Below, piece after piece: positions 1 to 64,000 of a DNA stretch of 64,000 nucleotides. Source of the DNA: an uncultured Desulfobacteraceae bacterium. Its GTDB lineage: Bacteria > Desulfobacterota > Desulfobacteria > Desulfobacterales > JALSRD01. The stretch covers positions 5,959 to 69,958 of the forward strand of contig CAYUAQ010000002.1 in the NCBI GenBank assembly GCA_964442705.1, in the 5' to 3' direction. Within the stretch, counting starts at the first letter, position 1. Every line of letters begins with the position of its first letter. A model generated the notes under the pieces. That model did no database searches. It saw only the letters and a program-made list of their open reading frames with translations, and was not told where the DNA came from. The translations under genes were made by a program, and so were the position numbers.

Positions 1-79
1 TCCGCCTCACCTCCTTGGGTGCTGAAATCGAAGAAAACCTTGCCGACAGCCGAAAGACGGCGTCATCCCGGCAGCCGCA

Positions 80-616
80 TCACTGGATGTCGCACTGGCC
101 CGAGGCGCCGTGAAAGCCAAGCTCCCAACCGATGCCGTCGATAAACTCGAACAGGGTGTAAACCGTTTCAAATTCAAACACATCCACCGAATCTCCGAAC
201 ACCACGTGTCTCAGCGGGCCCAGCCGCACGGACATATCCAGCAGGTGTGCTATACCAACGGCTTTCAGTTCGATGCCACTGTCCTCCGGTGCGCCCTTAA
301 AGGAGGTGAAAATCTCCAACCGCGGCTTTCCGGGGTATCCGATCATCTCCACGGTTTTCGAGAGCACCAGCTTTTTCCACCCGTCGCAGACGCAGCCGGC
401 GGCGGGGCTGCGGCGGTATTGGCGCAGGCATTCGGGAAAAAAGGGGTTCAGCCGACGTAGATCCGGGTGGGCCTCTATCAGGCGAAAGAAGCTCCTCAGG
501 GTGTAGCCCGACTCCAGCGAAACAGCCCGGCCGAGACAGGCCAGCGGGTCTTCTCCCGCCCTACCGGTGGCGGCTTGAATCGACCCGTTGCACGTTAAAA
601 TGATTTCGTCAGACAT
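80..616 (-). CDS. hypothetical protein, co-directional tail gene of the hmc operon
   Basis: 178-aa ORF starting 55 nt downstream of the hmcF stop on the same strand. Composition looks like a globular protein and I recognise no motif. Overlapping plus-strand ORFs are Arg/Gly/Pro-rich antisense artefacts. Confidence 0.5.
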   Translation of the reverse strand: MSDEIILTCNGSIQAATGRAGEDPLACLGRAVSLESGYTLRSFFRLIEAHPDLRRLNPFFPECLRQYRRSPAAGCVCDGWKKLVLSKTVEMIGYPGKPRLEIFTSFKGAPEDSGIELKAVGIAHLLDMSVRLGPLRHVVFGDSVDVFEFETVYTLFEFIDGIGWELGFHGASGQCDIQ

Positions 617-670
617 GCCGATTTTCCACTGAAGTGGTCCTTCCCAGGCCGGTTAACAGAAACCCCTCCG

Positions 671-2053
671 CTATGGCGGTGGTTTCAGATGATCCGGAAC
701 CACCACCATGCTCAGCAGAAGCGGCTTGAGGAAGGTCCAGCGTATGCCCACCTTGTAGATCTCTTCCATGTCCCGGATCGCATCCCAGCAGTTGTGACAG
801 GGCGCCACCACCAGCCGCGCGCCGGTGGCCAGAATCTGATCCCGCTTGACTATCAGGCCCACGTTGCGCTGCGGCCGGTAGCGGCCGATGCCGTTCAACC
901 CGCCGCCGCCCCCGCAGCAGAAGTTGTGTTCGCGGCAGGGCGTCATCTCCCGGAAGTCTTCGGCGACGTAACTCATGATTTCCCTGGCCACATCCCCCAG
1001 CCCGCCGTTTCGGATGTAGTTGCAGGAATCCTGGTAGGTCACCGGCTCCTTGATCTTCTTGGCAGGGTCGATTTTCAGCTTGCCGGTGCGCAGCGCTTCG
1101 GCCACCCACTCGACGTAGTGGATGCTCTCCACCGGTGTCTGGCCGCTTTTGATGCCCGCCCAGTAAGGGCCCTCGATGACCGTCGCCCGGTAGGCGTGCC
1201 CGCATTCGGTCACCACCATCCTCTTGGGTTTGAGCCGGTCCATGGCGGCATAGACATTTTCCACCTGCATCTTGCAGGCGGCCCAGTCGCCGGCGAACAT
1301 GGCCAGGCTGGTTTCCTCCCAGCCCTCGCTGGGGACCGTCCAGTTCTCCCCGGCCAGGTGGAACAGGATGGCCGCTTCGGCCAGGTCCTCGGGGTAGTGT
1401 TTGGGCTCACGCGCGTTGACCGTGTACATGATGTCGGCGTTCTGCCGGTCCACCGGTATGGTCAGGCCGGGCCAGTCGTCCTCGTACTCCTCGGCCATCC
1501 ACTCGCAGGTTTCCACCCAGTCCTGGCTGGTCACATCCATCTGTGCCCGGTAGATGCGGTGCATGCCCGTGCCGATCTTGAGCTCCCAGGGTACGAACCC
1601 CTGGGAGAACAGAAGCCCCCTGAGATAGCCGAACATGATGCCCATGTCTATGCCGAATGGGCAGTAGAGGCCGCAGCGCGTACAGCAGCTGCACTTGGCA
1701 TAGGCCGTGTCCATGCACATCTGCATGAAAGTGTTGTCCACCTTTCCCCGGCGCCGCACCATTTCCCCCAAGGTGGACTGAATCTTGTAGGAGGGCACCT
1801 GCGTGGGATCTCGGTCATTGGCAAGGTAGTAAAAGCAACTTTCGGCGCACATGCCGCAGTGTGCGCAGATTTCCAGCCAGGTCCGGATGCGCGATCTGCA
1901 GGTCTTCTTGATAGTGGCCCACAGCGCATCGCTGTCGACTTCCAGTTCATTCATCTCCTGGTAGTACTGCTTGCCGCTTTTGTCGGCCAGCAGGGCCTGA
2001 AGATGCTCCTTGGTGTCGACGGTTTTCTTATTGCACAGTGTTCCTTCCGGCAT
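671..2053 (-). CDS. hmcF: HmcF, HdrD/DsrK-like cytoplasmic Fe-S (CCG-domain) oxidoreductase subunit
   Basis: 460 aa. Ferredoxin-type Cys clusters ([23 protein letters not shown]) are followed by Cys-rich CCG-type motifs ([16 protein letters not shown]). It is the last gene in the canonical hmcABCDEF order. Confidence 0.85.
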
Positions 2054-2103
2054 TGTTCCCTGTACTCCTGAAAGTTATTTGTGAAACTACCGCTGTCCGT
2101 CTG

Positions 2104-2781
2104 CTACCACGCCAGACCTTTGCCCTTCATGCCGCCGCGTTTGATGCCGTAGTCCATACCAATCTGTGCGCGAGACAGGAAAAACAGCACGAAATGCGAG
2201 AGCTTTGTGAGGGGAACGGCTATGAGCATCAGCTCACCCGTCAGTATATGTGCGATCAGCCAGAAATTATAGTTTCCCAGGTGGTGGTAGGCGAAAAAGC
2301 CGGTTACAAAGGGCGCCGCGGCGACGAAAATCAGGAGGATGTCATAGGGCTTGGTGAGGATTCTCACCTCCGCCAGTGCCAGCCGCCGCAGTACGAGAAT
2401 GACGGCACAGCATATGACCACGATGGTGAGGGCGTCTGAAACACCTTCCGGCATGCTCCACAGGGAAACTCCCCACCTCTCCTCGAGCAGCATATTATGG
2501 GCCAGCAGAAAAATCGGCGTAAGCAGCAGGCCCAGGTGAAAGGTGAATACCAGCACGGTGAATCCGGGATAAAAGCGCCAGCTGCGTGTGCCGAAAGGAA
2601 GCATCCAATAAAATATGGACCGCAGCGCACCCCGGATACCATGGAGAAGTTGTTCGCTGTAGGCCACCCGGTCCATCTGCCAGTCCAGTCCCCGTATGTA
2701 CCGGACAATCCGCACCAGCAGCCCTATGAAAAAGACGCCGAATGAGAGCCAGGCAAGAGGTCCGGTTACGAATTCATACAT
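2104..2781 (-). CDS. hmcE: HmcE, NarI/DsrM-like membrane b-type cytochrome subunit
   Basis: Polytopic hydrophobic protein with conserved His in the TM helices. The ATG at 2781 (MYEFVTGPLAWL...) is preceded by GAGGA; the track ORF extends to a TTG at 2799. Confidence 0.75.
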   Translation of the reverse strand: MYEFVTGPLAWLSFGVFFIGLLVRIVRYIRGLDWQMDRVAYSEQLLHGIRGALRSIFYWMLPFGTRSWRFYPGFTVLVFTFHLGLLLTPIFLLAHNMLLEERWGVSLWSMPEGVSDALTIVVICCAVILVLRRLALAEVRILTKPYDILLIFVAAAPFVTGFFAYHHLGNYNFWLIAHILTGELMLIAVPLTKLSHFVLFFLSRAQIGMDYGIKRGGMKGKGLAW

Positions 2782-2815
2782 GCCGTTATCCTCGCTCAAA
2801 TGAGTTGTAAAAGGG

Positions 2816-2947
2816 TCAGTCCCCGTCCCGGCCGGTCAGGAAAAGCCAGTAACCGCAGATGCCGATCAGCGATGCCACGACCAGCAGGTAGGTCACGGAC
2901 TCGGTGTGCAGCATGAACTGATGCAGCGTGTAAAATCCATTTTCCAT
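2816..2947 (-). CDS. hmcD: HmcD-like small single-TM membrane protein
   Basis: Not in the supplied ORF track; found by translating the 176-nt gap between hmcC and hmcE. ATG at 2947, TGA at 2816-2818, 43 aa: MENGFYTLHQFMLHTESVTYLLVVASLIGICGYWLFLTGRDGD. Size, one TM helix and position fit HmcD. Confidence 0.55.
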   Translation of the reverse strand: MENGFYTLHQFMLHTESVTYLLVVASLIGICGYWLFLTGRDGD

Positions 2948-2975
2948 ATCAACCCCCCCGGCACCGGTTCGCAGA

Positions 2976-4151
2976 TCAATGCGTGTCGGCGTAGTCCGGA
3001 TGCTCGTAAAAGATGGGCATGCGCGTTACGATGAACCTGAAAGCGATCAGGCCAATGGTTACCAGAAACAGTGATATGGCGATCTCCATCCAGTGCGGCA
3101 CGTACCGCTCGCTGGAAGGTAAGTGCCAGTTGAACGCAATCACCGACACGTTGAGCCGATTCAAAACGACTCCCATGACCGTCCACAGGGATGTCCAGCG
3201 GATCAGGCCTAGATTCTTTTCGCGAACGCCGATGGCATAGGAAAAAGCGGGCAGCGCCACGAATCCGACGATCTCCACCAGGTACCAGGCACCGTAGCCC
3301 GTGGCCAGCAGATGCCATCCGTTGGACGAGGCGATGCCGATCAGCTTGATGATAAAGTAGCCGGCCAGCGCAAAAGAGGCGGCTTTTCCGAAGCCCAGGG
3401 TGACCTGTGGATTTTCCTGCAGATGGGCTGCATCCATCTTGTCTTTGAAATAGCGGTGGGAAAGCGTGCTCTCGAAAATTACCATGGATAGCCCGGCGAT
3501 GATGCTGGAGACAAAGAAATAGATCGGAATGTAGCTGGAGTACCACAGCGGATGCAGCTTGGAGGGGGCGATTAAAAACAGCGCCCCCAGCGAAGACTGG
3601 TGCAGCGTGGAGAGCACCACACCGAAAATGGTCAGCACCAGCGTCAATCGAACCACCAGTTTGCGCACCCTGGTGAATCCCAGCCACTCCAGTGCTGCCG
3701 GTGAATACTCCAGGAAAAGCACGCTGAGATAAAGGGCCACACAGGCGGCCACTTCAAACAGCAGCGACGTGGTGCCCTGCTGAACGAAAAAAGGATACGG
3801 TAGCCGCCAGGGCCGGCCGACATCGTAGTTCAGCGCCAGCACCACCAGCGCGTATCCCAGAAAACCGGTGAGCACCGCCGGTCTCACGGCCGAATGGTAT
3901 TTCTTCATACCGAAGATATACACCGCCGCCGATGTGACATAGCCGCCGGCCGCCAGCGCGACGCCCACCAGCAGGTCGAAGCCGATCCAGATGCCCCAGG
4001 GGTTGTAATCCGACAGGTTGGTAACCGCCCCCAGCCCCTTGGTGAAACGCAGAACGGTAATCACCAGCCCAATGACCACAATGATCCCGGCAACCACGTT
4101 AAAAGGCGAAAACAAGGGTTTGCCTGCCGCCGTTTTCAGCTCAGCCATCAA
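2976..4151 (-). CDS. hmcC: HmcC, NrfD/PsrC-like integral membrane quinone-interacting subunit
   Basis: 391 aa, about 10 hydrophobic helices. ATGA start/stop overlap with hmcB. Position in the operon fits. Confidence 0.85.
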
Positions 4152-5224
4152 CCGTCCTCCCGATCCTGCGACCCCGCGGATTCGTCATCCAGCTTGCGAG
4201 CCTCTTCAAGCGCTTTTTCCACTTCCCTCTTTACCGCGTCCTGCTTTTCTTTCTCAGCCTTGGCAAGCGCTTCGGAGAGCTTGGCCTGGGCTTTCTCGGA
4301 AGCGGCCTCGAAGGCTTCATCCAACGCCGCCTGCTTTTCTTGGGCGGCGATCTTGTCCCTGCGCCGGTTTATGGCATAGATGCCGGTCAGCAGCACCGGC
4401 CACAGCCCCACCACCATGGGCACTGCCCCCAGGGCGCCGGCCGTCAGCTGGGGCGCCGGTGTGTTGCCCAGATCCTCGCGCATCCCCAGGCTGCTGAAGG
4501 CGACACCGGAAAGGTACAGCCAGCTGGTGCCCCCCATTTCCTGTTCACCGTAAATGTGATCGACGTATTTACCGGGATGCTTGGCCATGCGCTGCCGGGC
4601 GATTTTGATCAAATCTTCGCGCCGACCGAAGGTAAGCGCCTCCACCGGACAGGCCTGAACGCAGCCCGGCAGCAGCCCCTTGGTGATGCGCGGGTGGCAC
4701 AGGGTGCATTTTCTGACCCGCGGCGTCAGGGCGTTGTCGTACTCATAAGCCGGGATCTCAAAGGGACAGGCGATCAGGCAGTATCGGCATCCCACGCACA
4801 CCGACGCATCGTAGACCACAGCACCGGTTTCGGTCTTAGTGAAGGCCCGCACGAAGCACACCGACGCACAGGCTGGTTCCAGACAGTGATTGCACTGGAT
4901 TTTACGGTATACCGGACTGCCGGCGTGCCCCGCACCGTCGTACCGGTTGACCACCGTGTAAGCAGCGGCATCGGTTCTGCGTTGGCGGTCCAGCACCGAC
5001 AGGTCGTCAAAGGGTTGCTGCGGTGCGGGCAGATCGTTTACGCGGTTGCATGCGGCTTCACAGCGGCGGCATCCTAGGCACAGGACATTGTCGAAAAGAA
5101 CGCCCAGGCTGTCGGGGTACCCGCTGAAATGGGTGTTGGTGGTTGCGCCGGCGGTGGCCGCCAGTGTGGAGGTGGCGCCCGCTGCGCCTAACCATCCAAG
5201 AAACTGTCTGCGAGATATGAACAT
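4148..5224 (-). CDS. hmcB: HmcB, periplasmic 4x[4Fe-4S] ferredoxin-like subunit with C-terminal anchor
   Basis: Twin-arginine signal ([17 protein letters not shown]). Four CxxCxxCxxxC(P)-type clusters, one C-terminal TM helix and a Lys/Glu-rich cytoplasmic tail. Confidence 0.85.
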
Positions 5225-5245
5225 GGCAACGTACCTCGACCAGGG

Positions 5246-6862
5246 TTAAGATGCGGTTCTTTTCTTGTGACAGGCGGTACAGTCCCGGGATGCGGGCTTT
5301 TCGATCCCCATGGCCTTGTGGCATGTCATGCACTGCTGATGATAGGCCCCCATGAGTCCCGGCTTCAGGGGGTCATCCCCCTTGCCGAAGGGCTTGCCGT
5401 GGCAGCTCTTGCAGGCCGGAGGTTTCTGCTGCGCAGGACTGTTATGATGACATCCCTGGCATAGCGTGGCTGCGTCGGGGTGGAAATACCCGGCCAAGCG
5501 GCTGGCGGCCACATCCTTCCTCAGTGCGTGGACGATTTTGCGGTGGGGAAGTTCGACCGCCTGGTACTCTTCGGTCAATCCCGCTATGGTTACCTTCTCC
5601 GGAATCTGATCATCGGAGATTGCTTCCGGGAACATTTCTTTTACGGCCTTCAGCAGCCGGACGGCCTTCGAGAGCGTGGCGGACACCGTGGACTGATCGC
5701 CCGGCAGGGGACCCTTATGACATTTGACGCAGGCAGCCGCATCCTGCGACACCGGCGCAATGGGGGCCGTATGACAGCCGGCACAGCTTCCGGCTGCCTG
5801 GGCGGCGGCGTGGCACCCCCGGCAGCTGCGCCGGGATTTCAGCTGGTGCATGACCGTTTCCAGTTTGATCTGCTGCCCCTTCCGGCTTCCGCCGACCGTG
5901 TGGCAGCTGGCGCAGGAGGCCAGATCCTCATGGTGGCATACCCGGCAGCTCTGGGCGGACTTCTCGTGGGCTTCGTGGTCAAACGGCACCATCCGCATGC
6001 CCGCGCGCTGCCCCTGTTGCGGGGACTGGTCAGCCGCGACCTTGACAAACACCGCATCCGGCTGACCCATTTTCATGCGCGGCACCGGGCCGATCTTTTC
6101 GATGGCGGCCTGCCGCTCGGCACTGTGGCAGCCGACACACGCCTGCGGCCCGGCAGCCATCTTCTTGGCCACCCGCTGCTGATGACAGCCGATACAGGCC
6201 AGGTGAAAGGCCTGCTGCGCGGAAATGCGATTTTCCTGCTTTTCTTTTTTGTGGCAGTAGCGGCAGGTGCCCTCCCGTCCCTTGACGTAAACCAGCTTCT
6301 TGGTCTTTTCGTCATACGCGTGGTGGCATTGCTGACATTTATTGTCCAGCGCTTTGGCGTGCCGGTAATGCAGGGACCTATCGAACCCGAAGGGCTGCCA
6401 GGAGGAAACCACGGTTGGTTGCGGCGTGTGGCACTTCCCGCAGACCACCGGACCGCTTTTTTCGCCGGCCGAGCGCGTCTGCCGGTGGCAGCGGATGCAG
6501 TTGTTGTGGTAGGTATCCATGACGGCCTGGCGGCTCTCGTCTCCAAGCCGCTTGAATTTCGTCGAGAGGCCGTTTTTATCCTGCTCGTGGCAGGTGCGAC
6601 AGCCGCGGTTTTGCTTGCCAAGGGCGGTGGTGTGGAGGCTGTGGAGAAAGGTGACCGGCGGCCTTTCCAGTTTTCGGAACACTTTCATCCCGTCGATGGT
6701 CACAATGTCCGCACGTGCGCCGACACCTTCGACGGCCTTGTCGGGCATCAAGACGGCTCCCAGCCATCCCGCCGTCAAAAAGACGGCCGCACCCGCCAGG
6801 ATGACCATAGTGAGGAAAATTCCGGCCCGACTCCGAAAAAACCTGCCTGTCTGCATATCCAC
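5246..6862 (-). CDS. hmcA: HmcA, high-molecular-weight 16-heme cytochrome c
   Basis: 538 aa with an N-terminal signal/anchor. I count 16 CxxCH motifs: CRTCH, CIRCH, CGKCH, CQQCH, CRYCH, CIGCH, CVGCH, CRVCH, CASCH, CRGCH, CAGCH, CVKCH, CQGCH, CKSCH, CMTCH, CTACH. Confidence 0.92.
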   Translation of the reverse strand: MDMQTGRFFRSRAGIFLTMVILAGAAVFLTAGWLGAVLMPDKAVEGVGARADIVTIDGMKVFRKLERPPVTFLHSLHTTALGKQNRGCRTCHEQDKNGLSTKFKRLGDESRQAVMDTYHNNCIRCHRQTRSAGEKSGPVVCGKCHTPQPTVVSSWQPFGFDRSLHYRHAKALDNKCQQCHHAYDEKTKKLVYVKGREGTCRYCHKKEKQENRISAQQAFHLACIGCHQQRVAKKMAAGPQACVGCHSAERQAAIEKIGPVPRMKMGQPDAVFVKVAADQSPQQGQRAGMRMVPFDHEAHEKSAQSCRVCHHEDLASCASCHTVGGSRKGQQIKLETVMHQLKSRRSCRGCHAAAQAAGSCAGCHTAPIAPVSQDAAACVKCHKGPLPGDQSTVSATLSKAVRLLKAVKEMFPEAISDDQIPEKVTIAGLTEEYQAVELPHRKIVHALRKDVAASRLAGYFHPDAATLCQGCHHNSPAQQKPPACKSCHGKPFGKGDDPLKPGLMGAYHQQCMTCHKAMGIEKPASRDCTACHKKRTAS

Positions 6863-6915
6863 TCCCTCACGTGTTGAATAGGTTGGCGTCTATCCACAGA
6901 CGGTAACTGCGTCAT

Positions 6916-7398
6916 TTACGAAGACGCTGCGGGATGATCCTTTCCGATAGCTTTGATTGCGTTCATACCCGGCTCCAGCAGACGCTTTTCGTTGTTCAGC
7001 AGATCCTGAAGCGTGGTTCGGTCGTAAATGTCGGCGACGGCATCTCTGACCTCTTGCCACATGGGCATGAAAGCGCAGTTGCCTGTAAAGGGGCAGGCGT
7101 CTTTGCTCTCGCAGTGATCGCATTTTATGCCGCCCAGATCTCCCTGGAGAAACCTGAGAATCTCACCGACGGTAATCTGATCCGGCGGTTTCACCAGATA
7201 ATAGCCGCCGTAAAACCCCCTTTTGGAATCGATGATGCCGCTGCCCTTCAGTTGGTGCAGGATAACCTCGAGAAAACGAATGGGGATGGCCTGTACGCTG
7301 GCGATCTTGGATATCTTAACGGGGCCCTGCCCCTTTTTTTTCGCGAGCTCGAAAAGCGCCCGAATGGCGTACTGGCTCTTTTTGCGGGTTAACAACAT
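6916..7398 (-). CDS. Rrf2-family transcriptional regulator (Cys-containing, possibly Fe-S)
   Basis: N-terminal wHTH typical of Rrf2/IscR (LTRKKSQYAIRALFELAK...PVKISKIASVQAIPIRFLEVILHQLK). C-terminal Cys cluster (CDHCESKDACPFTGNC). Start taken at MLLTRK (7398); the ORF extends to 7425. Lies 53 nt upstream of hmcA. Confidence 0.85.
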   Translation of the reverse strand: MLLTRKKSQYAIRALFELAKKKGQGPVKISKIASVQAIPIRFLEVILHQLKGSGIIDSKRGFYGGYYLVKPPDQITVGEILRFLQGDLGGIKCDHCESKDACPFTGNCAFMPMWQEVRDAVADIYDRTTLQDLLNNEKRLLEPGMNAIKAIGKDHPAASS

Positions 7399-7453
7399 GA
7401 ATCCGGAACTGCCGCCTTTCCTCACGTAGGGAAGTGGGGTATCTCATTTACAG

Positions 7454-7484
7454 GGGCTCGAAAAAGATCTTCTTTTGCGAGCCC
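7454..7484. other. hairpin (GGGCTCG...CGAGCCC) in the rrf2 leader / divergent intergenic region
   Basis: Perfect 7-bp arms at 7454-7460 and 7478-7484. The loop is itself partly self-complementary (AAAAAGATCTTCTTTT). No U-tract on either strand, so it is not a classic terminator. Confidence 0.3.
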
Positions 7485-7487
7485 GTC

Positions 7488-7512
7488 AATCTTGACTATT
7501 TTAGTCAGGTTG
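7488..7512. promoter_or_regulatory. candidate Rrf2/IscR-type operator (GACT-N5-AGTC core)
   Basis: TCTTGACTATTTTAGTCAGGT: the core GACT-ATTTT-AGTC (7494-7506) fits the GACTRwwwYAGTC core of the IscR type-1 site as I recall it. A second related inverted repeat, TCTTGA-N9-TCAAGA, lies at 7515-7535. Confidence 0.4.
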
Positions 7513-7521
7513 TTTCTTGAT

Positions 7522-7551
7522 CTAATAAGTCAAGATACCGAGGTTTGTCAA
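7522..7551 (-). promoter_or_regulatory. candidate sigma-70-type promoter of rrf2-hmc
   Basis: On the minus strand: TTGACA (7551-7546), 18 nt, TATTAG (7527-7522). It overlaps the second inverted repeat and sits just upstream of the GACT/AGTC operator, an autorepression-like layout. Confidence 0.35.
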
Positions 7552-7769
7552 ATATTTTTTTACCCCCCCCCTGCATCGCCGTCGGCAACTCCGGCATGCC
7601 TGGGGCACAGATAGTCATGAATTTTCTGGGAAATGACAATCGGGGTTGACAACTCCTGGTGATTATGATCGATTTTCCCTTTTTAAAGCTAAACCGTCAG
7701 CCGGTTGCGCTGAACGTGGTCCGTTCACCGACAACTTGCAGTCGTTGAAACCCTGAAATCGTTGATCCC

Positions 7770-8987
7770 ATGAAATCCCTTTATGTCATTTCTGCCGTAG
7801 GCAGAGATAAACCCGGTCTGGTCTATTCCGTAACCCGTGTCCTGGCCCAAGCCGGCATAAACATCGTCGACATCGATGCCCGCTCGGTGCGGGGACACTT
7901 TTCCATGTTCCTGGTGGTCGATCTGGCGCCGTCGAACTGCTCCTACGAAGAAATGGAGCGGCGGCTGGCGCCGGTTCACAAGGAATTCGACCTGGGTCTG
8001 CGCACGGAGCCCTATGAGGCCGGCCGTCGCAAGGCTCATAAACGCCTGATGGTGTTGACGGTCATGGGTGCCGACCGGCCCGGCATCGTGGCCGAGGTTT
8101 CCGGCATATGCGCCCGGCACAGCGTCAACATCGAATCGGTAAAAATGATCGCCCGGGGGGAATACATTGCCAGTGAATTTTCGGTGGACACCTCCGATCT
8201 CGAAGACGTGTCCATGTTCCGCAGGGTAATGTATGAATTTTCAAGCCGCACCGGCCTGGATGTATCGCTGCGCGATGATGATATATTCCAAAAGCCCAAA
8301 CGTGTGGTCGTATTTGACTGCGACAGCACCCTCATCCGCGCCGAAGTCATCGACGAGCTTGCCAAGGTTGCCGGGGTCGGTGATCATGTACGGCGGGTGA
8401 CTGCCAGGGCCATGAACGGCGAAATCGATTTCAACCAGGCCGTCCGCGAGCGGGTGACCCTGTTGAAGGGGCTGACGATCAAGCAGTTGGAGATGCTCAC
8501 CAAATCCATCGAACTGACCGAGGGAACCGAGGAGTTGATCTCGGCACTGCACTTCATGGGGTATAAGGTCGGGGTCATCTCCGGCGGGTTTACGTTTTTT
8601 ACGGACTACCTGAAAAAGCACCTCAATCTGGACTATGTTTACGCCAATGAACTGGAAATCGAAAACGGCGTCACCACAGGCAAAATAAAGGGCAAGATCA
8701 TCGACGCCCGCCGCAAGGGGGAGATTATCCAGGAAATCGCCAAGCATGAAAACATCTCAGCCGACCAGATCGTCGCCATCGGAGACGGTGCCAATGACTG
8801 CTTCATGCTGCAAAACGCCGGACTTGCCATTGCCTTCTGCCCCAAGGAGATTCTCAAGGAATACAGTGACGGCATGATCACCCATGACAACATCGCCGGT
8901 CTGCTGTACTTCATGGGTGTCCCCGATAGCGACCAGGAAAGAATCAAAAAAGTCAACGGCAAGACCGGTCACAAAGATAAATCCTGA
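7770..8987 (+). CDS. serB: phosphoserine phosphatase SerB with two N-terminal ACT domains
   Basis: 405 aa. ACT-like repeats (VISAVGRDKPGLVYSVTRVLAQAGINI; LTVMGADRPGIVAEVSGICARHSVNI). HAD motif I VVVFDCDSTLI and motif IV GDGANDC. Confidence 0.9.
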   Translation: MKSLYVISAVGRDKPGLVYSVTRVLAQAGINIVDIDARSVRGHFSMFLVVDLAPSNCSYEEMERRLAPVHKEFDLGLRTEPYEAGRRKAHKRLMVLTVMGADRPGIVAEVSGICARHSVNIESVKMIARGEYIASEFSVDTSDLEDVSMFRRVMYEFSSRTGLDVSLRDDDIFQKPKRVVVFDCDSTLIRAEVIDELAKVAGVGDHVRRVTARAMNGEIDFNQAVRERVTLLKGLTIKQLEMLTKSIELTEGTEELISALHFMGYKVGVISGGFTFFTDYLKKHLNLDYVYANELEIENGVTTGKIKGKIIDARRKGEIIQEIAKHENISADQIVAIGDGANDCFMLQNAGLAIAFCPKEILKEYSDGMITHDNIAGLLYFMGVPDSDQERIKKVNGKTGHKDKS

Positions 8988-9022
8988 GCCGGCGTGCCGC
9001 CCCTCGTACCTCTTGCACATCG

Positions 9023-10150
9023 TCAGGCCGGCAGGCGGATCGTAAAACGGGTTCCCACTCCCTTGCGCGAATCGACCCAAAGACGCCCGCCGTGCCCATC
9101 GACGATCTTCTTGGTGAGCATCAGCCCCAGACCGGTTCCGCGACTGCCCTTGGTGGTAAAAAACATCTGAAACAGTTTTGCGCGGGTTTTTTCATCCATC
9201 CCGCAGCCGGTATCGGCCACCGTGTAGGTGACGCCCCGGTCCCCGGTTTTTTCCGTGTGAATAGCCACCTTCCTTGGCCGCCCGTCTTCGGCTTCCAAAG
9301 TGCAGGCGTCGATGGCGTTGGTCACCAGATTGAGCAGGCAGCGGTATATGCCTTCGGGATCCATCATCACCGGTTGGAGGGTGTCGTCCAGCCGTGCCTC
9401 CAGCATCACCCCCGCCTCCCGGGCCCTGGGCTGCATCAGCTGGAGGACCTCCCGGGCCGGCAGGTTGGGATCACACCGGCGACGGCGGATTTCGGCTGGT
9501 TTGGCGTAGTCGAGAAGATCCATGGAGAGCCGCGTGATCTTTTCGACATTGCCGCGCACCAGGTGCCAACCCTCGTCGAGCAGCTGCCGGTCGGCCAGCC
9601 TGATGCCCTGCTCCAGGACGAAGGTGCCCCCCTTGAGGCCGCTGGCGATGTTTTTGATGGCATGTGCCAGTCCTGCGGCGGTCTCCCCCACCGCCGCCAA
9701 CCGCTGGGCCTCGAGGAGCCGGGCGGTTTTCTCTTCCACCAGCTGTTCCAGCTTCTCGGTGTAGGTCCTGAGCTGGCGTTTGAGTTCGATTCTTTCACGG
9801 GCCCTTTTCAGGGCGACTTCCAGGGCCTCCTCGTTGATGGGCTTGGTGATGAAATCCGTGGCTTCGAACTTCAGGCTTTTGATGGCCAGGTCGATGTCGC
9901 CGTGGCCGGTGATCATGATCACTTCCGTATCCGGCCGGAGATCCTTGATCGCCCGCAGCAGGTCGATACCGTCCATACCGGGCATCTTGATGTCGGTGAT
10001 CACGATGGGCGGCTGCATGTCGTCAAAAAGGCGCAGCGCCTGCTCACCGCTCTGGGCCGTGAAAACGTCGTAGCCGCTGTCCTTCAGTGAGATTCCCAGC
10101 ACCTTGCAGATACCGGCTTCGTCGTCAACCAGCAGGATCTTCGTTTTCAT
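9023..10150 (-). CDS. hybrid response-regulator receiver / histidine kinase
   Basis: 375 aa. REC domain (KILLVDDE...TDIKMPGMDG...KP), coiled coil, H-box-like GLAHAIKN, then HATPase_c (DTGCGM...GTGLGL). ATGA overlap with the upstream kinase gene. Confidence 0.85.
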   Translation of the reverse strand: MKTKILLVDDEAGICKVLGISLKDSGYDVFTAQSGEQALRLFDDMQPPIVITDIKMPGMDGIDLLRAIKDLRPDTEVIMITGHGDIDLAIKSLKFEATDFITKPINEEALEVALKRARERIELKRQLRTYTEKLEQLVEEKTARLLEAQRLAAVGETAAGLAHAIKNIASGLKGGTFVLEQGIRLADRQLLDEGWHLVRGNVEKITRLSMDLLDYAKPAEIRRRRCDPNLPAREVLQLMQPRAREAGVMLEARLDDTLQPVMMDPEGIYRCLLNLVTNAIDACTLEAEDGRPRKVAIHTEKTGDRGVTYTVADTGCGMDEKTRAKLFQMFFTTKGSRGTGLGLMLTKKIVDGHGGRLWVDSRKGVGTRFTIRLPA

Positions 10151-12423
10151 GCCCCCTCCCCCGCGGCCGGAAAGTCCAGCACGAAGCAGGTGCCTTTCCC
10201 CTGCCGGGGCGTGGCGTGGATGTCTCCCCCGTAGTCCTTGACGATACCGTAGCTGATGGACAGTCCCAGGCCGGTCCCCTTGCCCACCTTCTTGGTGGTG
10301 AAAAACGGTTCGAATATTCTGTCGATGATTTCTTGCGGGATTCCCGTGCCGGTGTCACACACCTCCACGTGCACCCGGCCGGCCTCCGGGCGTGCCTTGA
10401 GGGTGATACGCTTGTCGGGACGGCTGTGGCCGTCGCTGCGCCAGCGCTCTTCTATGGCATCGCGGGCGTTGATGAGCAGATTGATGAACACCTGCTCCAA
10501 ACGTCCGGGATCCGCCATGATGGCCGGCAGGTCCTCCTGCACCCGCCAGGCCACCTCGATTCCCCGGACTTTCAGCTGCTGACTGAAAATGTCAAAGGCG
10601 CTTTTAAGTACCTTGCGAATGTCCACCTTCTGTACCGCCAGTTCGGACTTGCGGCCGAACTCGCGCATGTGGTTGATGATTTTGGAGGCCCGATCCACAT
10701 GGCTGTCGATCTCACGGGACATCTCCAAGAGGATATCGTCGTCTATGGTCTCTCCCCGGCGCACCTTTTTCATGAAGAAGCTGCTGGCCGTCTTGATCAC
10801 GGCCAACGGCTGGTTCAGCTCGTGGGCCACCCCCGTGGCCATCTCGCCCAGGGTGGCCATCTTGCTGGCCTGAATGAGCTGCTGTTCGGTCTCCAGCCGC
10901 TTGGTGATGTCACTGGTGGTCACCAGCAGCACTTTGCGTCCGGGATACTCCGAGGGCGACAGCCGGATATTGACGAAAAGCGGCTTCCGCTTTTTGCCCA
11001 GATGAACGGCCTGGTTGATCAGGCTTTCCCGGCGCACCTTGGCTGAGTAGACTTCCCGCTCTTCGGGCTTGAAAAGCTCTAAAAAGCTGCGTCCCAGAAG
11101 ATCCTCGCGCCGGTATCCGTACACCGGCAGTACACTGTCGTTGCAGTCCAGAACTTCTAGGCTGTCGACGTCCAGCACGAATACCGGGTTGGGGATATTG
11201 TTGAAAATGGCGTGGTATTTTTTCTCGGATTCGTGCAGTTTTTCCTCCAGCTGTTTACGTTCGGTGATATCCAGGCTCATCTCCATGGCGGCCACGATCT
11301 CGCCCCGGGAATTTTTTACGGGCGTGGTGCGGACGATCCAATGTTTGCGGACGCCATCTTTGTCCACAGCACTCTCTTCACTCATGTGCGAGCGGCCGTC
11401 CGCAAAGGTCTGCTCCACCGGACAGACCACGCATTTCTCACTGCGCCCCTTGTAGGCCCGGTAACAGAAATCGCCGGGCCGGGGGCTGAACTTCTCTTCA
11501 AACTCCCGGTTGTACTGCAGCAGGCGGAAATCGGTGTCCTGTACGGTGATGATGCAGGGCACGCTTTCGAAAAGCTGCTGGTATTCATCGCGCTGTTTGT
11601 TGAGTTCGGCCTGTTTTTCACCGATTTCCTTGCCCATGTGGTTGATGGCCCGGGCCAGCTGCCCCATTTCGTCGTTCTGCCGGACCTCCACCTCGGAGAA
11701 ATAGTCCCCTCTGGCGATGCGACGTGTTCCTTCGATCAGCCGCCTGATGGGCCGATTGACAAACCGCAGCACAAACATATGGATAAAGCCGCAGGTGACC
11801 AGAAACACAACCACCGCCAACAGAATCATGCCTTGTTCGGACTGGATCACGGTGCGATCCGTTTTCTCCAGAGAAACGACCACATCCAGGGCGCCGAGCA
11901 CCTGTTTATCGGCCGGATGGACATGGCAGACGTCGGTGGCGCAGGACTTCTCGTTGTATATGGGACTGATGATGCCCAGCAGCCGGTATCCCCGGGAGGA
12001 CGCAAAGATGCGTGTCCGCTGGGACAGATCAATGCGGGTCAGCGGCGGGTCGGCCTGGTGGCAGATATCACAGGCTTCGGCCTTGATGTTGGTCTGCGTG
12101 TTCATCTCCGTCTTGCGGTTGGAATATTTAATGCGCCCCTGTTTGTTGTAAATGCGGATGGTTTCGATCTCCTCCAGCTTGCTGATGTTCTGGATGATCT
12201 GGTTGATGTCGTCCCTGGAGTTCAGCATCATGGCGTAGTGGGTGCCCAACCGGATGGTGCTGGTCAGTCGGTCGGTACTGGCCACGATCTCACTCATCAC
12301 CTTCTGCTTCTGATAGCGGATAGCGAAGTAGGCCCACGCGGAAATGGAAATCAGCAGAATGACCCCTACGGCCACAATCAGCTTGTAGACCAGGCTGCTG
12401 TATAGGTTCCTGAGACGCTCCAT
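10147..12423 (-). CDS. membrane sensor histidine kinase (periplasmic loop with CxxCH, HAMP, 2 PAS, HisKA, HATPase_c)
   Basis: Start taken at MERLRNLY (12423); the ORF extends to 12489. Two TM helices flank a loop of about 160 aa containing CDICH and CATDVCH. HAMP ([12 protein letters not shown]), PAS regions, H-box VAHELNQPL, and C-terminal DTGTGI...GTGLGL. Confidence 0.88.
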
Positions 12424-12730
12424 GGGTTTTCTCCCTTGAAATATGGACGAACCGCGGATATGACGGCCACAAGGGGGCGCTATTGACAAACGGTTGTGCG
12501 TTTTTTACGGGCAGGCACCCGTAAAATATCCCATATCCACCGTCAGGTCAACTCGCGGTCTTCAGTAACACCGAAAAACAGGCGGCCGTAATCTCTCCGG
12601 GCGTGAAGGCCGTCGGTATCGATGGAAATGCTCATGGGCTCCGACGATATTTTATGGTAGCATGCCGTTGGGCAAGCTTGTTTCCCTGACACTGACACCG
12701 TACGGCCAATAATTTTACTAGGACAGTGCC

Positions 12731-13654
12731 TTGCTGCATATCATCAACACCATCGTTCCTGTTTTTGCGGTCATTCTGCTGGGCCTCGTGATCCGAAGCA
12801 CAGGTTACCTGCCCCAGGACATCATCGGGCCGCTCAACCGTCTGGTTTTCTACATCGCCATCCCGGCCATGATATTCAGGGCCCTGGCCAAAGCCTCCTT
12901 TTCCGCCCACTTCGATCCCTACCTGCTGGCCGGAACACTGGCGCCGGTATTGGTGGTGTTTGTTCTGTCGGTCGGTTTGGCGAGATTCACATCCATCCCC
13001 CGGCAACGGCGAGGCACCTTCGTGCAGAGTTGTTTTCACGGCAACCTGGGGTACATCGGCTTCGCGGTGGTCTTTTACCTGTTGGGTGAGACCGGATTCA
13101 CTTCCGCCAGCATCCTGGTGGGTTTCCTCATGCTGTTGCAGAATATCCTGTCCGTTTTAGCACTGCAACTGTTCTCCCCCGAGTCGCCCCGCGGCCGGAG
13201 ACTGCTTCTTGTGGCCAAAAAGATCGTTGTAAACCCGGTTATCCTGTCTGCCATGGCGGGCATTGCCTACTCCCTTGCGGATCTTTCCCTGCCCGTCATC
13301 GCCCACCGAATCCTGGTCATTTTGAGCGGCATGGCGCTGCCGCTTGCGCTGCTGGTCATCGGGGCGTCCCTGTCGCCGGCATTGATCCGCACCAACCTGA
13401 AATACGCAATCTTGAGCGGTGTGGTCAAACTGCTGGTGCTGCCGGCCGCGGGGCTTGCCTTCTACTATGGCGTCGGGCTCACGGCCGACCGCTTTCTCCC
13501 CGGACTCATCCTGCTGGCCTCCCCCACCGCCACCATCACCTATGTCATGGCTGCCGAAATGAACGGATCGGTGGAGTTGGCCTCGGCCGCCATTTCCCTG
13601 AACACCCTGCTGTCGGCGCTGACCTTCCTCCTGTGGCTGGGGCTGCCGCATTAA
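12731..13654 (+). CDS. AEC (auxin efflux carrier) family transporter
   Basis: 307 aa, about 10 TM. N-terminus (M)LHIINTIVPVFAVILLGLVIR is typical of the AEC/Mdc-type family. TTG start in the track. Confidence 0.75.
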   Translation: MLHIINTIVPVFAVILLGLVIRSTGYLPQDIIGPLNRLVFYIAIPAMIFRALAKASFSAHFDPYLLAGTLAPVLVVFVLSVGLARFTSIPRQRRGTFVQSCFHGNLGYIGFAVVFYLLGETGFTSASILVGFLMLLQNILSVLALQLFSPESPRGRRLLLVAKKIVVNPVILSAMAGIAYSLADLSLPVIAHRILVILSGMALPLALLVIGASLSPALIRTNLKYAILSGVVKLLVLPAAGLAFYYGVGLTADRFLPGLILLASPTATITYVMAAEMNGSVELASAAISLNTLLSALTFLLWLGLPH

Positions 13655-13798
13655 AGGTTTAAGCCGTCACTGTCGATAACAGATGCAGTCGAAAAAAACC
13701 CCGGCCACCCTCGAATGGGCTGCCACTGCCAACCCCTAAGAAAGCGCCGGGGGGCGGTCAGGCGCCGGGAACGGGTGCCAACAGCGCGATAACTTGAA

Positions 13799-16090
13799 AT
13801 GTTGTGCCACACGAATCGGATGTCAACGAGAAAACCACCAGATAAGTTCCTCGATTTCATCGTCAGGCTGCAGGCCGCCATTCGGACCATGCACTTGTAT
13901 CCTTCTTCGAGTCCCCTGGTTTCCTCCTCCATCGATGCGCTGCTGGCCGAAATCGATGCCGTTTTAAAAAATCGCGACACCTTCCTGCTGGCCGAGTCGG
14001 AAAACAGCCTCCTTTTTAGCGGCACAGCGCTGAATAAAAAAGACCAAGCCAGAGACCAAGCAGTGGCGCTGCTGCAACTCTTCAGGACTTTGGGCATCAA
14101 AAGTCTTTCATTTTCCAGGGGACTGGCTGCCGAGGAACTGAGGCGACTGGTCGAACTGCTGAGCACCGATCCCCGGGAACTGTCGGGTGAAGGTCTTCAA
14201 AAACTGCTTTCCCAGCAGCCGCTGCCCCACATCGAGATCAACCAGAAGGTTTTCGTGGCGGTGGACAAGGACAGCCAGATTCTGCCCAGTCTCCAGATCA
14301 AGGACGAGGATATTGTCCGCTATTTCACGGGAGACGAAGTTCCCCGGGAGGAGGCCCTGGAAAAGATGCGCTCCATGGCCGAAAACCCCCGCTGGATCGC
14401 CGATGTCTTTGCATCGGGTCTGGAACGTATCACCGCCCGCCTCGGGCCGGCACCCAATACCCGTCTTTCGGCCTCGGTGGGACGGCTGCTCGAATCCATG
14501 GATCGCGTGGTTGACCGCGACAATTGGGCACAGATCACCGAACAGCTGGCTGACAGGGTGTCACGGCTGGAGCTTGAGGCCATCGTCGCCGTGGCCGTAC
14601 AAAACGCCGGGACGCACTTGGGAGATGCCTTTTTCAAAAGCCTGGCCGATCACCTTGACAATGATAAATTTCAGGCCCTGACCGCCCGGCTGGAAGCACT
14701 CACGGCCGCAAACAGTTCATCGGACGACTCCGCACAGCCTGAAAACCCGGAGATCACCACGGTCCTCCGGCACCTCATGGGCTCGGACAAGGGCCACCGG
14801 CTGAAGAAAAGCAAGGCCCGGCAAGCCTCGCATCAGGCTGCGCAGCCACACTACACAGAAGGGTTCAAGGCCAAACTTTCAAGAATCCTGAAAGGCGATT
14901 TTTCCCCCCTGGCCGACGAGGGCACCGCCGACACGCTGGCGAAGCTGATCCCCACGCTGATTGAAAAAAAGAAATATAAAGGCGCAATGCAGATCGTGGA
15001 TGCCCTGGTTCACGGACTGGAAAGAGCGCCTGCGGAAATGCATCCCATCGTGGTCAAATGCCTCCATGAAATCATGGACAGGCCGGCATCGCACACAGAT
15101 TTTTCCATCACCGGAGCAGTAACCCAGCGCCTGGGCGGGTGGCTGAAAGACCAGAAAAAAGCGACACCGGCTCTCCAGGCGGTTTGCAGCCGCCTGGCCG
15201 ATGATGCCCGCGGCATGATCCTGTCCCAAAACTACGGGGAGGCCCTCCCCGTTGCCGAAGGGCTCGCGGCGTGCGCCGAAAACCAGCGGGCCGAGGCGGC
15301 TATGCGCGCCTGCGGCCGCCGGGCCCTGTTGCAACTGGCCGCCTGCGAGGTCCAGGACCGGCTGCTGGCCGAGGTCGATTCCAACACAAAGGGCTGCCGG
15401 GAACAGGCCGCCAGGATCCTGACCTGCCTGGGGCCCCAGTGTATCGAAAAGCTGCTCCGCACCCTTCGCAACAGCCGAACCGGGCAGGAGAGGTTGCGGC
15501 TTCTCAAGCTGATCACCGAAATCGGCAGCCGGGCCGCGCCCGCTGTCCGCCGGGCCATGGGAGCAGACCAGCCCTGGTATTTTCTGCGCAACCTGGTCCG
15601 CCTGCTGGGGGAAATCGGCGACGAGGCCGACATCGACCTCATTGCCCCGCTGTTGGACCACGAGGAATTCCGTGTACAGTGGCAGGCCCTGAACAGTATC
15701 TATCAAATCGGGGGCGACCGGCGTGGCGAACTACTCCTGCAACGGCTGACCACAGAAGAAGATCGCCTGAAGATCCACATCGTCACCATGCTGGGGGAAT
15801 TGCGTCGGCGTGAAGCCGTACCAGCCCTGGTAAACCTGCTCGAAAAAAAATCCCTTATGAACAGCGGCGAGAAGGTGCAGTTGCAGAAAAAAGCCTGCAG
15901 CGCGCTGGCGAAAATCGGATCCCCTCTGGCCATTCCGGTTCTTTCGGAAATCGCCAGAGGAGGCAAACTGACGCGCATGCGTCCCTACCACCCCAGCGTA
16001 AGAGAGGCGGCCCGCCGCTCACTGCATCAGTTGCAGATGTCGTGCACTTCCCCCTCCTCATCGCCGGTGTGCAAGCCGCCATCTCTATAA
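13799..16090 (+). CDS. HEAT-repeat domain protein
   Basis: 763 aa, alpha-helical. C-terminal PBS-lyase-type HEAT repeats (EAVPALVNLLEKK..., ALAKIGSPLAIPVLSEIAR). Alternative ATG at 13820. Confidence 0.7.
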   Translation: MLCHTNRMSTRKPPDKFLDFIVRLQAAIRTMHLYPSSSPLVSSSIDALLAEIDAVLKNRDTFLLAESENSLLFSGTALNKKDQARDQAVALLQLFRTLGIKSLSFSRGLAAEELRRLVELLSTDPRELSGEGLQKLLSQQPLPHIEINQKVFVAVDKDSQILPSLQIKDEDIVRYFTGDEVPREEALEKMRSMAENPRWIADVFASGLERITARLGPAPNTRLSASVGRLLESMDRVVDRDNWAQITEQLADRVSRLELEAIVAVAVQNAGTHLGDAFFKSLADHLDNDKFQALTARLEALTAANSSSDDSAQPENPEITTVLRHLMGSDKGHRLKKSKARQASHQAAQPHYTEGFKAKLSRILKGDFSPLADEGTADTLAKLIPTLIEKKKYKGAMQIVDALVHGLERAPAEMHPIVVKCLHEIMDRPASHTDFSITGAVTQRLGGWLKDQKKATPALQAVCSRLADDARGMILSQNYGEALPVAEGLAACAENQRAEAAMRACGRRALLQLAACEVQDRLLAEVDSNTKGCREQAARILTCLGPQCIEKLLRTLRNSRTGQERLRLLKLITEIGSRAAPAVRRAMGADQPWYFLRNLVRLLGEIGDEADIDLIAPLLDHEEFRVQWQALNSIYQIGGDRRGELLLQRLTTEEDRLKIHIVTMLGELRRREAVPALVNLLEKKSLMNSGEKVQLQKKACSALAKIGSPLAIPVLSEIARGGKLTRMRPYHPSVREAARRSLHQLQMSCTSPSSSPVCKPPSL

Positions 16091-17422
16091 CCTGCCCTGC
16101 TCTTTCAGTCCGTGCTTCTTCATTTTGTAGCGCAGAACGCGTTCGCTGATGCCCAGGGAACGGGCCGCCCGTGTCTGAACCCAGCCGTATTTTTCCAGCG
16201 CATCGATGAGCATCTCGCGCTCGACCGTCTCCAGTCGCTCGGCCAGGCTGCCGTCGCCGGCCCCCTGGTAAAAACGCACTTCGGGCGGCAGGTCTGCCGC
16301 CCGGATCACGTTTGTCCGACAGAGCGTCACGGTGCGTTGAACGATGTGTTCCAGTTCCCGCACGTTGCCGGGAAAGGCGTATTTGACCAGGACGGCCATG
16401 GCCTCGGCGTCGAAGGTCTTACGTTCCGCCGCATGCCGCGACAGGAAGTAGTCCACCAGCTCTGGGATGTCTTCCCTGCGGCTGCGCAGCGGCGGGATCT
16501 CGATTTCGAGAACCCTGATGCGGTAGTAGAGGTCTTCCCGGAAAGTCCCCTCGCTGACCATCTTTTTCAGATCCCGGCTGGTGGCCGCCAGCACGCGCAC
16601 ATCCACCGCAACCGCCCTTTCGCTGCCCACCGGGGTTATCTCCTTTTCCTGCAAGGCGCGGAGCAGCTTGGCCTGCAGGGTCAGGGGAAGTTCGCCGATC
16701 TCGTCCAGGAACAGGCTCCCGCCGCCAGCCAGCTCGAAACGCCCCCGCCGTTTGGACACCGCGCCGGTAAAAGCGCCCTTTTCATGGCCGAACAACTCGG
16801 ATTCGAAAAGCGTCTCGGGTATGGCGGCGCAGTTGACTTCGGTAAAGGGTCCATGCGCGCGCGGGCTCATCAGGTGGATCAGCCGGGCGATCAGCTCCTT
16901 GCCGGTCCCGGTTTCTCCCCGGATCAAGGTGCTCCACTCGGTGGGGGCCACACGCTGCACCAGCGACAGGACCTCTTTCAGGGCCGCACTGCCTCCCACC
17001 ACCCTGATGGGCAGGCCACCGGTGTCCATGGCCTCGGCGACATCGGCGGCCTCCTCCTCGATGGCCAGCGCCTGCTCGATCATGCGAATTTTGTCCAGCA
17101 GCTCCCTGAGATCGACGGGTTTTTCCAGGAAGTCGTCGGCGCCCAGCTTCATCACCCGCACGGCGGTATCGACCGATCCGTAGGCCGTGATCACGACGCT
17201 GCGCACCAATGGGTTGATAGCCTTCATGCGCGCCAGCACCTCGTCACCGGGCAGGTCCGGCATGCGGTGATCCAGCAGCACCAGTGCAAAGGGCTGACGC
17301 TCGAACAGTTTCAAGGCCTCCCGGCCGCCCGCGGCCGTGGCCACTTCGTACCCGCTGTTTTGCAGAAAACCCCGCAGCAGGTCGCGCTGCAGGCTTTCAT
17401 CGTCGACAACCAGAATCTTCAT
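16085..17422 (-). CDS. sigma-54-dependent response regulator (NtrC/ZraR/AtoC family)
   Basis: Start at MKILVVDDE (17422). REC domain, AAA+ with Walker A GETGTGKE and the GAFTGA loop (EKGAFTGA), and a C-terminal Fis-type HTH (AARSLGISERVLRYKMKK). Confidence 0.92.
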   Translation of the reverse strand: MKILVVDDESLQRDLLRGFLQNSGYEVATAAGGREALKLFERQPFALVLLDHRMPDLPGDEVLARMKAINPLVRSVVITAYGSVDTAVRVMKLGADDFLEKPVDLRELLDKIRMIEQALAIEEEAADVAEAMDTGGLPIRVVGGSAALKEVLSLVQRVAPTEWSTLIRGETGTGKELIARLIHLMSPRAHGPFTEVNCAAIPETLFESELFGHEKGAFTGAVSKRRGRFELAGGGSLFLDEIGELPLTLQAKLLRALQEKEITPVGSERAVAVDVRVLAATSRDLKKMVSEGTFREDLYYRIRVLEIEIPPLRSRREDIPELVDYFLSRHAAERKTFDAEAMAVLVKYAFPGNVRELEHIVQRTVTLCRTNVIRAADLPPEVRFYQGAGDGSLAERLETVEREMLIDALEKYGWVQTRAARSLGISERVLRYKMKKHGLKEQGRL

Positions 17423-17426
17423 GGTT

Positions 17427-19064
17427 TCAGTCTCTTCTGGAATGCGGTATAGAGCCTGCACGGCCAGCGCCCTCACCAGCAGGCAGCCGCACCTCGATGC
17501 GCAGCACGGCTTCACGGGGAACGCCGATATCCACCCGGCCGCCATGGGCACACACAATACGGGTCACCAGGGCCAGGCCCAGCCCCGTCCCGTGCATCTT
17601 GGTCGTAAAATACGGCTCCAGCATGCGGGCGGCTTCGCGAGAATCCAGAGAAAAACCGCTGTTCTCCACACTTATGACCATCTCCCCTTTGTCCCGGTAC
17701 AGCTCAATGTCGATAAAGCCGCCCTGGGGCTGGGCTTCTACGGCATTTTTAACCAGATTTTCAACCGCCTGGGACAAAAGCTGGGCATCGGCGGAAACGC
17801 TGCCGCTGACCCGTGGCGTAAACGAGCACCGAATGCCTGTGCGTTCGCACACCTGCCGGTAGGGATCCACGATACCCCGGATCAGCGCCGCCATGTCGAC
17901 CTGTTCCCGCCGAGGCTGCAAGGGTTGGGCGTACCGTTTCAGGCCGGTGACGATGCCGTCGGTGCGCGATACGGCCCCCAGCAGGTTGCCCACCAGCTCA
18001 CGGTGCGGTCGGGAAAGCTCGCCGGCCTCCATCTGCAGACGCTGCAATCCCATGCTGATGGCGTTGAGCGGATTTCTGATTTCATGGGCGATGGTAGCCG
18101 ATGCCCGCCCCAGGGCCGCATCCTCACGCTCCTGCGCCAGACGTTTCTCCAGGCGGCGGACCTTTTCCAGATAGGTATCCTGGTAACGGTAGAGAATCCA
18201 GGATACCAGTGCCCCGGACACTGCGATCAGGGCGCTGAAAACAAAAAATTCCATCCACAGCTGGCGCAGGCGTTTGAAAAAATGGGCCGCTTCCACACCG
18301 ACCACCAACAGCCGGCCGTCATCCATGATCAGGCGGGCGCGGGCAAACTGATGACCGTCGCGGTTGATGAGCTCAACGTCAAAGGCTGCCTGGTCCCCGC
18401 TTTTCAGCCCGGCGGCGGGCTCGACGCGCACATAATCTATGCCGGGAAGCAGGGACAGTTCTTTGAGCAGCCGCGGCAGGCCGGTTTCCTCGCGCAGCTG
18501 TTCGATGCGCCGGGCCGTGTACCCCAGAACAATGACCCCGGGTTCCTCGACCCGCGGATGGACAAGGTAATAAAGCGCACCGGTTTGGAAGTGCCCCAGG
18601 CTGCGCTTGCGCAGATCCACCGCAATTGTCTCCGGCAGCCATCCTGGCGGCCCCTCGGTCGGCTTTTCACCGGTCCTTATGATACGGATACCGGCGAGTC
18701 CGGTCTCCAGAACATACGCCTGCAGCTCCGCTGCTGTAAACGGTCTGACGGCATCCAGGTAGTCGATGAAACGGGCCGAATCGCCCAGGAAAATTTCGAT
18801 GACCTCCTCGATGGATTTCTGGGCCAGCAAGGTATTGCGGGCGTTTAAGCGGATTACCCCGGCCAGCATGCCGGCATGGTCGCGCACATGTTTGCTGAAG
18901 GTGTTCTGGGCGTACCTGATCTGCCAGAAAAAATACCCCAGTATGAGCAGGATCAGAATCCCCACCGCCAGCAGATTCACCAGCCAGCGGGGCCTGGGAT
19001 AGTTGGCGGCATCATTGCTGTAACCATTTTGGCGGGATGTCACCGCGTCTCGGGCCTGGCGCAT
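17427..19064 (-). CDS. membrane sensor histidine kinase, partner of the sigma-54 activator
   Basis: 545 aa. Two TM helices around a periplasmic loop, H-box IAHEIRNPLNAI, HATPase_c (NSGFSL...GTGLGL). Its stop is 4 nt before the regulator start. Confidence 0.88.
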   Translation of the reverse strand: MRQARDAVTSRQNGYSNDAANYPRPRWLVNLLAVGILILLILGYFFWQIRYAQNTFSKHVRDHAGMLAGVIRLNARNTLLAQKSIEEVIEIFLGDSARFIDYLDAVRPFTAAELQAYVLETGLAGIRIIRTGEKPTEGPPGWLPETIAVDLRKRSLGHFQTGALYYLVHPRVEEPGVIVLGYTARRIEQLREETGLPRLLKELSLLPGIDYVRVEPAAGLKSGDQAAFDVELINRDGHQFARARLIMDDGRLLVVGVEAAHFFKRLRQLWMEFFVFSALIAVSGALVSWILYRYQDTYLEKVRRLEKRLAQEREDAALGRASATIAHEIRNPLNAISMGLQRLQMEAGELSRPHRELVGNLLGAVSRTDGIVTGLKRYAQPLQPRREQVDMAALIRGIVDPYRQVCERTGIRCSFTPRVSGSVSADAQLLSQAVENLVKNAVEAQPQGGFIDIELYRDKGEMVISVENSGFSLDSREAARMLEPYFTTKMHGTGLGLALVTRIVCAHGGRVDIGVPREAVLRIEVRLPAGEGAGRAGSIPHSRRD

Positions 19065-19495
19065 GAATGTTCCCCGTTTTTCGAGACCGGAGGAGGGCCT
19101 TTACCCTTGCCCCTAGCCTTCCGGCCCATGCCGAGCCGTTGCCGGACGCCCGTCGGGTCGTATTGCCAGGACCGCCGGCCGGCCCCCCGGATGAAATCTG
19201 CGTTGAAAACGCCGGGGTTCCCCTTGCTGTACCGACCCCACAGCCGTACGACGGTCCCCTCGGCAACGCAGCGCGGCAGTTTCGTGTCGTGGAAATTCAC
19301 GGTCAATTCTTTTCCCGGTACAACATCTCCGGCGTCATCACTTTCCACATGCCCGTGGCCCATCGGCCTGGCGCGTACGACCATCTCCCGCCCCTGCCGG
19401 TCGATGGACACTACCCGGCCCCACAGCGCCTCCATGGCGGCGGCCTCGCCGACAGCCGCCAAGCTGATGAGTATGCTCAGTATTACCACTCGCAT
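19040..19495 (-). CDS. small secreted protein, unknown function
   Basis: 151 aa. Signal peptide MRVVILSILISLAAVGEAAA, a His-rich patch (PMGHGHVESDD) and a basic Gly/Lys C-terminus. GGGAGAGAAC RBS. Its 3' end overlaps the kinase start by 25 nt. Confidence 0.6.
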   Translation of the reverse strand: MRVVILSILISLAAVGEAAAMEALWGRVVSIDRQGREMVVRARPMGHGHVESDDAGDVVPGKELTVNFHDTKLPRCVAEGTVVRLWGRYSKGNPGVFNADFIRGAGRRSWQYDPTGVRQRLGMGRKARGKGKGPPPVSKNGEHSCARPETR

Positions 19496-19579
19496 GTTCT
19501 CTCCCTACCACGGCAATCCATGGATAGACAACATTCCTGAAGGCAGATCCTTGAAAAATGCAGCTGTTGCAAACACATT

Positions 19580-19609
19580 CGGCAGCCTCTCCAGAGAAAA
19601 AGGCTGCCG
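19580..19609 (-). terminator. candidate terminator hairpin after the DUF2202 gene
   Basis: Perfect 8-bp stem CGGCAGCC/GGCTGCCG with a 14-nt loop. On the minus strand it is followed by AAUGUGUUUG, a weak U-tract. Confidence 0.35.
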
Positions 19610-19661
19610 AATGTCCGCTTTGAAATTTTTAGGGCCGATCGGTGTGCCACCGCCCGCATCA

Positions 19662-20168
19662 TCAGAACCGGCGGCCTTTTCCTCTTTTGCCGTGCTTTTT
19701 TGAAGCGCCTTTTTTCAGGGGATTGCCATCGGCATCCACGGCACCCTTTTCCCGCAGAGAGTCCAGAATCCGCTGGATCTCCTCCTGGCTCAGGTACTGC
19801 GCCTCGTATTCGGCGTCCATGGCCGCAAGCTGCCAGCAGAAGGCTCTCAGGTGATTGCGAGAACCCTTCATCAGGTTCTGAAAGACCGTGCGGACATCCT
19901 GGTTGTCAACTTCCTGGTTTTCAGGTTCGCCGATGGCCGTTTTGAGATCGGAGATGTCCAGGTCTTCGATGGTAGCCCCGACTTTCAGCGCGTCCACCTG
20001 GGATTTTTTTCCCTCGGCGACCAACTGCTCGTAGAGTACCTGAAAATCTTCCGTGGTGAAGGCGCCCACCTTATCGCTTACCACGGGATCCGTCAGGCTG
20101 TATTTGTCGATCAGGCCCTTGACGGCGTTCATGTGTTTCTGTTCTGCGCGGGATATTTTCTTAAACAC
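19662..20168 (-). CDS. DUF2202 (ferritin-like) domain protein, N-terminally truncated fragment
   Basis: 168 aa with a GTG start in the track. It begins inside the domain at FKKISRAEQKHMNAV (ExxH helix) and has the later GSRNHLRAF helix. The usual first helix (REEEKLARDVY-type) and the signal peptide are missing. Confidence 0.65.
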   Translation of the reverse strand: MFKKISRAEQKHMNAVKGLIDKYSLTDPVVSDKVGAFTTEDFQVLYEQLVAEGKKSQVDALKVGATIEDLDISDLKTAIGEPENQEVDNQDVRTVFQNLMKGSRNHLRAFCWQLAAMDAEYEAQYLSQEEIQRILDSLREKGAVDADGNPLKKGASKKHGKRGKGRRF

Positions 20169-20194
20169 CCGGTTGTGCCACGTGTCATATTACA

Positions 20195-20497
20195 TTACAG
20201 GACACACTCGCCGGTGCCCGGGCCATTGCCACTGCCGTCCACGGGCCCATCTCCGGTGCCCGTACCGTCTCCGGGACCATGGCCATGGCCGCCGTTGCCG
20301 CTGCCGTCTGCGGGTCCAACACCACCGTTGCCGTTGCCGTCTCCAGGCCCGTTGCCGTTGTGGGCGACGACCAGCTGATCGGGAGCAAAATTATCCGCAA
20401 CCGCACTCCAGGCCGGCACACTCAGAAGTCCAACCACCATCTTTAGCGGCACTGGAGATGATCGGCCTCCAGCACCTTCATTGGGTTCTCCAAACAT
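20195..20497 (-). CDS. secreted Gly/His/Asp-rich peptide, probable detached N-terminus of the DUF2202 gene
   Basis: 100 aa. Signal-like LKMVVGLLSVPAWSAVA, then GNGPGDGNGNGGVGPADGSGNGGHGHGPGDGTGTGDGPVDGSGNGPGTGECVL. It ends 26 nt before, and in a different frame from, the DUF2202 fragment. Confidence 0.45.
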   Translation of the reverse strand: MFGEPNEGAGGRSSPVPLKMVVGLLSVPAWSAVADNFAPDQLVVAHNGNGPGDGNGNGGVGPADGSGNGGHGHGPGDGTGTGDGPVDGSGNGPGTGECVL

Positions 20498-20502
20498 TGT
20501 CG

Positions 20503-20850
20503 CTAATTCGCGCGTCGGCCGCCCCGTCGGCCACGACCCCGGCCGGTTCCGTCACAGGTTCCTTTTCCAGGGCTATCTGACCTGCCGTATCGATACCCCT
20601 GCCCTTCAGCCGGTGCATTTGCCGGGCGACCGCGGTAGCGCGCCGCCTCTTCGGGCGCCATGGATCGAACCCGCTTCTGCCATTCCTGCCGGAAAGCCTG
20701 TCTTTCCTGGTCGGTGGCACTTCCCATGGTTCCGCGCAGGGCGCTGAGCTCCTCGTTGCTCATGGCGGCATAGTCGGCCGCGAACGCCGGCAGGCCCAGC
20801 ATTCCTGCGACCAGCAGTGCAACGAGCGTTGTGGATATGGTCTTTTTCAT
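20503..20850 (-). CDS. small secreted protein (DUF1104-like helical region, Arg/Gly-rich tail)
   Basis: 115 aa. Signal peptide MKKTISTTLVALLVAGMLGLPAFA, then MSNEELSALRGTM...ERQAFRQEWQKRVRSMAPEE. First gene after the sigma-54-like promoter. Confidence 0.6.
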   Translation of the reverse strand: MKKTISTTLVALLVAGMLGLPAFAADYAAMSNEELSALRGTMGSATDQERQAFRQEWQKRVRSMAPEEAARYRGRPANAPAEGQGYRYGRSDSPGKGTCDGTGRGRGRRGGRRAN

Positions 20851-20917
20851 GGTCCGGCTCCTCTCCCTTGAAATATAGATGGCTGTATGGTTACGACCAA
20901 TTCATCCTGTGCTCATA

Positions 20918-20932
20918 TCAAGAGGCGTGCCA
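20918..20932 (-). promoter_or_regulatory. candidate sigma-54 (-24/-12) promoter
   Basis: Minus strand reads TGGCAC-GCCTC-TTGAT. The -24 box is perfect and the GG-N10 spacing is correct, but the -12 element is TTGA rather than TTGC. It lies about 70-80 nt upstream of the 20850 start. Confidence 0.35.
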
Positions 20933-21004
20933 AATTGTTTTTGTCTATATTTCGGATAGTTGTATATTTTTCAAGTACGGACCCAGCGGCAATCGATGTT
21001 TTTC

Positions 21005-21022
21005 TTCGACGATTTTGTCGAA
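21005..21022. promoter_or_regulatory. candidate enhancer (UAS) palindrome for the NtrC-type activator
   Basis: TTCGAC-GATTTT-GTCGAA, perfect 6-bp arms, about 75-90 nt upstream of the sigma-54-like box. The half-site ATTTTGTCGA recurs at 21082-21091. Confidence 0.3.
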
Positions 21023-21302
21023 TTTCTGGCGTGAGTGTGCTCCTAAAACGCACGGCGGGCATAAAGGTTACAGTTTTTTAAATTTTGTCGAGATCTCCGG
21101 AAATGACGCTTCCCTGCACGGCCTTGAGAACGGTCTTTACAGCCCATGGCAAAATTGATACATCACCACCATTAAAAGACGCCCAAAACAGGCCGGCCGT
21201 TAATTGGCGGCGCCTGATGCGCATTCGGTTTACTGCCGTCCGCCGCGGCGCAAAACCATAGGTTCCGACAGCTGTCCAGCAGCAGCAGACGCGGAAGGGG
21301 AA

Positions 21303-22661
21303 ATGACGATGGCCGACTTTCTGGAGTTTGTAAAAAGCAGGGATCCCTACGAGAGAGAGTTCCACCAGGCTGTGCAGGGCGTGCTCGGCAGCGTCCGGCC
21401 CCTTTTGGACCAGAACCACGCCTACCTTCAGGCCGGCATTCTTGAGCGCATCACCGAACCGGAGCGCGTCATCACATTCCGGGTACCCTGGATGGACGGC
21501 CGGGGGCGGGTGTGCGTCAACCGCGGCTACATGGTGGAGATGAACAACGCCGTGGGGCCTTTCAAGGGGGGGCTGCGCTTTCACCCTTCCGTCAACCAAA
21601 GCATCCTCAAGTTCCTGGCCTTCGAGCAGGTCTTTAAAAACGCGCTCACCACCCTGCCCATGGGGGGTGCCGCCGGTGGTTCCGATTTCGACCCCAAGGG
21701 CAAATCAGACGCCGAGGTGATGGAGTTCTGCCAGAGTTTCATGAAAGAGCTCTTCCGCCACATCGGCCCCTGCACCGACATTCCCGGAAGCGACATCGGC
21801 GTCGGCACCCGGGAGATCGGCTATCTTTTCGGGATGTACCGCAAGCTGAAAAACGAGTTCACCGGGGCGCTCACCGGCAAGGGTATCGGCTGGGGCGGAA
21901 GCCTCTTCCGGCAGGAGGCCGCCGGTTACGGAGCCGTCTACTTTGCCGCCGAAATGATGAAAGAGCGCTGGAGCCTATCCCTGCAGGGCAGAACCTGCCT
22001 GGTTTCCGGATCGGGAAAAGTGGCTCTCTCGACTGCCGAGAAACTCATCGACCTGGGTGCCAAAGTCCTCACCCTGTCGGATTCCACGGGCTATATTTAT
22101 GACGACGACGGGATAAACCGTGAAAAGCTGGAGTTCGTCAAACGGCTGAAAAACATCCGGCGGGGGCGTATCGAGGAGTACACCGAAAAGTATCCGTCCG
22201 CCGAATACCGCTCACTTCACGAAGCCATGGAACATAATCCTCTCTGGCGGCATCGGGCCGAATGCGCCTTTCCCGCCGCTACCCAGAACGAGATCAACCT
22301 GAAAGACGCCTACCATCTGATCAACAACAACGTGCGGCTCATCTGCGAATGCGCCAACATGCCCTGCACCACCGAAGCGGTGGAAATTTTCCAGAAAAAA
22401 AACATTCTGTACGCCCCCGGCAAGGCGGCCAACGCCGGCGGCGCGGCCGTATCGGGCCTGGAGATGACCCAGAACAGCACCCATCTTCCCTGGAGCCTGG
22501 AAGAGCTGGACAGCCGGCTTGAGATGATCATGAAGAACATCCACACCACCTGCCTGGAGGCCGCCGAACGATATGGGTGCCCGGGGAATTACGCCGTCGG
22601 CGCCAACATTGCCGGTTTCAGCAAAGTGGCCGAGGCCATGCTGGACCAGGGACTGCTCTGA
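21303..22661 (+). CDS. gdhA: NADP-specific glutamate dehydrogenase
   Basis: Start at MTMADFLEF (21303, GGAAGGGGA RBS). Motifs: KGGLRFHPSV, LPMGGAAGGSDFDPKGKS, GSGKVA dinucleotide fold. Confidence 0.92.
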   Translation: MTMADFLEFVKSRDPYEREFHQAVQGVLGSVRPLLDQNHAYLQAGILERITEPERVITFRVPWMDGRGRVCVNRGYMVEMNNAVGPFKGGLRFHPSVNQSILKFLAFEQVFKNALTTLPMGGAAGGSDFDPKGKSDAEVMEFCQSFMKELFRHIGPCTDIPGSDIGVGTREIGYLFGMYRKLKNEFTGALTGKGIGWGGSLFRQEAAGYGAVYFAAEMMKERWSLSLQGRTCLVSGSGKVALSTAEKLIDLGAKVLTLSDSTGYIYDDDGINREKLEFVKRLKNIRRGRIEEYTEKYPSAEYRSLHEAMEHNPLWRHRAECAFPAATQNEINLKDAYHLINNNVRLICECANMPCTTEAVEIFQKKNILYAPGKAANAGGAAVSGLEMTQNSTHLPWSLEELDSRLEMIMKNIHTTCLEAAERYGCPGNYAVGANIAGFSKVAEAMLDQGLL

Positions 22662-22695
22662 AAAATCGCCTCAACCCCAGTGGGGAGATGCACCC

Positions 22696-23169
22696 ATGGA
22701 AGAAAAGCAATTGCTGGAAGGCAAAAGGCTTCTCATTGTTGATGACGAAGCGGATGTCCTGGAAGTACTTGAAGAGTTGCTCGATATGTGCAGGATCACC
22801 AAAGCGTCCAGTTTCGAAGAGGCCCGGGATCTGCTGGAAAATCAGTACTTCGACATGGCCATACTGGATATCATGGGAGTCAAGGGTTATGAGCTGCTGG
22901 AAATCTGCAACCGCAAACGGGTCATACCCGTTATGCTGACCGCCTATGCCATGACTCCTGAAGACATCAAAAGATCCTATGAAAACGGTGCGGCATCATT
23001 TGTACCCAAGGAAAAAATGGCCGACATCACGATCTATCTGACCGACATTTACGAGGCCAGGGAAAAAGGTAAGAACCTCTGGTGGCGGTGGTTCGATCGC
23101 CTGGCGGACTACTGTGAAAGAAAATTCGGGCCCGACTGGCAGAAGGAGCACGGATTCAAAGTGAGGTAG
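22696..23169 (+). CDS. CheY-like single-domain response regulator with short C-terminal extension
   Basis: Start at MEEKQLLEGKRLLIVDDE (22696). REC motifs: DD, D in AILDIMG, T in LTAY, K in VPKE. Confidence 0.8.
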   Translation: MEEKQLLEGKRLLIVDDEADVLEVLEELLDMCRITKASSFEEARDLLENQYFDMAILDIMGVKGYELLEICNRKRVIPVMLTAYAMTPEDIKRSYENGAASFVPKEKMADITIYLTDIYEAREKGKNLWWRWFDRLADYCERKFGPDWQKEHGFKVR

Positions 23170-23174
23170 CGCGA

Positions 23175-24476
23175 TTACAGCATTTTTTGAGGAAGCCACA
23201 GTGCCAGCTGGGGAAACAGCATGGTCAGCAGCAGTACAATCAGCTGCATGGCCACGAAGGGGGGAACCGACCGCCAGATATCTTTGGTGTGAATCTCCGG
23301 CGGGGCAACGCCCTTCATCAGAATCAGGGCCCAGCCGAAGGGCGGCGTCAGGTAGGCCACCTGCATGTTGAGGATGAAAATAATGGCAAACCAGGTGGGA
23401 TCGAAGTGCAGGGTCACGGCAATGGGGATGAAAATGGGCGCGCAGATGGTCAGCACGGCGTAATCGTCCATGAACATGCCAAATACCAGCAGAATGAGCT
23501 GCATGGCGCCCAGAATGAGCCAGCGGTTGACGGCCAGCCCTTCAATCAACTCCATCACCATACCCTGTGCACCGGCACTGGTGTACACCACGCCGAAAAA
23601 GGTGGCCGTCACCAGAATCCACAGGGCCATGCCGCTGATCTTCATGGTTTCCAGGCACGAGTCGGTGACCACTTTCCAGTTCAGCCGGCCGTAGATGATG
23701 CAGATCACGAAGGAGCCGAAGGCCCCCACGCCGGCGGCTTCGGTGGGCGTGGCCACGCCGAAAAAGATGGAGCCCAGCACCAGCACCACCAGCAGGGCCG
23801 GCAGCACGATATCCTTCAGCGACACGAGCCTGGCTTGCCAGGTGGTTTCCCGCTCGGTTCTAGGCGCCAAGTCAGGCTGCAGATAGCAGCGCACCAGGAT
23901 GTAGATCATGTACAGCGTGGCGGTGATGAATCCGGGAATGGCGCCGCCGAAGAAAATCTTGCCGATGGAGATACGCGAGATATAGGCAAATATGATCATG
24001 ATGATGCTGGGCGGTATGATTTCGCCCAGCACCCCGCCGGCCATCACACTACCAAGGGCCAGTGATTTGTTGTAGCGGTGCTTCAACATGGCGGGAACCG
24101 CGATGAGCCCCATGGTGAGGATGCCGGGTCCGAATCCGCCGCACATGGCCAAAGCGACACACACGCCCACGGACACGATGGCCAGCCCGCCTCTGATGCC
24201 CGAAAGCCAGATATTGAGGGCCTTGAACAGGCGGTCGGATATGCCGGAGTGAATCAGGAAGTTGCCCATGAGCAGAAACAGGGGGATGGTGATGAGCCCC
24301 TGATCCGTGATCTGCCGGTAGGTGGTCGTGGCGATGATGTACAGGCCGTTGGCGCCGTCCAGCAGAAACGTCACCGCCACGCTGATGGCGCCCAGGGCGA
24401 AAACCACCGGTACCCCCATGGCCAGGAAGAAAAGCAGCCCGCCGAACAAAAGGGCTGTCGCCGCTTCAATGCTCAT
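23175..24476 (-). CDS. TRAP transporter large permease (DctM family)
   Basis: 433 aa, about 12 TM, with typical DctM N- and C-termini. Adjacent to DctQ/DctP-type genes. Confidence 0.88.
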   Translation of the reverse strand: MSIEAATALLFGGLLFFLAMGVPVVFALGAISVAVTFLLDGANGLYIIATTTYRQITDQGLITIPLFLLMGNFLIHSGISDRLFKALNIWLSGIRGGLAIVSVGVCVALAMCGGFGPGILTMGLIAVPAMLKHRYNKSLALGSVMAGGVLGEIIPPSIIMIIFAYISRISIGKIFFGGAIPGFITATLYMIYILVRCYLQPDLAPRTERETTWQARLVSLKDIVLPALLVVLVLGSIFFGVATPTEAAGVGAFGSFVICIIYGRLNWKVVTDSCLETMKISGMALWILVTATFFGVVYTSAGAQGMVMELIEGLAVNRWLILGAMQLILLVFGMFMDDYAVLTICAPIFIPIAVTLHFDPTWFAIIFILNMQVAYLTPPFGWALILMKGVAPPEIHTKDIWRSVPPFVAMQLIVLLLTMLFPQLALWLPQKML

Positions 24477-24495
24477 CTGGGTTCATCCTCGCTCA

Positions 24496-24984
24496 TCAGT
24501 CATCCCGGCGCAGGAAGCGGGAGACCCCTTCCAGCAGGAAAAGAAAGACCACCACCGGTATCAGCAGTTTGAACGGATACAGGGGAATGCGGAAGGCCCC
24601 CGGTGCTTTCTCTTTCATCATCAGAGAGTTCCATCCCATCCAGGACGACTGCCAGACGAGCACGCCCAGGAAGACAAGCAGCGCCACCAGGGCGATCAAG
24701 CGGGCCGTCTTTTTGAGTCGCGGCGGGAAATGGTCGTAGAATATCTCGATGCGGATGTGTTCGCCCCGGTATAGCGTGTATACGCCCGCGAACAGGATAA
24801 AAACACCGAAGAGGATCCGGTTCAGCATCCAGCCCCACATCAGCGGGTGGTTGAAGACGTATCGGGCAACCACATCGAGGGCGGTGATGGCCATGATGAC
24901 GAATATGAGGTAGCATACGATGCGGCCGGATCGGTCGGAAACCGAGTCGACAATATCAAAAAACCGGTTTAAAGCACGATTCAT
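24496..24984 (-). CDS. TRAP transporter small permease (DctQ family)
   Basis: Start at MNRALNRFFD (24984). About 160 aa, 4 TM helices. Confidence 0.8.
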   Translation of the reverse strand: MNRALNRFFDIVDSVSDRSGRIVCYLIFVIMAITALDVVARYVFNHPLMWGWMLNRILFGVFILFAGVYTLYRGEHIRIEIFYDHFPPRLKKTARLIALVALLVFLGVLVWQSSWMGWNSLMMKEKAPGAFRIPLYPFKLLIPVVVFLFLLEGVSRFLRRDD

Positions 24985-25102
24985 CTTGATCGTCCCAGTG
25001 GCTAGGCCACGTGAGGGCGGGAAAAAACCAGGAGGGTGCCTGCGCACCCTCCTCGCAACTTCCCGCTGATTTTCCTGGCAGAAAAAAGGCGGCCGCGGGA
25101 GG

Positions 25103-26161
25103 CTACTTCAAGGTCTTTCGCCACGCCTTGAGCATCTTGATACCCTCGGCGGCCGCAGCGTCACGAGCAGCGATCTTGTTCCACAGCTTGTAGGCCGCCG
25201 CCTCGTGCTTCTTGTCGCAGGCAGCGTCAATGGGGCTGTTGATGACCTTGCCCTCCTTGACCAGCTTGTCCACCTTATTCATCTCGCCGGCATACACCTT
25301 GTTCAGGGCATGGTAATAGTCCTCGGCCGCACCGGCCAAGGCTTTCTGCAGTTCGGGCGGCAGCGACTTCCAGGTCTCCATGTTGACCAGAATATGGCCC
25401 GGCACCACGTCGTTCTGCCCGCCGATGATGCGGTAGGGGGCAACCTCCTGCCACTTGAGGCCCGTGATGGCGCTGACATCCCACTGGGAGGCGTCGATGG
25501 TGCCCAGTTTCAAGCCCATGTATGCGTCCATGCCGCTGATATAGGTACCATGGGCGCCGAGCATGTTGTAGTAATCCGCCCAGGAACCCTCCACGCGTAT
25601 TTTCATGCCTTTGAGATCATCACAGGTCTTGACCGCTTTGGTAGACATGGTGAACAGGGGGCCGTAGGAGTGCATGTCCAGCCAGTAGAGCCCCTGCTTG
25701 CCGTATTCCCGGCGCAGCAGATCCGCAAAACCGGTATTGAAGAAAAAACCCCGAACCGTGTCGCCAGCCTTGAAAACATCGGGATGTCCGGGAAGGTTGT
25801 AGGCATAGGGCAGGCCGAATTCCACCTCACCCACGGGCACGATCCCACCCCACATGGCGGCAACCGCATGCAGCATGGTCAGGGTCCCCTTTTTGGTGGC
25901 CTCGAAGAGCTGCTCGGCCGGCACCAGTTCTGGATCGGCGAAAACCTGAATTTTGATCCGTCCCTTGCTCCTCTTGTCCGCCGACTTGGCGAATTCCTTG
26001 AGCAGTTCCATGGACACATCACCCCGCGGATAGGCGGACTGGATCTTCATGCGATAGACTTTTTCGCCGGCCTGGGCGTCGGCGCCACCGAACATCAGGG
26101 GAATCACGAAGAGGATCATCGTGACGATGGAAATCAGAATCAAAACGCGTTTTGCTTTCAT
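25103..26161 (-). CDS. TRAP transporter substrate-binding protein (DctP family)
   Basis: Start at MKAKRVLILIS (26161) with a GGGAGGAAGG RBS. Signal peptide, and DctP-like body (KIQSAYPRGD..., MKIRVEGSW...). Confidence 0.85.
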   Translation of the reverse strand: MKAKRVLILISIVTMILFVIPLMFGGADAQAGEKVYRMKIQSAYPRGDVSMELLKEFAKSADKRSKGRIKIQVFADPELVPAEQLFEATKKGTLTMLHAVAAMWGGIVPVGEVEFGLPYAYNLPGHPDVFKAGDTVRGFFFNTGFADLLRREYGKQGLYWLDMHSYGPLFTMSTKAVKTCDDLKGMKIRVEGSWADYYNMLGAHGTYISGMDAYMGLKLGTIDASQWDVSAITGLKWQEVAPYRIIGGQNDVVPGHILVNMETWKSLPPELQKALAGAAEDYYHALNKVYAGEMNKVDKLVKEGKVINSPIDAACDKKHEAAAYKLWNKIAARDAAAAEGIKMLKAWRKTLK

Positions 26162-26338
26162 CGGCCTTCCTCCCTTCTGGTTGATACGTTCCATGTAAAA
26201 AAAGAACAGCGATCCTCCTTGAATATCACCTCCCTGCAGGACGAAAACACCCGTGGGGCCAGGGTTGGAAAACCCGGATGCACGGCTGGAAAAGGGCGGC
26301 CGGTATGCGCCCGATGACGATCTGCGGAGAATGAATCA

Positions 26339-26367
26339 TATTTAGTAAAGACCGCCCGGTCTGTCAA
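26339..26367 (-). promoter_or_regulatory. candidate sigma-70-type promoter of the TRAP operon
   Basis: Minus strand: TTGACA (26367-26362), 17 nt (contains the inverted repeat GACCG-GG-CGGTC), TAAATA (26344-26339). It would leave a leader of about 170 nt. Confidence 0.35.
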
Positions 26368-26469
26368 CCCGCACATCCCCGTCGTTATCAGAGCAATCGC
26401 AGGCAGCATGACCCGCCGGTGCGACCAGGCATCGCCTGCGCTGCGGGAGCCCCGGCGGGAATGCAACCT

Positions 26470-26886
26470 TCACCTCCTGCCGACCAGATAGGACCCCAGG
26501 ATCGCCTCGGCCTCGATCTCGACCAGGTGCTCCGGTCTCGCCAGGGCCTTGACTTCGGCCATGGCGATGACCGGCCGGATGTCCCTGAACCACTCCGAGT
26601 ACGCCTTCAGGTACTCCCGGCCGCGGCTGATGTCGGTGACATAAAAGCGCACCCGCACGACATTGGACATACGCGCACCGGCCTGCTGCAGGACGTCTTC
26701 GATCTTCTGGAGGATGATTTTCGTCTGCAGGTAGGCATCCCCCGGGGCCTCCACCTCGCCCCTGGCGTTGGTGGTCGTCGTGCCGCCCACCAGGACCATA
26801 TTGCCGACCCGCACCGCCCGGCTGTAACCGGCCTTGTCCTCGAAGGGCGCTCCGGATGAATAATTTTTCCGCTTCAACAATTCCAT
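26470..26886 (-). CDS. RidA/YjgF-family reactive imine/enamine deaminase-like protein
   Basis: 138 aa. YSRAVRVGNMVLVGGTT..., ...NVVRVRFYVTD..., ...LVEIEAEA are typical of the YjgF/RidA fold. Confidence 0.8.
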   Translation of the reverse strand: MELLKRKNYSSGAPFEDKAGYSRAVRVGNMVLVGGTTTTNARGEVEAPGDAYLQTKIILQKIEDVLQQAGARMSNVVRVRFYVTDISRGREYLKAYSEWFRDIRPVIAMAEVKALARPEHLVEIEAEAILGSYLVGRR

Positions 26887-26979
26887 GGATGGCTTCCACT
26901 TTCTCTCAATGCGTTTTGCAGAAATCCCGGCGGCGCCTGCTGCCGTGCGGCCATGCCGGCGCGAAACCGTTCCCCGGCG

Positions 26980-27708
26980 TCACGCGCGGTCGTCGAGCTG
27001 CGCAAATTCCTTCACCATGTTGTCGAGCAACCCGGCGGCCAGGTCATAAGGGTCCGGCAGCCGGGCGGTCTGCTCCAGCACGTTGCGGACCCCGGCCACG
27101 AAGGGGCCCGTTTTCCACTCGTGCCCGAATTCTTCGGCAAACCGGCGCACCATGTCCCGGGTGTATTCCGGGTGAAACTGCAGGCCGACCACCGGTCTGC
27201 CCGCCAGGACAAAGGCCTGGTTGGGGGTGGGCGGACTGCTGGCCAGCCGCACACCCCCGGGCGGCAGCGAAAAATGGTCCGCGTGCCAGTGGAAGGTCAC
27301 AAAGGGGTCGGCAACATCGCGAAACAGGAAAGAGCGGCGGCCCTCATCCGTCAAGTGCACGGGATACCACCCGATCTCCTCCTGTTCGCTGGGAAAAACC
27401 CGTCCCCCCAGGATCTCGGCCAGCAGCTGGGCACCGAAGCAGACGCCCAGCACGATCTTTCCGCGATCCACCACTTCGGCAATGAACCGCTTTTCGTCCG
27501 TCAGCCAGGGATGGGCAGCTTCTTCCCAGACATGGGGAGCGCCCCCCATGACCATCAGCCAGTCGAAATCGTCCGGCTGCGGCAGGGCCTGGCCGCTGCA
27601 CAGGTATGTCTGCGCGAGGGAGTGCCCCCTCTCCCGTGCCCAACGTGTGATGTGGGTCCGGGAAAAATCCAGCGAGTCGTGCTCCAGCAGGTGAATTCTC
27701 ATGGTCAC
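26980..27708 (-). CDS. class I glutamine amidotransferase-like protein (possible gamma-glutamyl amide hydrolase)
   Basis: 242 aa. Nucleophile elbow VLGVCFGAQLLA and His/Glu in LQFHPE. Starts 12 nt after the AldDH stop. Confidence 0.8.
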   Translation of the reverse strand: MTMRIHLLEHDSLDFSRTHITRWARERGHSLAQTYLCSGQALPQPDDFDWLMVMGGAPHVWEEAAHPWLTDEKRFIAEVVDRGKIVLGVCFGAQLLAEILGGRVFPSEQEEIGWYPVHLTDEGRRSFLFRDVADPFVTFHWHADHFSLPPGGVRLASSPPTPNQAFVLAGRPVVGLQFHPEYTRDMVRRFAEEFGHEWKTGPFVAGVRNVLEQTARLPDPYDLAAGLLDNMVKEFAQLDDRA

Positions 27709-27720
27709 TGATTCCGCGGC

Positions 27721-29193
27721 TCACGGCCGGCTGCCGTATCGGTAGCGCAGGTCGTCGGTCATCACGCAGCGGCGGATGCGGGTAAACGAGCGCGGCCGGG
27801 TGTGGCCCTCGCCGTTGGTGGCGATGTGGAAAGAGACGTAGCCCTCCCCGGTGACGCCCACCCCGCCCAGGCCGCAGGCCCCGTTCTTTACGAAGGAGGC
27901 GCAGTCGGCGCGGCTGGCCATTTTCTGGATGTTCACCAAGCTGCTGGAGTGGATCGCCATGGTGTGTCCGAATCCCTGTTCGGCCGCCAGGGCCCGTTCG
28001 ATGGCCTGGTCCACGTCGAGGCAGCGCACCAGCGGCAGTATTGGCATGATCTGTTCGGTCCACACCAGGGGGTGGTCGGCATCGGTTTCCAGGATGACGA
28101 TCTGTACCTCGGGCCCCACCTCCAGGCCGATGGATTTCAGGATGAAGGCCGGTGACTTTCCGATGTAGTCCATGTTGATCACGCCGGGCGTGCCCGGCTC
28201 CCCGACTTCCTTGAAGATGTGCTTGAGCAGTGCTTCCCCCTGGGCCGCGTCGATCTCGTAGGCGCCATGCTCTTTCAGTTTGCGCTTCAACGGCTCCGCC
28301 ACCGCTTCGACCACGAAGATCTCCTTCTCGCTGGCGCAGGCGATGCAGTTGGAGAAGCCGGCACCCTGCACGATGCAGCTTGCGGCGCGGTCCAAGTCGG
28401 CGGTTTCGTCCACCACCACCGGCGGGTTGCCCGGACCGCCGGCGATGACCCGTTTGCCCGTCCGGGTGGCGAAATCCACCACCCCGTGACCGCCGGTGAC
28501 GGCGATCATGCCGATGTCGGGGTGGGTCATGAGATGCTGGGCCGAGGGCACCGAGGGCTCTTCCAGGCAGCACAGGCAGTTGGCCGGTCCGCCGGCTGCC
28601 GTGACGGCGGCGTTGAGGTCGCGGATCACCCGCGCCGACACCTCTTTAGTCCTGGGGTGGGGGTTGACCACCACGGTGTTGCCGCCGGCGAGCATCATGA
28701 CGGCGTTGAAGAGAATGCTGGGCGCCGCGTTGGTGACCGGGTGCACCGAGGCGATCACCCCCACCGGCAGCCGCTCGATGATGGTGACCCCCTTGTCGCC
28801 GGCGTAGACCTCGGGCGCCAGGTCCTCCATGCCCATGACCTCGCAGGCGGAGGTGTTCTTGCCCACGTTGTCCCCGGCCTTGCCGAGCCCGGTCTCTTCG
28901 AACTCCATGTTCCCGTAAATTTTGGCGTTTGCCCGTCCGGTCTCGCGAATGGCGTCAATCAGTCGCCCGCGCACCGCCAGCTGCAGGGCCACCAGTTTTT
29001 GCTGCGCCTGGCGGGCCGCCTGGATGCAGGCATCCATGTCCTGGAAAACACCGTCGGTGACGGTGCCTGTGGCGTCATCGCCGCCGGTTTCGCGTGTTTC
29101 GGCTGCGGGCGCAGGGTCGTTCTGCTCCTCCCGGGCGAGCCTGTCCACGACGGTTTCCACGATGCGTTCGATGAGTTTCTCGTCGAGTTTCAT
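27721..29193 (-). CDS. CoA-acylating aldehyde dehydrogenase (PduP/EutE type) with N-terminal encapsulation-peptide-like helix
   Basis: 490 aa. N-terminal amphipathic helix DEKLIERIVETVVDRLA plus a Pro/Ala/Gly/Asp linker. Catalytic-Cys region FSNCIACASEKE. C-terminus ...RSFTRIRRCVM, as in BMC aldehyde dehydrogenases. Confidence 0.9.
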   Translation of the reverse strand: MKLDEKLIERIVETVVDRLAREEQNDPAPAAETRETGGDDATGTVTDGVFQDMDACIQAARQAQQKLVALQLAVRGRLIDAIRETGRANAKIYGNMEFEETGLGKAGDNVGKNTSACEVMGMEDLAPEVYAGDKGVTIIERLPVGVIASVHPVTNAAPSILFNAVMMLAGGNTVVVNPHPRTKEVSARVIRDLNAAVTAAGGPANCLCCLEEPSVPSAQHLMTHPDIGMIAVTGGHGVVDFATRTGKRVIAGGPGNPPVVVDETADLDRAASCIVQGAGFSNCIACASEKEIFVVEAVAEPLKRKLKEHGAYEIDAAQGEALLKHIFKEVGEPGTPGVINMDYIGKSPAFILKSIGLEVGPEVQIVILETDADHPLVWTEQIMPILPLVRCLDVDQAIERALAAEQGFGHTMAIHSSSLVNIQKMASRADCASFVKNGACGLGGVGVTGEGYVSFHIATNGEGHTRPRSFTRIRRCVMTDDLRYRYGSRP

Positions 29194-29233
29194 GTCGGTT
29201 CTCTTTTGGTTTGCGGGTCGACCGGAAGCCTTC

Positions 29234-30199
29234 TCACGAACGGCGGTCCTCCTTCTGCGGCCACAGCGAGGTGATCTGCGGCGCGTCCGTGCGATAGGTC
29301 AGCCGCTGGTCGACATCGTCTTCGCGGTAGAATTCGTTGGCCTTCTCCACACCCCGGTCGAACTTGGACATGCAGCGCATGGCCTTGTGGTTGTCGAGAA
29401 AGGCGATCTCGTGCACCAGCGCCCCCAGAAAAACGATGATGTGGCCGAAGGGGTCCACGAAGGACACCCCCTCGATGTCGATGATCACGTACTGGTCCGA
29501 AAGCGTGACGATGGGCGACCGCGGGGTGTCGCTGATCCCGATGGTCCGCACGCCGCACTGCTTGGCGTATTTCATCATCTCGATGGTACGCCGTGGGTAG
29601 CGCGGAAACGCCAGGACCACCATCAGGGTGTTGGGGGGCCCCTCGTTCAGGGCGTCGGTCAGTTCCCAGGAGAGGCTGGTGTCGACGGTCACGTCTTCGC
29701 GCACTTTTTTCAGCAGGTATCCGAAATGGTAGGCCAGTGTGGCCGAGGCCCGGTAGCCGACCACGTACACCCGCTCGGCGTCGAAAATCGTGCGGGCGAT
29801 CTTCCTGAACTCCTCTTCCGTAATCGAGGCCAGCATGTTCTGCAGGTTGGCGATGGCGTTCCGGCAGTAGCGCTGGATGGTGCTCCCCTCGTCGGAAACC
29901 GGGCGCGTGTGGGTCAGGCGCTCGGAACTGGTCAGTTCGGTGTGCAGCAGGGCCTTCATGTAGTGCAGAAAGTCGGCGTAGCCGGAAAATCCCAGGTCCA
30001 CGCTGAAACGGATGATGGTCGGTTCGCTGACGCCGCACTTTTCGGCGATCTCCCGTGCCGTCATCAGAAAGATGTTCTTGTAGTCACGCATGATCATGTC
30101 CGCCACCCGTCGCTTCTTGGGAGACAGGCGCGGATAGACTTGAATGATCCTGTCGAACAGGTCTTTCTTGGCTGACTTTATCTCTTCGCCCCGGGGCAT
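29234..30199 (-). CDS. RpiR/MurR-family transcriptional regulator (HTH_6 + SIS)
   Basis: 321 aa. HTH LMTAREIAEKCGVSEPTIIRFSVDLGFSGYADF, then a SIS-type sugar-isomerase-like fold (RVYVVGYRASATLA...). Confidence 0.85.
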   Translation of the reverse strand: MPRGEEIKSAKKDLFDRIIQVYPRLSPKKRRVADMIMRDYKNIFLMTAREIAEKCGVSEPTIIRFSVDLGFSGYADFLHYMKALLHTELTSSERLTHTRPVSDEGSTIQRYCRNAIANLQNMLASITEEEFRKIARTIFDAERVYVVGYRASATLAYHFGYLLKKVREDVTVDTSLSWELTDALNEGPPNTLMVVLAFPRYPRRTIEMMKYAKQCGVRTIGISDTPRSPIVTLSDQYVIIDIEGVSFVDPFGHIIVFLGALVHEIAFLDNHKAMRCMSKFDRGVEKANEFYREDDVDQRLTYRTDAPQITSLWPQKEDRRS

Positions 30200-30202
30200 T
30201 GG

Positions 30203-30820
30203 TCAATGATTCCTTCCATCCAGGGAAGCCAGTGCGGTTTCGGCCGCCTCCCTGGCGGCCTGGATGTCCGAGGTGGAACCGGCCAGGTAGACCCGGCCGC
30301 TGGCACCGTAGACACTGACATGGTTGATGGTGATGCCGGCGGCTTTTTCCGCCTCGTTGGCCGCGTACCCGGCATAGCCGGCCGGCACGACCTCCAGGAT
30401 GTAGAGCGTGTCGTCGCTCAGCGACAGGCTGGCCGCCCGGAAGCGGTTGACGATCTGGCTCATGTAAGGGTTCAGCCGCTCGATGACCTCCGAGGACAGA
30501 ATCTTTGGCCGCAGCCGGTCGGCCTCACTGCAGCCCAGGTAGTCCAGCACCACCTCGCCCGCCAGCCGCACGTCGTCCGGGTCGTCGGCGTGCACTTCCA
30601 GCATGCCGTAGCTGCGCTCCACCACCAGCGCGCCGGGGCGCACGTTGGCCCTTTTCATGACCGTGTCGGTGATGGTGTTGATCTCCATGCCGGGCGCGAT
30701 TTCCAGGAACAGGGCCGCCTGGCCCGTGACGGGGTAGTACCCGCGGGAAGCCGAACCGATATAGGCCACCATCTGTTTCTGGAGCTGGTCGATGAAGGCG
30801 AAGGCTCTCAGGTCGATCAT
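30203..30820 (-). CDS. BMC-T shell protein, CcmP/CsoS1D-like tandem permuted BMC domains
   Basis: 205 aa. LRAFAFIDQLQKQMVAYIGSASRGY...LEIAPGMEINTITD...VVERSYGMLEVH... and LEVVPAGYAGYAANEAEKAAGITINHV...GRVYLAG; this matches the CcmP-type pattern. Confidence 0.85.
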   Translation of the reverse strand: MIDLRAFAFIDQLQKQMVAYIGSASRGYYPVTGQAALFLEIAPGMEINTITDTVMKRANVRPGALVVERSYGMLEVHADDPDDVRLAGEVVLDYLGCSEADRLRPKILSSEVIERLNPYMSQIVNRFRAASLSLSDDTLYILEVVPAGYAGYAANEAEKAAGITINHVSVYGASGRVYLAGSTSDIQAAREAAETALASLDGRNH

Positions 30821-30899
30821 GGGTCACCCGTGTGTTGCGTTGGCACCGATTTCCGCAGGCCGGGCCTCCGGCGCATCGGCGGTTGTCGTTGGGGCACGC

Positions 30900-32105
30900 T
30901 CATATGCTCTTGAGCCACTCGCGCCTGTTGGGGCACACGGCCGTGACGGTGGTGCAGGCGGCGTTGCCGTCGCAGGCGCACTCGTGCTCGGCGTCTTGGT
31001 AGAAGCGCCCGTAGCAGAAATCGTGAATGGGCAGCGAGGTCTGGCAGTCCAGGATCAGCTCGCCGATCAGCCGGCCGATGACAGGCGCCAGGCCGAAACC
31101 GTGGCCGCAGAAACCCGTCACGAACACGAACCCGGGCACCTCCGAGGTGAGCCCCAGCACCGGGATGCCGTCCGAGGTCTGGGCGATGAGGCCCGACCAC
31201 ATGCGGATCACGTTGAGGTTCCTGAGCACCGGGAAATAATCGATGACCATCCGCGAAATGGCCGGCCCGATGTGGTGAAACAGCGGTTTGCCCCGGCGGT
31301 AGATGAACTGCTCGGTGCCCACGAAACCGCCCCAGAAGAAGGGTCCGTGCACCGTCTGCCGGCCGTAGAACAGCCCCCTGGCGTGCCCCACCATCTGCGC
31401 GAAGAGCGGCGGGTAGGGCTCGGTGATCATGGCCTCGGAAAAAATAGGGCGCATGGGAAAATCCAGCCCCACCATGTTGGCGATGCGCCGGCCGGCCACC
31501 CCGGCGGCGTTGACCACCACTTCGGTTTCAAAAACGTGTTTGTCGGTCACCACCGCGCTCACGCGTCCCTTGCGCAGCCGGATGCGGTGCACCTCCTCCT
31601 GGGTGTAGAAGCGCGCCCCCAGGCTCTTGGCCTTCTTGAAGTAGCCGTAAGTCACCAGGAAGGGATTGACGTGGCCATCCGTGGGACAGAAGCTGGCGCC
31701 CACGACCTTTTCTCCCACGTAGGGGTTGATCTCCAGCACCTGGCGGCGGTCGAGCATCTCCAGCTCCAGGCCCGCTTTCTTCTGGTTCTCCACCGCGTTT
31801 CGCATCAGATCCAGCTCTTCCTCGCAGGTGCACAGCCGCAGGTTTCCCTGGCGCACGTACTCCACGTCCATGCCCAATTCCTCGTGCAGCTGGCCGTACA
31901 TGCGGATGCTCTCCATGGCCAGCGGCATTTCCTTGAGGTTGCGGGCGGACTGGCGCACACCGCCGCCGGTGCTGCCGGATGCCTCGCCGCCGATGTCGGA
32001 CTTTTCGATAACCACCGGCTTCAATCCGGCCTTGGCCAGGTTGTAGGCGATGGCGCATCCCATGACGCCGCCGCCGATGATGACCGTGTCGGCTTTCTCG
32101 GTCAT
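30900..32105 (-). CDS. FAD-dependent amine/amino-acid dehydrogenase, DAO family (SoxB/HcnC/OoxB-like catalytic subunit)
   Basis: Start at MTEKADTVIIGGGVMGCAIAYNLA (32105, GGAGG RBS); the 88-aa upstream extension of the track ORF is rejected. 401 aa with a Cys-rich C-terminal tail. Confidence 0.85.
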   Translation of the reverse strand: MTEKADTVIIGGGVMGCAIAYNLAKAGLKPVVIEKSDIGGEASGSTGGGVRQSARNLKEMPLAMESIRMYGQLHEELGMDVEYVRQGNLRLCTCEEELDLMRNAVENQKKAGLELEMLDRRQVLEINPYVGEKVVGASFCPTDGHVNPFLVTYGYFKKAKSLGARFYTQEEVHRIRLRKGRVSAVVTDKHVFETEVVVNAAGVAGRRIANMVGLDFPMRPIFSEAMITEPYPPLFAQMVGHARGLFYGRQTVHGPFFWGGFVGTEQFIYRRGKPLFHHIGPAISRMVIDYFPVLRNLNVIRMWSGLIAQTSDGIPVLGLTSEVPGFVFVTGFCGHGFGLAPVIGRLIGELILDCQTSLPIHDFCYGRFYQDAEHECACDGNAACTTVTAVCPNRREWLKSI

Positions 32106-32131
32106 TGGACCTCCTGTGTTCGTAGGCTCTC

Positions 32132-32797
32132 TCAGCTGTTGGCAAAAACCTGCAGGCGAATGGGCCGCACCGGACCCCGGGCGGTGGTGGGGTCGATGTC
32201 TCCGGGTGCCAAGCCCAACTCCTCGGTCAGGATGCGCGCCACCAGCGTCTGGCAGGTCTGCCCCTGGCACAGCCCCATGCCGGCCCGGGTGATGCGCTTG
32301 ATGCCGTTTAACGTATGCATGCCGTTGCGGATGGCTTCCTTGATCTCCCCCTTGGTGATCTCCTCGCATCGGCAGATGACCAGGTCGTCGTCAGGGTCGC
32401 GGGTCTGCCCGCCGGTATCGGCCCCATCCGATGCGGCCGCCGGCGCCGCCGGGGTCGGTTCCCCCTTGAGCTGCCGGAAGCGCCGGATGACGCGCTCAAC
32501 GATCTCATCGAGCTGCGCCTCGGTAAACCCGTCTGCAGCATCCGCCGCGTCCCCGCCGGATGGCTTCTCCGGCGTTTCCGGCTCTTTGGAGTCCGTCGCC
32601 GGATCGGCGGACTCTTCCTCCGGCGAAGGGGCAGGAACGCTTTTCCCCGAGGCCACCGTTTTGACGCGAATGCCGTGCTCCCGAATCAGATCGGCGGCCG
32701 CCGAAGAGATACGGGCCCCCCCGGGGACTTCGATTTCCTTCTGTCCGGACCTCACCAGGTGCCGGACTTGCTCGGCGAATATGAAAACAGGTGCCAT
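32132..32797 (-). CDS. BFD-like [2Fe-2S] protein with N-terminal EutQ-N-like motif and internal encapsulation-peptide-like helix
   Basis: 221 aa. C-terminal ICRCEEITKGEI...GMGLCQGQTC (BFD-type). The central helix EAQLDEIVERVIRRFRQL is flanked by low-complexity Pro/Ala/Glu/Asp linkers. Confidence 0.75.
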   Translation of the reverse strand: MAPVFIFAEQVRHLVRSGQKEIEVPGGARISSAAADLIREHGIRVKTVASGKSVPAPSPEEESADPATDSKEPETPEKPSGGDAADAADGFTEAQLDEIVERVIRRFRQLKGEPTPAAPAAASDGADTGGQTRDPDDDLVICRCEEITKGEIKEAIRNGMHTLNGIKRITRAGMGLCQGQTCQTLVARILTEELGLAPGDIDPTTARGPVRPIRLQVFANS

Positions 32798-32836
32798 GCG
32801 GATACTCCCATTCTGCCGCGTGCTTGCTTCGCGCGG

Positions 32837-33217
32837 TTACTTTCCGGACTTCTTCGAACGCCGCGCCGACGGCCTGGCCTTTTTCGCTCGTGCGCCGGCC
32901 CCTGCGCCCCGGGCCTTGCGGTTTCCGGCGGGCGCCGCAGCCTCGGCCGGCTGCCCAACGGCGGCATCGATGTCGTCGGAAGGCCGCGGGATCACGTGCA
33001 CCGACACCACCTGTCCGACGCGCTCGCAGGCGGCGCTGCCGGCGTCGACGGCGGCCTTGACGGCCCCCACATCGCCGCTCACCATGACGGCCACCAGGCC
33101 GCCCTTGACCTTCTGTCGCCCCAGAAATTTCACCCGGGCGGCCTTCACCATGGCGTCCGCCGCCTCGATGGCGCCCACCAGTCCGTGGGTCTCGATCATT
33201 CCCAGTGCCTGCTGCAT
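32837..33217 (-). CDS. BMC-H shell protein (PduA/EutM type) with polybasic C-terminal extension
   Basis: 126 aa. [29 protein letters not shown]...VSVHVIPRP canonical BMC domain, plus a tail ending [28 protein letters not shown]. Confidence 0.92.
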
Positions 33218-33293
33218 GCTTTCCTCCCCTGCTGTTTCATGAAATCCGCCGGCCCGTGGCTGTCCTTATCCGTTGGCGTGCACCCCCGTGTGC

Positions 33294-33911
33294 TCATGGC
33301 TTGCGCCCCTCGAGGGCCTTCAGGGTTTCGTCGATCTTGCGGGCCGCGGCCTCGATCTCCGATTCGCTGCCCGCCAGGTAGATGCGCCCGGCGGCACCGA
33401 AGAAACGAATGTCCACCAGCCGCACGTCGCAGTGCTTTTCGGCCTCGTTGGCCGCGATGGACGAGTAGGCCGCCGGTGTAACCTCCAGCAGATAGACGTC
33501 GTCCCCGCCCAGGATCAGCATGCCCTTGCTGTTGCGGTTGATGATGACGGCCTGGTAGGGGTCGATCTTGTGAATCACGCTGGACGACAGGATGCTGGGC
33601 GCCAGGCGGTCCTGCTCGCGCAGCCCGAGTTCCTCCAGAATCATCTGCCCGGCGTGCAGCACGTCCTCGCGCTCGAAAGAGTGGATCTCCATCATGCCAT
33701 AGCGCCGCTCGACGATCATTTCTCCGGGCTTGCAGTTGGTGACCTTCAGGGAAATGTCGGCCAGGCGGTTGATCTCCACCCCCGGCAGTACTTCCACGAA
33801 AAGCGACGCCATGCCCTCCACGGACAGGAATCCCCGGCACGAGCTGGCAAACAAGGATGCGAACTGCGGCTGCATGCGGTCCAGATGACAAAAGGCTCTC
33901 AGTTCGGCCAT
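33294..33911 (-). CDS. BMC-T shell protein, CcmP/CsoS1D-like (second copy)
   Basis: 205 aa, paralogous to 30203-30820. LRAFCHLDRMQPQFASLFASSCRGF...VEVLPGVEINRLAD...LEVTPAAYSSIAANEAEKHCDVRLVDI...GRIYLAG. Confidence 0.85.
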   Translation of the reverse strand: MAELRAFCHLDRMQPQFASLFASSCRGFLSVEGMASLFVEVLPGVEINRLADISLKVTNCKPGEMIVERRYGMMEIHSFEREDVLHAGQMILEELGLREQDRLAPSILSSSVIHKIDPYQAVIINRNSKGMLILGGDDVYLLEVTPAAYSSIAANEAEKHCDVRLVDIRFFGAAGRIYLAGSESEIEAAARKIDETLKALEGRKP

Positions 33912-34010
33912 ACTATGATCTCCAGACGTTTGGACGATTGTGAACGTGAACCCGAAAAGTCTGCCTCCGGTTCCACGAAAATGTTATTGAAAAACATGCC
34001 ATTTCCGGCT

Positions 34011-34865
34011 TCATTGCTCCGGCACATCCGCCGGAACGATCCGCACGCCGTACTCCCTGGCCAGGTCGCGCGCCAGCGGTGTGACGATGCCGCCGGCGGA
34101 CAGGGTCAGGCGGTCTGCGCCGGCCTCCCTGGCCTGACGGATATCCTGGGTCGAAATCAAGCGGCGGCCCGTTTCGCCTCTCTCCGGTCCGCCGGGGCCT
34201 TCGTCGGCCAAACCTGCCCGACCGGTGCTGCGGGCCAGCTTCTCGAAATGCTCGGCCAGTCGTTCCGTCTCGCACAGCTGCATGCCGAAGCGCTCCAGTT
34301 TTTCCAGCACGCGCTGCATCTCGCGGGCCATGGCCGGGTTGGCCATCCTGTCCAGCAGCGTGAATCCGTCGTTGGCGGCCAGCACCGGCTTGTTGGCCGC
34401 AAGGGCCGAGAGCACCAGGGCGCTGCCCTGATCGTCGGCCGCCATTTGCGCCACGCGCACCGCCGTCTGAAAGCAGAAGGTCGGCAGCACCAGCACGTCC
34501 GCACGCTCGAGCACCTTCTCGATGCCATCGGGTCCGACGGTGTCCAGGATGCACCGGCTGCCCGCTTTTTCCCGCACGTCACTTCCGCAGACCCATTGGC
34601 GCGCGGCATCCACGGTAAAGACGCCGGCGCGGCCGGCCAGAGTCTCGATGCGGCGCACCTGTGCCAGGGCCGCTTCCAGCCGCCGCACACCGGGGTGAAA
34701 GACGCACAGGACCGTCGGTCCGGTCTTGTTTCGGTGCGGCGCGCGTTTTTCAGCGGGCGGCTTCACCAGCCCCTCCTCCCTGAGAATTTCCAATACCAGC
34801 CGACGGATGCGTTGCCGCCGGTCGGAAAATGCTTTTCCCTGCTGCTGTGTCACTTCGTCTTCCAC
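34011..34865 (-). CDS. BMC-associated protein of unknown function (N-terminal EP-like helix, Rossmann/flavoprotein-like middle, C-terminal EutQ-N-like motif)
   Basis: 284 aa. N-terminus RQRIRRLVLEILREEGL plus a Pro/Lys linker. Middle ADVLVLPTFCFQTAVRVAQMAADDQGSALVLSALAANKPVLAAN resembles the flavoprotein (CoaC-like) fold. C-terminus LISTQDIRQAREAGADRLTLSAGGIVTPLARDLAREYGVRIV. Confidence 0.55.
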   Translation of the reverse strand: MEDEVTQQQGKAFSDRRQRIRRLVLEILREEGLVKPPAEKRAPHRNKTGPTVLCVFHPGVRRLEAALAQVRRIETLAGRAGVFTVDAARQWVCGSDVREKAGSRCILDTVGPDGIEKVLERADVLVLPTFCFQTAVRVAQMAADDQGSALVLSALAANKPVLAANDGFTLLDRMANPAMAREMQRVLEKLERFGMQLCETERLAEHFEKLARSTGRAGLADEGPGGPERGETGRRLISTQDIRQAREAGADRLTLSAGGIVTPLARDLAREYGVRIVPADVPEQ

Positions 34866-34911
34866 TGTCTTTGCGGCGGCTTCCTGTCGGCCGCAGCGTT
34901 TTTCCGATCCG

Positions 34912-35733
34912 CTAGCGCTTGTCCAGGCAGGACAACGCGATTCCCAGCGGCGTGGTGAACTGCGGAAAAGGCGGCCGGAAAGTCTCCATTCCCAACGCCT
35001 TCTGAACGATGTCGCAAAACCCCTCCAGTTCGCAGGTGCCGCCTACCAGGCAGACGCGGTTGAGCCCCTCGAAGGGCTGCAGGCATCTTTCCACGATGGC
35101 GGCGATCTTTTCGATCACCGGCCGCACCATCGAAAGTACTTCCCGGCTCATGGCCGGGTCGGTCTTGATCTTTTCGGCCGCCTCGTAGTCGATGCCGCGG
35201 TTGCCGGCCACCACCAGGGTCAGGTGCACGCCGCCGGTGGCCTCGTCGTCGGTGAAGACCACGCCTCCCCCCTGGATCACGGCGATGCCGGTGGTGCCGC
35301 CGCCCACGTCGACGATGGCGCCATTGCCGATGCCCAGCACCCGGTTGGCGGCCGTGGGTTCGTCGGGGACGCTCAGTACTTCCAGTCCTGCGCCTTCGAG
35401 AATGTAGCGCGTGGCGTCCACGTTGGCGTCCTCGGTGCGCGGCGGATAGGAGGTGGCGCCCTGTTCGACGGGCAGCGGGCTGGCGCTGCGCATCTCCTCG
35501 ATCATCTCTCCAACCATCTGCCGCGCCCCGGCAAAATCGACGATCAGCCCGCTGCGCACCACTTCCGCCCGCCGCATGCGCGCGGCCCGCGGCCTTCCCT
35601 GCTCGTCGACGATGATCACGATGGCCTTGTAGGTCCCCAGGTCCACGCCCGCATACAGCCGTTCGGCCCCCGCGAAATCCCAGCGCTGCGGGCGATTGAC
35701 CAGGCGTGACAGCGCTTTGCCCGCATCGCTCAT
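34912..35733 (-). CDS. eutJ: EutJ-like actin/Hsp70-fold ATPase
   Basis: 273 aa. Phosphate-1 YAGVDLGTYKAIV and phosphate-2 IVDVGGGTTGIAV, with the size and layout of EutJ. ATGA overlap with the next gene. Confidence 0.8.
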   Translation of the reverse strand: MSDAGKALSRLVNRPQRWDFAGAERLYAGVDLGTYKAIVIIVDEQGRPRAARMRRAEVVRSGLIVDFAGARQMVGEMIEEMRSASPLPVEQGATSYPPRTEDANVDATRYILEGAGLEVLSVPDEPTAANRVLGIGNGAIVDVGGGTTGIAVIQGGGVVFTDDEATGGVHLTLVVAGNRGIDYEAAEKIKTDPAMSREVLSMVRPVIEKIAAIVERCLQPFEGLNRVCLVGGTCELEGFCDIVQKALGMETFRPPFPQFTTPLGIALSCLDKR

Positions 35734-36281
35734 AGGATGCTCCGCCCCAGCTGCGGGCTGGGATAGGGAATGACGGTGTGGCTCAGAACCAGGCCGCTGC
35801 CCTTGAGGGTGTCGATGCCGGCCTCCACGGCCGCGTGGATGGACGACACGTCGCCCGTCAGGGTGAGAAACGATTTTCCCCCCAGCCCGGTGGCGCAGCG
35901 GATCTCGATGATCTCGACATCCGCGGCCTTGACCGCGGCGTCGGCCGCCGTGATGGCCGAGGCCACCGAGAAGGTCTCGATGACGGCCAGGGAATCGATG
36001 GCCCGGATGCGGGTGGTGGCCGTCAGGGCCGGGAACACCGAGGCGTGCACGTTGGGGATGACGAAGTCGTCCACCAAAAATTCCCCGGCCGCCTCGCGGC
36101 CGACATCCGCGGCGCGCTCCACCGAGTCCACATCGCCGGACACCAGCACCATGAACTTGCCGGCACAGATGGGCTGTGCCATGACAAGGTCCACATCGGC
36201 GGATTTGAGCATTTCGTCCGCACTTTCCACGCCGCGGGCGACGCTGTTGAGCTCGATCATGGCGATGGCTTTCAGTTCCAT
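35730..36281 (-). CDS. BMC-T shell protein, PduT-like tandem BMC domains
   Basis: Start at MELKAIAMIELNSVARGVESADEMLK (36281, GGGGA RBS), 183 aa. Second domain LAVIETFSVASAITAADAAVKAADV. Cys in AQPICAGKF sits where PduT ligates its pore [4Fe-4S] cluster. Confidence 0.85.
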   Translation of the reverse strand: MELKAIAMIELNSVARGVESADEMLKSADVDLVMAQPICAGKFMVLVSGDVDSVERAADVGREAAGEFLVDDFVIPNVHASVFPALTATTRIRAIDSLAVIETFSVASAITAADAAVKAADVEIIEIRCATGLGGKSFLTLTGDVSSIHAAVEAGIDTLKGSGLVLSHTVIPYPSPQLGRSIL

Positions 36282-36366
36282 ATTCAATCCCCGCGTTTGC
36301 GCTTGCGGTTCAGGCGCCCTTGATATCCCGGCGCCGGGACGTCTCCGGAAAAGGCGCTGTTTCTTC

Positions 36367-37698
36367 TCAACGACGGATGACAATATCAGGCCCCACCGAC
36401 ACGACCTCACCGTCGATGCTGGCGTGTACCCGCGCCCCCAGGGCGCCCTCGGGAATCTCGCCGACGAGATCCCCCTCCCGGACGCGGTCCCCGGCGCGCA
36501 CCACGGGCACGGCCGGTTTTCCCAGGTGCTGCTGCAGCGGAATGCGGACCTCGGCAATGTCGGCCGCCCCCTCTTGAAACGGCGGGTGCACATCGTAGCG
36601 CGCCACCTGCAGCCGCTCCATCAGGCGCCGGACCGGCACCTTGCGCGTTTCCAGGAACATCGAAGCCCGGTAGGTCTCGCGGCTGGGTTCACGTTTGACG
36701 CCTTCTTTAAGCAGTTTCTGTTTTACGGCCGCGTTGATTTCCCGCGGCGACAGCATCATGGGGCAGGCAAACTTCTCGCAGATGCCGCACTCGCAGCAGA
36801 TCAGGGCGTCCTCGAGTACTTCCCCCTCCATGCCCGGCGTGTAGGCCAGGTGCCGCATGATGCGGTGCGGCTCCAGCCGGTGGCCGATCAGGTAGCGCGG
36901 GCACAGGTCCGTACAGCGCGAGCACTGGGTACAGGCGGACTTGGCGATCATGCGCATCTGGGTGAGGCTGCGCTGCTTGCCCTGCAGGACATTGTGGCCG
37001 GCCGGCAGCACGATGACCCCGCTGGTGGTCTTGGTGACCGGCGCGCTCTCGTCTTCCAGCACGCGGCCCATCATGGGCCCGCCCGAGACGACGCCGTAAT
37101 CGGAGACCGTCGCCCCCCCGGCCAGGGCGATGACGTCGCGCACCGGCGTGCCGACGGGCAGCCGACAGACCATGGGCTGCCGCACTTCGCCGCACACCGT
37201 CAGATAGCGGTGGGTGACCGGTCGGCCGGCCATGGCGCGCGCGATGTTGAGCAGCGACTCCACGTTGCTGACCACGGTCTGCACGTGCAGCGGGATGCCG
37301 CCCTCGGGGACGATTTTGCCCGTCACCTCGTGCACCAGTATGAACTCGTCCCCGGCCGGGTAGAAGTCTTCCAGTTCGAACACGTCGACCCGCTCCCCGC
37401 AGCCCCGGGCGGAAACCGCCTCGCGCAGCGCCGACACGGCCTGCGGGTGCTTGGACTTCAGGCAGAGCGTGCCGCGGGGGGCATCGGTGCAGTCCATGAC
37501 CGTCAACAGGCCGTCCACGATGGTGGGCGCCTCCCCGGTCATCAGGTGCGGGTCACCGGCCAGCAGCGGTTCGCAGGAGGCGCCGTTGGCCAGCACCCGC
37601 TGCGCCTCGAACTGCAGCTTGACGTGCGTCGGGAACCCGGCGCCACCGGCGCCGACCACGCCCGCCGCCCGCACCTTGTCGACGATATCGGCTCTCAT
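36367..37698 (-). CDS. PduS/RnfC-like Fe-S flavoprotein (electron transfer)
   Basis: 443 aa. AGVVGAGGAGFPTHVKL, two ferredoxin motifs (CTQCSRCTDLCP; CCECGICEKFACP) and a C-terminal barrel-sandwich-like segment. Confidence 0.85.
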   Translation of the reverse strand: MRADIVDKVRAAGVVGAGGAGFPTHVKLQFEAQRVLANGASCEPLLAGDPHLMTGEAPTIVDGLLTVMDCTDAPRGTLCLKSKHPQAVSALREAVSARGCGERVDVFELEDFYPAGDEFILVHEVTGKIVPEGGIPLHVQTVVSNVESLLNIARAMAGRPVTHRYLTVCGEVRQPMVCRLPVGTPVRDVIALAGGATVSDYGVVSGGPMMGRVLEDESAPVTKTTSGVIVLPAGHNVLQGKQRSLTQMRMIAKSACTQCSRCTDLCPRYLIGHRLEPHRIMRHLAYTPGMEGEVLEDALICCECGICEKFACPMMLSPREINAAVKQKLLKEGVKREPSRETYRASMFLETRKVPVRRLMERLQVARYDVHPPFQEGAADIAEVRIPLQQHLGKPAVPVVRAGDRVREGDLVGEIPEGALGARVHASIDGEVVSVGPDIVIRR

Positions 37699-37988
37699 TT
37701 AGGCTTTCCGCCGGCCGCGTCGTCCATTTCCAGGTTGTCGACAATCCCGACCACCACGGCGTCCACGGGCACCGGTTCGTCGCGTCCGAAGGACTGCATG
37801 GCCGGCGTTCCCTGGGTGACGATCACCAGTTCCCCGAAGCCGGCACCCACCTCGTCGGCGGCGATCAGCACGCCGCCCTCGGGTTTCATGTTCCCGCCCA
37901 GCGGCTGAATGAACAGCAGTCTCAGCGCCGCTATGGCGTCCTTTTTCTTGCTGGACCACACGTTTCCGATCACTTTGGCTAATAACAT
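37695..37988 (-). CDS. BMC-P pentameric vertex protein (EutN/PduN/CcmL family)
   Basis: 97 aa. MLLAKVIGNVWSSKK...IAADEVGAGFGELVIVTQGTPA...VDAVVVGIVD. Confidence 0.88.
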   Translation of the reverse strand: MLLAKVIGNVWSSKKKDAIAALRLLFIQPLGGNMKPEGGVLIAADEVGAGFGELVIVTQGTPAMQSFGRDEPVPVDAVVVGIVDNLEMDDAAGGKPK

Positions 37989-38037
37989 CCTGGTTGTCCT
38001 CCGGCCCTGGCAGGCTTACCGGTTTGTCCCCGAAAAA

Positions 38038-38349
38038 TCATTTCAGATCCTCCGAGGCCTCGATGGCCGCGATGCTGGCCTTGACATCGGCGATGTCGCC
38101 GAAGACGCCGATCATGGTGATGTGCTGGGGGCACAGTCCCCGCAGGTCGAAAACGCGGACATCGGCGGCCTTCTCGGCCACGTCGGCGGCCGCGATCATG
38201 TCCACCAGCTTCCCCTGCACGAGCCCCACGGCCGTGAAGGGGATCTCCGCCTCGGCGAACACCTTCTTGCCGGCCGCCCCGGCCCGCTGCCGGAGCATCT
38301 CGAAGACCCCCGGCGCGGGGTGGGATATGATGCGCGTGTTGAATGCCAT
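38038..38349 (-). CDS. circularly permuted BMC-H shell protein (EutS/PduU-like)
   Basis: Start at MAFNTRIISHPAPGV (38349, AGGGGG RBS), 103 aa. AVGLVQGKLVDMIAAADVAEKAADVRVFDLRG...IGVFGDIADVKASIAAI parallels the EutS/PduU order of elements. Confidence 0.75.
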   Translation of the reverse strand: MAFNTRIISHPAPGVFEMLRQRAGAAGKKVFAEAEIPFTAVGLVQGKLVDMIAAADVAEKAADVRVFDLRGLCPQHITMIGVFGDIADVKASIAAIEASEDLK

Positions 38350-38362
38350 TTTAAACCCCCTG

Positions 38363-38408
38363 GCGACACCCGGAAAACGCCCCGCCTGGAGCGCTGCTCC
38401 GGTGTCGC
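38363..38408 (-). other. nested intercistronic hairpin upstream of the EutS-like gene
   Basis: Outer 8-bp stem GCGACACC/GGTGTCGC (38363-38370 / 38401-38408) encloses an inner GGAGC-GCT-GCTCC hairpin (38388-38400). It ends about 13 nt from the RBS, inside a 195-nt GC-rich gap. Confidence 0.3.
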
Positions 38409-38544
38409 GGGTTGCTTCAGAAAGCACCCTGCCCGGTCTTGACGGGCCCGCCGCTGCGCTTCACCGGCCGTCTCGCGGCAACGCCGCGGAACACACCGGC
38501 ACCGGGCGCATGCGCGGTGGCAGAGGGCGCTCCGGGCCGGCCGC

Positions 38545-38823
38545 TCAATCGGCCTTGGGAATCGTGAATTCGATGTCGGCGTGCGGTCTGGGTATGACGT
38601 GCACCGAAACGAGTTCGCCGACGCGCTCGGCCGCGGCGCCGCCGGCATCCGTGGCCGCCTTCACGGCCCCCACGTCGCCGCGCACGAACACGGCCACCAG
38701 GCCGCCGCCCACGAACTCGCGGCCCACGAACTTCACCTTGGCTGCCTTGACCATCGCGTCGGCCGCCTCGATGGCGCCCACCAGGCCTCTGGTTTCAATC
38801 ATACCCAATGCTTGCTCGGCCAT
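38545..38823 (-). CDS. BMC-H shell protein (PduA/EutM type)
   Basis: 92 aa. [34 protein letters not shown]...[10 protein letters not shown]. Confidence 0.93.
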
Positions 38824-38902
38824 TGTCTCTTCCTCCTGTTGTCGGGTTTGAATATTCAGTAAACACGGAACGAATCATGCCGGCGCCCGAAGCGGCGCCA
38901 CT

Positions 38903-39430
38903 TCATCCGGCCGCCGCCGGCGGCCGGCCGTTTTTCAAACGAATGGCACGGGCCTGCATGGACCAATCCAGCGGCACCTCGATGGTCACCGTGGCGGTCT
39001 GGTCCATTTTTTTTCCCTGCCGCACCGCCGCCACACGGGCGTCGCCCAGTTCCCGCCCGGACCGGTCCAGGGCCGTGACAACGTCACCCTCCTCCGGCAG
39101 GGGCAGGTACTCGTAAGGCATCATCACGCTGGCGCGGCCGTCGCCGGGACCCTCGTCGACCAGGAAAATGGCCTGTCCCGGACAGATGTACACGCAGGTC
39201 CGGCAGGCTACGCACTTTTCGCCGTCCAAGTGCGGGATGCCGGTGATGTCGTCGCCCACGACGATGGCGCCGAACTTGCAGCTGGTTTCACACGGGTTGC
39301 AGGGAATGTCCTGCAGGCACTCGATGCAGGCCACCGGTCCCTTGCGGCGGCGTTCGGCTGAGGGCACTCCCGGCGCCTCCAGGAGTTCTTCTTCGGAAAG
39401 GTAGCCCGTAACAGCGGAATCATGCCCCAT
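38903..39430 (-). CDS. ferredoxin-like Fe-S subunit of the amine dehydrogenase complex
   Basis: 175 aa. Cys motifs CIECLQDIPCNPCETSC and CVACRTCVYICP. Overlaps the upstream subunit gene by 11 nt. Confidence 0.7.
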   Translation of the reverse strand: MGHDSAVTGYLSEEELLEAPGVPSAERRRKGPVACIECLQDIPCNPCETSCKFGAIVVGDDITGIPHLDGEKCVACRTCVYICPGQAIFLVDEGPGDGRASVMMPYEYLPLPEEGDVVTALDRSGRELGDARVAAVRQGKKMDQTATVTIEVPLDWSMQARAIRLKNGRPPAAAG

Positions 39431-40523
39431 CTGACTGCCCTTTCATTATGGCGTTGAGGTACTGCTTGGCCTTGCCGCGCCGCTCGCCGTGGCTGCCGCT
39501 GCGCAGCCCCTGGATGCTCTTGTACTGCCGGCCGCGCTGCTCGAGAAAGGACTTCTTGTCGAGGTAGCCCAGGCTGTGGGCGATGGCCAGCCCGGCGATG
39601 CGGCCCTCGATGATGGCGGTGCTGGCCTCCTCGATGCCGGAGATATCGCCGGCGACAAAAATACCCTCGATGGAGGTCTCCATGTTCATGTCATGGGCCG
39701 GTATGCGGCCGCCCAGGGCCGGCACGTGGGCCATGCGGCAGCCGGCCATGCGCAGCAGCTGGGTCATGGGGTTGAGACCTACGGCGATGCAGATGGTGTC
39801 GACCTCGAAATGCTTCTCGGTACCGGCGACAGGTTTCCAGGCCTCGTCCACCTGGACCACCGTGGCGCCCTCCACGCGGTCCGTCCCGTGGGCCGCCTTG
39901 ATGGTGTGCGACATCAGGAAGGGCACCCCCACGCGGGCAATCTTGGCGGCGTGCACGGCATAGGCGCCGATGCGGGGCGCCGCGTCGATGACCGCCGCCA
40001 CGCGGCAGCCAGCCTGCAGCATCTGGTAGCTCACGATGACACCCACGTTGCCCGAACCGATCATGAGGATGTCATTACCCGGCCGGATGCCGTGGATATT
40101 GGCCATGGTCTGTGCCGCGCCAGCGCCGATGACCCCGGGCAGGGTCCAGCCCGGGAAAGGGATCATGTTCTCGGAGGCGCCGGTGGCCACCAGGGTCTTT
40201 TCGCCGCGCACCTGCTCGATGCGGTCACCGATCATGACGTTCATGGCGTGGTTTTCGTAGATGCCCAGTACGACCGAATTGAGGGAGACCTCGACACCCC
40301 GTTCGCGGGCCTCGGCCAGCAGCATGCCGCCGATGTTGAACCCGCGCTCGCGGGCGTGGTGCTCCTGGGATCCGAAGAACTTGTGGATCTGCTTGAACAG
40401 CTGACCGCCCGGGCGTTCGTTTTCGTCGAACACGATCGCCTGCACCCCGTGGCGGGCGGCTTCCACGGCAGCGGCCAGCCCGGCCGGCCCGGCCCCTACG
40501 CATATCATTTCATATCGGCGCAT
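39420..40523 (-). CDS. FAD/NAD(P)-binding pyridine-nucleotide-disulfide-oxidoreductase-like subunit (HcnB/OoxA/SoxA-core-like)
   Basis: 367 aa. Two dinucleotide folds (ICVGAGPAGLAAA; MIGSGNVGVIV) and FVAGDISG near the C-terminus. No folate/GcvT-like domain. Confidence 0.8.
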   Translation of the reverse strand: MRRYEMICVGAGPAGLAAAVEAARHGVQAIVFDENERPGGQLFKQIHKFFGSQEHHARERGFNIGGMLLAEARERGVEVSLNSVVLGIYENHAMNVMIGDRIEQVRGEKTLVATGASENMIPFPGWTLPGVIGAGAAQTMANIHGIRPGNDILMIGSGNVGVIVSYQMLQAGCRVAAVIDAAPRIGAYAVHAAKIARVGVPFLMSHTIKAAHGTDRVEGATVVQVDEAWKPVAGTEKHFEVDTICIAVGLNPMTQLLRMAGCRMAHVPALGGRIPAHDMNMETSIEGIFVAGDISGIEEASTAIIEGRIAGLAIAHSLGYLDKKSFLEQRGRQYKSIQGLRSGSHGERRGKAKQYLNAIMKGQSDGA

Positions 40524-40526
40524 GAA

Positions 40527-40844
40527 TCACTCCCTGGTCTTTGGGGGGCCCTTACCTCTCTGGGTTTCCACCACCATGCCGGCCCGGAGGGGCTCGACGC
40601 AGGTGCGGATGTTGGGCTGTCCGTTGACCACCATGATGCAGTCGGTGCAGCGGCCGATGGCGCAGAACATGCCGCGCGGTTCGTTGCGCCGGGCCGTGTA
40701 ACGGTGAACCATGACACCGTTGCTGTGCAGGGCCACGGCGATGGGTTCGCCTTCGTACCCCTCCATGGTCCTGCCGTCGTAAGTGAACTCCACCCGCGGC
40801 CCCTTTTCAAACTGTCCGAGTATGGGATGCGCTTCGATTCTCAT
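40527..40844 (-). CDS. small [2Fe-2S] subunit (HcnA / SoxA-N-terminal-like, Fer2_4 type)
   Basis: 105 aa. FTYDGRTMEGYEGEPIAVALHSNGV...FCAIGRCTDCIMVVNGQPNIRTC. Confidence 0.8.
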   Translation of the reverse strand: MRIEAHPILGQFEKGPRVEFTYDGRTMEGYEGEPIAVALHSNGVMVHRYTARRNEPRGMFCAIGRCTDCIMVVNGQPNIRTCVEPLRAGMVVETQRGKGPPKTRE

Positions 40845-40889
40845 GGCTGCATTCCTGCCGCTGATAATCCCGAAGAAAAAGTCGCCTGA

Positions 40890-42185
40890 CTAGTAAAACC
40901 CGAAGGGTTCGCCGAAGGTGAAATTGGACCCGATCAGCGGGATGCCGGTCATGGCACAGATCTCCAAGGTCAGCGAACGCAAATCCTCGCGCTCCAGGCT
41001 GGTCAGCTTGGTCTTGCCGGCGGCCTTGGCCAGGATGACGGCCTCGTTGGTCATGGCCTGGATGTAGTTGGCCACCTGCCGGGCGGCGCGGTCCACGTCC
41101 AGGCGAAGTCGCTCTTCGGGATCCTGGGTGCCGATGCCGAAGGCGCAGCGCCCCTCGTGGCAGCGCAGGCAGACCACGCACCCCATGGCGATCATGGCGC
41201 CGGTGCCGATGGCCACCGCATCGGCCCCCAGTGCCAGGGCCTTGGCCACGTCGGCCCCGTCCTTGATGCCGCCCGAGACGATCAGGCTGACCTCTTCCTT
41301 GACACCCATGTCCTCCAGGGAGCGCACGGCCTGCACCAGGGCCGGCAGCGTGGGAATGCCCAGGTGGTTGGAGGCCACCACCGGCGCCGCGCCGGTGCCG
41401 CCCTCGGCGCCGTCGATGACGATGCCGTCCACCCCGGCCTTGACCGCGATCTTGACGTCTTCCCAGACGCGGCCGGCGGCGATCTTGATGAAAATGGGAA
41501 TCTCACCGTCGGTGACGTCCCGCAGTTCCTCCATCTTGAGGCACAGGTCGTCGGCCCCGAAGATGTCGCCGTGGCGGGGATGGCTGTGCAGGTCGATGCC
41601 CTCGGGCAGCTGCCGGAATTCGGCGATCTCCTTGGTGATCTTGCTGGCCATCAGGTGCCCCGAGAGGCCCGGCTTGGCGCCGATGCCCACGATGATCTCC
41701 AGGGCGTCGGTGGCCTCGATGTTGCGCAGCGTGAAGCCTATGCGGCTGGGCAGGATCTGCACCACCTGCTTGTAGGAGTTGGCGCGCTCCTCGGGCAGCA
41801 GGCCGCCCTCGCCGTTGTTGATGGAGGTGCCCACGATGTCCGTGGCCTTGGCCAGGGCGATCTTGGCCTCCTTGCTCAGGGCGCCGTAAGACATGCCCGA
41901 GATCATGATGGGGGTTTCGATGACCAGGGGCTTCTTGGCGAAACGGGCGCCCAGCACCGTGCGAGTCTGGCAGTCCTCGCGGTAAGTGTCGATGGACATG
42001 CGCGTGAGCTGCGACGGCAGGAAGGTCAGGTCGTCAAAGTGCGGCAGCTTGCGCGGGGTGCCGCATCCCCGGATGCGGTGCTTGCCCGCGCTGGCCTTGT
42101 ACTTGATCTCCGATATGGTCTCCGCCGACCACACGCCCCGCTGGACATCCTTGGCTCTGGGGGTCTTCTTCTCTTCTGCGGCCAT
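40890..42185 (-). CDS. glutamate-synthase FMN-domain-like protein (MgsC/GlxD-like)
   Basis: 431 aa. ISGMSYGALS, DGAEGGTGAAP, GGIKDGADVAKALALGADAV, Cys cluster CVVCLRCHEGRC. ATGA overlap with the upstream gene. Confidence 0.85.
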   Translation of the reverse strand: MAAEEKKTPRAKDVQRGVWSAETISEIKYKASAGKHRIRGCGTPRKLPHFDDLTFLPSQLTRMSIDTYREDCQTRTVLGARFAKKPLVIETPIMISGMSYGALSKEAKIALAKATDIVGTSINNGEGGLLPEERANSYKQVVQILPSRIGFTLRNIEATDALEIIVGIGAKPGLSGHLMASKITKEIAEFRQLPEGIDLHSHPRHGDIFGADDLCLKMEELRDVTDGEIPIFIKIAAGRVWEDVKIAVKAGVDGIVIDGAEGGTGAAPVVASNHLGIPTLPALVQAVRSLEDMGVKEEVSLIVSGGIKDGADVAKALALGADAVAIGTGAMIAMGCVVCLRCHEGRCAFGIGTQDPEERLRLDVDRAARQVANYIQAMTNEAVILAKAAGKTKLTSLEREDLRSLTLEICAMTGIPLIGSNFTFGEPFGFY

Positions 42186-42886
42186 TATCCCTGTGCCCTT
42201 CGTTTGTGGGTTGGTTTGAAAAGAACGTACTCGTGACGCCCATAGACCTTGGGTACGATGGTGTGGAAATCCTCCACGCCGTGTTCGACGCCGTATTTCG
42301 CGAACAGGGCTTCCAGTGCGCTTTTTTCGCTATCCTCGACGGGGATCAGGCGCACGTTGCCACCCAGTTTTTTCTCGGCCGCCGCGTCCATCACGTGGAT
42401 GCGGCCATTGTACATAGACTCGCCGATGCCCTCGCCCACGCTTCCCAGGATCACGATGCGCCCGCCCAGGGTCATCTTGCCGGCCCAACGCCCCACGTCG
42501 CCGCACACGATGAGCGTGCCGCCCTTCATGCCCCAGCCCGCCCGGCTGCCGGAGTTTCCCCGGATCACGATGGTGCCGCCCACCATGGAGGGCGCCGCGT
42601 TGCTGCCGGTGTTCATCTCCACGATGATCTCGCCGGCCGACATGTTGTCGCCGGTGTACCAGCCGGTGTTGCCCTCGACCACGATGGCGGGCCCCTCCAG
42701 GAATCCGCCCGTGTAGAAGCCCGTGCTGCCGTGCACGGTGATTTTCCCTTCCCCCTTCAGGGCGGTGGCGAAGTTGTGGATGGAGTGGGGGTTGTCGACT
42801 TCGATCTGGGCCTCTGTCTTGATCAGCTCCCGCAGCCGGCGATTGACTTCCCGGGAGCTCATGCCTGCTATGTCTAAACGGACCAT
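42185..42886 (-). CDS. GXGXG-motif protein (glutamate synthase C-terminal-domain-like; MgsB/GlxC-like)
   Basis: Start at MVRLDIAGMSSREVNRRL (42886). Repeated beta-helix motifs (HGSTGFYTGGFLEG, EGNTGWYTGDNMSAG, RGNSGSRAGWGMKGG). Confidence 0.85.
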   Translation of the reverse strand: MVRLDIAGMSSREVNRRLRELIKTEAQIEVDNPHSIHNFATALKGEGKITVHGSTGFYTGGFLEGPAIVVEGNTGWYTGDNMSAGEIIVEMNTGSNAAPSMVGGTIVIRGNSGSRAGWGMKGGTLIVCGDVGRWAGKMTLGGRIVILGSVGEGIGESMYNGRIHVMDAAAEKKLGGNVRLIPVEDSEKSALEALFAKYGVEHGVEDFHTIVPKVYGRHEYVLFKPTHKRRAQG

Positions 42887-43773
42887 ACCCGTACTCCTCC
42901 TGGATCCATCTCCGTGGCATAGACGTCGGAGACGATGGGGGTTAAACAAATCTGTTCCGATCCCAGCAGTACCGTTCCGTCGCCCTTTTCGAAGAACAGT
43001 ACGGGCTTGATGCCCAGCCGGTCCCGCAGGGCGCCGATTTTGTCGGCGGTGGAGGCCAGGATGGTGAACACGCCGTCGAAGGTTTCCAGTCCCTGGTGAA
43101 GGGCCGCCTCCAGGTCCAGTCCCTTCTCCTTCATCTGGTGGGCCAGGAAGTGAACCGCCATCTCGGAGTCGTTGTTGGTCTTGAAGCGCACGCCCCAGCT
43201 CTCCATACGGCGGCGCATGTTGAAGTAGTTGGTGAACTGGCCGTTATGCACGATGGCCAGCTCGGGGTAGAGGTAGGAGACGAAGGGGTGCGCGAAATTG
43301 ATGTTCTCCACACTCTCGGTGGCCAGGCGCACGTGGCCGATGCCGTGGGTGCCCAGGGTGGGCGGAATGTGGTGCTGCTCCTGCAGCTCGGCGGCCGACC
43401 CCTCGTCCTTGTATACCTTGATGCGGCGGCCCAGGGAGTGCACGCAAAGTTCCGGGTGGTCGTCGATGGCCCGGTGCAGGTCGGCCATGCGGGCGTCATC
43501 CATGTCCACGCAAGCCTCGTAGAAGGTGAAAACCCCCCGTCCCTGGTAGCAGCGCTCTTCGGAGATGCGCCCGTAGGCGCCGATGACCTGCTCCAGCTTT
43601 TCACGGTGCTCTGGTGCCGTCAGCGATACCCGCAGGTCGACGGTGTCCCGGTTTTCGTAGACCGCGATCCCCGTGGCGTCCCGGCCGCGGTGGATGAGTT
43701 CCTTGAGCATGCTGATCAGATCGTTTCCCAGCGTGGGGGAATCCTTGGCAATCAGCCCGGCGATACCGCACAT
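42874..43773 (-). CDS. class II (Ntn) glutamine amidotransferase-like protein (MgsA/GlxB-like)
   Basis: 299 aa. Met-Cys N-terminus MCGIAGLIAK (Cys nucleophile after Met removal). GHVRLAT, HNGQFTNY. Confidence 0.85.
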   Translation of the reverse strand: MCGIAGLIAKDSPTLGNDLISMLKELIHRGRDATGIAVYENRDTVDLRVSLTAPEHREKLEQVIGAYGRISEERCYQGRGVFTFYEACVDMDDARMADLHRAIDDHPELCVHSLGRRIKVYKDEGSAAELQEQHHIPPTLGTHGIGHVRLATESVENINFAHPFVSYLYPELAIVHNGQFTNYFNMRRRMESWGVRFKTNNDSEMAVHFLAHQMKEKGLDLEAALHQGLETFDGVFTILASTADKIGALRDRLGIKPVLFFEKGDGTVLLGSEQICLTPIVSDVYATEMDPGGVRVWSV

Positions 43774-43854
43774 GGTGGGCCTCCCGTATCGGCTTGAAAT
43801 GGCTCCGGGCGTCTGCGATCGCCCCCGGAGCAGTGATTTGTTTTCCGCCGCGCC

Positions 43855-45195
43855 TTAAAGGTGGTAGGCGTACTCGTTGAACTCCCAGTCGGTGACGGCG
43901 GTGCGGAAGCGCTCCACCTCGTGCTCCTTGAGCGCCACGAAGGCCTGCACCAGTTCCGGCCCCAGGGCCTCGCACAGGACCTTGTCGGCCTTGAAATCCG
44001 CCAGGGCGTCCTGCAACCAGAAGGTGACGGTCTCCAGGGTGCCGGGTTCGGCCCCGTAGACATCGTCCGGAGCCGGCTCGCCAGGCTCGATCTTGTTCTC
44101 GATGCCGTCCAGGCCGGCCGCCAGCACCGCCGCCAGCACCAGGTAGGGGTTGGCCGAGGCGCAGGGGCCGCGGTTTTCCACCCGCGTGGCCGATCCGCGC
44201 TCGTCGGGCACCCGGCAGTAGACGGTGCGGTTGTCCCAGCCCCAGGCGAGGTAGAAGGGGCAGAAGGCCCCCAGCACGAAGCGCCGGTAGGAGTTGATGG
44301 TGGGCGCCAGGATGGCGGACATCCCCTTGGCGTGTGCCATCTGGCCGCCCAGGAAGTACCGCAGCAGATCGGACACGCCGTGGTCGCCGGACGGGTCGTC
44401 GAAGAGGTTGCGGCCCGAGTCGGGGTCGAACAGCGAGGCGTGGATGTGGTAGCCGCTGCCGCCGTTGTCGCCCTTGGGCCGTCCCATGAAGGTCAGCAGC
44501 AGGTCGTGCATGGCGGCCACCTCCTTGGACACGTACTTGAAGGTGAAGGTCTGGTCCGCCATTTTCAGGGCGCTGTCGTACTTCCAGTTGATCTCGAACT
44601 GCCCGGGGAAAAATTCGTGGTTGAGGTAGATGATGTCCAGCCCCAGTTCGATGAACAGGTTCTGGAACTCGCGCAGCAGGCCCTTGGGGTCGACCACCGG
44701 GTTGACCTGGTAGACGCAGGAGGGGCTGGCGTTGTATGGCTGCCCGTCGGCATCGCCGCCCTGGTGGAAGAGGAAAAACTCCAGCTCCGAGGCCACCATG
44801 GGTTTGAGGTTCAGGTCTTCGTAGCGCTGGATGATGCGCTGCAGGACGTTGCGCGGGTCAACCCCCAGGGGTTTGCCGTCGGGCCCGTAGGCGTTACCGA
44901 TGAAACGCGCCGTGCCCTCCATGTAAGGCAGCACGGCGAAGGTGTCCGGGTCGGGCTTGATGGTCATGTCGCGCCACTGGATTTCATCTCCCAAGCCGGT
45001 GCCCATGGCCACATCGTTGGCGAAATCGACGGCATAGGTGGCCGTCACGTGGTTGCAGCCCTCCTCCAGCACTTGCTCCAGGCGCCGCGCCGGCACCAGC
45101 TTGCTGCGGCAGATGCCGTACAGATCCGGGAAGTCGATGCGCAGCGAATCGATGTTGGCGGCCTCTATCTGGGCCTTGATTTCCTGTAAGTCCAC
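43855..45195 (-). CDS. glutamine-synthetase-family ligase (GmaS/GlnT/PuuA-like gamma-glutamyl-amine synthetase candidate)
   Basis: 446 aa, GTG start with a GGAAGGGGG RBS. GS motifs SELEFFLF, NHEFFPGQFEINW, GSGYHIHASL, PTINSYRR, RVENRGPCASANPYL. First gene of the BMC operon. Confidence 0.85.
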   Translation of the reverse strand: MDLQEIKAQIEAANIDSLRIDFPDLYGICRSKLVPARRLEQVLEEGCNHVTATYAVDFANDVAMGTGLGDEIQWRDMTIKPDPDTFAVLPYMEGTARFIGNAYGPDGKPLGVDPRNVLQRIIQRYEDLNLKPMVASELEFFLFHQGGDADGQPYNASPSCVYQVNPVVDPKGLLREFQNLFIELGLDIIYLNHEFFPGQFEINWKYDSALKMADQTFTFKYVSKEVAAMHDLLLTFMGRPKGDNGGSGYHIHASLFDPDSGRNLFDDPSGDHGVSDLLRYFLGGQMAHAKGMSAILAPTINSYRRFVLGAFCPFYLAWGWDNRTVYCRVPDERGSATRVENRGPCASANPYLVLAAVLAAGLDGIENKIEPGEPAPDDVYGAEPGTLETVTFWLQDALADFKADKVLCEALGPELVQAFVALKEHEVERFRTAVTDWEFNEYAYHL

Positions 45196-45258
45196 GTTGC
45201 CCCCTTCCTTTAGTCAGGATTGAAACACACCGTTTATATAATGTTTTCAAATAATAAC

Positions 45259-45281
45259 ATGAAATGTAACTTAAATTTCAT
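45259..45281. promoter_or_regulatory. inverted repeat (ATGAAAT-N9-ATTTCAT) in the BMC operon leader, candidate operator
   Basis: Perfect 7-bp arms in the AT-rich 250-nt region upstream of the GS-like gene, just downstream of the candidate -10 box. Confidence 0.3.
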
Positions 45282-45296
45282 TTTTAACTATGGATT

Positions 45297-45325
45297 GTAA
45301 TAAACGATACAAAAGAGCATGTCAA
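45297..45325 (-). promoter_or_regulatory. candidate sigma-70-type promoter of the BMC super-operon
   Basis: Minus strand: TTGACA (45325-45320), 17 nt, TATTAC (45302-45297). About 100 nt upstream of the GTG start. Confidence 0.4.
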
Positions 45326-45446
45326 GCCTGTCTTTGAAAAAATTAGGGGATTCGGCGGCGAAAGACCCAGCCGTTACGAGGGGACTTCGTGCTTTTCAGG
45401 GAAAAGGGTTGTGAACGGTACAACCTGAAGCGCCCGGTTTCACCGG

Positions 45447-45890
45447 CTATCTCTCCAGATGGATGCAGTGGGCCAGGCAGACGTTGTCGGCGCAGGCCGG
45501 CAGCAGCCCCCGGTCGATGCGGTGATGGCAGAGGTTGCATTTCCAGGCAACCCCGGCCTCGTCATCCAGACCGATGGCATCGTAGGGGCAGGCCTCCAGG
45601 CAGGCGCCGCAGCCCGTGCACTGGTCGCGGTCCAGGATCACGATGCCGTCGGACCGGACCGTGATGGCCTCCACCGGGCAGGCGTCGGCGCAGGGGGGAT
45701 CTTCACAGTGCCGGCAGACGGTGACGCCGAAGATCACCTGCATGCGGCCGTCGATTTCGCGGGGAGCGTCTTCGTGAATGCGAATGAGCTTTACCCCGGT
45801 CGGCGCCCGGTTCTCCTGCTTGCAGGCCACCTCGCAGGTCTTGCACCCCCAGCAATAGAACGCCTCGATGAACAGAGACGGTTTTTGCAT
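45447..45890 (-). CDS. 4x[4Fe-4S] ferredoxin-like beta subunit of a molybdo/tungstopterin oxidoreductase
   Basis: Start at MQKPSLFIEAF (45890; start and upstream stop share one nt). Motifs CWGCKTCEVAC, CRHCEDPPCADACP, CTGCGACLEACP, CNLCHHR...C. Confidence 0.85.
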   Translation of the reverse strand: MQKPSLFIEAFYCWGCKTCEVACKQENRAPTGVKLIRIHEDAPREIDGRMQVIFGVTVCRHCEDPPCADACPVEAITVRSDGIVILDRDQCTGCGACLEACPYDAIGLDDEAGVAWKCNLCHHRIDRGLLPACADNVCLAHCIHLER

Positions 45891-48049
45891 CACGATGCCC
45901 CCTTTCCGGGTTCCGGTGCAATGCGGCACAGCAGTGTGCGCACGCTGGTGGCCCCCATGGCCGGGTCGCAGCTGTCATAGGCGTTGTCGGTGAGCAGGTT
46001 GATGTTGGACTCCGCCCACCCGTGGCCCGGATCTCTCTTCTCCGGAAACCACCAGGCGTGCTGCGCGGAGACGATGCGCGGGTCCATGCCGGCGAAAAGC
46101 CGCGCCCGCTGTCGCACCCGGCCCCGCGGCGATTCGATGGCCACCCAGTCCCCCTCGCGGATGCCCTCCCGCCGGGCGGTTTCCGGGTGGATCTGGACTT
46201 CCGGGTCGGGGTGCAGCTCGCGCAGCCAGGGTACCTGCCGGTTCTCGGTGTGAAAGAACCCGGGCTGGCGTGCACCGGTGATCAGGATGTAGGGGTAGTC
46301 TTTAAAGAGCTCCGGCGTGCTGACCGGGCTCTCGGGCGGTTCGCGATAGGTGGGCAGCGGATCGCAGCCCCACTTTTCCAGCATCGTGGAGTACAGCTCG
46401 AATTTGCCGGTGGGGGTGGAAAAGCCGCGGGTCTTGTACTTCTGGTATTCGATCTCCCCGCGCACGTAGTCCATTTGCTTGAACTCCTGCCAGGTGATGC
46501 CCATAGGTTCCAGGATCCAGTCCAGGGCCTGTTCGAAGTCGTCCCACCAGTGCTCTCCCTGCCCCACCCGGTGGGCCAGGTCGTTTAGCATCTCGTGGTC
46601 CGAGCGGCACTCGCCCACTTCGATGACCTTGCGGCGCGGCAGCAGGTAGCCGTGCCGCTTCCAGAAGTCCCCGATGTAGTCCATCTCCAACCAGGTGGCG
46701 GCCGGCAGTACGATGTCGGCCATCTCGGCCGTGGGCGTGATGAAAAAGTCGCTCACCGCCATGAAGTCCACCCGCTCCAGGGCCCGGTAGACCTCGCGAG
46801 CGTTGGCGCGCGTGAGCAGTGGGTTGGAGCTGATGAAAAACAGCATTTTGACGGGATAGGGCTCTTCTTTCAGGATGGCGTCCCACACGCACTTGGGGTT
46901 GATGATGGCAAAATTGCCGGCCAGCCGGAAACGGTCCCCGCCCAGACGCTTGCGGCGCTGGTTTGCGGGCAGGTCCCTGTGCGCGCCGAACTGCCCCACG
47001 TTGCGGATCCTGGGGGTGCGGAAGAGCACCTGACCGCCGGGGACGTCGATGTTGCCGGTGAGGCCCATCAGAAACATCAGCAGGCGGTCGTTGTCGGCGC
47101 AGTTGACCTGCTGCTCGATGGCCACGCCCCACTGGATAGCCGCCGGCTTGGTGGCGGCGAAGAGCCGCGCCGCCTGCCGGATCTTCTCGGCCGGCACCCA
47201 GGTGATCTCTTCCACCTTCTCCGGCGGATACGCTTGCACCCGCCGGCAGAAAGGCTCCCAGCCGTGCACGTGGTTCTCGACGAACGCACGGTCATAAAGC
47301 TTTTCGGTCACGATCACGTGCAGCATGCCGTAGGCCAGGGCGGCGTCAGTGCCGGGGCGCAGGGGCAACCAGATGTCGGCCCGCGAGGCGATGCGCGTCA
47401 GCCGCGGGTCCACCGCGATGAGCTTGGCGCCCCGGTTCAGGCTCACCGAGAAGGGTTCGCCCTTGTAGCAGTCCGGGTTGCTGATCACCAGGTTGTTGCC
47501 CCACACCATGATGCAGCGCGGGTGGTTCTCGTAGTCCACGATGGGGTTGGTGCCGCAGGTGAGGATGCTGGTGGCGATGCGCGGCCCGTAGCAGAAGTGG
47601 CCGGCCGTGAGCACGTTGGGGGTCCCCAGGTAGTTGGCGAAGCGGTAGATGACGGCCTCGTTCTCGCGGCCGGTGCCGTACCCCATGACGATGGATTCGG
47701 CGCCGAAGTCGGCCTTGTAGCGCAGCATGCGCTCGGCGATGGTGTCCAGGGCCTGATCCCAGCTGATGCGCTCCCAGCGGCCGCTGCCCTTGGGGCCGAT
47801 GCGCCGCACCGGGTGGGTCAGCCGGTCCGGGTGGTAGGCCAGCTGGGCCGAGGCCAGCCCCTTGCTGCACAGGGTGCCGTGGTTGATGGGACAGTCCGGG
47901 TCGCCGGCGATCTTCTCCACCCGTCCCTTGCGGGTGTAGACCAGTATGCCGCACCCGCCGTGGCACATCCTGCAGTGACTCCTGACAACGGAATCATAGC
48001 CGTAGGCCTTCATTTCCCCGGCAATGTTGGAATACGCGAAGTCAGTCAT
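45890..48049 (-). CDS. molybdopterin/tungstopterin oxidoreductase catalytic subunit (DMSO-reductase superfamily), cytoplasmic
   Basis: N-terminal [4Fe-4S] motif HCRMCHGGCG...C. Typical MopB body and C-terminal barrel. No twin-arginine signal and no in-frame TGA. Start taken at MTDFAYSN (48049, AGAAGGAAAA RBS); the ORF extends to 48082. Confidence 0.85.
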   Translation of the reverse strand: MTDFAYSNIAGEMKAYGYDSVVRSHCRMCHGGCGILVYTRKGRVEKIAGDPDCPINHGTLCSKGLASAQLAYHPDRLTHPVRRIGPKGSGRWERISWDQALDTIAERMLRYKADFGAESIVMGYGTGRENEAVIYRFANYLGTPNVLTAGHFCYGPRIATSILTCGTNPIVDYENHPRCIMVWGNNLVISNPDCYKGEPFSVSLNRGAKLIAVDPRLTRIASRADIWLPLRPGTDAALAYGMLHVIVTEKLYDRAFVENHVHGWEPFCRRVQAYPPEKVEEITWVPAEKIRQAARLFAATKPAAIQWGVAIEQQVNCADNDRLLMFLMGLTGNIDVPGGQVLFRTPRIRNVGQFGAHRDLPANQRRKRLGGDRFRLAGNFAIINPKCVWDAILKEEPYPVKMLFFISSNPLLTRANAREVYRALERVDFMAVSDFFITPTAEMADIVLPAATWLEMDYIGDFWKRHGYLLPRRKVIEVGECRSDHEMLNDLAHRVGQGEHWWDDFEQALDWILEPMGITWQEFKQMDYVRGEIEYQKYKTRGFSTPTGKFELYSTMLEKWGCDPLPTYREPPESPVSTPELFKDYPYILITGARQPGFFHTENRQVPWLRELHPDPEVQIHPETARREGIREGDWVAIESPRGRVRQRARLFAGMDPRIVSAQHAWWFPEKRDPGHGWAESNINLLTDNAYDSCDPAMGATSVRTLLCRIAPEPGKGAS

Positions 48050-48068
48050 TCTGTATTTTCCTTCTTGC

Positions 48069-48887
48069 TTAAAGCTCTTCAAACCAATCGATCTGCGCGC
48101 CTAGCCTCACGGAAATTTTCCTGGCGACGCGCGCCACATTGCGGCCATGTTTCGGCATCATGGTATCGGGAAAAGTGCCAATGACGATCAAGCAGCCCAC
48201 CATTCTGTCCCCGGCGCCAAAAACAGGAGCGCTCACGGCGTTAATCCCGGGCTGCAATCCCCCCTTGTCCTGGGCAAAACCGAATCTTCGGCACTCGGCA
48301 AGTTCTTCTTCCAGAAGTCTTTCATCCATAGCCGACGGATCGCCAAAAAAATAAAGCTTGTCTCTGCCCAGGATTCTTTTTCGATCATTTTCAGGCATAA
48401 AGGCCACAATAGCCTTTCCGTGGGCACCGGAGGTGATATGGAATCTGTGGCCTATCCGAATGGTGACGCCGACGGTCAGGTCGGCTTCATGCTTGGCGAC
48501 AATAAAGACCTGTTCGGCGCTGATCCAACCAAAAAGGGCCGTGCTGGAAGTAGCATCCGAAAGGTCTGCGAGAAAAGGCGATACGATTTGCTTCAGATCA
48601 AGATTATCCAGAACGTTGCGGGCCAGAAATACAAGGCCTACTCCCAGGGAGTAAGTTTTCGTCCGGAGGTCTTTTTCGACAAAACCAAATTGCCCCAATG
48701 TATTTAGAATGGAATAGCCCTTGCTCTTATGAATGCCCACCTGCTCGCAAATTTGCGTAAGGGTCAATCTGGCGTTGGGACTTCTTGCCAAGCAGACGAG
48801 GATCCTCGACGCCTGCTCCACAGCAGGAACCAGGGGTTTGTAGGCGGACCTGGCTTCGTGGGGATTCTCAGGGTTTCGGTTGTTCAT
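48069..48887 (-). CDS. IclR-family transcriptional regulator
   Basis: 272 aa. wHTH LTLTQICEQVGIHKSKGYSILNTL plus an IclR effector domain (GHRFHITSGAHGKAIVAF). Confidence 0.88.
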   Translation of the reverse strand: MNNRNPENPHEARSAYKPLVPAVEQASRILVCLARSPNARLTLTQICEQVGIHKSKGYSILNTLGQFGFVEKDLRTKTYSLGVGLVFLARNVLDNLDLKQIVSPFLADLSDATSSTALFGWISAEQVFIVAKHEADLTVGVTIRIGHRFHITSGAHGKAIVAFMPENDRKRILGRDKLYFFGDPSAMDERLLEEELAECRRFGFAQDKGGLQPGINAVSAPVFGAGDRMVGCLIVIGTFPDTMMPKHGRNVARVARKISVRLGAQIDWFEEL

Positions 48888-48936
48888 CTTTGTTCAATCA
48901 AATCCTCGATTGTAAAGTTCTATTCACAGAACTTTT

Positions 48937-48950
48937 TTCTATATATAGAA
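48937..48950. promoter_or_regulatory. 14-bp perfect palindrome TTCTATATATAGAA, candidate IclR operator/promoter element
   Basis: 50-63 nt upstream of the IclR start. An adjacent inverted repeat AGTTCT-N6-AGAACT lies at 48916-48933. Confidence 0.3.
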
Positions 48951-49266
48951 ATACCGGGTTGCAATTGTCAAGGAAAATGTTACCGGCGACATAATCGACG
49001 GCCTGTTCCGGGGCCGTTCTGGAATCTCGCGCAACGCGCTTGCCAGGTTTGCGCGGTTGAGTAAAGCCTCAAGAGAACGTGAACGGTTTCGGGAAGTTCG
49101 CTGGGCGGCGGTTATGCAGCGGTTTAGTTTAATGGTTCAAGTTGGTTTTTAAAGCGGCGCACCGATGGTAGCAGGAGAAACGACGTCACCAACAGAAACC
49201 CTTATCCGCAGTGCTGCCATTAACTTGCTGCCGATGAGGGGGTATCCGAACACCCGTTCCGGCGGA

Positions 49267-50706
49267 TCAATCCTTGTCGAGGTCGGCGACTACGCACAGT
49301 GCGGAGGCGCCCTGATAGGGACGGACGTCCTGCACCTTCGTCACCTCGGAAGGTCCCGGCGCAGCGGCACCGGGCACACGAAAGCGCTTGACGTCGATAC
49401 GTTCGATGGGCTTTCCAACGGGGGCATCCAATTGCGGCACCCACTCGTAGGGCACACGGTAGGCACGGTAAACCATGTTGATGTTCATCAGTTTCCCCCA
49501 ATAGGGGCTGATGTATTCCCACACCAGGTCATGATCCGGTGTGACTTCGATGATCCGCCCGCCGGAGCCCTCCACGATTAGCGTATTGCCATTGGGCAAC
49601 CGCTGGGCAGAGCTGATGAAGGGGCTGTAGAAGCGGTTGGCGTCCACCGGCATCAGGTAGCCGGCTTCAACGGGGGTGTACTGCCAGACAATCTTCAATG
49701 TCGTGGGGTCGAGTTCGAGGACCCTTGAATAGTCGCGCAGAGCGTTCTTGATGCCGGTGGGCGCACCCGGATTGGGTGATCCATAACCGGCCCAGCCGCC
49801 GTTGTCGAAGACGAGAATATTGCCCTCCCCCGGCAGCCCCTTGGGTATCATATGGACATGGTGTTGGCCGATGATCCAACCGAGTCGCTTTTCTTCAGGA
49901 GAAGTGTCGTAGTAAGGCCCCAGGCGCCAAACAATCCGCCCGGAACGCTTGTCGATGATGGCCATGATGTTGGTTTCGCGCCCGGACCAAATGATGTTGT
50001 CGGGGTGAAACCGCTCGTCACCGGCATCGTACCATTTGTTGGGCCCCAGCAGGGATATGGAATTGATGTGCATCCAGTCGCCCATACCGCCCCCGGTGGG
50101 GCGGAAATTGGGATCACGGCATAAAATATTGCGTGCGTCCTCACGGAATCCCATCTCCTGAAAGTGTTCGTTGCACACCCATTCCCATATAATTTCCCCA
50201 TCCCAGTTGACTTCGATGATGACATCGTCGAGCAGGCGTTTGCCGCTGATTTCGGGATTGAGCACGTTTTGGTGGCACAAGATAATCGTGTTGCCGCGGT
50301 TGGTCAGAGGATCCATGCCCGGCACGAAATAACCCACCGGATTGCCTTCGCGCTGGTAATCATGATGGGCCCGCGCCATCCATTGAGGCTCCTCTCCCGG
50401 ATCTTCCACGTATTCGTATTCATTAAACTTCCAAACGACGTTGCCCTCCCAGTCCACCTGAATGACATCCACGTGATCCTGCATGCCGAAGGCGTGGTTG
50501 CGTTCACCACTGCTGCCCATTACATAGCCGCCGGGCAGCAGTTTGTTGGGAAAGCCGTGCAGCCCCTGCCACAGCTTGACCTCTGAACCGTTCATATCGA
50601 TGAGCAGCGCTCCCAGCTCCCGCGCCTGAAACAGGGTGTAGCCGTTCCAGCACCTGTCAGGGTCGTATAGCGTGGCACCGGTAGGATAGATGCTGGGATA
50701 TGTCAT
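49267..50706 (-). CDS. arylsulfotransferase (ASST)-family beta-propeller-like protein, no signal peptide
   Basis: 479 aa. Recurrent W/H-rich blade motifs (VVWKF, IIWEW, IVWRLGP, IVWQY, LVWEY; HHDYQ, QHHVHMIP) as in ASST-type propellers. The N-terminus MTYPSIYPTG is not secretory. Confidence 0.6.
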   Translation of the reverse strand: MTYPSIYPTGATLYDPDRCWNGYTLFQARELGALLIDMNGSEVKLWQGLHGFPNKLLPGGYVMGSSGERNHAFGMQDHVDVIQVDWEGNVVWKFNEYEYVEDPGEEPQWMARAHHDYQREGNPVGYFVPGMDPLTNRGNTIILCHQNVLNPEISGKRLLDDVIIEVNWDGEIIWEWVCNEHFQEMGFREDARNILCRDPNFRPTGGGMGDWMHINSISLLGPNKWYDAGDERFHPDNIIWSGRETNIMAIIDKRSGRIVWRLGPYYDTSPEEKRLGWIIGQHHVHMIPKGLPGEGNILVFDNGGWAGYGSPNPGAPTGIKNALRDYSRVLELDPTTLKIVWQYTPVEAGYLMPVDANRFYSPFISSAQRLPNGNTLIVEGSGGRIIEVTPDHDLVWEYISPYWGKLMNINMVYRAYRVPYEWVPQLDAPVGKPIERIDVKRFRVPGAAAPGPSEVTKVQDVRPYQGASALCVVADLDKD

Positions 50707-50781
50707 GGCGGACCTCCTGTCGAAATATGATGAACCCGCGAAACCCCCGATTTTTCCGGGCAGGCCTGATAAAAACGGGAG

Positions 50782-51618
50782 CTAGGCTTTTTCGATTTCG
50801 GTTTTAACCTGGTAACGTCGGGCACGGGTGCGGTAGGCGAAAAGCCGGGGCGCCGGCAACGATGGCCCCTTCCCTGCCATAGGGTCTGCGTCGCTTCGAT
50901 CTTCAAATTTAATGACATAGGGATGCGTCTTGCGGCCGGTCGCCCGGGCCAGCCAGGCAGCGGCCCCGCCGACTTCTTCAGGTGTAAGATATGACCGGCT
51001 CCCATTTTCCCCTGCAATCTGCGCAATGGGGGTTTCGACGCGGTATTCATCCAGGCCGGTCAGGAGCGTCATGGTTTCTTCCACCTGCCGCGTGTCGATT
51101 TCCCGCTCCAGGATGCGTGCATAAAGATCCTGCGGTCCCAGCAGGCTCAGGACCGCCCGATCCACCAGGCGCTCGTGGATCAGTTTTTTCAGCTGGTCCG
51201 GGTGGCGGCCATCGGTCTGCACCACCAAAGTCAGGCCGTTTTTTTTCATAAATCTCAACACAGGCAACAGCTCTTCAAAAGCGCTCTGGTCCCCCCGGGA
51301 AAGGTGGATGCCCTGCACCCACCAATCTCGCGAAGCGTCCTCCTGCACAAATCCCGCCAGAGCATCACCGCCCTGAATCCACGCCAGCACGGATCCGACC
51401 CCCTGGATGACCCGGCCTTCGGAAAAACAGATGGGAAAAGAAATACCATCCGGCCCGCGCAGGAGGGATCGGTGGTGCCGGCGATAAAACTGCTGAAAGC
51501 GTTTTTTGCCCCCTGCTTTAATGTCTTGCTCCTCATGGGAAATGCCCCGTTCCTCCATGAATTTCTTGACAATTTTGCAACGGGCACATCCTGTAGCGGT
51601 AAACAGCGTTATCGCCAT
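50782..51618 (-). CDS. glutaredoxin-like domain fused to a radical-SAM-activase-like C-terminal region lacking the CxxxCxxC motif
   Basis: 278 aa. N-terminus ITLFTATGCARCKIVKKFMEERGI (CxxC thioredoxin fold). The remainder (LPVLRFMKKNGLTLVVQTDG...VLSLLGP...) resembles the barrel half of activating enzymes. Confidence 0.5.
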   Translation of the reverse strand: MAITLFTATGCARCKIVKKFMEERGISHEEQDIKAGGKKRFQQFYRRHHRSLLRGPDGISFPICFSEGRVIQGVGSVLAWIQGGDALAGFVQEDASRDWWVQGIHLSRGDQSAFEELLPVLRFMKKNGLTLVVQTDGRHPDQLKKLIHERLVDRAVLSLLGPQDLYARILEREIDTRQVEETMTLLTGLDEYRVETPIAQIAGENGSRSYLTPEEVGGAAAWLARATGRKTHPYVIKFEDRSDADPMAGKGPSLPAPRLFAYRTRARRYQVKTEIEKA

Positions 51619-51675
51619 GGCGCTGTCGTCCTTTCATTAAACCGGTATAGGTGCGTCACCAAGATAGCGCACGTA

Positions 51676-52434
51676 TCATCCACTGGCGGCGGCATTGCGG
51701 AGAGACAGCTTCAGAAAAACATCTTCCAGCGCTTTCATCTGGGAGCCGATTTTTTCGATATGCATCCGCATGATGTCCGCCGCACGATCGGGATCGTGGT
51801 CGGCAACCGCTCGAAAAATGTTCCGGTGCTCGTCAGGATCATGCAGCACTTCGTGCTCCCTTTTAACGGTCAGGATGAATTCAACGGTAACATCCATGAT
51901 GACGTCTTCGATGATGGCAAAGAAAAGGTTATAAGAAGCCTGCCCCAAAAGCCGATGGAAAAGGGCATTGTTTTTCACGGTCGCCGCAAATTGTGTCGCC
52001 GGATCCATTTCTTCTGAAAATTTCAGGCACTGCGCAATCTTCTCCAGATCGTCCGGCTGGGCACGCAACGCTGCGGATCGGGCGATGGCGGGATCGACCA
52101 GCATCCTGACTTCCGTCAACTGTTCTACAGACACCTGTCTGAGGATAAGCAAGTCTTTCAGGTTGTCTTTAAGAACGCGAGAGTTGATGCCGGAAACGAA
52201 CGCTCCGCCGGTGGCCCCCTGGCGGATGGTCAGCAGACCCGTAATTTCCAGATAACGGATGGCTTCTCGTACCACCGGCCGGCTGACGCCGAAAATACGG
52301 GTCAGTTCGTTCTCCGAAGGCAGTCGTTCGCCGATGGGGTATACTCCCGAAAAAATCGCCCGTTTGAGGGACTGGGCCACTTCCTCGAACAATCTTTTTC
52401 TTTGCAGTCGCTTAAACGGCTCTACTTTTGCCAT
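51676..52434 (-). CDS. GntR/FadR-family transcriptional regulator
   Basis: Start at MAKVEPFKRLQ (52434). wHTH LPSENELTRIFGVSRPVVREAIRYLEITGLL plus an FCD-type helical domain. Confidence 0.88.
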   Translation of the reverse strand: MAKVEPFKRLQRKRLFEEVAQSLKRAIFSGVYPIGERLPSENELTRIFGVSRPVVREAIRYLEITGLLTIRQGATGGAFVSGINSRVLKDNLKDLLILRQVSVEQLTEVRMLVDPAIARSAALRAQPDDLEKIAQCLKFSEEMDPATQFAATVKNNALFHRLLGQASYNLFFAIIEDVIMDVTVEFILTVKREHEVLHDPDEHRNIFRAVADHDPDRAADIMRMHIEKIGSQMKALEDVFLKLSLRNAAASG

Positions 52435-52460
52435 GGGTTTCCGATTTTCGTTTTTTTTTC

Positions 52461-52498
52461 TTGACAAGTTTAAAAATGTAATGTTTATTGTTTTACAT
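52461..52498. promoter_or_regulatory. divergent promoter/operator region (TTGACA box and ATGTAA-N11-TTACAT inverted repeat)
   Basis: TTGACA at 52461-52466. Inverted repeat at 52476-52481 / 52493-52498, between the GntR gene and tctC. Confidence 0.3.
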
Positions 52499-52625
52499 AT
52501 AACCAATGGCCCGCTTCCTGTCAACCGCAAATCTGGGAAATCCGTTTCTACTTTTTTTTGGCTTTTGGTCTACGCTGCCCTTTCCCCGGCAGGAGGTGAC
52601 CAGGCCCTCTCCTAGGAGGTGTCAA

Positions 52626-53582
52626 ATGAAACGCGTGGTATTTCTCGTAATGTCGGTCTTTTTGGTTCTCGGCCCTGTCTTCTCGGCACCCGTGTTGGCG
52701 AAATGGCCTCAGAAGCCCATCCTCGTCACAATTCCCTGGCGGCCGACCAACGATTCCTCCACCATCGTCGCCAATGTTCTGGCGCCGGTGATGTCCAAGG
52801 ACTTGGGCGTGCCGGTAAAAATCGTCAACAAAGCCGGCGGCCGGGGAACCATTGGAACCAATTTCGTGGCCCGCAGCAAACCCGACGGCTATACCATCGC
52901 GCTGTCCTCCATCGGCCCCATGATGACACAGCCCATACGAGGAGTAACCCCCTATAAAATTGAAGACTTCGATGTCATCGGACTGGTCTGGGCAGCTCCT
53001 TTCACGCTGGCCGCCCGCGGGGATGCGCCTTACGGCAATCTAAGGGAACTGGCTGCTTATGGGAAAACACACCCGCTGAAATTGGGCCATTATGGTCTAG
53101 GGGCAGTCCCCACACTGATCGCCATGGGCGTCGCCACCCACGGGGGCTTCAAATGGAAAGAGACCGCATTCGACGATGTCAACGCCCTGCTGCTCACATC
53201 GGGCGACATGGACGTCATCACCGCGACCATGCCGGCGCTGGTGGATTACTACAAAACCAAGGAAGTAAAAATCCTGGCCGTGATGAACCCCACCCATTAC
53301 GCGTTGTGTCCAGAGGTCAAGACCGTGTCCGAGCAGGGATTCGGGGAGGACTACTTCGTGTGGTTCGGGCTTTTTACGCCCAAGGGCGTACCGGCCGATG
53401 TACGCCAGAAAATTGAGGCCAGCTGGTTCAAGGCCATGGATAATCCGAAAGTCAAGAAAGTCATCGCCAATACCGGCGTGATTCCCCTGAAAATCGACTC
53501 CCGGAAAGCCGCCGCCCAGATTGCCAAAGAAAGGACCCACTTTTCCAAACTCATGAAAGACCTGGGTATCATCAAGAAATAA
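52626..53582 (+). CDS. tctC: tripartite tricarboxylate transporter substrate-binding protein (TctC/Bug family)
   Basis: Start at MKRVVFLVMSVF (52626, TAGGAGG RBS). Signal peptide. WPQKPILVTIPW..., KIVNKAGGRGTIGTNFVARSKPDGYTI. Confidence 0.88.
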   Translation: MKRVVFLVMSVFLVLGPVFSAPVLAKWPQKPILVTIPWRPTNDSSTIVANVLAPVMSKDLGVPVKIVNKAGGRGTIGTNFVARSKPDGYTIALSSIGPMMTQPIRGVTPYKIEDFDVIGLVWAAPFTLAARGDAPYGNLRELAAYGKTHPLKLGHYGLGAVPTLIAMGVATHGGFKWKETAFDDVNALLLTSGDMDVITATMPALVDYYKTKEVKILAVMNPTHYALCPEVKTVSEQGFGEDYFVWFGLFTPKGVPADVRQKIEASWFKAMDNPKVKKVIANTGVIPLKIDSRKAAAQIAKERTHFSKLMKDLGIIKK

Positions 53583-53685
53583 GGATGCCGCTTTCTTCTG
53601 CGGTCGTACTCGGGTTGACCGGATGCAGCACATTCGGTTGCCGGTATTGACCTGGTGACCGAACGTCTGCATCGCAGGAATCGTT

Positions 53686-54204
53686 ATGGACAAGCATCGA
53701 CCAAAGACCGTGGGGGCCGATCCGGACAGTAACCTCCACGATCTGCTGTCCGTATTGCTCGGTTTTTTCGGCTTCATCCTCCTGGTGACGCTGGATTGGC
53801 ACATCCAGCCGCCGGCCGTCGACTATCCCTTCTACAAAGGGCCCAAAATATTCCCTTTGCTGGTATTGAGCATGATGACCGTCTCGGCGCTGCCGTCATT
53901 GTATTGCCTGCTGCGGTCCTTCCGGCAGCGCCGTTGGCGACTGGATGGCTACGGCCTGCCCGCCAAACCGGTTGTCGTAACCGTTTTGCTGGTGCTGTTC
54001 TTCCTGTTCGGTATCGCCTGGGTGGGAATTGAACTGTCCGCTTTTGCCTTCATGTCGCTGTCCTTTCTAGTGGTGGGATATCGTCGGCTCACCGTTACGG
54101 CTCTCTATCCCCTGCTCTACACCGCCTTTATCGTTCTTCTCTTTAAGCATATCCTCAAGGTGTGGTTCCCCGCCCCCTTGTTATTATCGCTGTTCGGATC
54201 CTGA
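53686..54204 (+). CDS. tctB: tripartite tricarboxylate transporter small membrane protein (TctB family)
   Basis: 172 aa, 4 TM, located between tctC and tctA. Confidence 0.7.
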   Translation: MDKHRPKTVGADPDSNLHDLLSVLLGFFGFILLVTLDWHIQPPAVDYPFYKGPKIFPLLVLSMMTVSALPSLYCLLRSFRQRRWRLDGYGLPAKPVVVTVLLVLFFLFGIAWVGIELSAFAFMSLSFLVVGYRRLTVTALYPLLYTAFIVLLFKHILKVWFPAPLLLSLFGS

Positions 54205-54207
54205 ATC

Positions 54208-55701
54208 ATGTTGGACCTCTTATCCCAGGCCGTGGCCGCTACCATGACCTTGAGCAACCTGGCCGCCTTGAGTGCCGGCGGTATCATGGGGATTATCGTG
54301 GGCATCATCCCGGGCATCGGTCCCATGGTGGGCATGGTGGTCATTCTACCCTTTACCTATTCCCTGCCTCCTAATCTGGCACTGTCGGTGCTGCTGGGCA
54401 TCTTCTGCGGAGGGTACTTCGGTGGCGGCATACCGGCCATCCTGTTGCGCACGCCCGGGGTGCCCTCCTCCATGATCACCTGCCTGGACGGATATCCCCT
54501 GACCCAGCGGGGCGAAGCGCAACTGGCCCTGTCGGCCGCCATCGTGGGTTCGTTTGTCGGCGGTATCATCAGTGTGGTCATGCTGATGATCATGGCACCG
54601 GCCCTGTCCCGCATTGCCACCCACTTTACCTCTCCCGAATACTGTATGGTCGCGGTTTTCGGGCTGGCCGTCGTGCTGGCCATGAACCGCCGAGATATCG
54701 CCCGCGGGGCCCTGCTCACCGCCTTGGGACTGTGGTTCTCCACGGTGGGCATCGATCCGGCGACCCTGGTACCGCGTTTCACCTTCGGGTCGGTGGAAAT
54801 GCAAAGCGGCCTGGGCGTGGCCCCCATGTGCCTGGGCTTTTTCGGCATCGGCCAGTCGCTGCTGCTGCTGGAGCGCCAGATCCTGACCTCCGATACGTTG
54901 TCGCTTTCCCGCAGGGCGCTTGATTTCAGCAAGATATTCGCTGTCCTCAAATACCGCATGACCCTGATCAAATCCGGAATTATCGGTACCCTGGTGGGTC
55001 TGATACCGGGAACCGGTTCCATTACGGCCTCGTTTTTTTCCTATTACGAAGCCAAACGTTCCTCCAGCCATCCCGAGGCCTTCGGCCGGGGCACGCCCGA
55101 GGGATGCCTGGCCTCTGAAGCGGGCAACAACGCCGTCCCCGCCGGCGCCATGATCCCTTTGCTCACCCTGGGTATCCCCGGCGATCCCATCTCGGCCCTG
55201 CTGCTGGGCATCTTTACCGTCAATGGCATTTTCCCCGGACCGCTGTTGCTGGCCAAAGAACCGGTGCTGATCTACAACATCTACTTCAGCCTGATTCTCA
55301 TCAACATCGTGGCCTTTGTGACGCTGGCCCTTTTTCTCCGGCCCTTTGCCACCATCATTCGACTGCCGTCTTCGATCATCGCCATCAGCGTGATGGTTAT
55401 CTCGCTGCTGGGGATTTACTCCATGAACCTGAACGTCTTTGAAATGGGGGTGGCCATCGCCATGGGTGTTGTGGGATATACTTTCTTGCGCATGGAATGG
55501 CCCATCGTGCCCTGGGTGTTGGGATTCGTCCTGGGCCCCATCATCGAACAGCGTCTGCGCGAATCACTGAGCATCTCCGGCGGCAACCCCATGATTTTCC
55601 TGACGCGTCCCATTTCCCTTTCATTGGTCCTGGCCTGTATCCTGGTCTTGGTCATTGCCTTTTCGAACAAACGGAAGGAAATCGCCGACAAGGAGAAATA
55701 A
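54208..55701 (+). CDS. tctA: tripartite tricarboxylate transporter large permease (TctA family)
   Basis: 497 aa polytopic. GIIVGIIPGIGPMVGMVVILP and LVGLIPGTGSITASFFSY motifs. Confidence 0.88.
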   Translation: MLDLLSQAVAATMTLSNLAALSAGGIMGIIVGIIPGIGPMVGMVVILPFTYSLPPNLALSVLLGIFCGGYFGGGIPAILLRTPGVPSSMITCLDGYPLTQRGEAQLALSAAIVGSFVGGIISVVMLMIMAPALSRIATHFTSPEYCMVAVFGLAVVLAMNRRDIARGALLTALGLWFSTVGIDPATLVPRFTFGSVEMQSGLGVAPMCLGFFGIGQSLLLLERQILTSDTLSLSRRALDFSKIFAVLKYRMTLIKSGIIGTLVGLIPGTGSITASFFSYYEAKRSSSHPEAFGRGTPEGCLASEAGNNAVPAGAMIPLLTLGIPGDPISALLLGIFTVNGIFPGPLLLAKEPVLIYNIYFSLILINIVAFVTLALFLRPFATIIRLPSSIIAISVMVISLLGIYSMNLNVFEMGVAIAMGVVGYTFLRMEWPIVPWVLGFVLGPIIEQRLRESLSISGGNPMIFLTRPISLSLVLACILVLVIAFSNKRKEIADKEK

Positions 55702-55883
55702 CACCCATCAAATATTTAGGAAGGCCAACGAGGCACCAGCCGGTCCACTTCGAGGGGAGTTCGAAAGAATTCCAAGGTGTTGCGGAACTGCCTCCATGAG
55801 GCGCTTCCGAAAGCGCGTATTGCGGATCGAAGAAGGCACATTTTGCATACCCACCCCGAGAATCTTGGAAAGGAATACTACTC

Positions 55884-57233
55884 ATGACGGCGATCCATCT
55901 TGTATCTGAAATACCGGGCCCCAACAGCCGAACGCTGATCACGCGACGGGAGAAGGCAACGGTCAGCGGCATGGCCCTGCTGACGCCGGTGGTCATCGAT
56001 CAGGCCGAAGGCGCCGTCGTCACCGATGTCGACGGCAACACGCTGCTGGATTTCGCCGGCGGGATCGGCGCATTGGCCACCGGCCATTGCCCGGAGAGAG
56101 TCGTCGCGGCCATTCGGAACCAGACCGGCAAATTGATTCACACCTGTGCCTTGGTGGCCTCCTATGAACCGTTCATCGAGGTCGTGGAACTGCTCAACCG
56201 GCTGGCGACGGGCAAAGGGCCGAAACGCAGCGCCCTGCTCAACAGCGGCGCCGAAGCCGTGGAGGCGGCGGTCAAGATCGCCCGCTGCCATACCGGTCGG
56301 CCAGCCATTGTGGTTTTCGAAGGCGCCTACCACGGACGCACCAACCTGACCCTTGCCATGACCAGCAAATACGCCCGTTTCAAGAAAGGATTCGGTCCTT
56401 TCGCACCGGAAATCTACCGTCTGCCTTTTCCGAACCTCTACCGACGGCCTCCGGAGATGAGCGAGGAGGGCTACCTGGATTTCTGCCTCCAGCAGCTCGA
56501 TCACGCCATGGTGGCCCAGGTGGACCCTTCGGACGTGGCCGCCATGGTCATCGAACCCGTCCAGGGTGAGGGCGGCTACATCCCCACGCCGCCTACCTTC
56601 TTGCGCCACATCCGCAAGCTCTGCGATACCCATGGCATGCTGATGATCGCCGACGAGATCCAGTGCGGTTTCGGGCGTACCGGCAAGCTGTTCGCCATGG
56701 AGCACTATGGCATCGTGCCGGATTTGATCGTCACCGGCAAATCCATCGCCGCGGGCATGCCGCTGGCCGCCGTCACGGGCCCGGAGGAAATCATGACCTC
56801 CCCGAACCCCGGCGGTATCGGCGGCACATACAGCGGCAACCCCCTGGCCTGTGTTGCGGCCGTCGAAAACATCAGGATGATATCCGACCCCGCTTTTCTG
56901 CAACACGCCCGCAGTGTCGGCGAACATATTCGTAAGCGGCTGCTGCGTCTGCAACAGGAGATGCCCCTGATCGGTGATGTGCGCGGCCTGGGCGCCATGC
57001 TGGCCATGGAGCTGGTAAAGGATCCGGTCCGCAAAACCCCGGCTGTCGAGGAGGTCAATCGCTTCCGTCAGGAGGCCCTGCAACGCGGACTGATCACCCT
57101 GCCGGCCGGGCTGTATTTCAACTGTGTACGTTTTCTCCCGCCGCTGACCATCACCCAGGCGCAACTGGATGAAGGCTTGGACGTGGTCGAAGCGGCGCTC
57201 AAAGCGGTCACCCGGACAACGACCGGCGGCTGA
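55884..57233 (+). CDS. class III PLP aminotransferase (GabT / omega-aminotransferase-like)
   Basis: 449 aa. LLDFAGGIGALATGHCP, NSGAEAVEAAVKIAR, EPVQGEGGY, ADEIQCGFGRTGKLFA, PLP-Lys region VTGKSIAAG. Confidence 0.88.
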   Translation: MTAIHLVSEIPGPNSRTLITRREKATVSGMALLTPVVIDQAEGAVVTDVDGNTLLDFAGGIGALATGHCPERVVAAIRNQTGKLIHTCALVASYEPFIEVVELLNRLATGKGPKRSALLNSGAEAVEAAVKIARCHTGRPAIVVFEGAYHGRTNLTLAMTSKYARFKKGFGPFAPEIYRLPFPNLYRRPPEMSEEGYLDFCLQQLDHAMVAQVDPSDVAAMVIEPVQGEGGYIPTPPTFLRHIRKLCDTHGMLMIADEIQCGFGRTGKLFAMEHYGIVPDLIVTGKSIAAGMPLAAVTGPEEIMTSPNPGGIGGTYSGNPLACVAAVENIRMISDPAFLQHARSVGEHIRKRLLRLQQEMPLIGDVRGLGAMLAMELVKDPVRKTPAVEEVNRFRQEALQRGLITLPAGLYFNCVRFLPPLTITQAQLDEGLDVVEAALKAVTRTTTGG

Positions 57234-57258
57234 GAAGCCGGTTTCACGCGGGCATGCA

Positions 57259-58632
57259 ATGGACAAAACATATGCGATGAATCTGGGACGTCTCATGCAA
57301 CGGGAACTGGATCGGTTCGACCAGAGGCATCCCAAGTCCAAGGGATTTTATGAAAAGGGGAAACGGGCCTATTTGTACGGCGCCCCCCTGCACTGGATGC
57401 AGAACTGGCCGGGTGGTTGTCCGCTGTATGTCAGTCGGGCGCGGGGGGCTCACCTGACGGACGTCGACGGCAACGATTACCTGGACCTGTGCCTGGGAGA
57501 CAGCGGGGCCATGTTCGGCCACGGCAACCCCCACGTCGCCCGGGCCATCTCCGAGCAGGCAGGGAAGGGCCTGACAATGATGCTGCCCACCCCGGACAGC
57601 GTCGTGGTCGGAGAAACGCTCAAGCAGCGATTCGGCTTATCCTACTGGCAGTTGGCCACCTCGGCCACGGATGCCAACCGGTTCGCCATTCGACTCTCGC
57701 GTATGATCACCGGCCGCGATAAAATCCTGGTCTTCAATGGAAACTACCATGGATCGGTGGACGAAACCCAGGTAGAACTGGACGACCAGGGCCGCATGGT
57801 ACCCCGATTCGGGGTTCATCCCAACGCCGTGGACCACTCGCGCACCACCCGCCTGGTGGAGTTCAACGACGTTGCGGCCCTGGCCGGGGCCCTCGTCCAC
57901 GGGGATGTCGCCTGTGTCCTAGCCGAGCCCGTGATGACCAACATCGGCATGGTGCCGGCCCGGCCCGGATACCACGAAGCGCTCCGCCGTTTGACCCGTG
58001 AAAGCGGCACCGTGCTGATCATCGACGAGACCCACACCATTTCCACCGGACCGGGCGGCTATACCCGGGCTTTCGGCCTCGAACCCGATATCTTTGTGCT
58101 GGGAAAAGCCATCGGCGGAGGAATGCCCTGCGCCGTCTACGGGGTTTCTGACGAGATAGCCGACCGCATCTGGCGGGTACGGCCCCATATCCGCCCGGGA
58201 AAGGACAGAAACATGCACAGCGGATTCGGCGGCACGCTGGCAGGCAATGCCCTGACCCTGGCCGCCATCCGCGCGGTCCTGGAGCATGTCATGACCGACG
58301 AAGCTTACAGTCGCATGATCGCGTCGGCCCACAGGCTGGAAGAAGGCGTCAGCCGGGTCATCCAGGCCTATGGCCTACCCTGGCATGTCACCCGCATCGG
58401 TGCCAGGGCCGAGTACATGTTCAGCCCATCTACGCCGCTAAACGGCGGCCAGGCCCGCAGCGGCCGCAACGGTCCGTTGGAGGCCTTCATGCATCTTTTT
58501 TTCTTAAACCGCGGGATCCTGCTGACACCTTTTCACAACATGGTGTTGGTGTGCCCCGAGGTTTCCGAAAGGGATATCGAACATCACAACCAGGTCTTCG
58601 AAGCCTGTGTCAAACGACTGCTTGCAGGGTAA
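57259..58632 (+). CDS. class III PLP aminotransferase / aminomutase-like (GSA-aminomutase-related)
   Basis: Start at MDKTYAMNLG (57259). YLDLCLGDSGAMFGH, IIDETHT, PLP-Lys region VLGKAIGGGMP. Confidence 0.8.
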   Translation: MDKTYAMNLGRLMQRELDRFDQRHPKSKGFYEKGKRAYLYGAPLHWMQNWPGGCPLYVSRARGAHLTDVDGNDYLDLCLGDSGAMFGHGNPHVARAISEQAGKGLTMMLPTPDSVVVGETLKQRFGLSYWQLATSATDANRFAIRLSRMITGRDKILVFNGNYHGSVDETQVELDDQGRMVPRFGVHPNAVDHSRTTRLVEFNDVAALAGALVHGDVACVLAEPVMTNIGMVPARPGYHEALRRLTRESGTVLIIDETHTISTGPGGYTRAFGLEPDIFVLGKAIGGGMPCAVYGVSDEIADRIWRVRPHIRPGKDRNMHSGFGGTLAGNALTLAAIRAVLEHVMTDEAYSRMIASAHRLEEGVSRVIQAYGLPWHVTRIGARAEYMFSPSTPLNGGQARSGRNGPLEAFMHLFFLNRGILLTPFHNMVLVCPEVSERDIEHHNQVFEACVKRLLAG

Positions 58633-58701
58633 ATCCCCTGCCGGGACCGCTGCGCAAGTGGTCGGCGCAGCCGAACATCATCTATTCGTCAGGGTGGAGA
58701 A

Positions 58702-59511
58702 ATGAACCGTGTGGACGACAAGATCATTCTGATTACCGGTGCCGGCCGCGGCATCGGCGCGGCCACGGCGGAAATCATGTCCCGGGCCGGCGGCACCGTC
58801 ATCGTTACAGACGTGCAAAGCGGCCCAGGCGAAGAAGTGGCCCGTCGCATCACCTCCTCTGGAGGTCGATCCGAATTTCGACAACTAGACGTAACGCGCG
58901 AACGGGACTGGCGGGAAACCGCCCGGTGGATCGGCGACGCCTTTGGCGGCCTGGACGTGCTGGTGAACAACGCCGGCGTCGCCTTCGTCAAGCCGCTGGA
59001 AGAGACCACGCTCGATGCGTTTCGGCGGGTGATGGACATCAATGTCAATGGCGTCTTTCTGGGAATCAAGTACTGCCTTCCCATCATGAAAGACCGGGCC
59101 CGGGCCAATGTGGCCGGGGGAGCGATTGTCAACGTCTCGTCGGTGGTGGGCATCCGGGGCATCGCGGACGGCATGGCTTACGGCACGTCTAAGGGGGCGG
59201 TGCGTCAGCTGACCAAATGCGCCGCCCTGGAATTCGCCCGCAATGGGTACAACATCCGGGTCAACTCGGTCCATCCGGCCATGACCGACACCCCCATGGT
59301 GGACGAGGAGGTGATGGCCTGGGCGCAAAGGGGGAGCCTCGGTACCCACTGCAGCAAAGAAGTCCGCAAGCTGATCGGCGAACGCCTGCCCATGGGCCGC
59401 ATGGCACGCCCCGAGGAAATCGCCAAGGCCATCTTGTACCTGGCATCCAATGACAGTTCCTTCTGCACGGGGATCGAGCTGCCCGTCGACGGTGGCAGGC
59501 TGGCCCAATGA
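58702..59511 (+). CDS. short-chain dehydrogenase/reductase (SDR)
   Basis: 269 aa. TGAGRGIG cofactor motif, NNAG, catalytic YGTSKGA. Confidence 0.88.
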   Translation: MNRVDDKIILITGAGRGIGAATAEIMSRAGGTVIVTDVQSGPGEEVARRITSSGGRSEFRQLDVTRERDWRETARWIGDAFGGLDVLVNNAGVAFVKPLEETTLDAFRRVMDINVNGVFLGIKYCLPIMKDRARANVAGGAIVNVSSVVGIRGIADGMAYGTSKGAVRQLTKCAALEFARNGYNIRVNSVHPAMTDTPMVDEEVMAWAQRGSLGTHCSKEVRKLIGERLPMGRMARPEEIAKAILYLASNDSSFCTGIELPVDGGRLAQ

Positions 59512-59539
59512 GCTTCAGTGCCCGGGAGAATCGACACCC

Positions 59540-60331
59540 ATGAAACCAGGCTTATCAGGCAAAGTGGTAATTGTGACCGGCTCCGGCCGGGGGATCGGCC
59601 GCAGCATCGCCCGGGTGTTTGCCGCCGAGGGCGCCCGTGTGGTGGTGGCCACCCGGTCGGCATCTTCAGGACAGAAAACAGCGGATGGCATCACCCAAAG
59701 GGGCCACGAGGCGTGGTTTTACCCCATCGATGTCAGCGACCCCGGCGCCGTGCAGGCCATGGTGGCGCGGACGGCTGCCCGTTACGGTCGCCTGGACATC
59801 GTGATTCACAATGCCGCCGTCTTCGACCGCTGCCCCGTTGAGAAGATGTCGCGGGCGCGCCTGGAGGCCATGATGTCGGTAAATCTCTACCCCTGCTACT
59901 ATCTCTGCGCCGCCGCCGTCCGCCACATGCGCCGGCAGGGCGGCGGACGGATACTGGTCACCTCGTCGGTTACCGGCCCACGCGTTGCCATGCCGGGCAT
60001 CTCTCATTATGCCGCCTCCAAAGGCGCCATCAACGCCTTCATCCGCAGCGCGGCCCTGGAATTCGCCCGGGACGGAATCACCGTCAACGGCGTGGAACCC
60101 GGCTATGTGGCCACCGAGGCCATGGACCAGCTGGATCGTAAACACGGTGCGGACCGGATCAGCCAATACATCCCGCTGGGACGTCTGGCAAAACCCGAAG
60201 AAATCGCCTACGCCATGCTGTTTCTCGCCTCCGACCGGGCACACTACATCACGGGGCAAACCATCGTGGTCGACGGCGGCGCCATCCTGCCCGAAAACCC
60301 GGTATTCATGGAAGATCACGAATACCCGTGA
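59540..60331 (+). CDS. short-chain dehydrogenase/reductase (SDR), second copy
   Basis: Start at MKPGLSGKVVIVTGSGRGIG (59540). HNAA, catalytic YAASKGA. Confidence 0.88.
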   Translation: MKPGLSGKVVIVTGSGRGIGRSIARVFAAEGARVVVATRSASSGQKTADGITQRGHEAWFYPIDVSDPGAVQAMVARTAARYGRLDIVIHNAAVFDRCPVEKMSRARLEAMMSVNLYPCYYLCAAAVRHMRRQGGGRILVTSSVTGPRVAMPGISHYAASKGAINAFIRSAALEFARDGITVNGVEPGYVATEAMDQLDRKHGADRISQYIPLGRLAKPEEIAYAMLFLASDRAHYITGQTIVVDGGAILPENPVFMEDHEYP

Positions 60332-60378
60332 TCGGACCGATCCCGTCAAGCCAACTGAAAGGAAGGAAAACGCCTGCC

Positions 60379-62100
60379 ATGAAGATCATCCGTGTCAACA
60401 TGACCGAAAAAAGCATCTCCGACGAAACCATGCCCCCCGAATATGCGCCGTGGGGGGGGCGGGGCCTCACGACGTCCGTCACGGAGCAGGAGATCCCCCC
60501 GACCTGCAACCCACTGGGTGCCGAAAACAAGCTTGTCCTGGCGCCGGGACTTTTGAGCGGAACGCTGATGGTCAACAGTAGCCGGCTGTCCATCGGAGCC
60601 AAGAGTCCGCTGACCGGCGGCATCAAGGAGAGCAATGCCGGCGGCAGTGCCGCAGCCTACCTGGGGCGTTTGGGCGTCGGAGCCGTGATCATCGAAGGCG
60701 CCTCCCGGGGATGGCACCTGCTGCGGATCGATGACCGGGGAGCAGCGGTATTGGAACCCGCGGATGACCTCAAAAGCGTGCGTACCTATGAACTGGCCCA
60801 CCGCCTGCTGGCGCGCTACGGTGCCCGCAGTGCGGTGCTGTGCATCGGCCCGGCCGGAGAGCAGCGGCTGCCCATCGCCTCGATCCAGGCCAGCGACCTG
60901 GACGGAAATCCCTGCCGCGCAGCCGGGCGCGGCGGACTCGGTGCGGTCATGGGCGCCAAGGGCCTGAAAGCCATCGTCGTCGAGGCCGTGTCCAAAAGCC
61001 GCCGGCCGGTGGCAGACCCTGCCGCCCTAAAAAAGGCTGCCCACACCTTTGCCACGGCGGTTCGTGAGGCCCCGTTCAGCGGCCAGGTGCTGCCCCGCTT
61101 CGGTACCGCCGCCCTGGTCGCCGGCGTGATCAGCCTGGGGGGCTTTCCGTGTTTCAATGCCACCCGTGGTGAAATGCCGGGATGGGAAAAACTCAGTGGC
61201 GAGGCCCTGGTCGAGCGCCTGCGTCAGCGGGGCGGACAGGCGCGCCACAAGGGCTGTGCGCAATGCATTATCGACTGTTCCAATCGGTACGTGGATGAAA
61301 AGGGAAACTACCTGACCGGTTCTCTGGAATATGAAACCATCTGGTCCATGGGCGGCATGACGGGCATCGATGATCTGGATACCATCGCCCGATTGGACTT
61401 TCTGTGCGACGACATTGGACTGGACACCATGAGTACCGGCGTAGCCCTGGCGGTGGCCATGGATGCCGGCCACCGTTCTTTTGGTGACGGTCCGGCAGCG
61501 GTGGCCATGGTGGAGGAAATTGCCGCCGGCACCGATTTCGGACAACTGCTGGGCAGCGGACCGGCCGCCGTGGCAAAGCACTTCGGGCATCACCGCGTGC
61601 CCGTTGTGAAAAACCAGAGCATTGCCGGCTACGACCCCCGTGCCATGCAAGGGATGGCCGTGACGTACGCAACCTCTCCCATGGGAGCCGACCACACGGC
61701 CGGCAACCTGATCGGGGCTTACCTGTCCGGCGCCATGGATCCCCTCGAAAAAAACGGTCAGATAGAGGCGTCACGCAACGCCCAGGTTACCGTGGCCGCC
61801 CTGGATGCGACGGGATTGTGTCTCTTTACCATCGCCGCCGTCAACAGTCCGCAGGGAGCCAAAGCGCTTTGTGATTCCTTAGCCGCTCTGACTGAAAAGC
61901 CCTTCACCTGGGAAGATTTTCTGTCCATGGGCCGGGAGATCATCCTGAGGGAACGCGAATTCAACCGTCTGGCTGGATTGATCGCCGACGATGACCGCCT
62001 GCCGCGCTTTTTCTATGACGAGCCTCTTCCTCCCAAGAGGACCGTGGTGCTCATTGATGATGACGAACTCCGAGGAGTGCTCGATCTGGCCGACGAATAG
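60379..62100 (+). CDS. aor: tungsten-type aldehyde:ferredoxin oxidoreductase (AOR family)
   Basis: Start at MKIIRVNMTEK (60379). GGRGLTTS..., DPLGAENKLVLAPGLLSGT, SPLTGG, GLDTMSTG are typical AOR N-terminal and catalytic-domain motifs. 573 aa. Confidence 0.88.
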   Translation: MKIIRVNMTEKSISDETMPPEYAPWGGRGLTTSVTEQEIPPTCNPLGAENKLVLAPGLLSGTLMVNSSRLSIGAKSPLTGGIKESNAGGSAAAYLGRLGVGAVIIEGASRGWHLLRIDDRGAAVLEPADDLKSVRTYELAHRLLARYGARSAVLCIGPAGEQRLPIASIQASDLDGNPCRAAGRGGLGAVMGAKGLKAIVVEAVSKSRRPVADPAALKKAAHTFATAVREAPFSGQVLPRFGTAALVAGVISLGGFPCFNATRGEMPGWEKLSGEALVERLRQRGGQARHKGCAQCIIDCSNRYVDEKGNYLTGSLEYETIWSMGGMTGIDDLDTIARLDFLCDDIGLDTMSTGVALAVAMDAGHRSFGDGPAAVAMVEEIAAGTDFGQLLGSGPAAVAKHFGHHRVPVVKNQSIAGYDPRAMQGMAVTYATSPMGADHTAGNLIGAYLSGAMDPLEKNGQIEASRNAQVTVAALDATGLCLFTIAAVNSPQGAKALCDSLAALTEKPFTWEDFLSMGREIILREREFNRLAGLIADDDRLPRFFYDEPLPPKRTVVLIDDDELRGVLDLADE

Positions 62101-62221
62101 GTGTCTGCTTGAAAACGGATTTCCCGGACTGATTGAGACCGGCCGCAACGCCATTGACGCCAGGATCAATCGGCGTGACAGCAAGTAGTTGGTACACCTT
62201 CTCTTTTCTCAACACCCGGCT

Positions 62222-63805
62222 TCAGAGGGGGTTCCCGTAGACCATCTCGCCGCCCACCACGGTCATGCAGACCGTGGCGTCCAGCCACCGCTCCGGCGGC
62301 AGGGAGAAGAGATCCTGCTCGAAAACCGTCAGGTCGGCCCTGCGGCCCGGCGCGATGAAACCGAGATCGTCATCCCGCCCCGACGTCCAAGCCGCCTGGC
62401 GCGAAAAACCGGCCAGGGACGTTTCCAGGGAGAGCCGCTGGTCCGGGAACCACCCGCCGGGGGGGGCGCCCCGCCGGTCCTGGCGGGTGACGGCGGCGTA
62501 TAGCCCGAACAGCGGGTTGATGGGCTCCACCGGCGTGTCGGATCCGAACTGCACCGGGATGCCGGCCTCTGTGATGGTCTTCCAGGCGTAGGCGTTGCGG
62601 CAGCGTTCAAGGCCCCACTTCTCTTGGGCCGGCTTCCAGTCGGTGTCCACGAAGACGGGCTGCACCGAGGCCGTGATCCCCAGGCGGCGCATGCGCGAAA
62701 GGTCCTCCGGCCGGAAGAGCTGCACGTGTTCGATGCGGTCGCGGTGCCGTCCCGGGAACCACTGCCGGACCGCCTCGACGGCATCCAGCACGTTGGTCAG
62801 GGCGGCGTCTCCGATGGCGTGCACGGCCACGTCCCAGCCGGCGCTATAGGCCGCCCGGATGTGCTCCCGCAGGGCCGCCGGTGCCAGCACCGCGATGCCC
62901 CGATTTTGTGGATTGTCGGCATAGGGTGCGTGCATCAGGGCCGTGGAGGCCCCCATGGAGCCGTCCGCAAACAGCTTGACGTGGCCAAACCACAGCCGGT
63001 CGCTGCCGATGCCCGGCACGATTTTTCGCTCTTTTGCCTCTGCCAGGTCCTCGGGGCGGATGAGGTGGTAGACACGCATTTTCAACCGCCCGCGGCGGTC
63101 CAGCCGATGGAGGACTTTCCAGTCGGCCAGCCACTCGCAGGTATGCACGCCGGTGACGCCCGCGGACAGGGCCGCCTCCTGGGCGGCCAGGGCGGCGTTC
63201 TCCAGTTCTTCTTGGGTGGGTTCGGGGATGTGGTCGCGGATGAGTTCGATGGCCTCCAGGATCAGGCCTGAGGGCTCCCCGTCGGCCAGCCGTTCGATGC
63301 GCCCCCCCTCGGGGTCCGGCGTGTCGCGTCCGATACCGGCCGCTTTCAGCGCCAGCGAGTTGACCCACACGCTGTGGCCGCAGGAGCGGATCATGGCGGC
63401 CGGGTTTTGTGGCGTGATGTCGTCCAGGTCGCCGCGGGTGGGCTGCCGGGGCCGCTCCCACTTGTGGTGGTCCCAGCCCCGGCCGATGAGCCATTTGCCC
63501 GGCGGCAGTTCCCCTGCTTTCCGACCAATGGCCTCGCGGCAGGCCTCCAGAGAGGGTAGGTCGCGCAGATTCACCCACTGGAAGGTGCGGCCCAGGCTGA
63601 GAAAGTGGGTGTGGCTGTCCACCAGGCCCGGTACGACCAACCGGCCCGGGAGCGATATTACTTCCCAGCTGTCGTCTATGGCCGCCCGGACGTCTTCGTC
63701 TGCGCCCACGGCGACAATGCGGCCGCCGTTCACGGCCAGGGCCTGGGCCCAGGGCCGAGCGGAATCGCCGGTGAATATGCGTGTGGAGAGAAATGCCGTT
63801 TTCAT
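62222..63805 (-). CDS. metal-dependent amidohydrolase (Amidohydro_3 / YtcJ-like)
   Basis: 527 aa. N-terminal beta-sandwich, then PGLVDSHTHF (HxH metal motif). Later HAIGD and FGSD motifs. Confidence 0.8.
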   Translation of the reverse strand: MKTAFLSTRIFTGDSARPWAQALAVNGGRIVAVGADEDVRAAIDDSWEVISLPGRLVVPGLVDSHTHFLSLGRTFQWVNLRDLPSLEACREAIGRKAGELPPGKWLIGRGWDHHKWERPRQPTRGDLDDITPQNPAAMIRSCGHSVWVNSLALKAAGIGRDTPDPEGGRIERLADGEPSGLILEAIELIRDHIPEPTQEELENAALAAQEAALSAGVTGVHTCEWLADWKVLHRLDRRGRLKMRVYHLIRPEDLAEAKERKIVPGIGSDRLWFGHVKLFADGSMGASTALMHAPYADNPQNRGIAVLAPAALREHIRAAYSAGWDVAVHAIGDAALTNVLDAVEAVRQWFPGRHRDRIEHVQLFRPEDLSRMRRLGITASVQPVFVDTDWKPAQEKWGLERCRNAYAWKTITEAGIPVQFGSDTPVEPINPLFGLYAAVTRQDRRGAPPGGWFPDQRLSLETSLAGFSRQAAWTSGRDDDLGFIAPGRRADLTVFEQDLFSLPPERWLDATVCMTVVGGEMVYGNPL

Positions 63806-63809
63806 GAAT

Positions 63810-64000
63810 TTACTTCCCCTGACGGGTGAGGTGTGGGTCGAGGATGTCCCGCAGGCCGTCCCCGAAGAGATTGAGCCCCATGACGGTGATGAAGATGGCC
63901 AGCCCCGGGAAGATGGAGATCCAGGGCGCCGTGAAGAGCTGCTCGCGGGCCGTGGCCAGCATGGCGCCCCAGCTGGGCGTTGGCGGCTGGGCGCCCAGTC
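63810..64000 (-). CDS. ABC transporter permease, DppC/OppC-type, 3' end only (partial at window edge)
   Basis: Minus-strand translation ends ...[55 protein letters not shown]-stop (TAA 63810-63812). This is the typical C-terminus of peptide/nickel ABC permeases. The stop lies 4 nt before the amidohydrolase start. Confidence 0.7.

Follow-up and report, generated by a model that had tools for sequence, protein, structure and literature searches.

The window analysed here (64,000 nt of contig CAYUAQ010000002.1, from an uncultured Desulfobacteraceae bacterium of sulfate-reducer type) carries a co-directional 26-gene BMC cluster on the minus strand (45195-23175, 22 kb; Table 1). Its first genes form a quartet (45195-40890) encoding a glutamine synthetase (GS)-family ligase, an Ntn amidotransferase beginning MCGIAG, a GXGXG protein and an FMN protein, all four as listed in the preliminary description of this DNA. 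That the quartet heads the operon is borne out by its surroundings. The upstream Mo-oxidoreductase/Fe-S genes are closed by a terminator-like hairpin (45425-45407). Beyond it lies an AT-rich spacer of 250 bp, which contains a TTGACA and a motif kept in 8/9 relatives, and then a strong RBS (AAGGAAGGGGG). On the 3' side come 22 more same-strand genes, with gaps of no more than 99 nt save two (195 and 275 nt). Among them are genes for shell proteins, for a DAO-family flavoprotein and for a CoA-acylating aldehyde dehydrogenase (AldDH) with an N-terminal encapsulation peptide, so the downstream flavoprotein dehydrogenase and encapsulated AldDH invoked earlier are both real. Pfam E-values across the gene calls run from 1e-17 to 1e-103, which rules out chance matches. 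The glutamate dehydrogenase (GDH) gene adjoining the cluster is also linked in two other loci (L013 and L020).

Table 1. Features of the BMC cluster and its borders (positions in the window)
Feature	Position	Strand	Marks
Predicted promoter/operator region of the operon	45196..45446	-	TTGACA, conserved GTATTACAA element, TGAAT..AATTACAT motif; conserved in 8/9 relatives
GS-family gamma-glutamyl:amine ligase (predicted), 446 aa	43855..45195	-	Gln-synt_C, E=3.7e-103
Class-II (Ntn) amidotransferase subunit, MgsA/GltB-N-like, 299 aa	42874..43773	-	starts MCGIAG, Cys1 present; GATase_6/7; 30-34% identity to MgsA
GXGXG subunit, MgsB/GltB C-terminal-like	42185..42886	-	domain match; matches MgsB
FMN Glu_synthase-domain subunit, 431 aa	40890..42185	-	E=6.8e-103; GltB-type Fe-S Cys motif CVVCLRCHEGRC
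2Fe-2S protein (Fer2_4), HcnA/SoxA-N-terminus-like	40527..40844	-	domain match
Pyr_redox_2 flavoprotein, SoxA-middle/HcnB/proline-DH-alpha-like	39420..40523	-	BFD/A3 tail split off
4Fe-4S ferredoxin-like protein	38903..39430	-	only in BMC versions of the module
BMC-H shell protein	38545..38823	-	
Permuted BMC-H, GrpU type, putative Fe-S pore	38038..38349	-	GLCPQ motif
BMC-P (EutN/CcmL) vertex protein	37695..37988	-	
PduS-like flavo-Fe-S protein	36367..37698	-	Complex1_51K, SLBB, Fer4, RnfC_N
PduT-type tandem BMC-T, 183 aa from internal ATG	35730..36281	-	pore Cys (PIC)
EutJ-like actin/Hsp70-fold protein	34912..35733	-	
Conserved BMC protein	34011..34865	-	no Pfam match; N-terminal amphipathic helix; flavoprotein (UbiX/EpiD)-like fold
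BMC-T, double-stacking type, CcmP/CsoS1D-like	33294..33911	-	
BMC-H with basic C-terminal tail	32837..33217	-	
BFD [2Fe-2S] + SO_alpha_A3 protein	32132..32797	-	detached C-terminus of shell-less PyrRedox subunit; gained encapsulation-peptide-like helices
DAO-family flavoprotein (SoxB/HcnC/proline-DH-beta-like), 401 aa from M89 of ORF	30900..32105	-	Cys-rich C-terminal tail
Second double-stacking BMC-T	30203..30820	-	
RpiR/MurR-family regulator	29234..30199	-	HTH_6 + SIS
CoA-acylating AldDH, PduP/EutE family	27721..29193	-	N-terminal encapsulation peptide KLIERIVETVVDRLARE + linker
Class-I glutamine amidotransferase-like protein (C26/PuuD-like fold), possible gamma-glutamyl-amide hydrolase	26980..27708	-	
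RidA/YjgF (Endoribonuclease L-PSP) imine deaminase	26470..26886	-	
TRAP transporter	23175..26194	-	DctP 25103-26194, DctQ 24496-25047, DctM 23175-24476
Glutamate dehydrogenase (ELFV family) adjoining cluster	21204..22661	+	proposed 2-oxoglutarate/NH4+ regeneration

Judged by its residues, the ligase has a competent catalytic core yet is no GS. The metal, ATP and glutamate residues are intact (E129, E131, E212, E220, H269, H271, R321, R339, R344, E357, R359), and all four ammonium-site residues are lost (D50V, S53T, Y179V and flap E327F), the latter replaced throughout the clade (D50 by V or A, S53 by T, Y179 by V, E327 by F); on this loss we conclude that the enzyme is not a glutamine synthetase. 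Its GlnA family score is 321 against a cutoff of 429, and its top PDB sequence matches are true GSI-alpha enzymes (272 bits, versus 204-214 for GmaS structures). The same kind of ammonium-site loss is found in GmaS, PuuA and ethanolamine-type ligases (PMC7948447). In the phylogeny the ligase falls into a separate clade, whose sister clade belongs to puu-like clusters of Bacillota and Actinobacteria, and its Asp50' loop carries an insertion like that of PuuA. We rejected a canonical GmaS identity, given 31% identity, Asn at the catalytic Asp177 and a TIGR03105 (GmaS) score of 320 bits, under the cutoff of 469.6.

The other three genes were compared with MgsABC of the canonical N-methylglutamate (NMG) cluster (L087, Paracoccus alcaliphilus plasmid) and with GltB. 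The Ntn and GXGXG subunits match MgsA and MgsB (the GXGXG protein probably starts at the ATG at 42886, which gives 233 aa, rather than as the TTG ORF of 254 aa), and the FMN subunit is closer to MgsC (47% identity) than to E. coli GltB (36%). However, it keeps the GltB Fe-S cysteine motif (C-x5-C-H-x3-C), which is absent from MgsC, and because of this departure an N-alkylglutamate synthase step is a matter of analogy, not orthology. The quartet had been called exactly that of the NMG pathway; the domain architecture of GmaS plus MgsABC is indeed the same, as is the ensuing SoxA/SoxB-related flavoprotein dehydrogenase, but the ligase's own clade without Asp177 and the GOGAT-type motif of the FMN subunit do not agree with so close an identity.

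The dehydrogenase departs further from that pathway. Equating it with MgdABCD does not hold, as it lacks the folate (GCV_T) domain and the delta and gamma subunits, has Fer2_4, BFD and Fer4 partners, and is accompanied by no folD or purU in this cluster. Since there is no folate domain, a free aldehyde is expected. Its combination of Fer2_4, Pyr_redox_2 with BFD, and DAO is that of HcnABC, OdhABC (flavin-containing opine dehydrogenase), LhpBEF (D-hydroxyproline dehydrogenase) and archaeal L-proline dehydrogenase (PDB 1Y56), all of which attack amino acids or secondary amines at the nitrogen. The best structural-sequence match of the DAO protein is the P. horikoshii proline dehydrogenase beta subunit (1y56_B, 178 bits), with further matches to the soxA and soxB families. 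Unlike those enzymes, the BMC form is split into five genes, its BFD piece has encapsulation-peptide-like helices, and its proposed substrate would be an N-substituted glutamate. The dehydrogenase thus belongs to a family that cleaves secondary amines, and we propose its DAO protein as the aldehyde-forming signature enzyme. In two loci (L062 and L074) the DAO protein is replaced by an octopine-dehydrogenase-family protein with an N-terminal encapsulation peptide, which points to the same chemistry. Dehydrogenases of this kind can also cut the bond on the side of the glutamate, which releases 2-oxoglutarate and amine but no aldehyde and would count against the pathway proposed below.

Three proteins (AldDH, the BFD protein and unk284) carry encapsulation-peptide-like helices, which would mark them as lumen enzymes. 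The quartet proteins have none, and their lengths equal those of shell-less homologues. The conserved BMC protein shares a C-terminal module of ~41 aa with the BFD protein. In the permuted BMC-H protein, we take the GLCPQ motif as the mark of a GrpU-type putative Fe-S pore.

Shell and core match type MIC6 as it is described in Supplementary Data 2 of the 2021 BMC catalog, which gives three loci and no known function (Sutter et al., PMC8217296). Shared with that description are the AldDH N-terminal encapsulation peptide, the Fer2_BFD protein, a DAO protein with a Cys-rich C-terminal extension and deltaproteobacterial hosts; the written MIC6 entry makes no mention of ligase/synthase genes, which head the operon here. 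Many hundreds of metagenomic relatives of this BMC type exist. Module and shell genes occur together in 28 Desulfobacterales loci (GS 54-96% identity) in the order GS, trio, Fer2_4, PyrRedox, Fer4, shell genes; in two Desulfobacula loci (L001 and L034) they are interleaved, and a Bacillota locus (L074) combines GS and trio with shell genes and AldDH. This synteny, interleaving and recurrence tie the quartet functionally to the BMC and argue against an accidental fusion. In a reverse query with the BMC-specific BFD protein, loci L093 and L094 showed the same operon through AldDH, GATase1, RidA and DctPQM. In shell-less Gammaproteobacteria, SAR324 and Chloroflexota, GS and trio stay with the dehydrogenase (Fer2_4, PyrRedox-BFD, DAO-Fer4), next to aldehyde:ferredoxin oxidoreductase (AOR) or to frmA/fghA above equivalog cutoffs. 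In every lineage the trio is the most constant partner of the ligase.

With slightly better than even confidence, we propose that the quartet supplies the MIC6 metabolosome with its missing front end, in an NMG-pathway-like route taking a small primary amine to an aldehyde inside the shell. The earlier interpretation along these lines thus survives in part: quartet architecture, non-ammonium ligase, BMC tie and aldehyde oxidisers beside shell-less modules support it, and the details of NMG identity do not. From gene content, residues, synteny and encapsulation-peptide-like sequences we infer the following reactions, topology and substrate. The amine would be imported by the TRAP system (a LivJ-type ABC system or APC permease in relatives) and joined in the cytosol to the glutamate gamma-carboxyl by the ligase and ATP. 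The Ntn subunit would hydrolyse this gamma-glutamyl amide and channel the amine to the FMN subunit, which would place it on C2 of 2-oxoglutarate/glutamate to give an N-substituted glutamate. Because the FMN subunit, unlike MgsC, keeps the GOGAT-type Fe-S site, this synthase step is probably coupled to electrons as in GOGAT (a reductive step that consumes 2-oxoglutarate) rather than redox-neutral. The product could then enter the shell, where the split HcnABC/opine-dehydrogenase-like DAO/BFD complex would oxidise the N-alkyl C-N bond to glutamate and aldehyde, perhaps with RidA aiding hydrolysis, and the encapsulated AldDH would convert the aldehyde to acyl-CoA. Electrons may exit, or cycle back to the synthase, via PduS, the ferredoxin-like proteins and two Fe-S-pore shell proteins, and GDH would regenerate 2-oxoglutarate with release of NH4+; the RidA and GDH genes fit this scheme. 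It differs from the NMG pathway in its predicted encapsulation, its acylating AldDH end point and its anaerobic hosts. A function is thereby proposed for a BMC type that had none assigned, the layout suggesting small-amine catabolism with an N-substituted glutamate and then a trapped aldehyde as intermediates.

An alternative that we regard as unlikely is that the DAO complex oxidises an imported secondary amine directly in the BMC (an opine, or an N-methyl or N-carboxyalkyl amino acid), with ligase and trio only scavenging or re-processing the freed primary amine or ammonia. The substrates of the DAO/PyrRedox family (sarcosine, proline and opines, the last as for OdhABC and LhpBEF) suit this idea, as do the octopine-dehydrogenase-like enzymes with encapsulation peptides and the carboxylate-binding Arg retained in the TRAP binding protein. 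However, it leaves unexplained an ATP-dependent ligase without ammonium site at the operon head and the co-variation of ligase and dehydrogenase in shell-less genomes, and the genes for GS, trio and dehydrogenase follow one another as the steps of a linear pathway would.

Quite improbable, too, is a protective scheme like that of E. coli puuA-D (L089), in which the ligase would gamma-glutamylate a bifunctional amine (diamine or amino alcohol) at one end, the DAO (as PuuB) would oxidise its free end to an aldehyde, AldDH (as PuuC) would oxidise this gamma-glutamyl aldehyde further and the class-I GATase (as PuuD) would remove the glutamate, leaving the trio only to recycle nitrogen. All four counterparts are present, including the C26-like hydrolase. 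The Puu and gamma-glutamyl-ethanolamide pathways share ATP-dependent amine gamma-glutamylation by a GS-like enzyme without ammonium site, and the loop insertion and sister clade of our ligase are puu-like; RpiR, TRAP and GS-like genes also typify the ethanolamide-type clusters (L084 and L085). Nevertheless, the ligases there are 31-34% identical, those pathways have neither the trio nor a shell, and the TRAP binding proteins of the ethanolamine-type clusters, at 20% identity, are no orthologues of the one here and depart from it at the carboxylate-binding Arg. Moreover, the constancy of the trio contrasts with a GATase1 found in only some loci, the DAO belongs to the heteromeric SoxB/HcnC type and has Fe-S partners, unlike a stand-alone PuuB-type oxidase, and a gamma-glutamyl aldehyde, being bulky, would be an unusual intermediate for a BMC.

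It is very unlikely that the quartet is a GS/GOGAT set of archaeal type for ammonium assimilation that merely adjoins the BMC genes, the alternative kept in the preliminary description: folds, catalytic cores, the GltB-type motif and the GSI-alpha PDB matches recall GlnA and GltBD, but the ammonium site is lost clade-wide, the ligase scores under the GlnA cutoff, the GOGAT parts are three small proteins with no GltD in a catabolic context, and linkage to shell genes (interleaving included), dehydrogenase and aldehyde oxidisers is conserved across phyla.

As to the amine that would enter the proposed N-substituted glutamate route, the clues conflict: frmA/fghA in SAR324 point to formaldehyde, whereas a larger amine, possibly an acidic one, is what the ligase's PuuA-like loop, the transporters with solute-binding proteins and the Arg of the TRAP protein suggest.

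The gene at the head of the microcompartment operon probably encodes a competent gamma-glutamyl:amine ligase that is neither a glutamine synthetase (GS) nor a GmaS orthologue, as judged from its residues, the family cutoffs, its neighbour-joining (NJ) clade, changes at the GmaS positions Asp177 and Gln175, and a loop insertion. In an alignment with GlnA of E. coli and Bacillus, E. coli PuuA, two GmaS proteins from canonical N-methylglutamate (NMG) clusters and two ethanolamine-type ligases, the metal, ATP and glutamate residues are all conserved (E129, E131, E212, E220, H269, H271, R321, R339, R344, E357, R359). The ammonium site (Asp50’, Ser53’, Tyr179, flap Glu327), which the preliminary description had singled out for inspection, is gone: all four residues are replaced in the window ligase (D50V, S53T, Y179V, E327F) and in every member of its clade (A/V, T, V, F). 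RhGmaS likewise lacks Asp50’ and the flap Glu, having Ala48’ and Trp300 instead (PMC7948447), and the ligase shares this GmaS-type loss, with Val and Phe. Asp177 of GmaS is strictly conserved and catalytic, and Gln175 is a pocket residue (PMC7948447); the ligase has Asn and Tyr there, and keeps E179, E186 and N188. Its score falls below the NCBIfam equivalog cutoff for GlnA (TIGR00653; 321.2 bits vs 429.15) and below those for GmaS (TIGR03105; 319.9 bits vs 469.6, with 31% identity) and PuuA (NF045547; 268 bits vs 650, with 32% identity to E. coli PuuA).

The NJ tree did not place the ligase with the characterised GmaS proteins. It lies in a clade of its own from Desulfobacterales, Gammaproteobacteria/SAR324 and Chloroflexota, whose members are at least 45% identical to one another and 31-35% identical to all references; relatives number in the thousands. 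The sister group consists of puu-like ligases from Bacillota and Actinobacteria, and the Asp50’ loop carries a 12-residue PuuA-like insertion. These two features leave a Puu-like scheme, with the gamma-glutamylated amine oxidised and then hydrolysed, as a possible but less likely reading.

The three genes that follow have the layout of MgsABC, namely an Ntn amidotransferase with Cys1, a GXGXG protein and an FMN Glu_synthase domain, adjoining a GS-like ligase, as in locus L086 and in L087, the canonical NMG reference on a Paracoccus alcaliphilus plasmid. In sequence, too, the trio is nearer to MgsABC than to glutamate synthase (GOGAT): identity of the FMN subunit is 47% with MgsC vs 36% with the FMN domain of E. 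coli GltB, and the Ntn and GXGXG subunits match MgsA and MgsB at 30-34% and GltB weakly or not at all. However, the FMN subunit is not of the MgsC type. It carries a GltB-like CVVCLRCHEGRC, that is, the GltB [3Fe-4S]-type C-x5-C-H-x3-C plus an extra Cys, and has no insertion in the loop, whereas both reference MgsC proteins lack these cysteines and have a 16-residue insertion there. The C-x5-C-H-x3-C motif is kept in 49/59 clade members, and the Bacillota homologue has an added N-terminal Fer4 domain. These motifs suggest electron exchange by the trio enzyme, possibly in the manner of a GOGAT, in which case gamma-glutamyl amide, 2-oxoglutarate and two electrons would yield N-substituted glutamate and glutamate, a reaction that would differ from that of N-methylglutamate synthase, which is redox-neutral. 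A glutamate dehydrogenase gene adjoins the window cluster and is linked in two related loci as well (L013, L020), which fits regeneration of 2-oxoglutarate. In three relatives that have the module without shell genes (L041, L065, L068), two such trios lie in tandem 3’ of the ligase, the Cys-rich loop of the second copy being a variant that carries an insertion.

The dehydrogenase belongs to the HcnABC/OdhABC/proline-DH group: a Fer2_4 protein, a Pyr_redox_2 protein with a BFD [2Fe-2S] domain and a SoxB/HcnC-like flavoprotein (DAO; 178 bits to 1y56_B) are encoded together, contiguously in shell-less relatives and split in the window. An enzyme of the MgdABCD or heterotetrameric sarcosine oxidase type, with an alpha subunit that ends in a folate-binding (GCV_T) domain, is not indicated, as the match of PyrRedox (367 aa) to soxA is confined to positions 171-503, and SoxD and SoxG (the delta and gamma subunits) were not found among the window genes. 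The preliminary description had called the ligase and trio exactly the NMG quartet; the domain layout bears this out, and membership in GmaS, MgsC and MgdABCD does not. Direct oxidation of a secondary amine by the DAO complex is another possible reading of the locus.

In Gammaproteobacteria, SAR324 and Chloroflexota the shell-less module consists of ligase, trio, Fer2_4, a PyrRedox-BFD/SO_alpha_A3 fusion and a DAO of 572-643 aa with a C-terminal poly-ferredoxin domain; its three-gene unit is HcnABC/opine-dehydrogenase-like. Since residues 137-221 of the window BFD protein match the C-terminus of the shell-less PyrRedox (43-51% identity), the microcompartment version is the shell-less complex split into five genes. 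Shell-less modules adjoin genes for an AOR-type aldehyde:ferredoxin oxidoreductase and a ThiS-like protein, and four SAR324-type loci instead adjoin frmA and fghA, which exceed their equivalog cutoffs with 713 and 410 bits, respectively; these independent pairings with aldehyde oxidisers speak for an aldehyde as the product. The AOR itself is of the broad type rather than a formaldehyde-specific FOR (1aor 619 bits vs FOR 299 bits). The shell-less version represents an uncharacterised amine-catabolic module apart from the canonical NMG pathway.

The ligase is the first gene of its unit, given that the genes upstream, which encode a molybdopterin oxidoreductase with its Fe-S subunit, stop at 45447 and are followed by a terminator-like hairpin, and that the 250-bp AT-rich spacer 5’ of the ligase contains TTGACA and a motif kept in 8/9 relatives. 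A sigma-70 scan did not call this conserved promoter because its -10 element is non-consensus. After the quartet, 22 further co-directional genes separated by short gaps extend to 23175, in the order Fer2_4, Pyr_redox_2, Fer4; BMC-H, permuted GrpU-type BMC-H, BMC-P, PduS-like, PduT-type BMC-T, EutJ-like; the conserved protein unk284, CcmP-like BMC-T, BMC-H; BFD/SO_alpha_A3 protein, DAO flavoprotein, second CcmP-like BMC-T; and RpiR, acylating aldehyde dehydrogenase (AldDH), class-I GATase, RidA and TRAP DctPQM. Two gene calls were revised: an ORF of 185 aa (26342-26899) was dropped for the overlapping RidA gene, and the DAO, first read as a 489-aa ORF, was taken as the 401-aa protein from M89, the length called in relatives.

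Coordinates of features of the operon, its flank and related loci (window positions unless a locus is named)
Feature	Location	Strand	Remarks
GS-family protein, 446 aa	43855-45195	-	Gln-synt_C, E=3.7e-103
Class-II amidotransferase, 299 aa	42874-43773	-	N-terminus MCGIAG
GXGXG protein	42185-42886	-	probably starts at the ATG lying 13 nt within the preceding gene, matching relatives
Glu_synthase FMN-domain protein, 431 aa	40890-42185	-	E=6.8e-103
unk284	34011-34865	-	
Shared module, unk284 C-terminus	34026-34148	-	
Shared module, BFD-protein N-terminus	32663-32785	-	
RidA	26470-26886		
IclR regulator, 730-aa molybdopterin oxidoreductase, 160-aa 4Fe-4S subunit	45447-48887	-	directly upstream of the operon
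Molybdopterin oxidoreductase	45890-48082	-	
Octopine/nopaline-dehydrogenase-family protein	L062:7144-8436		another deltaproteobacterium
Octopine/nopaline-dehydrogenase-family protein	L074:4908-6194		Bacillota MAG
GCS2 (YbdK-type carboxylate-amine ligase)	L025:4912-6087		just 5’ of TRAP genes, Desulfobacula variant locus

One genome per species was scanned, which gave 80 related loci; these were scored from ORF-family maps and from tblastn runs with every window protein. In 28 Desulfobacterales loci (ligase identity 54-96%) the genes come in the order ligase, trio, Fer2_4, PyrRedox, Fer4 and shell genes. Desulfobacula has the same genes interspersed with shell genes in a different order, and in another Desulfobacula locus the ligase adjoins DctPQM, two AldDH, BFD, DAO and RpiR. 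Ligase and trio also accompany shell genes and AldDH in a Bacillota locus. The quartet is therefore tied to the microcompartment, and the arrangement that by the preliminary description would refute this, with the quartet elsewhere and the shell genes left with the dehydrogenase, was not seen. The BMC-specific BFD protein has 734 relatives at E <= 1e-10, and a search based on it yielded two contigs (58-59% identity) that repeat the complete gene order, running from the FMN subunit to AldDH, GATase1, RidA and DctPQM. With the ammonium site lost and the shell linkage conserved, the alternative that the four genes are an archaeal-type GS/GOGAT nitrogen-assimilation set is essentially excluded.

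Some loci vary this scheme. In L062 and L074 an octopine/nopaline-dehydrogenase-family protein replaces the DAO complex and adjoins a ligase of the same clade; it bears an N-terminal encapsulation-like amphipathic peptide, EKIDSIVKAVVEELGRRG in L062 (followed by a Gly/Ser/Pro-rich linker) and QLETIVEAVIKQIQGR in L074. Upstream of the ligase in L005-L007, L026, L009 and L028-L029, recurring neighbours are a divergent ApbA/PanE-family reductase, a 4HBT thioesterase, a creatinase/M24 hydrolase, a ThiF-like protein and a sensor kinase. As the core has no phosphotransacylase (PTAC), the thioesterase could serve to recycle its CoA. One Desulfobacula variant locus also encodes a GCS2 protein.

By shell inventory and core proteins, the window microcompartment matches MIC6. 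The shell set comprises two BMC-H, one BMC-P, two CcmP-like BMC-T, a PduT-type BMC-T plus one BMC-H of the GrpU type, and the core features comprise an AldDH with an N-terminal encapsulation peptide, a pfam04324 protein and a pfam01266 protein extended at its C-terminus by a Cys-rich stretch. The 2021 catalog, in its written description, gives MIC6 three loci from anaerobic Deltaproteobacteria and no signature enzyme, and that description does not mention GS- or glutamate-synthase-like genes (PMC8217296). A literature search on microcompartments with GS/GOGAT-like genes or N-methylglutamate, and on MIC6, Desulfobacula and Olavius, found no described link.

The AldDH, proposed earlier to be encapsulated, begins with a predicted encapsulation peptide, KLDEKLIERIVETVVDRLAREE, followed by a linker, in keeping with that proposal. 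Similar peptides occur on the BFD protein (EAQLDEIVERVIRRFRQL) and on unk284 (IRRLVLEILREEGL), and the quartet proteins have no extension relative to their shell-less homologues. We infer that ligase and synthase are cytosolic, that N-substituted glutamate crosses the shell, and that the C-N dehydrogenase and the AldDH act inside. Two shell proteins have GLCPQ and PIC motifs, which, as in GrpU and PduT, mark putative Fe-S pores; together with PduS, the ferredoxin-like proteins and a flavoprotein-fold protein, they suggest electron transfer across the shell. The latter protein, unk284, had no Pfam match and no hit in a sequence search of the PDB. In its AlphaFold model (pLDDT 79.7) there is a helix at the N-terminus, together with a flavoprotein fold of the UbiX/EpiD/Dfp type (Foldseek E about 1e-4, TM to target 0.5-0.6), and on this model a role as lumenal FMN electron carrier is possible. 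A module of ~41 residues (‘...TPLARDLAREYGVRI’; 27% identity, pairwise E=1e-6) is common to the BFD protein (at its N-terminus) and unk284 (at its C-terminus), and may be a docking element.

By analogy, the system would operate like the N-methylglutamate pathway, and the candidates for its amine are methylamine, C2-C3 amines and amino alcohols, and omega-amino acids or aminosulfonates. Methylamine is favoured by the NMG-like logic and by frmA/fghA in SAR324, but the absence of the GmaS Asp, the loop resembling that of PuuA and binding-protein-dependent uptake speak against it. Uptake genes are of the LivJ-type ABC class in many loci and of the TRAP class in the window, L025, L032, L051, L069, L093 and L094. 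By comparison with SiaP, the window TRAP binding protein appears to retain the Arg to which a carboxylate normally binds, whereas proteins of ethanolamine clusters lack it. Solved structures gave remote matches only (lactate-binding 2zzv, 90 bits; ethanolamine-binding 4uab, 61 bits) and identity to the ethanolamine-cluster proteins is 20%, so that no TRAP ligand is assignable. The clusters in question, on Paracoccaceae plasmids (L084, L085), encode RpiR, an N-formylglutamate-amidohydrolase-like protein, TRAP, a GS-like ligase, AldDH and Fe-ADH and resemble a gamma-glutamyl-ethanolamide pathway; their TRAP binding proteins are those without the usual Arg.

It seems rather unlikely, on balance, that the system serves anaerobic methylamine oxidation in Desulfobacterales via gamma-glutamylmethylamide, N-methylglutamate, in-shell formaldehyde and formyl-CoA, with electrons passed to sulfate respiration. 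In such a scheme the acylating AldDH would trap formaldehyde as formyl-CoA, and the Fe-S-pore shell proteins would pass electrons out to sulfate respiration. If true, the organelle would be the first to confine formaldehyde, and there would be a genetic basis for the methylamine sink termed ‘non-methanogenic’ that sediments of the sulfate zone show (bioRxiv 10.1101/2024.07.16.603764). Relatives of the ligase and the BFD protein come mostly from marine and sediment Desulfobacterales, a gutless-worm symbiont included. Should the amine be methylamine or another osmolyte-derived amine, the finding bears on which organisms consume ‘non-competitive’ methanogenic substrates under sulfate reduction, and the system may be relevant to anaerobic methylamine consumption.

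In known metabolosomes the aldehyde comes from lyases, aldolases or glycyl-radical enzymes. It would be a new signature system if, as proposed here for a metabolosome with glutamate-mediated amine oxidation, a flavoprotein C-N dehydrogenase received its substrate by way of an ATP-dependent ligase and was wired via Fe-S shell proteins. MIC6, so far without a signature enzyme, would thereby gain concrete biochemistry in a gamma-glutamyl/N-substituted-glutamate route into the shell, a testable function for an orphan organelle abundant in sediment sulfate reducers.

The genes directly upstream of the operon merit separate description. The molybdopterin oxidoreductase was considered as a formate dehydrogenase, an identity that would have favoured a C1 route; its matches are ambiguous (PhsA 335 bits, Fdh-alpha 320 bits, both far under cutoff). 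The pair of this enzyme and its Fe-S subunit also adjoins the ligase, divergently oriented, in three related loci (L008, L010, L053), and the Mo subunit lies near the ligase in L069 as well. G+C content is 63-67% over the operon and the Mo-enzyme genes (28000-48000) vs 54-58% in the next 8 kb (48000-56000), which encode an arylsulfotransferase, a weak radical-SAM match, GntR and TctC; the drop after 48000 may mark an island boundary.
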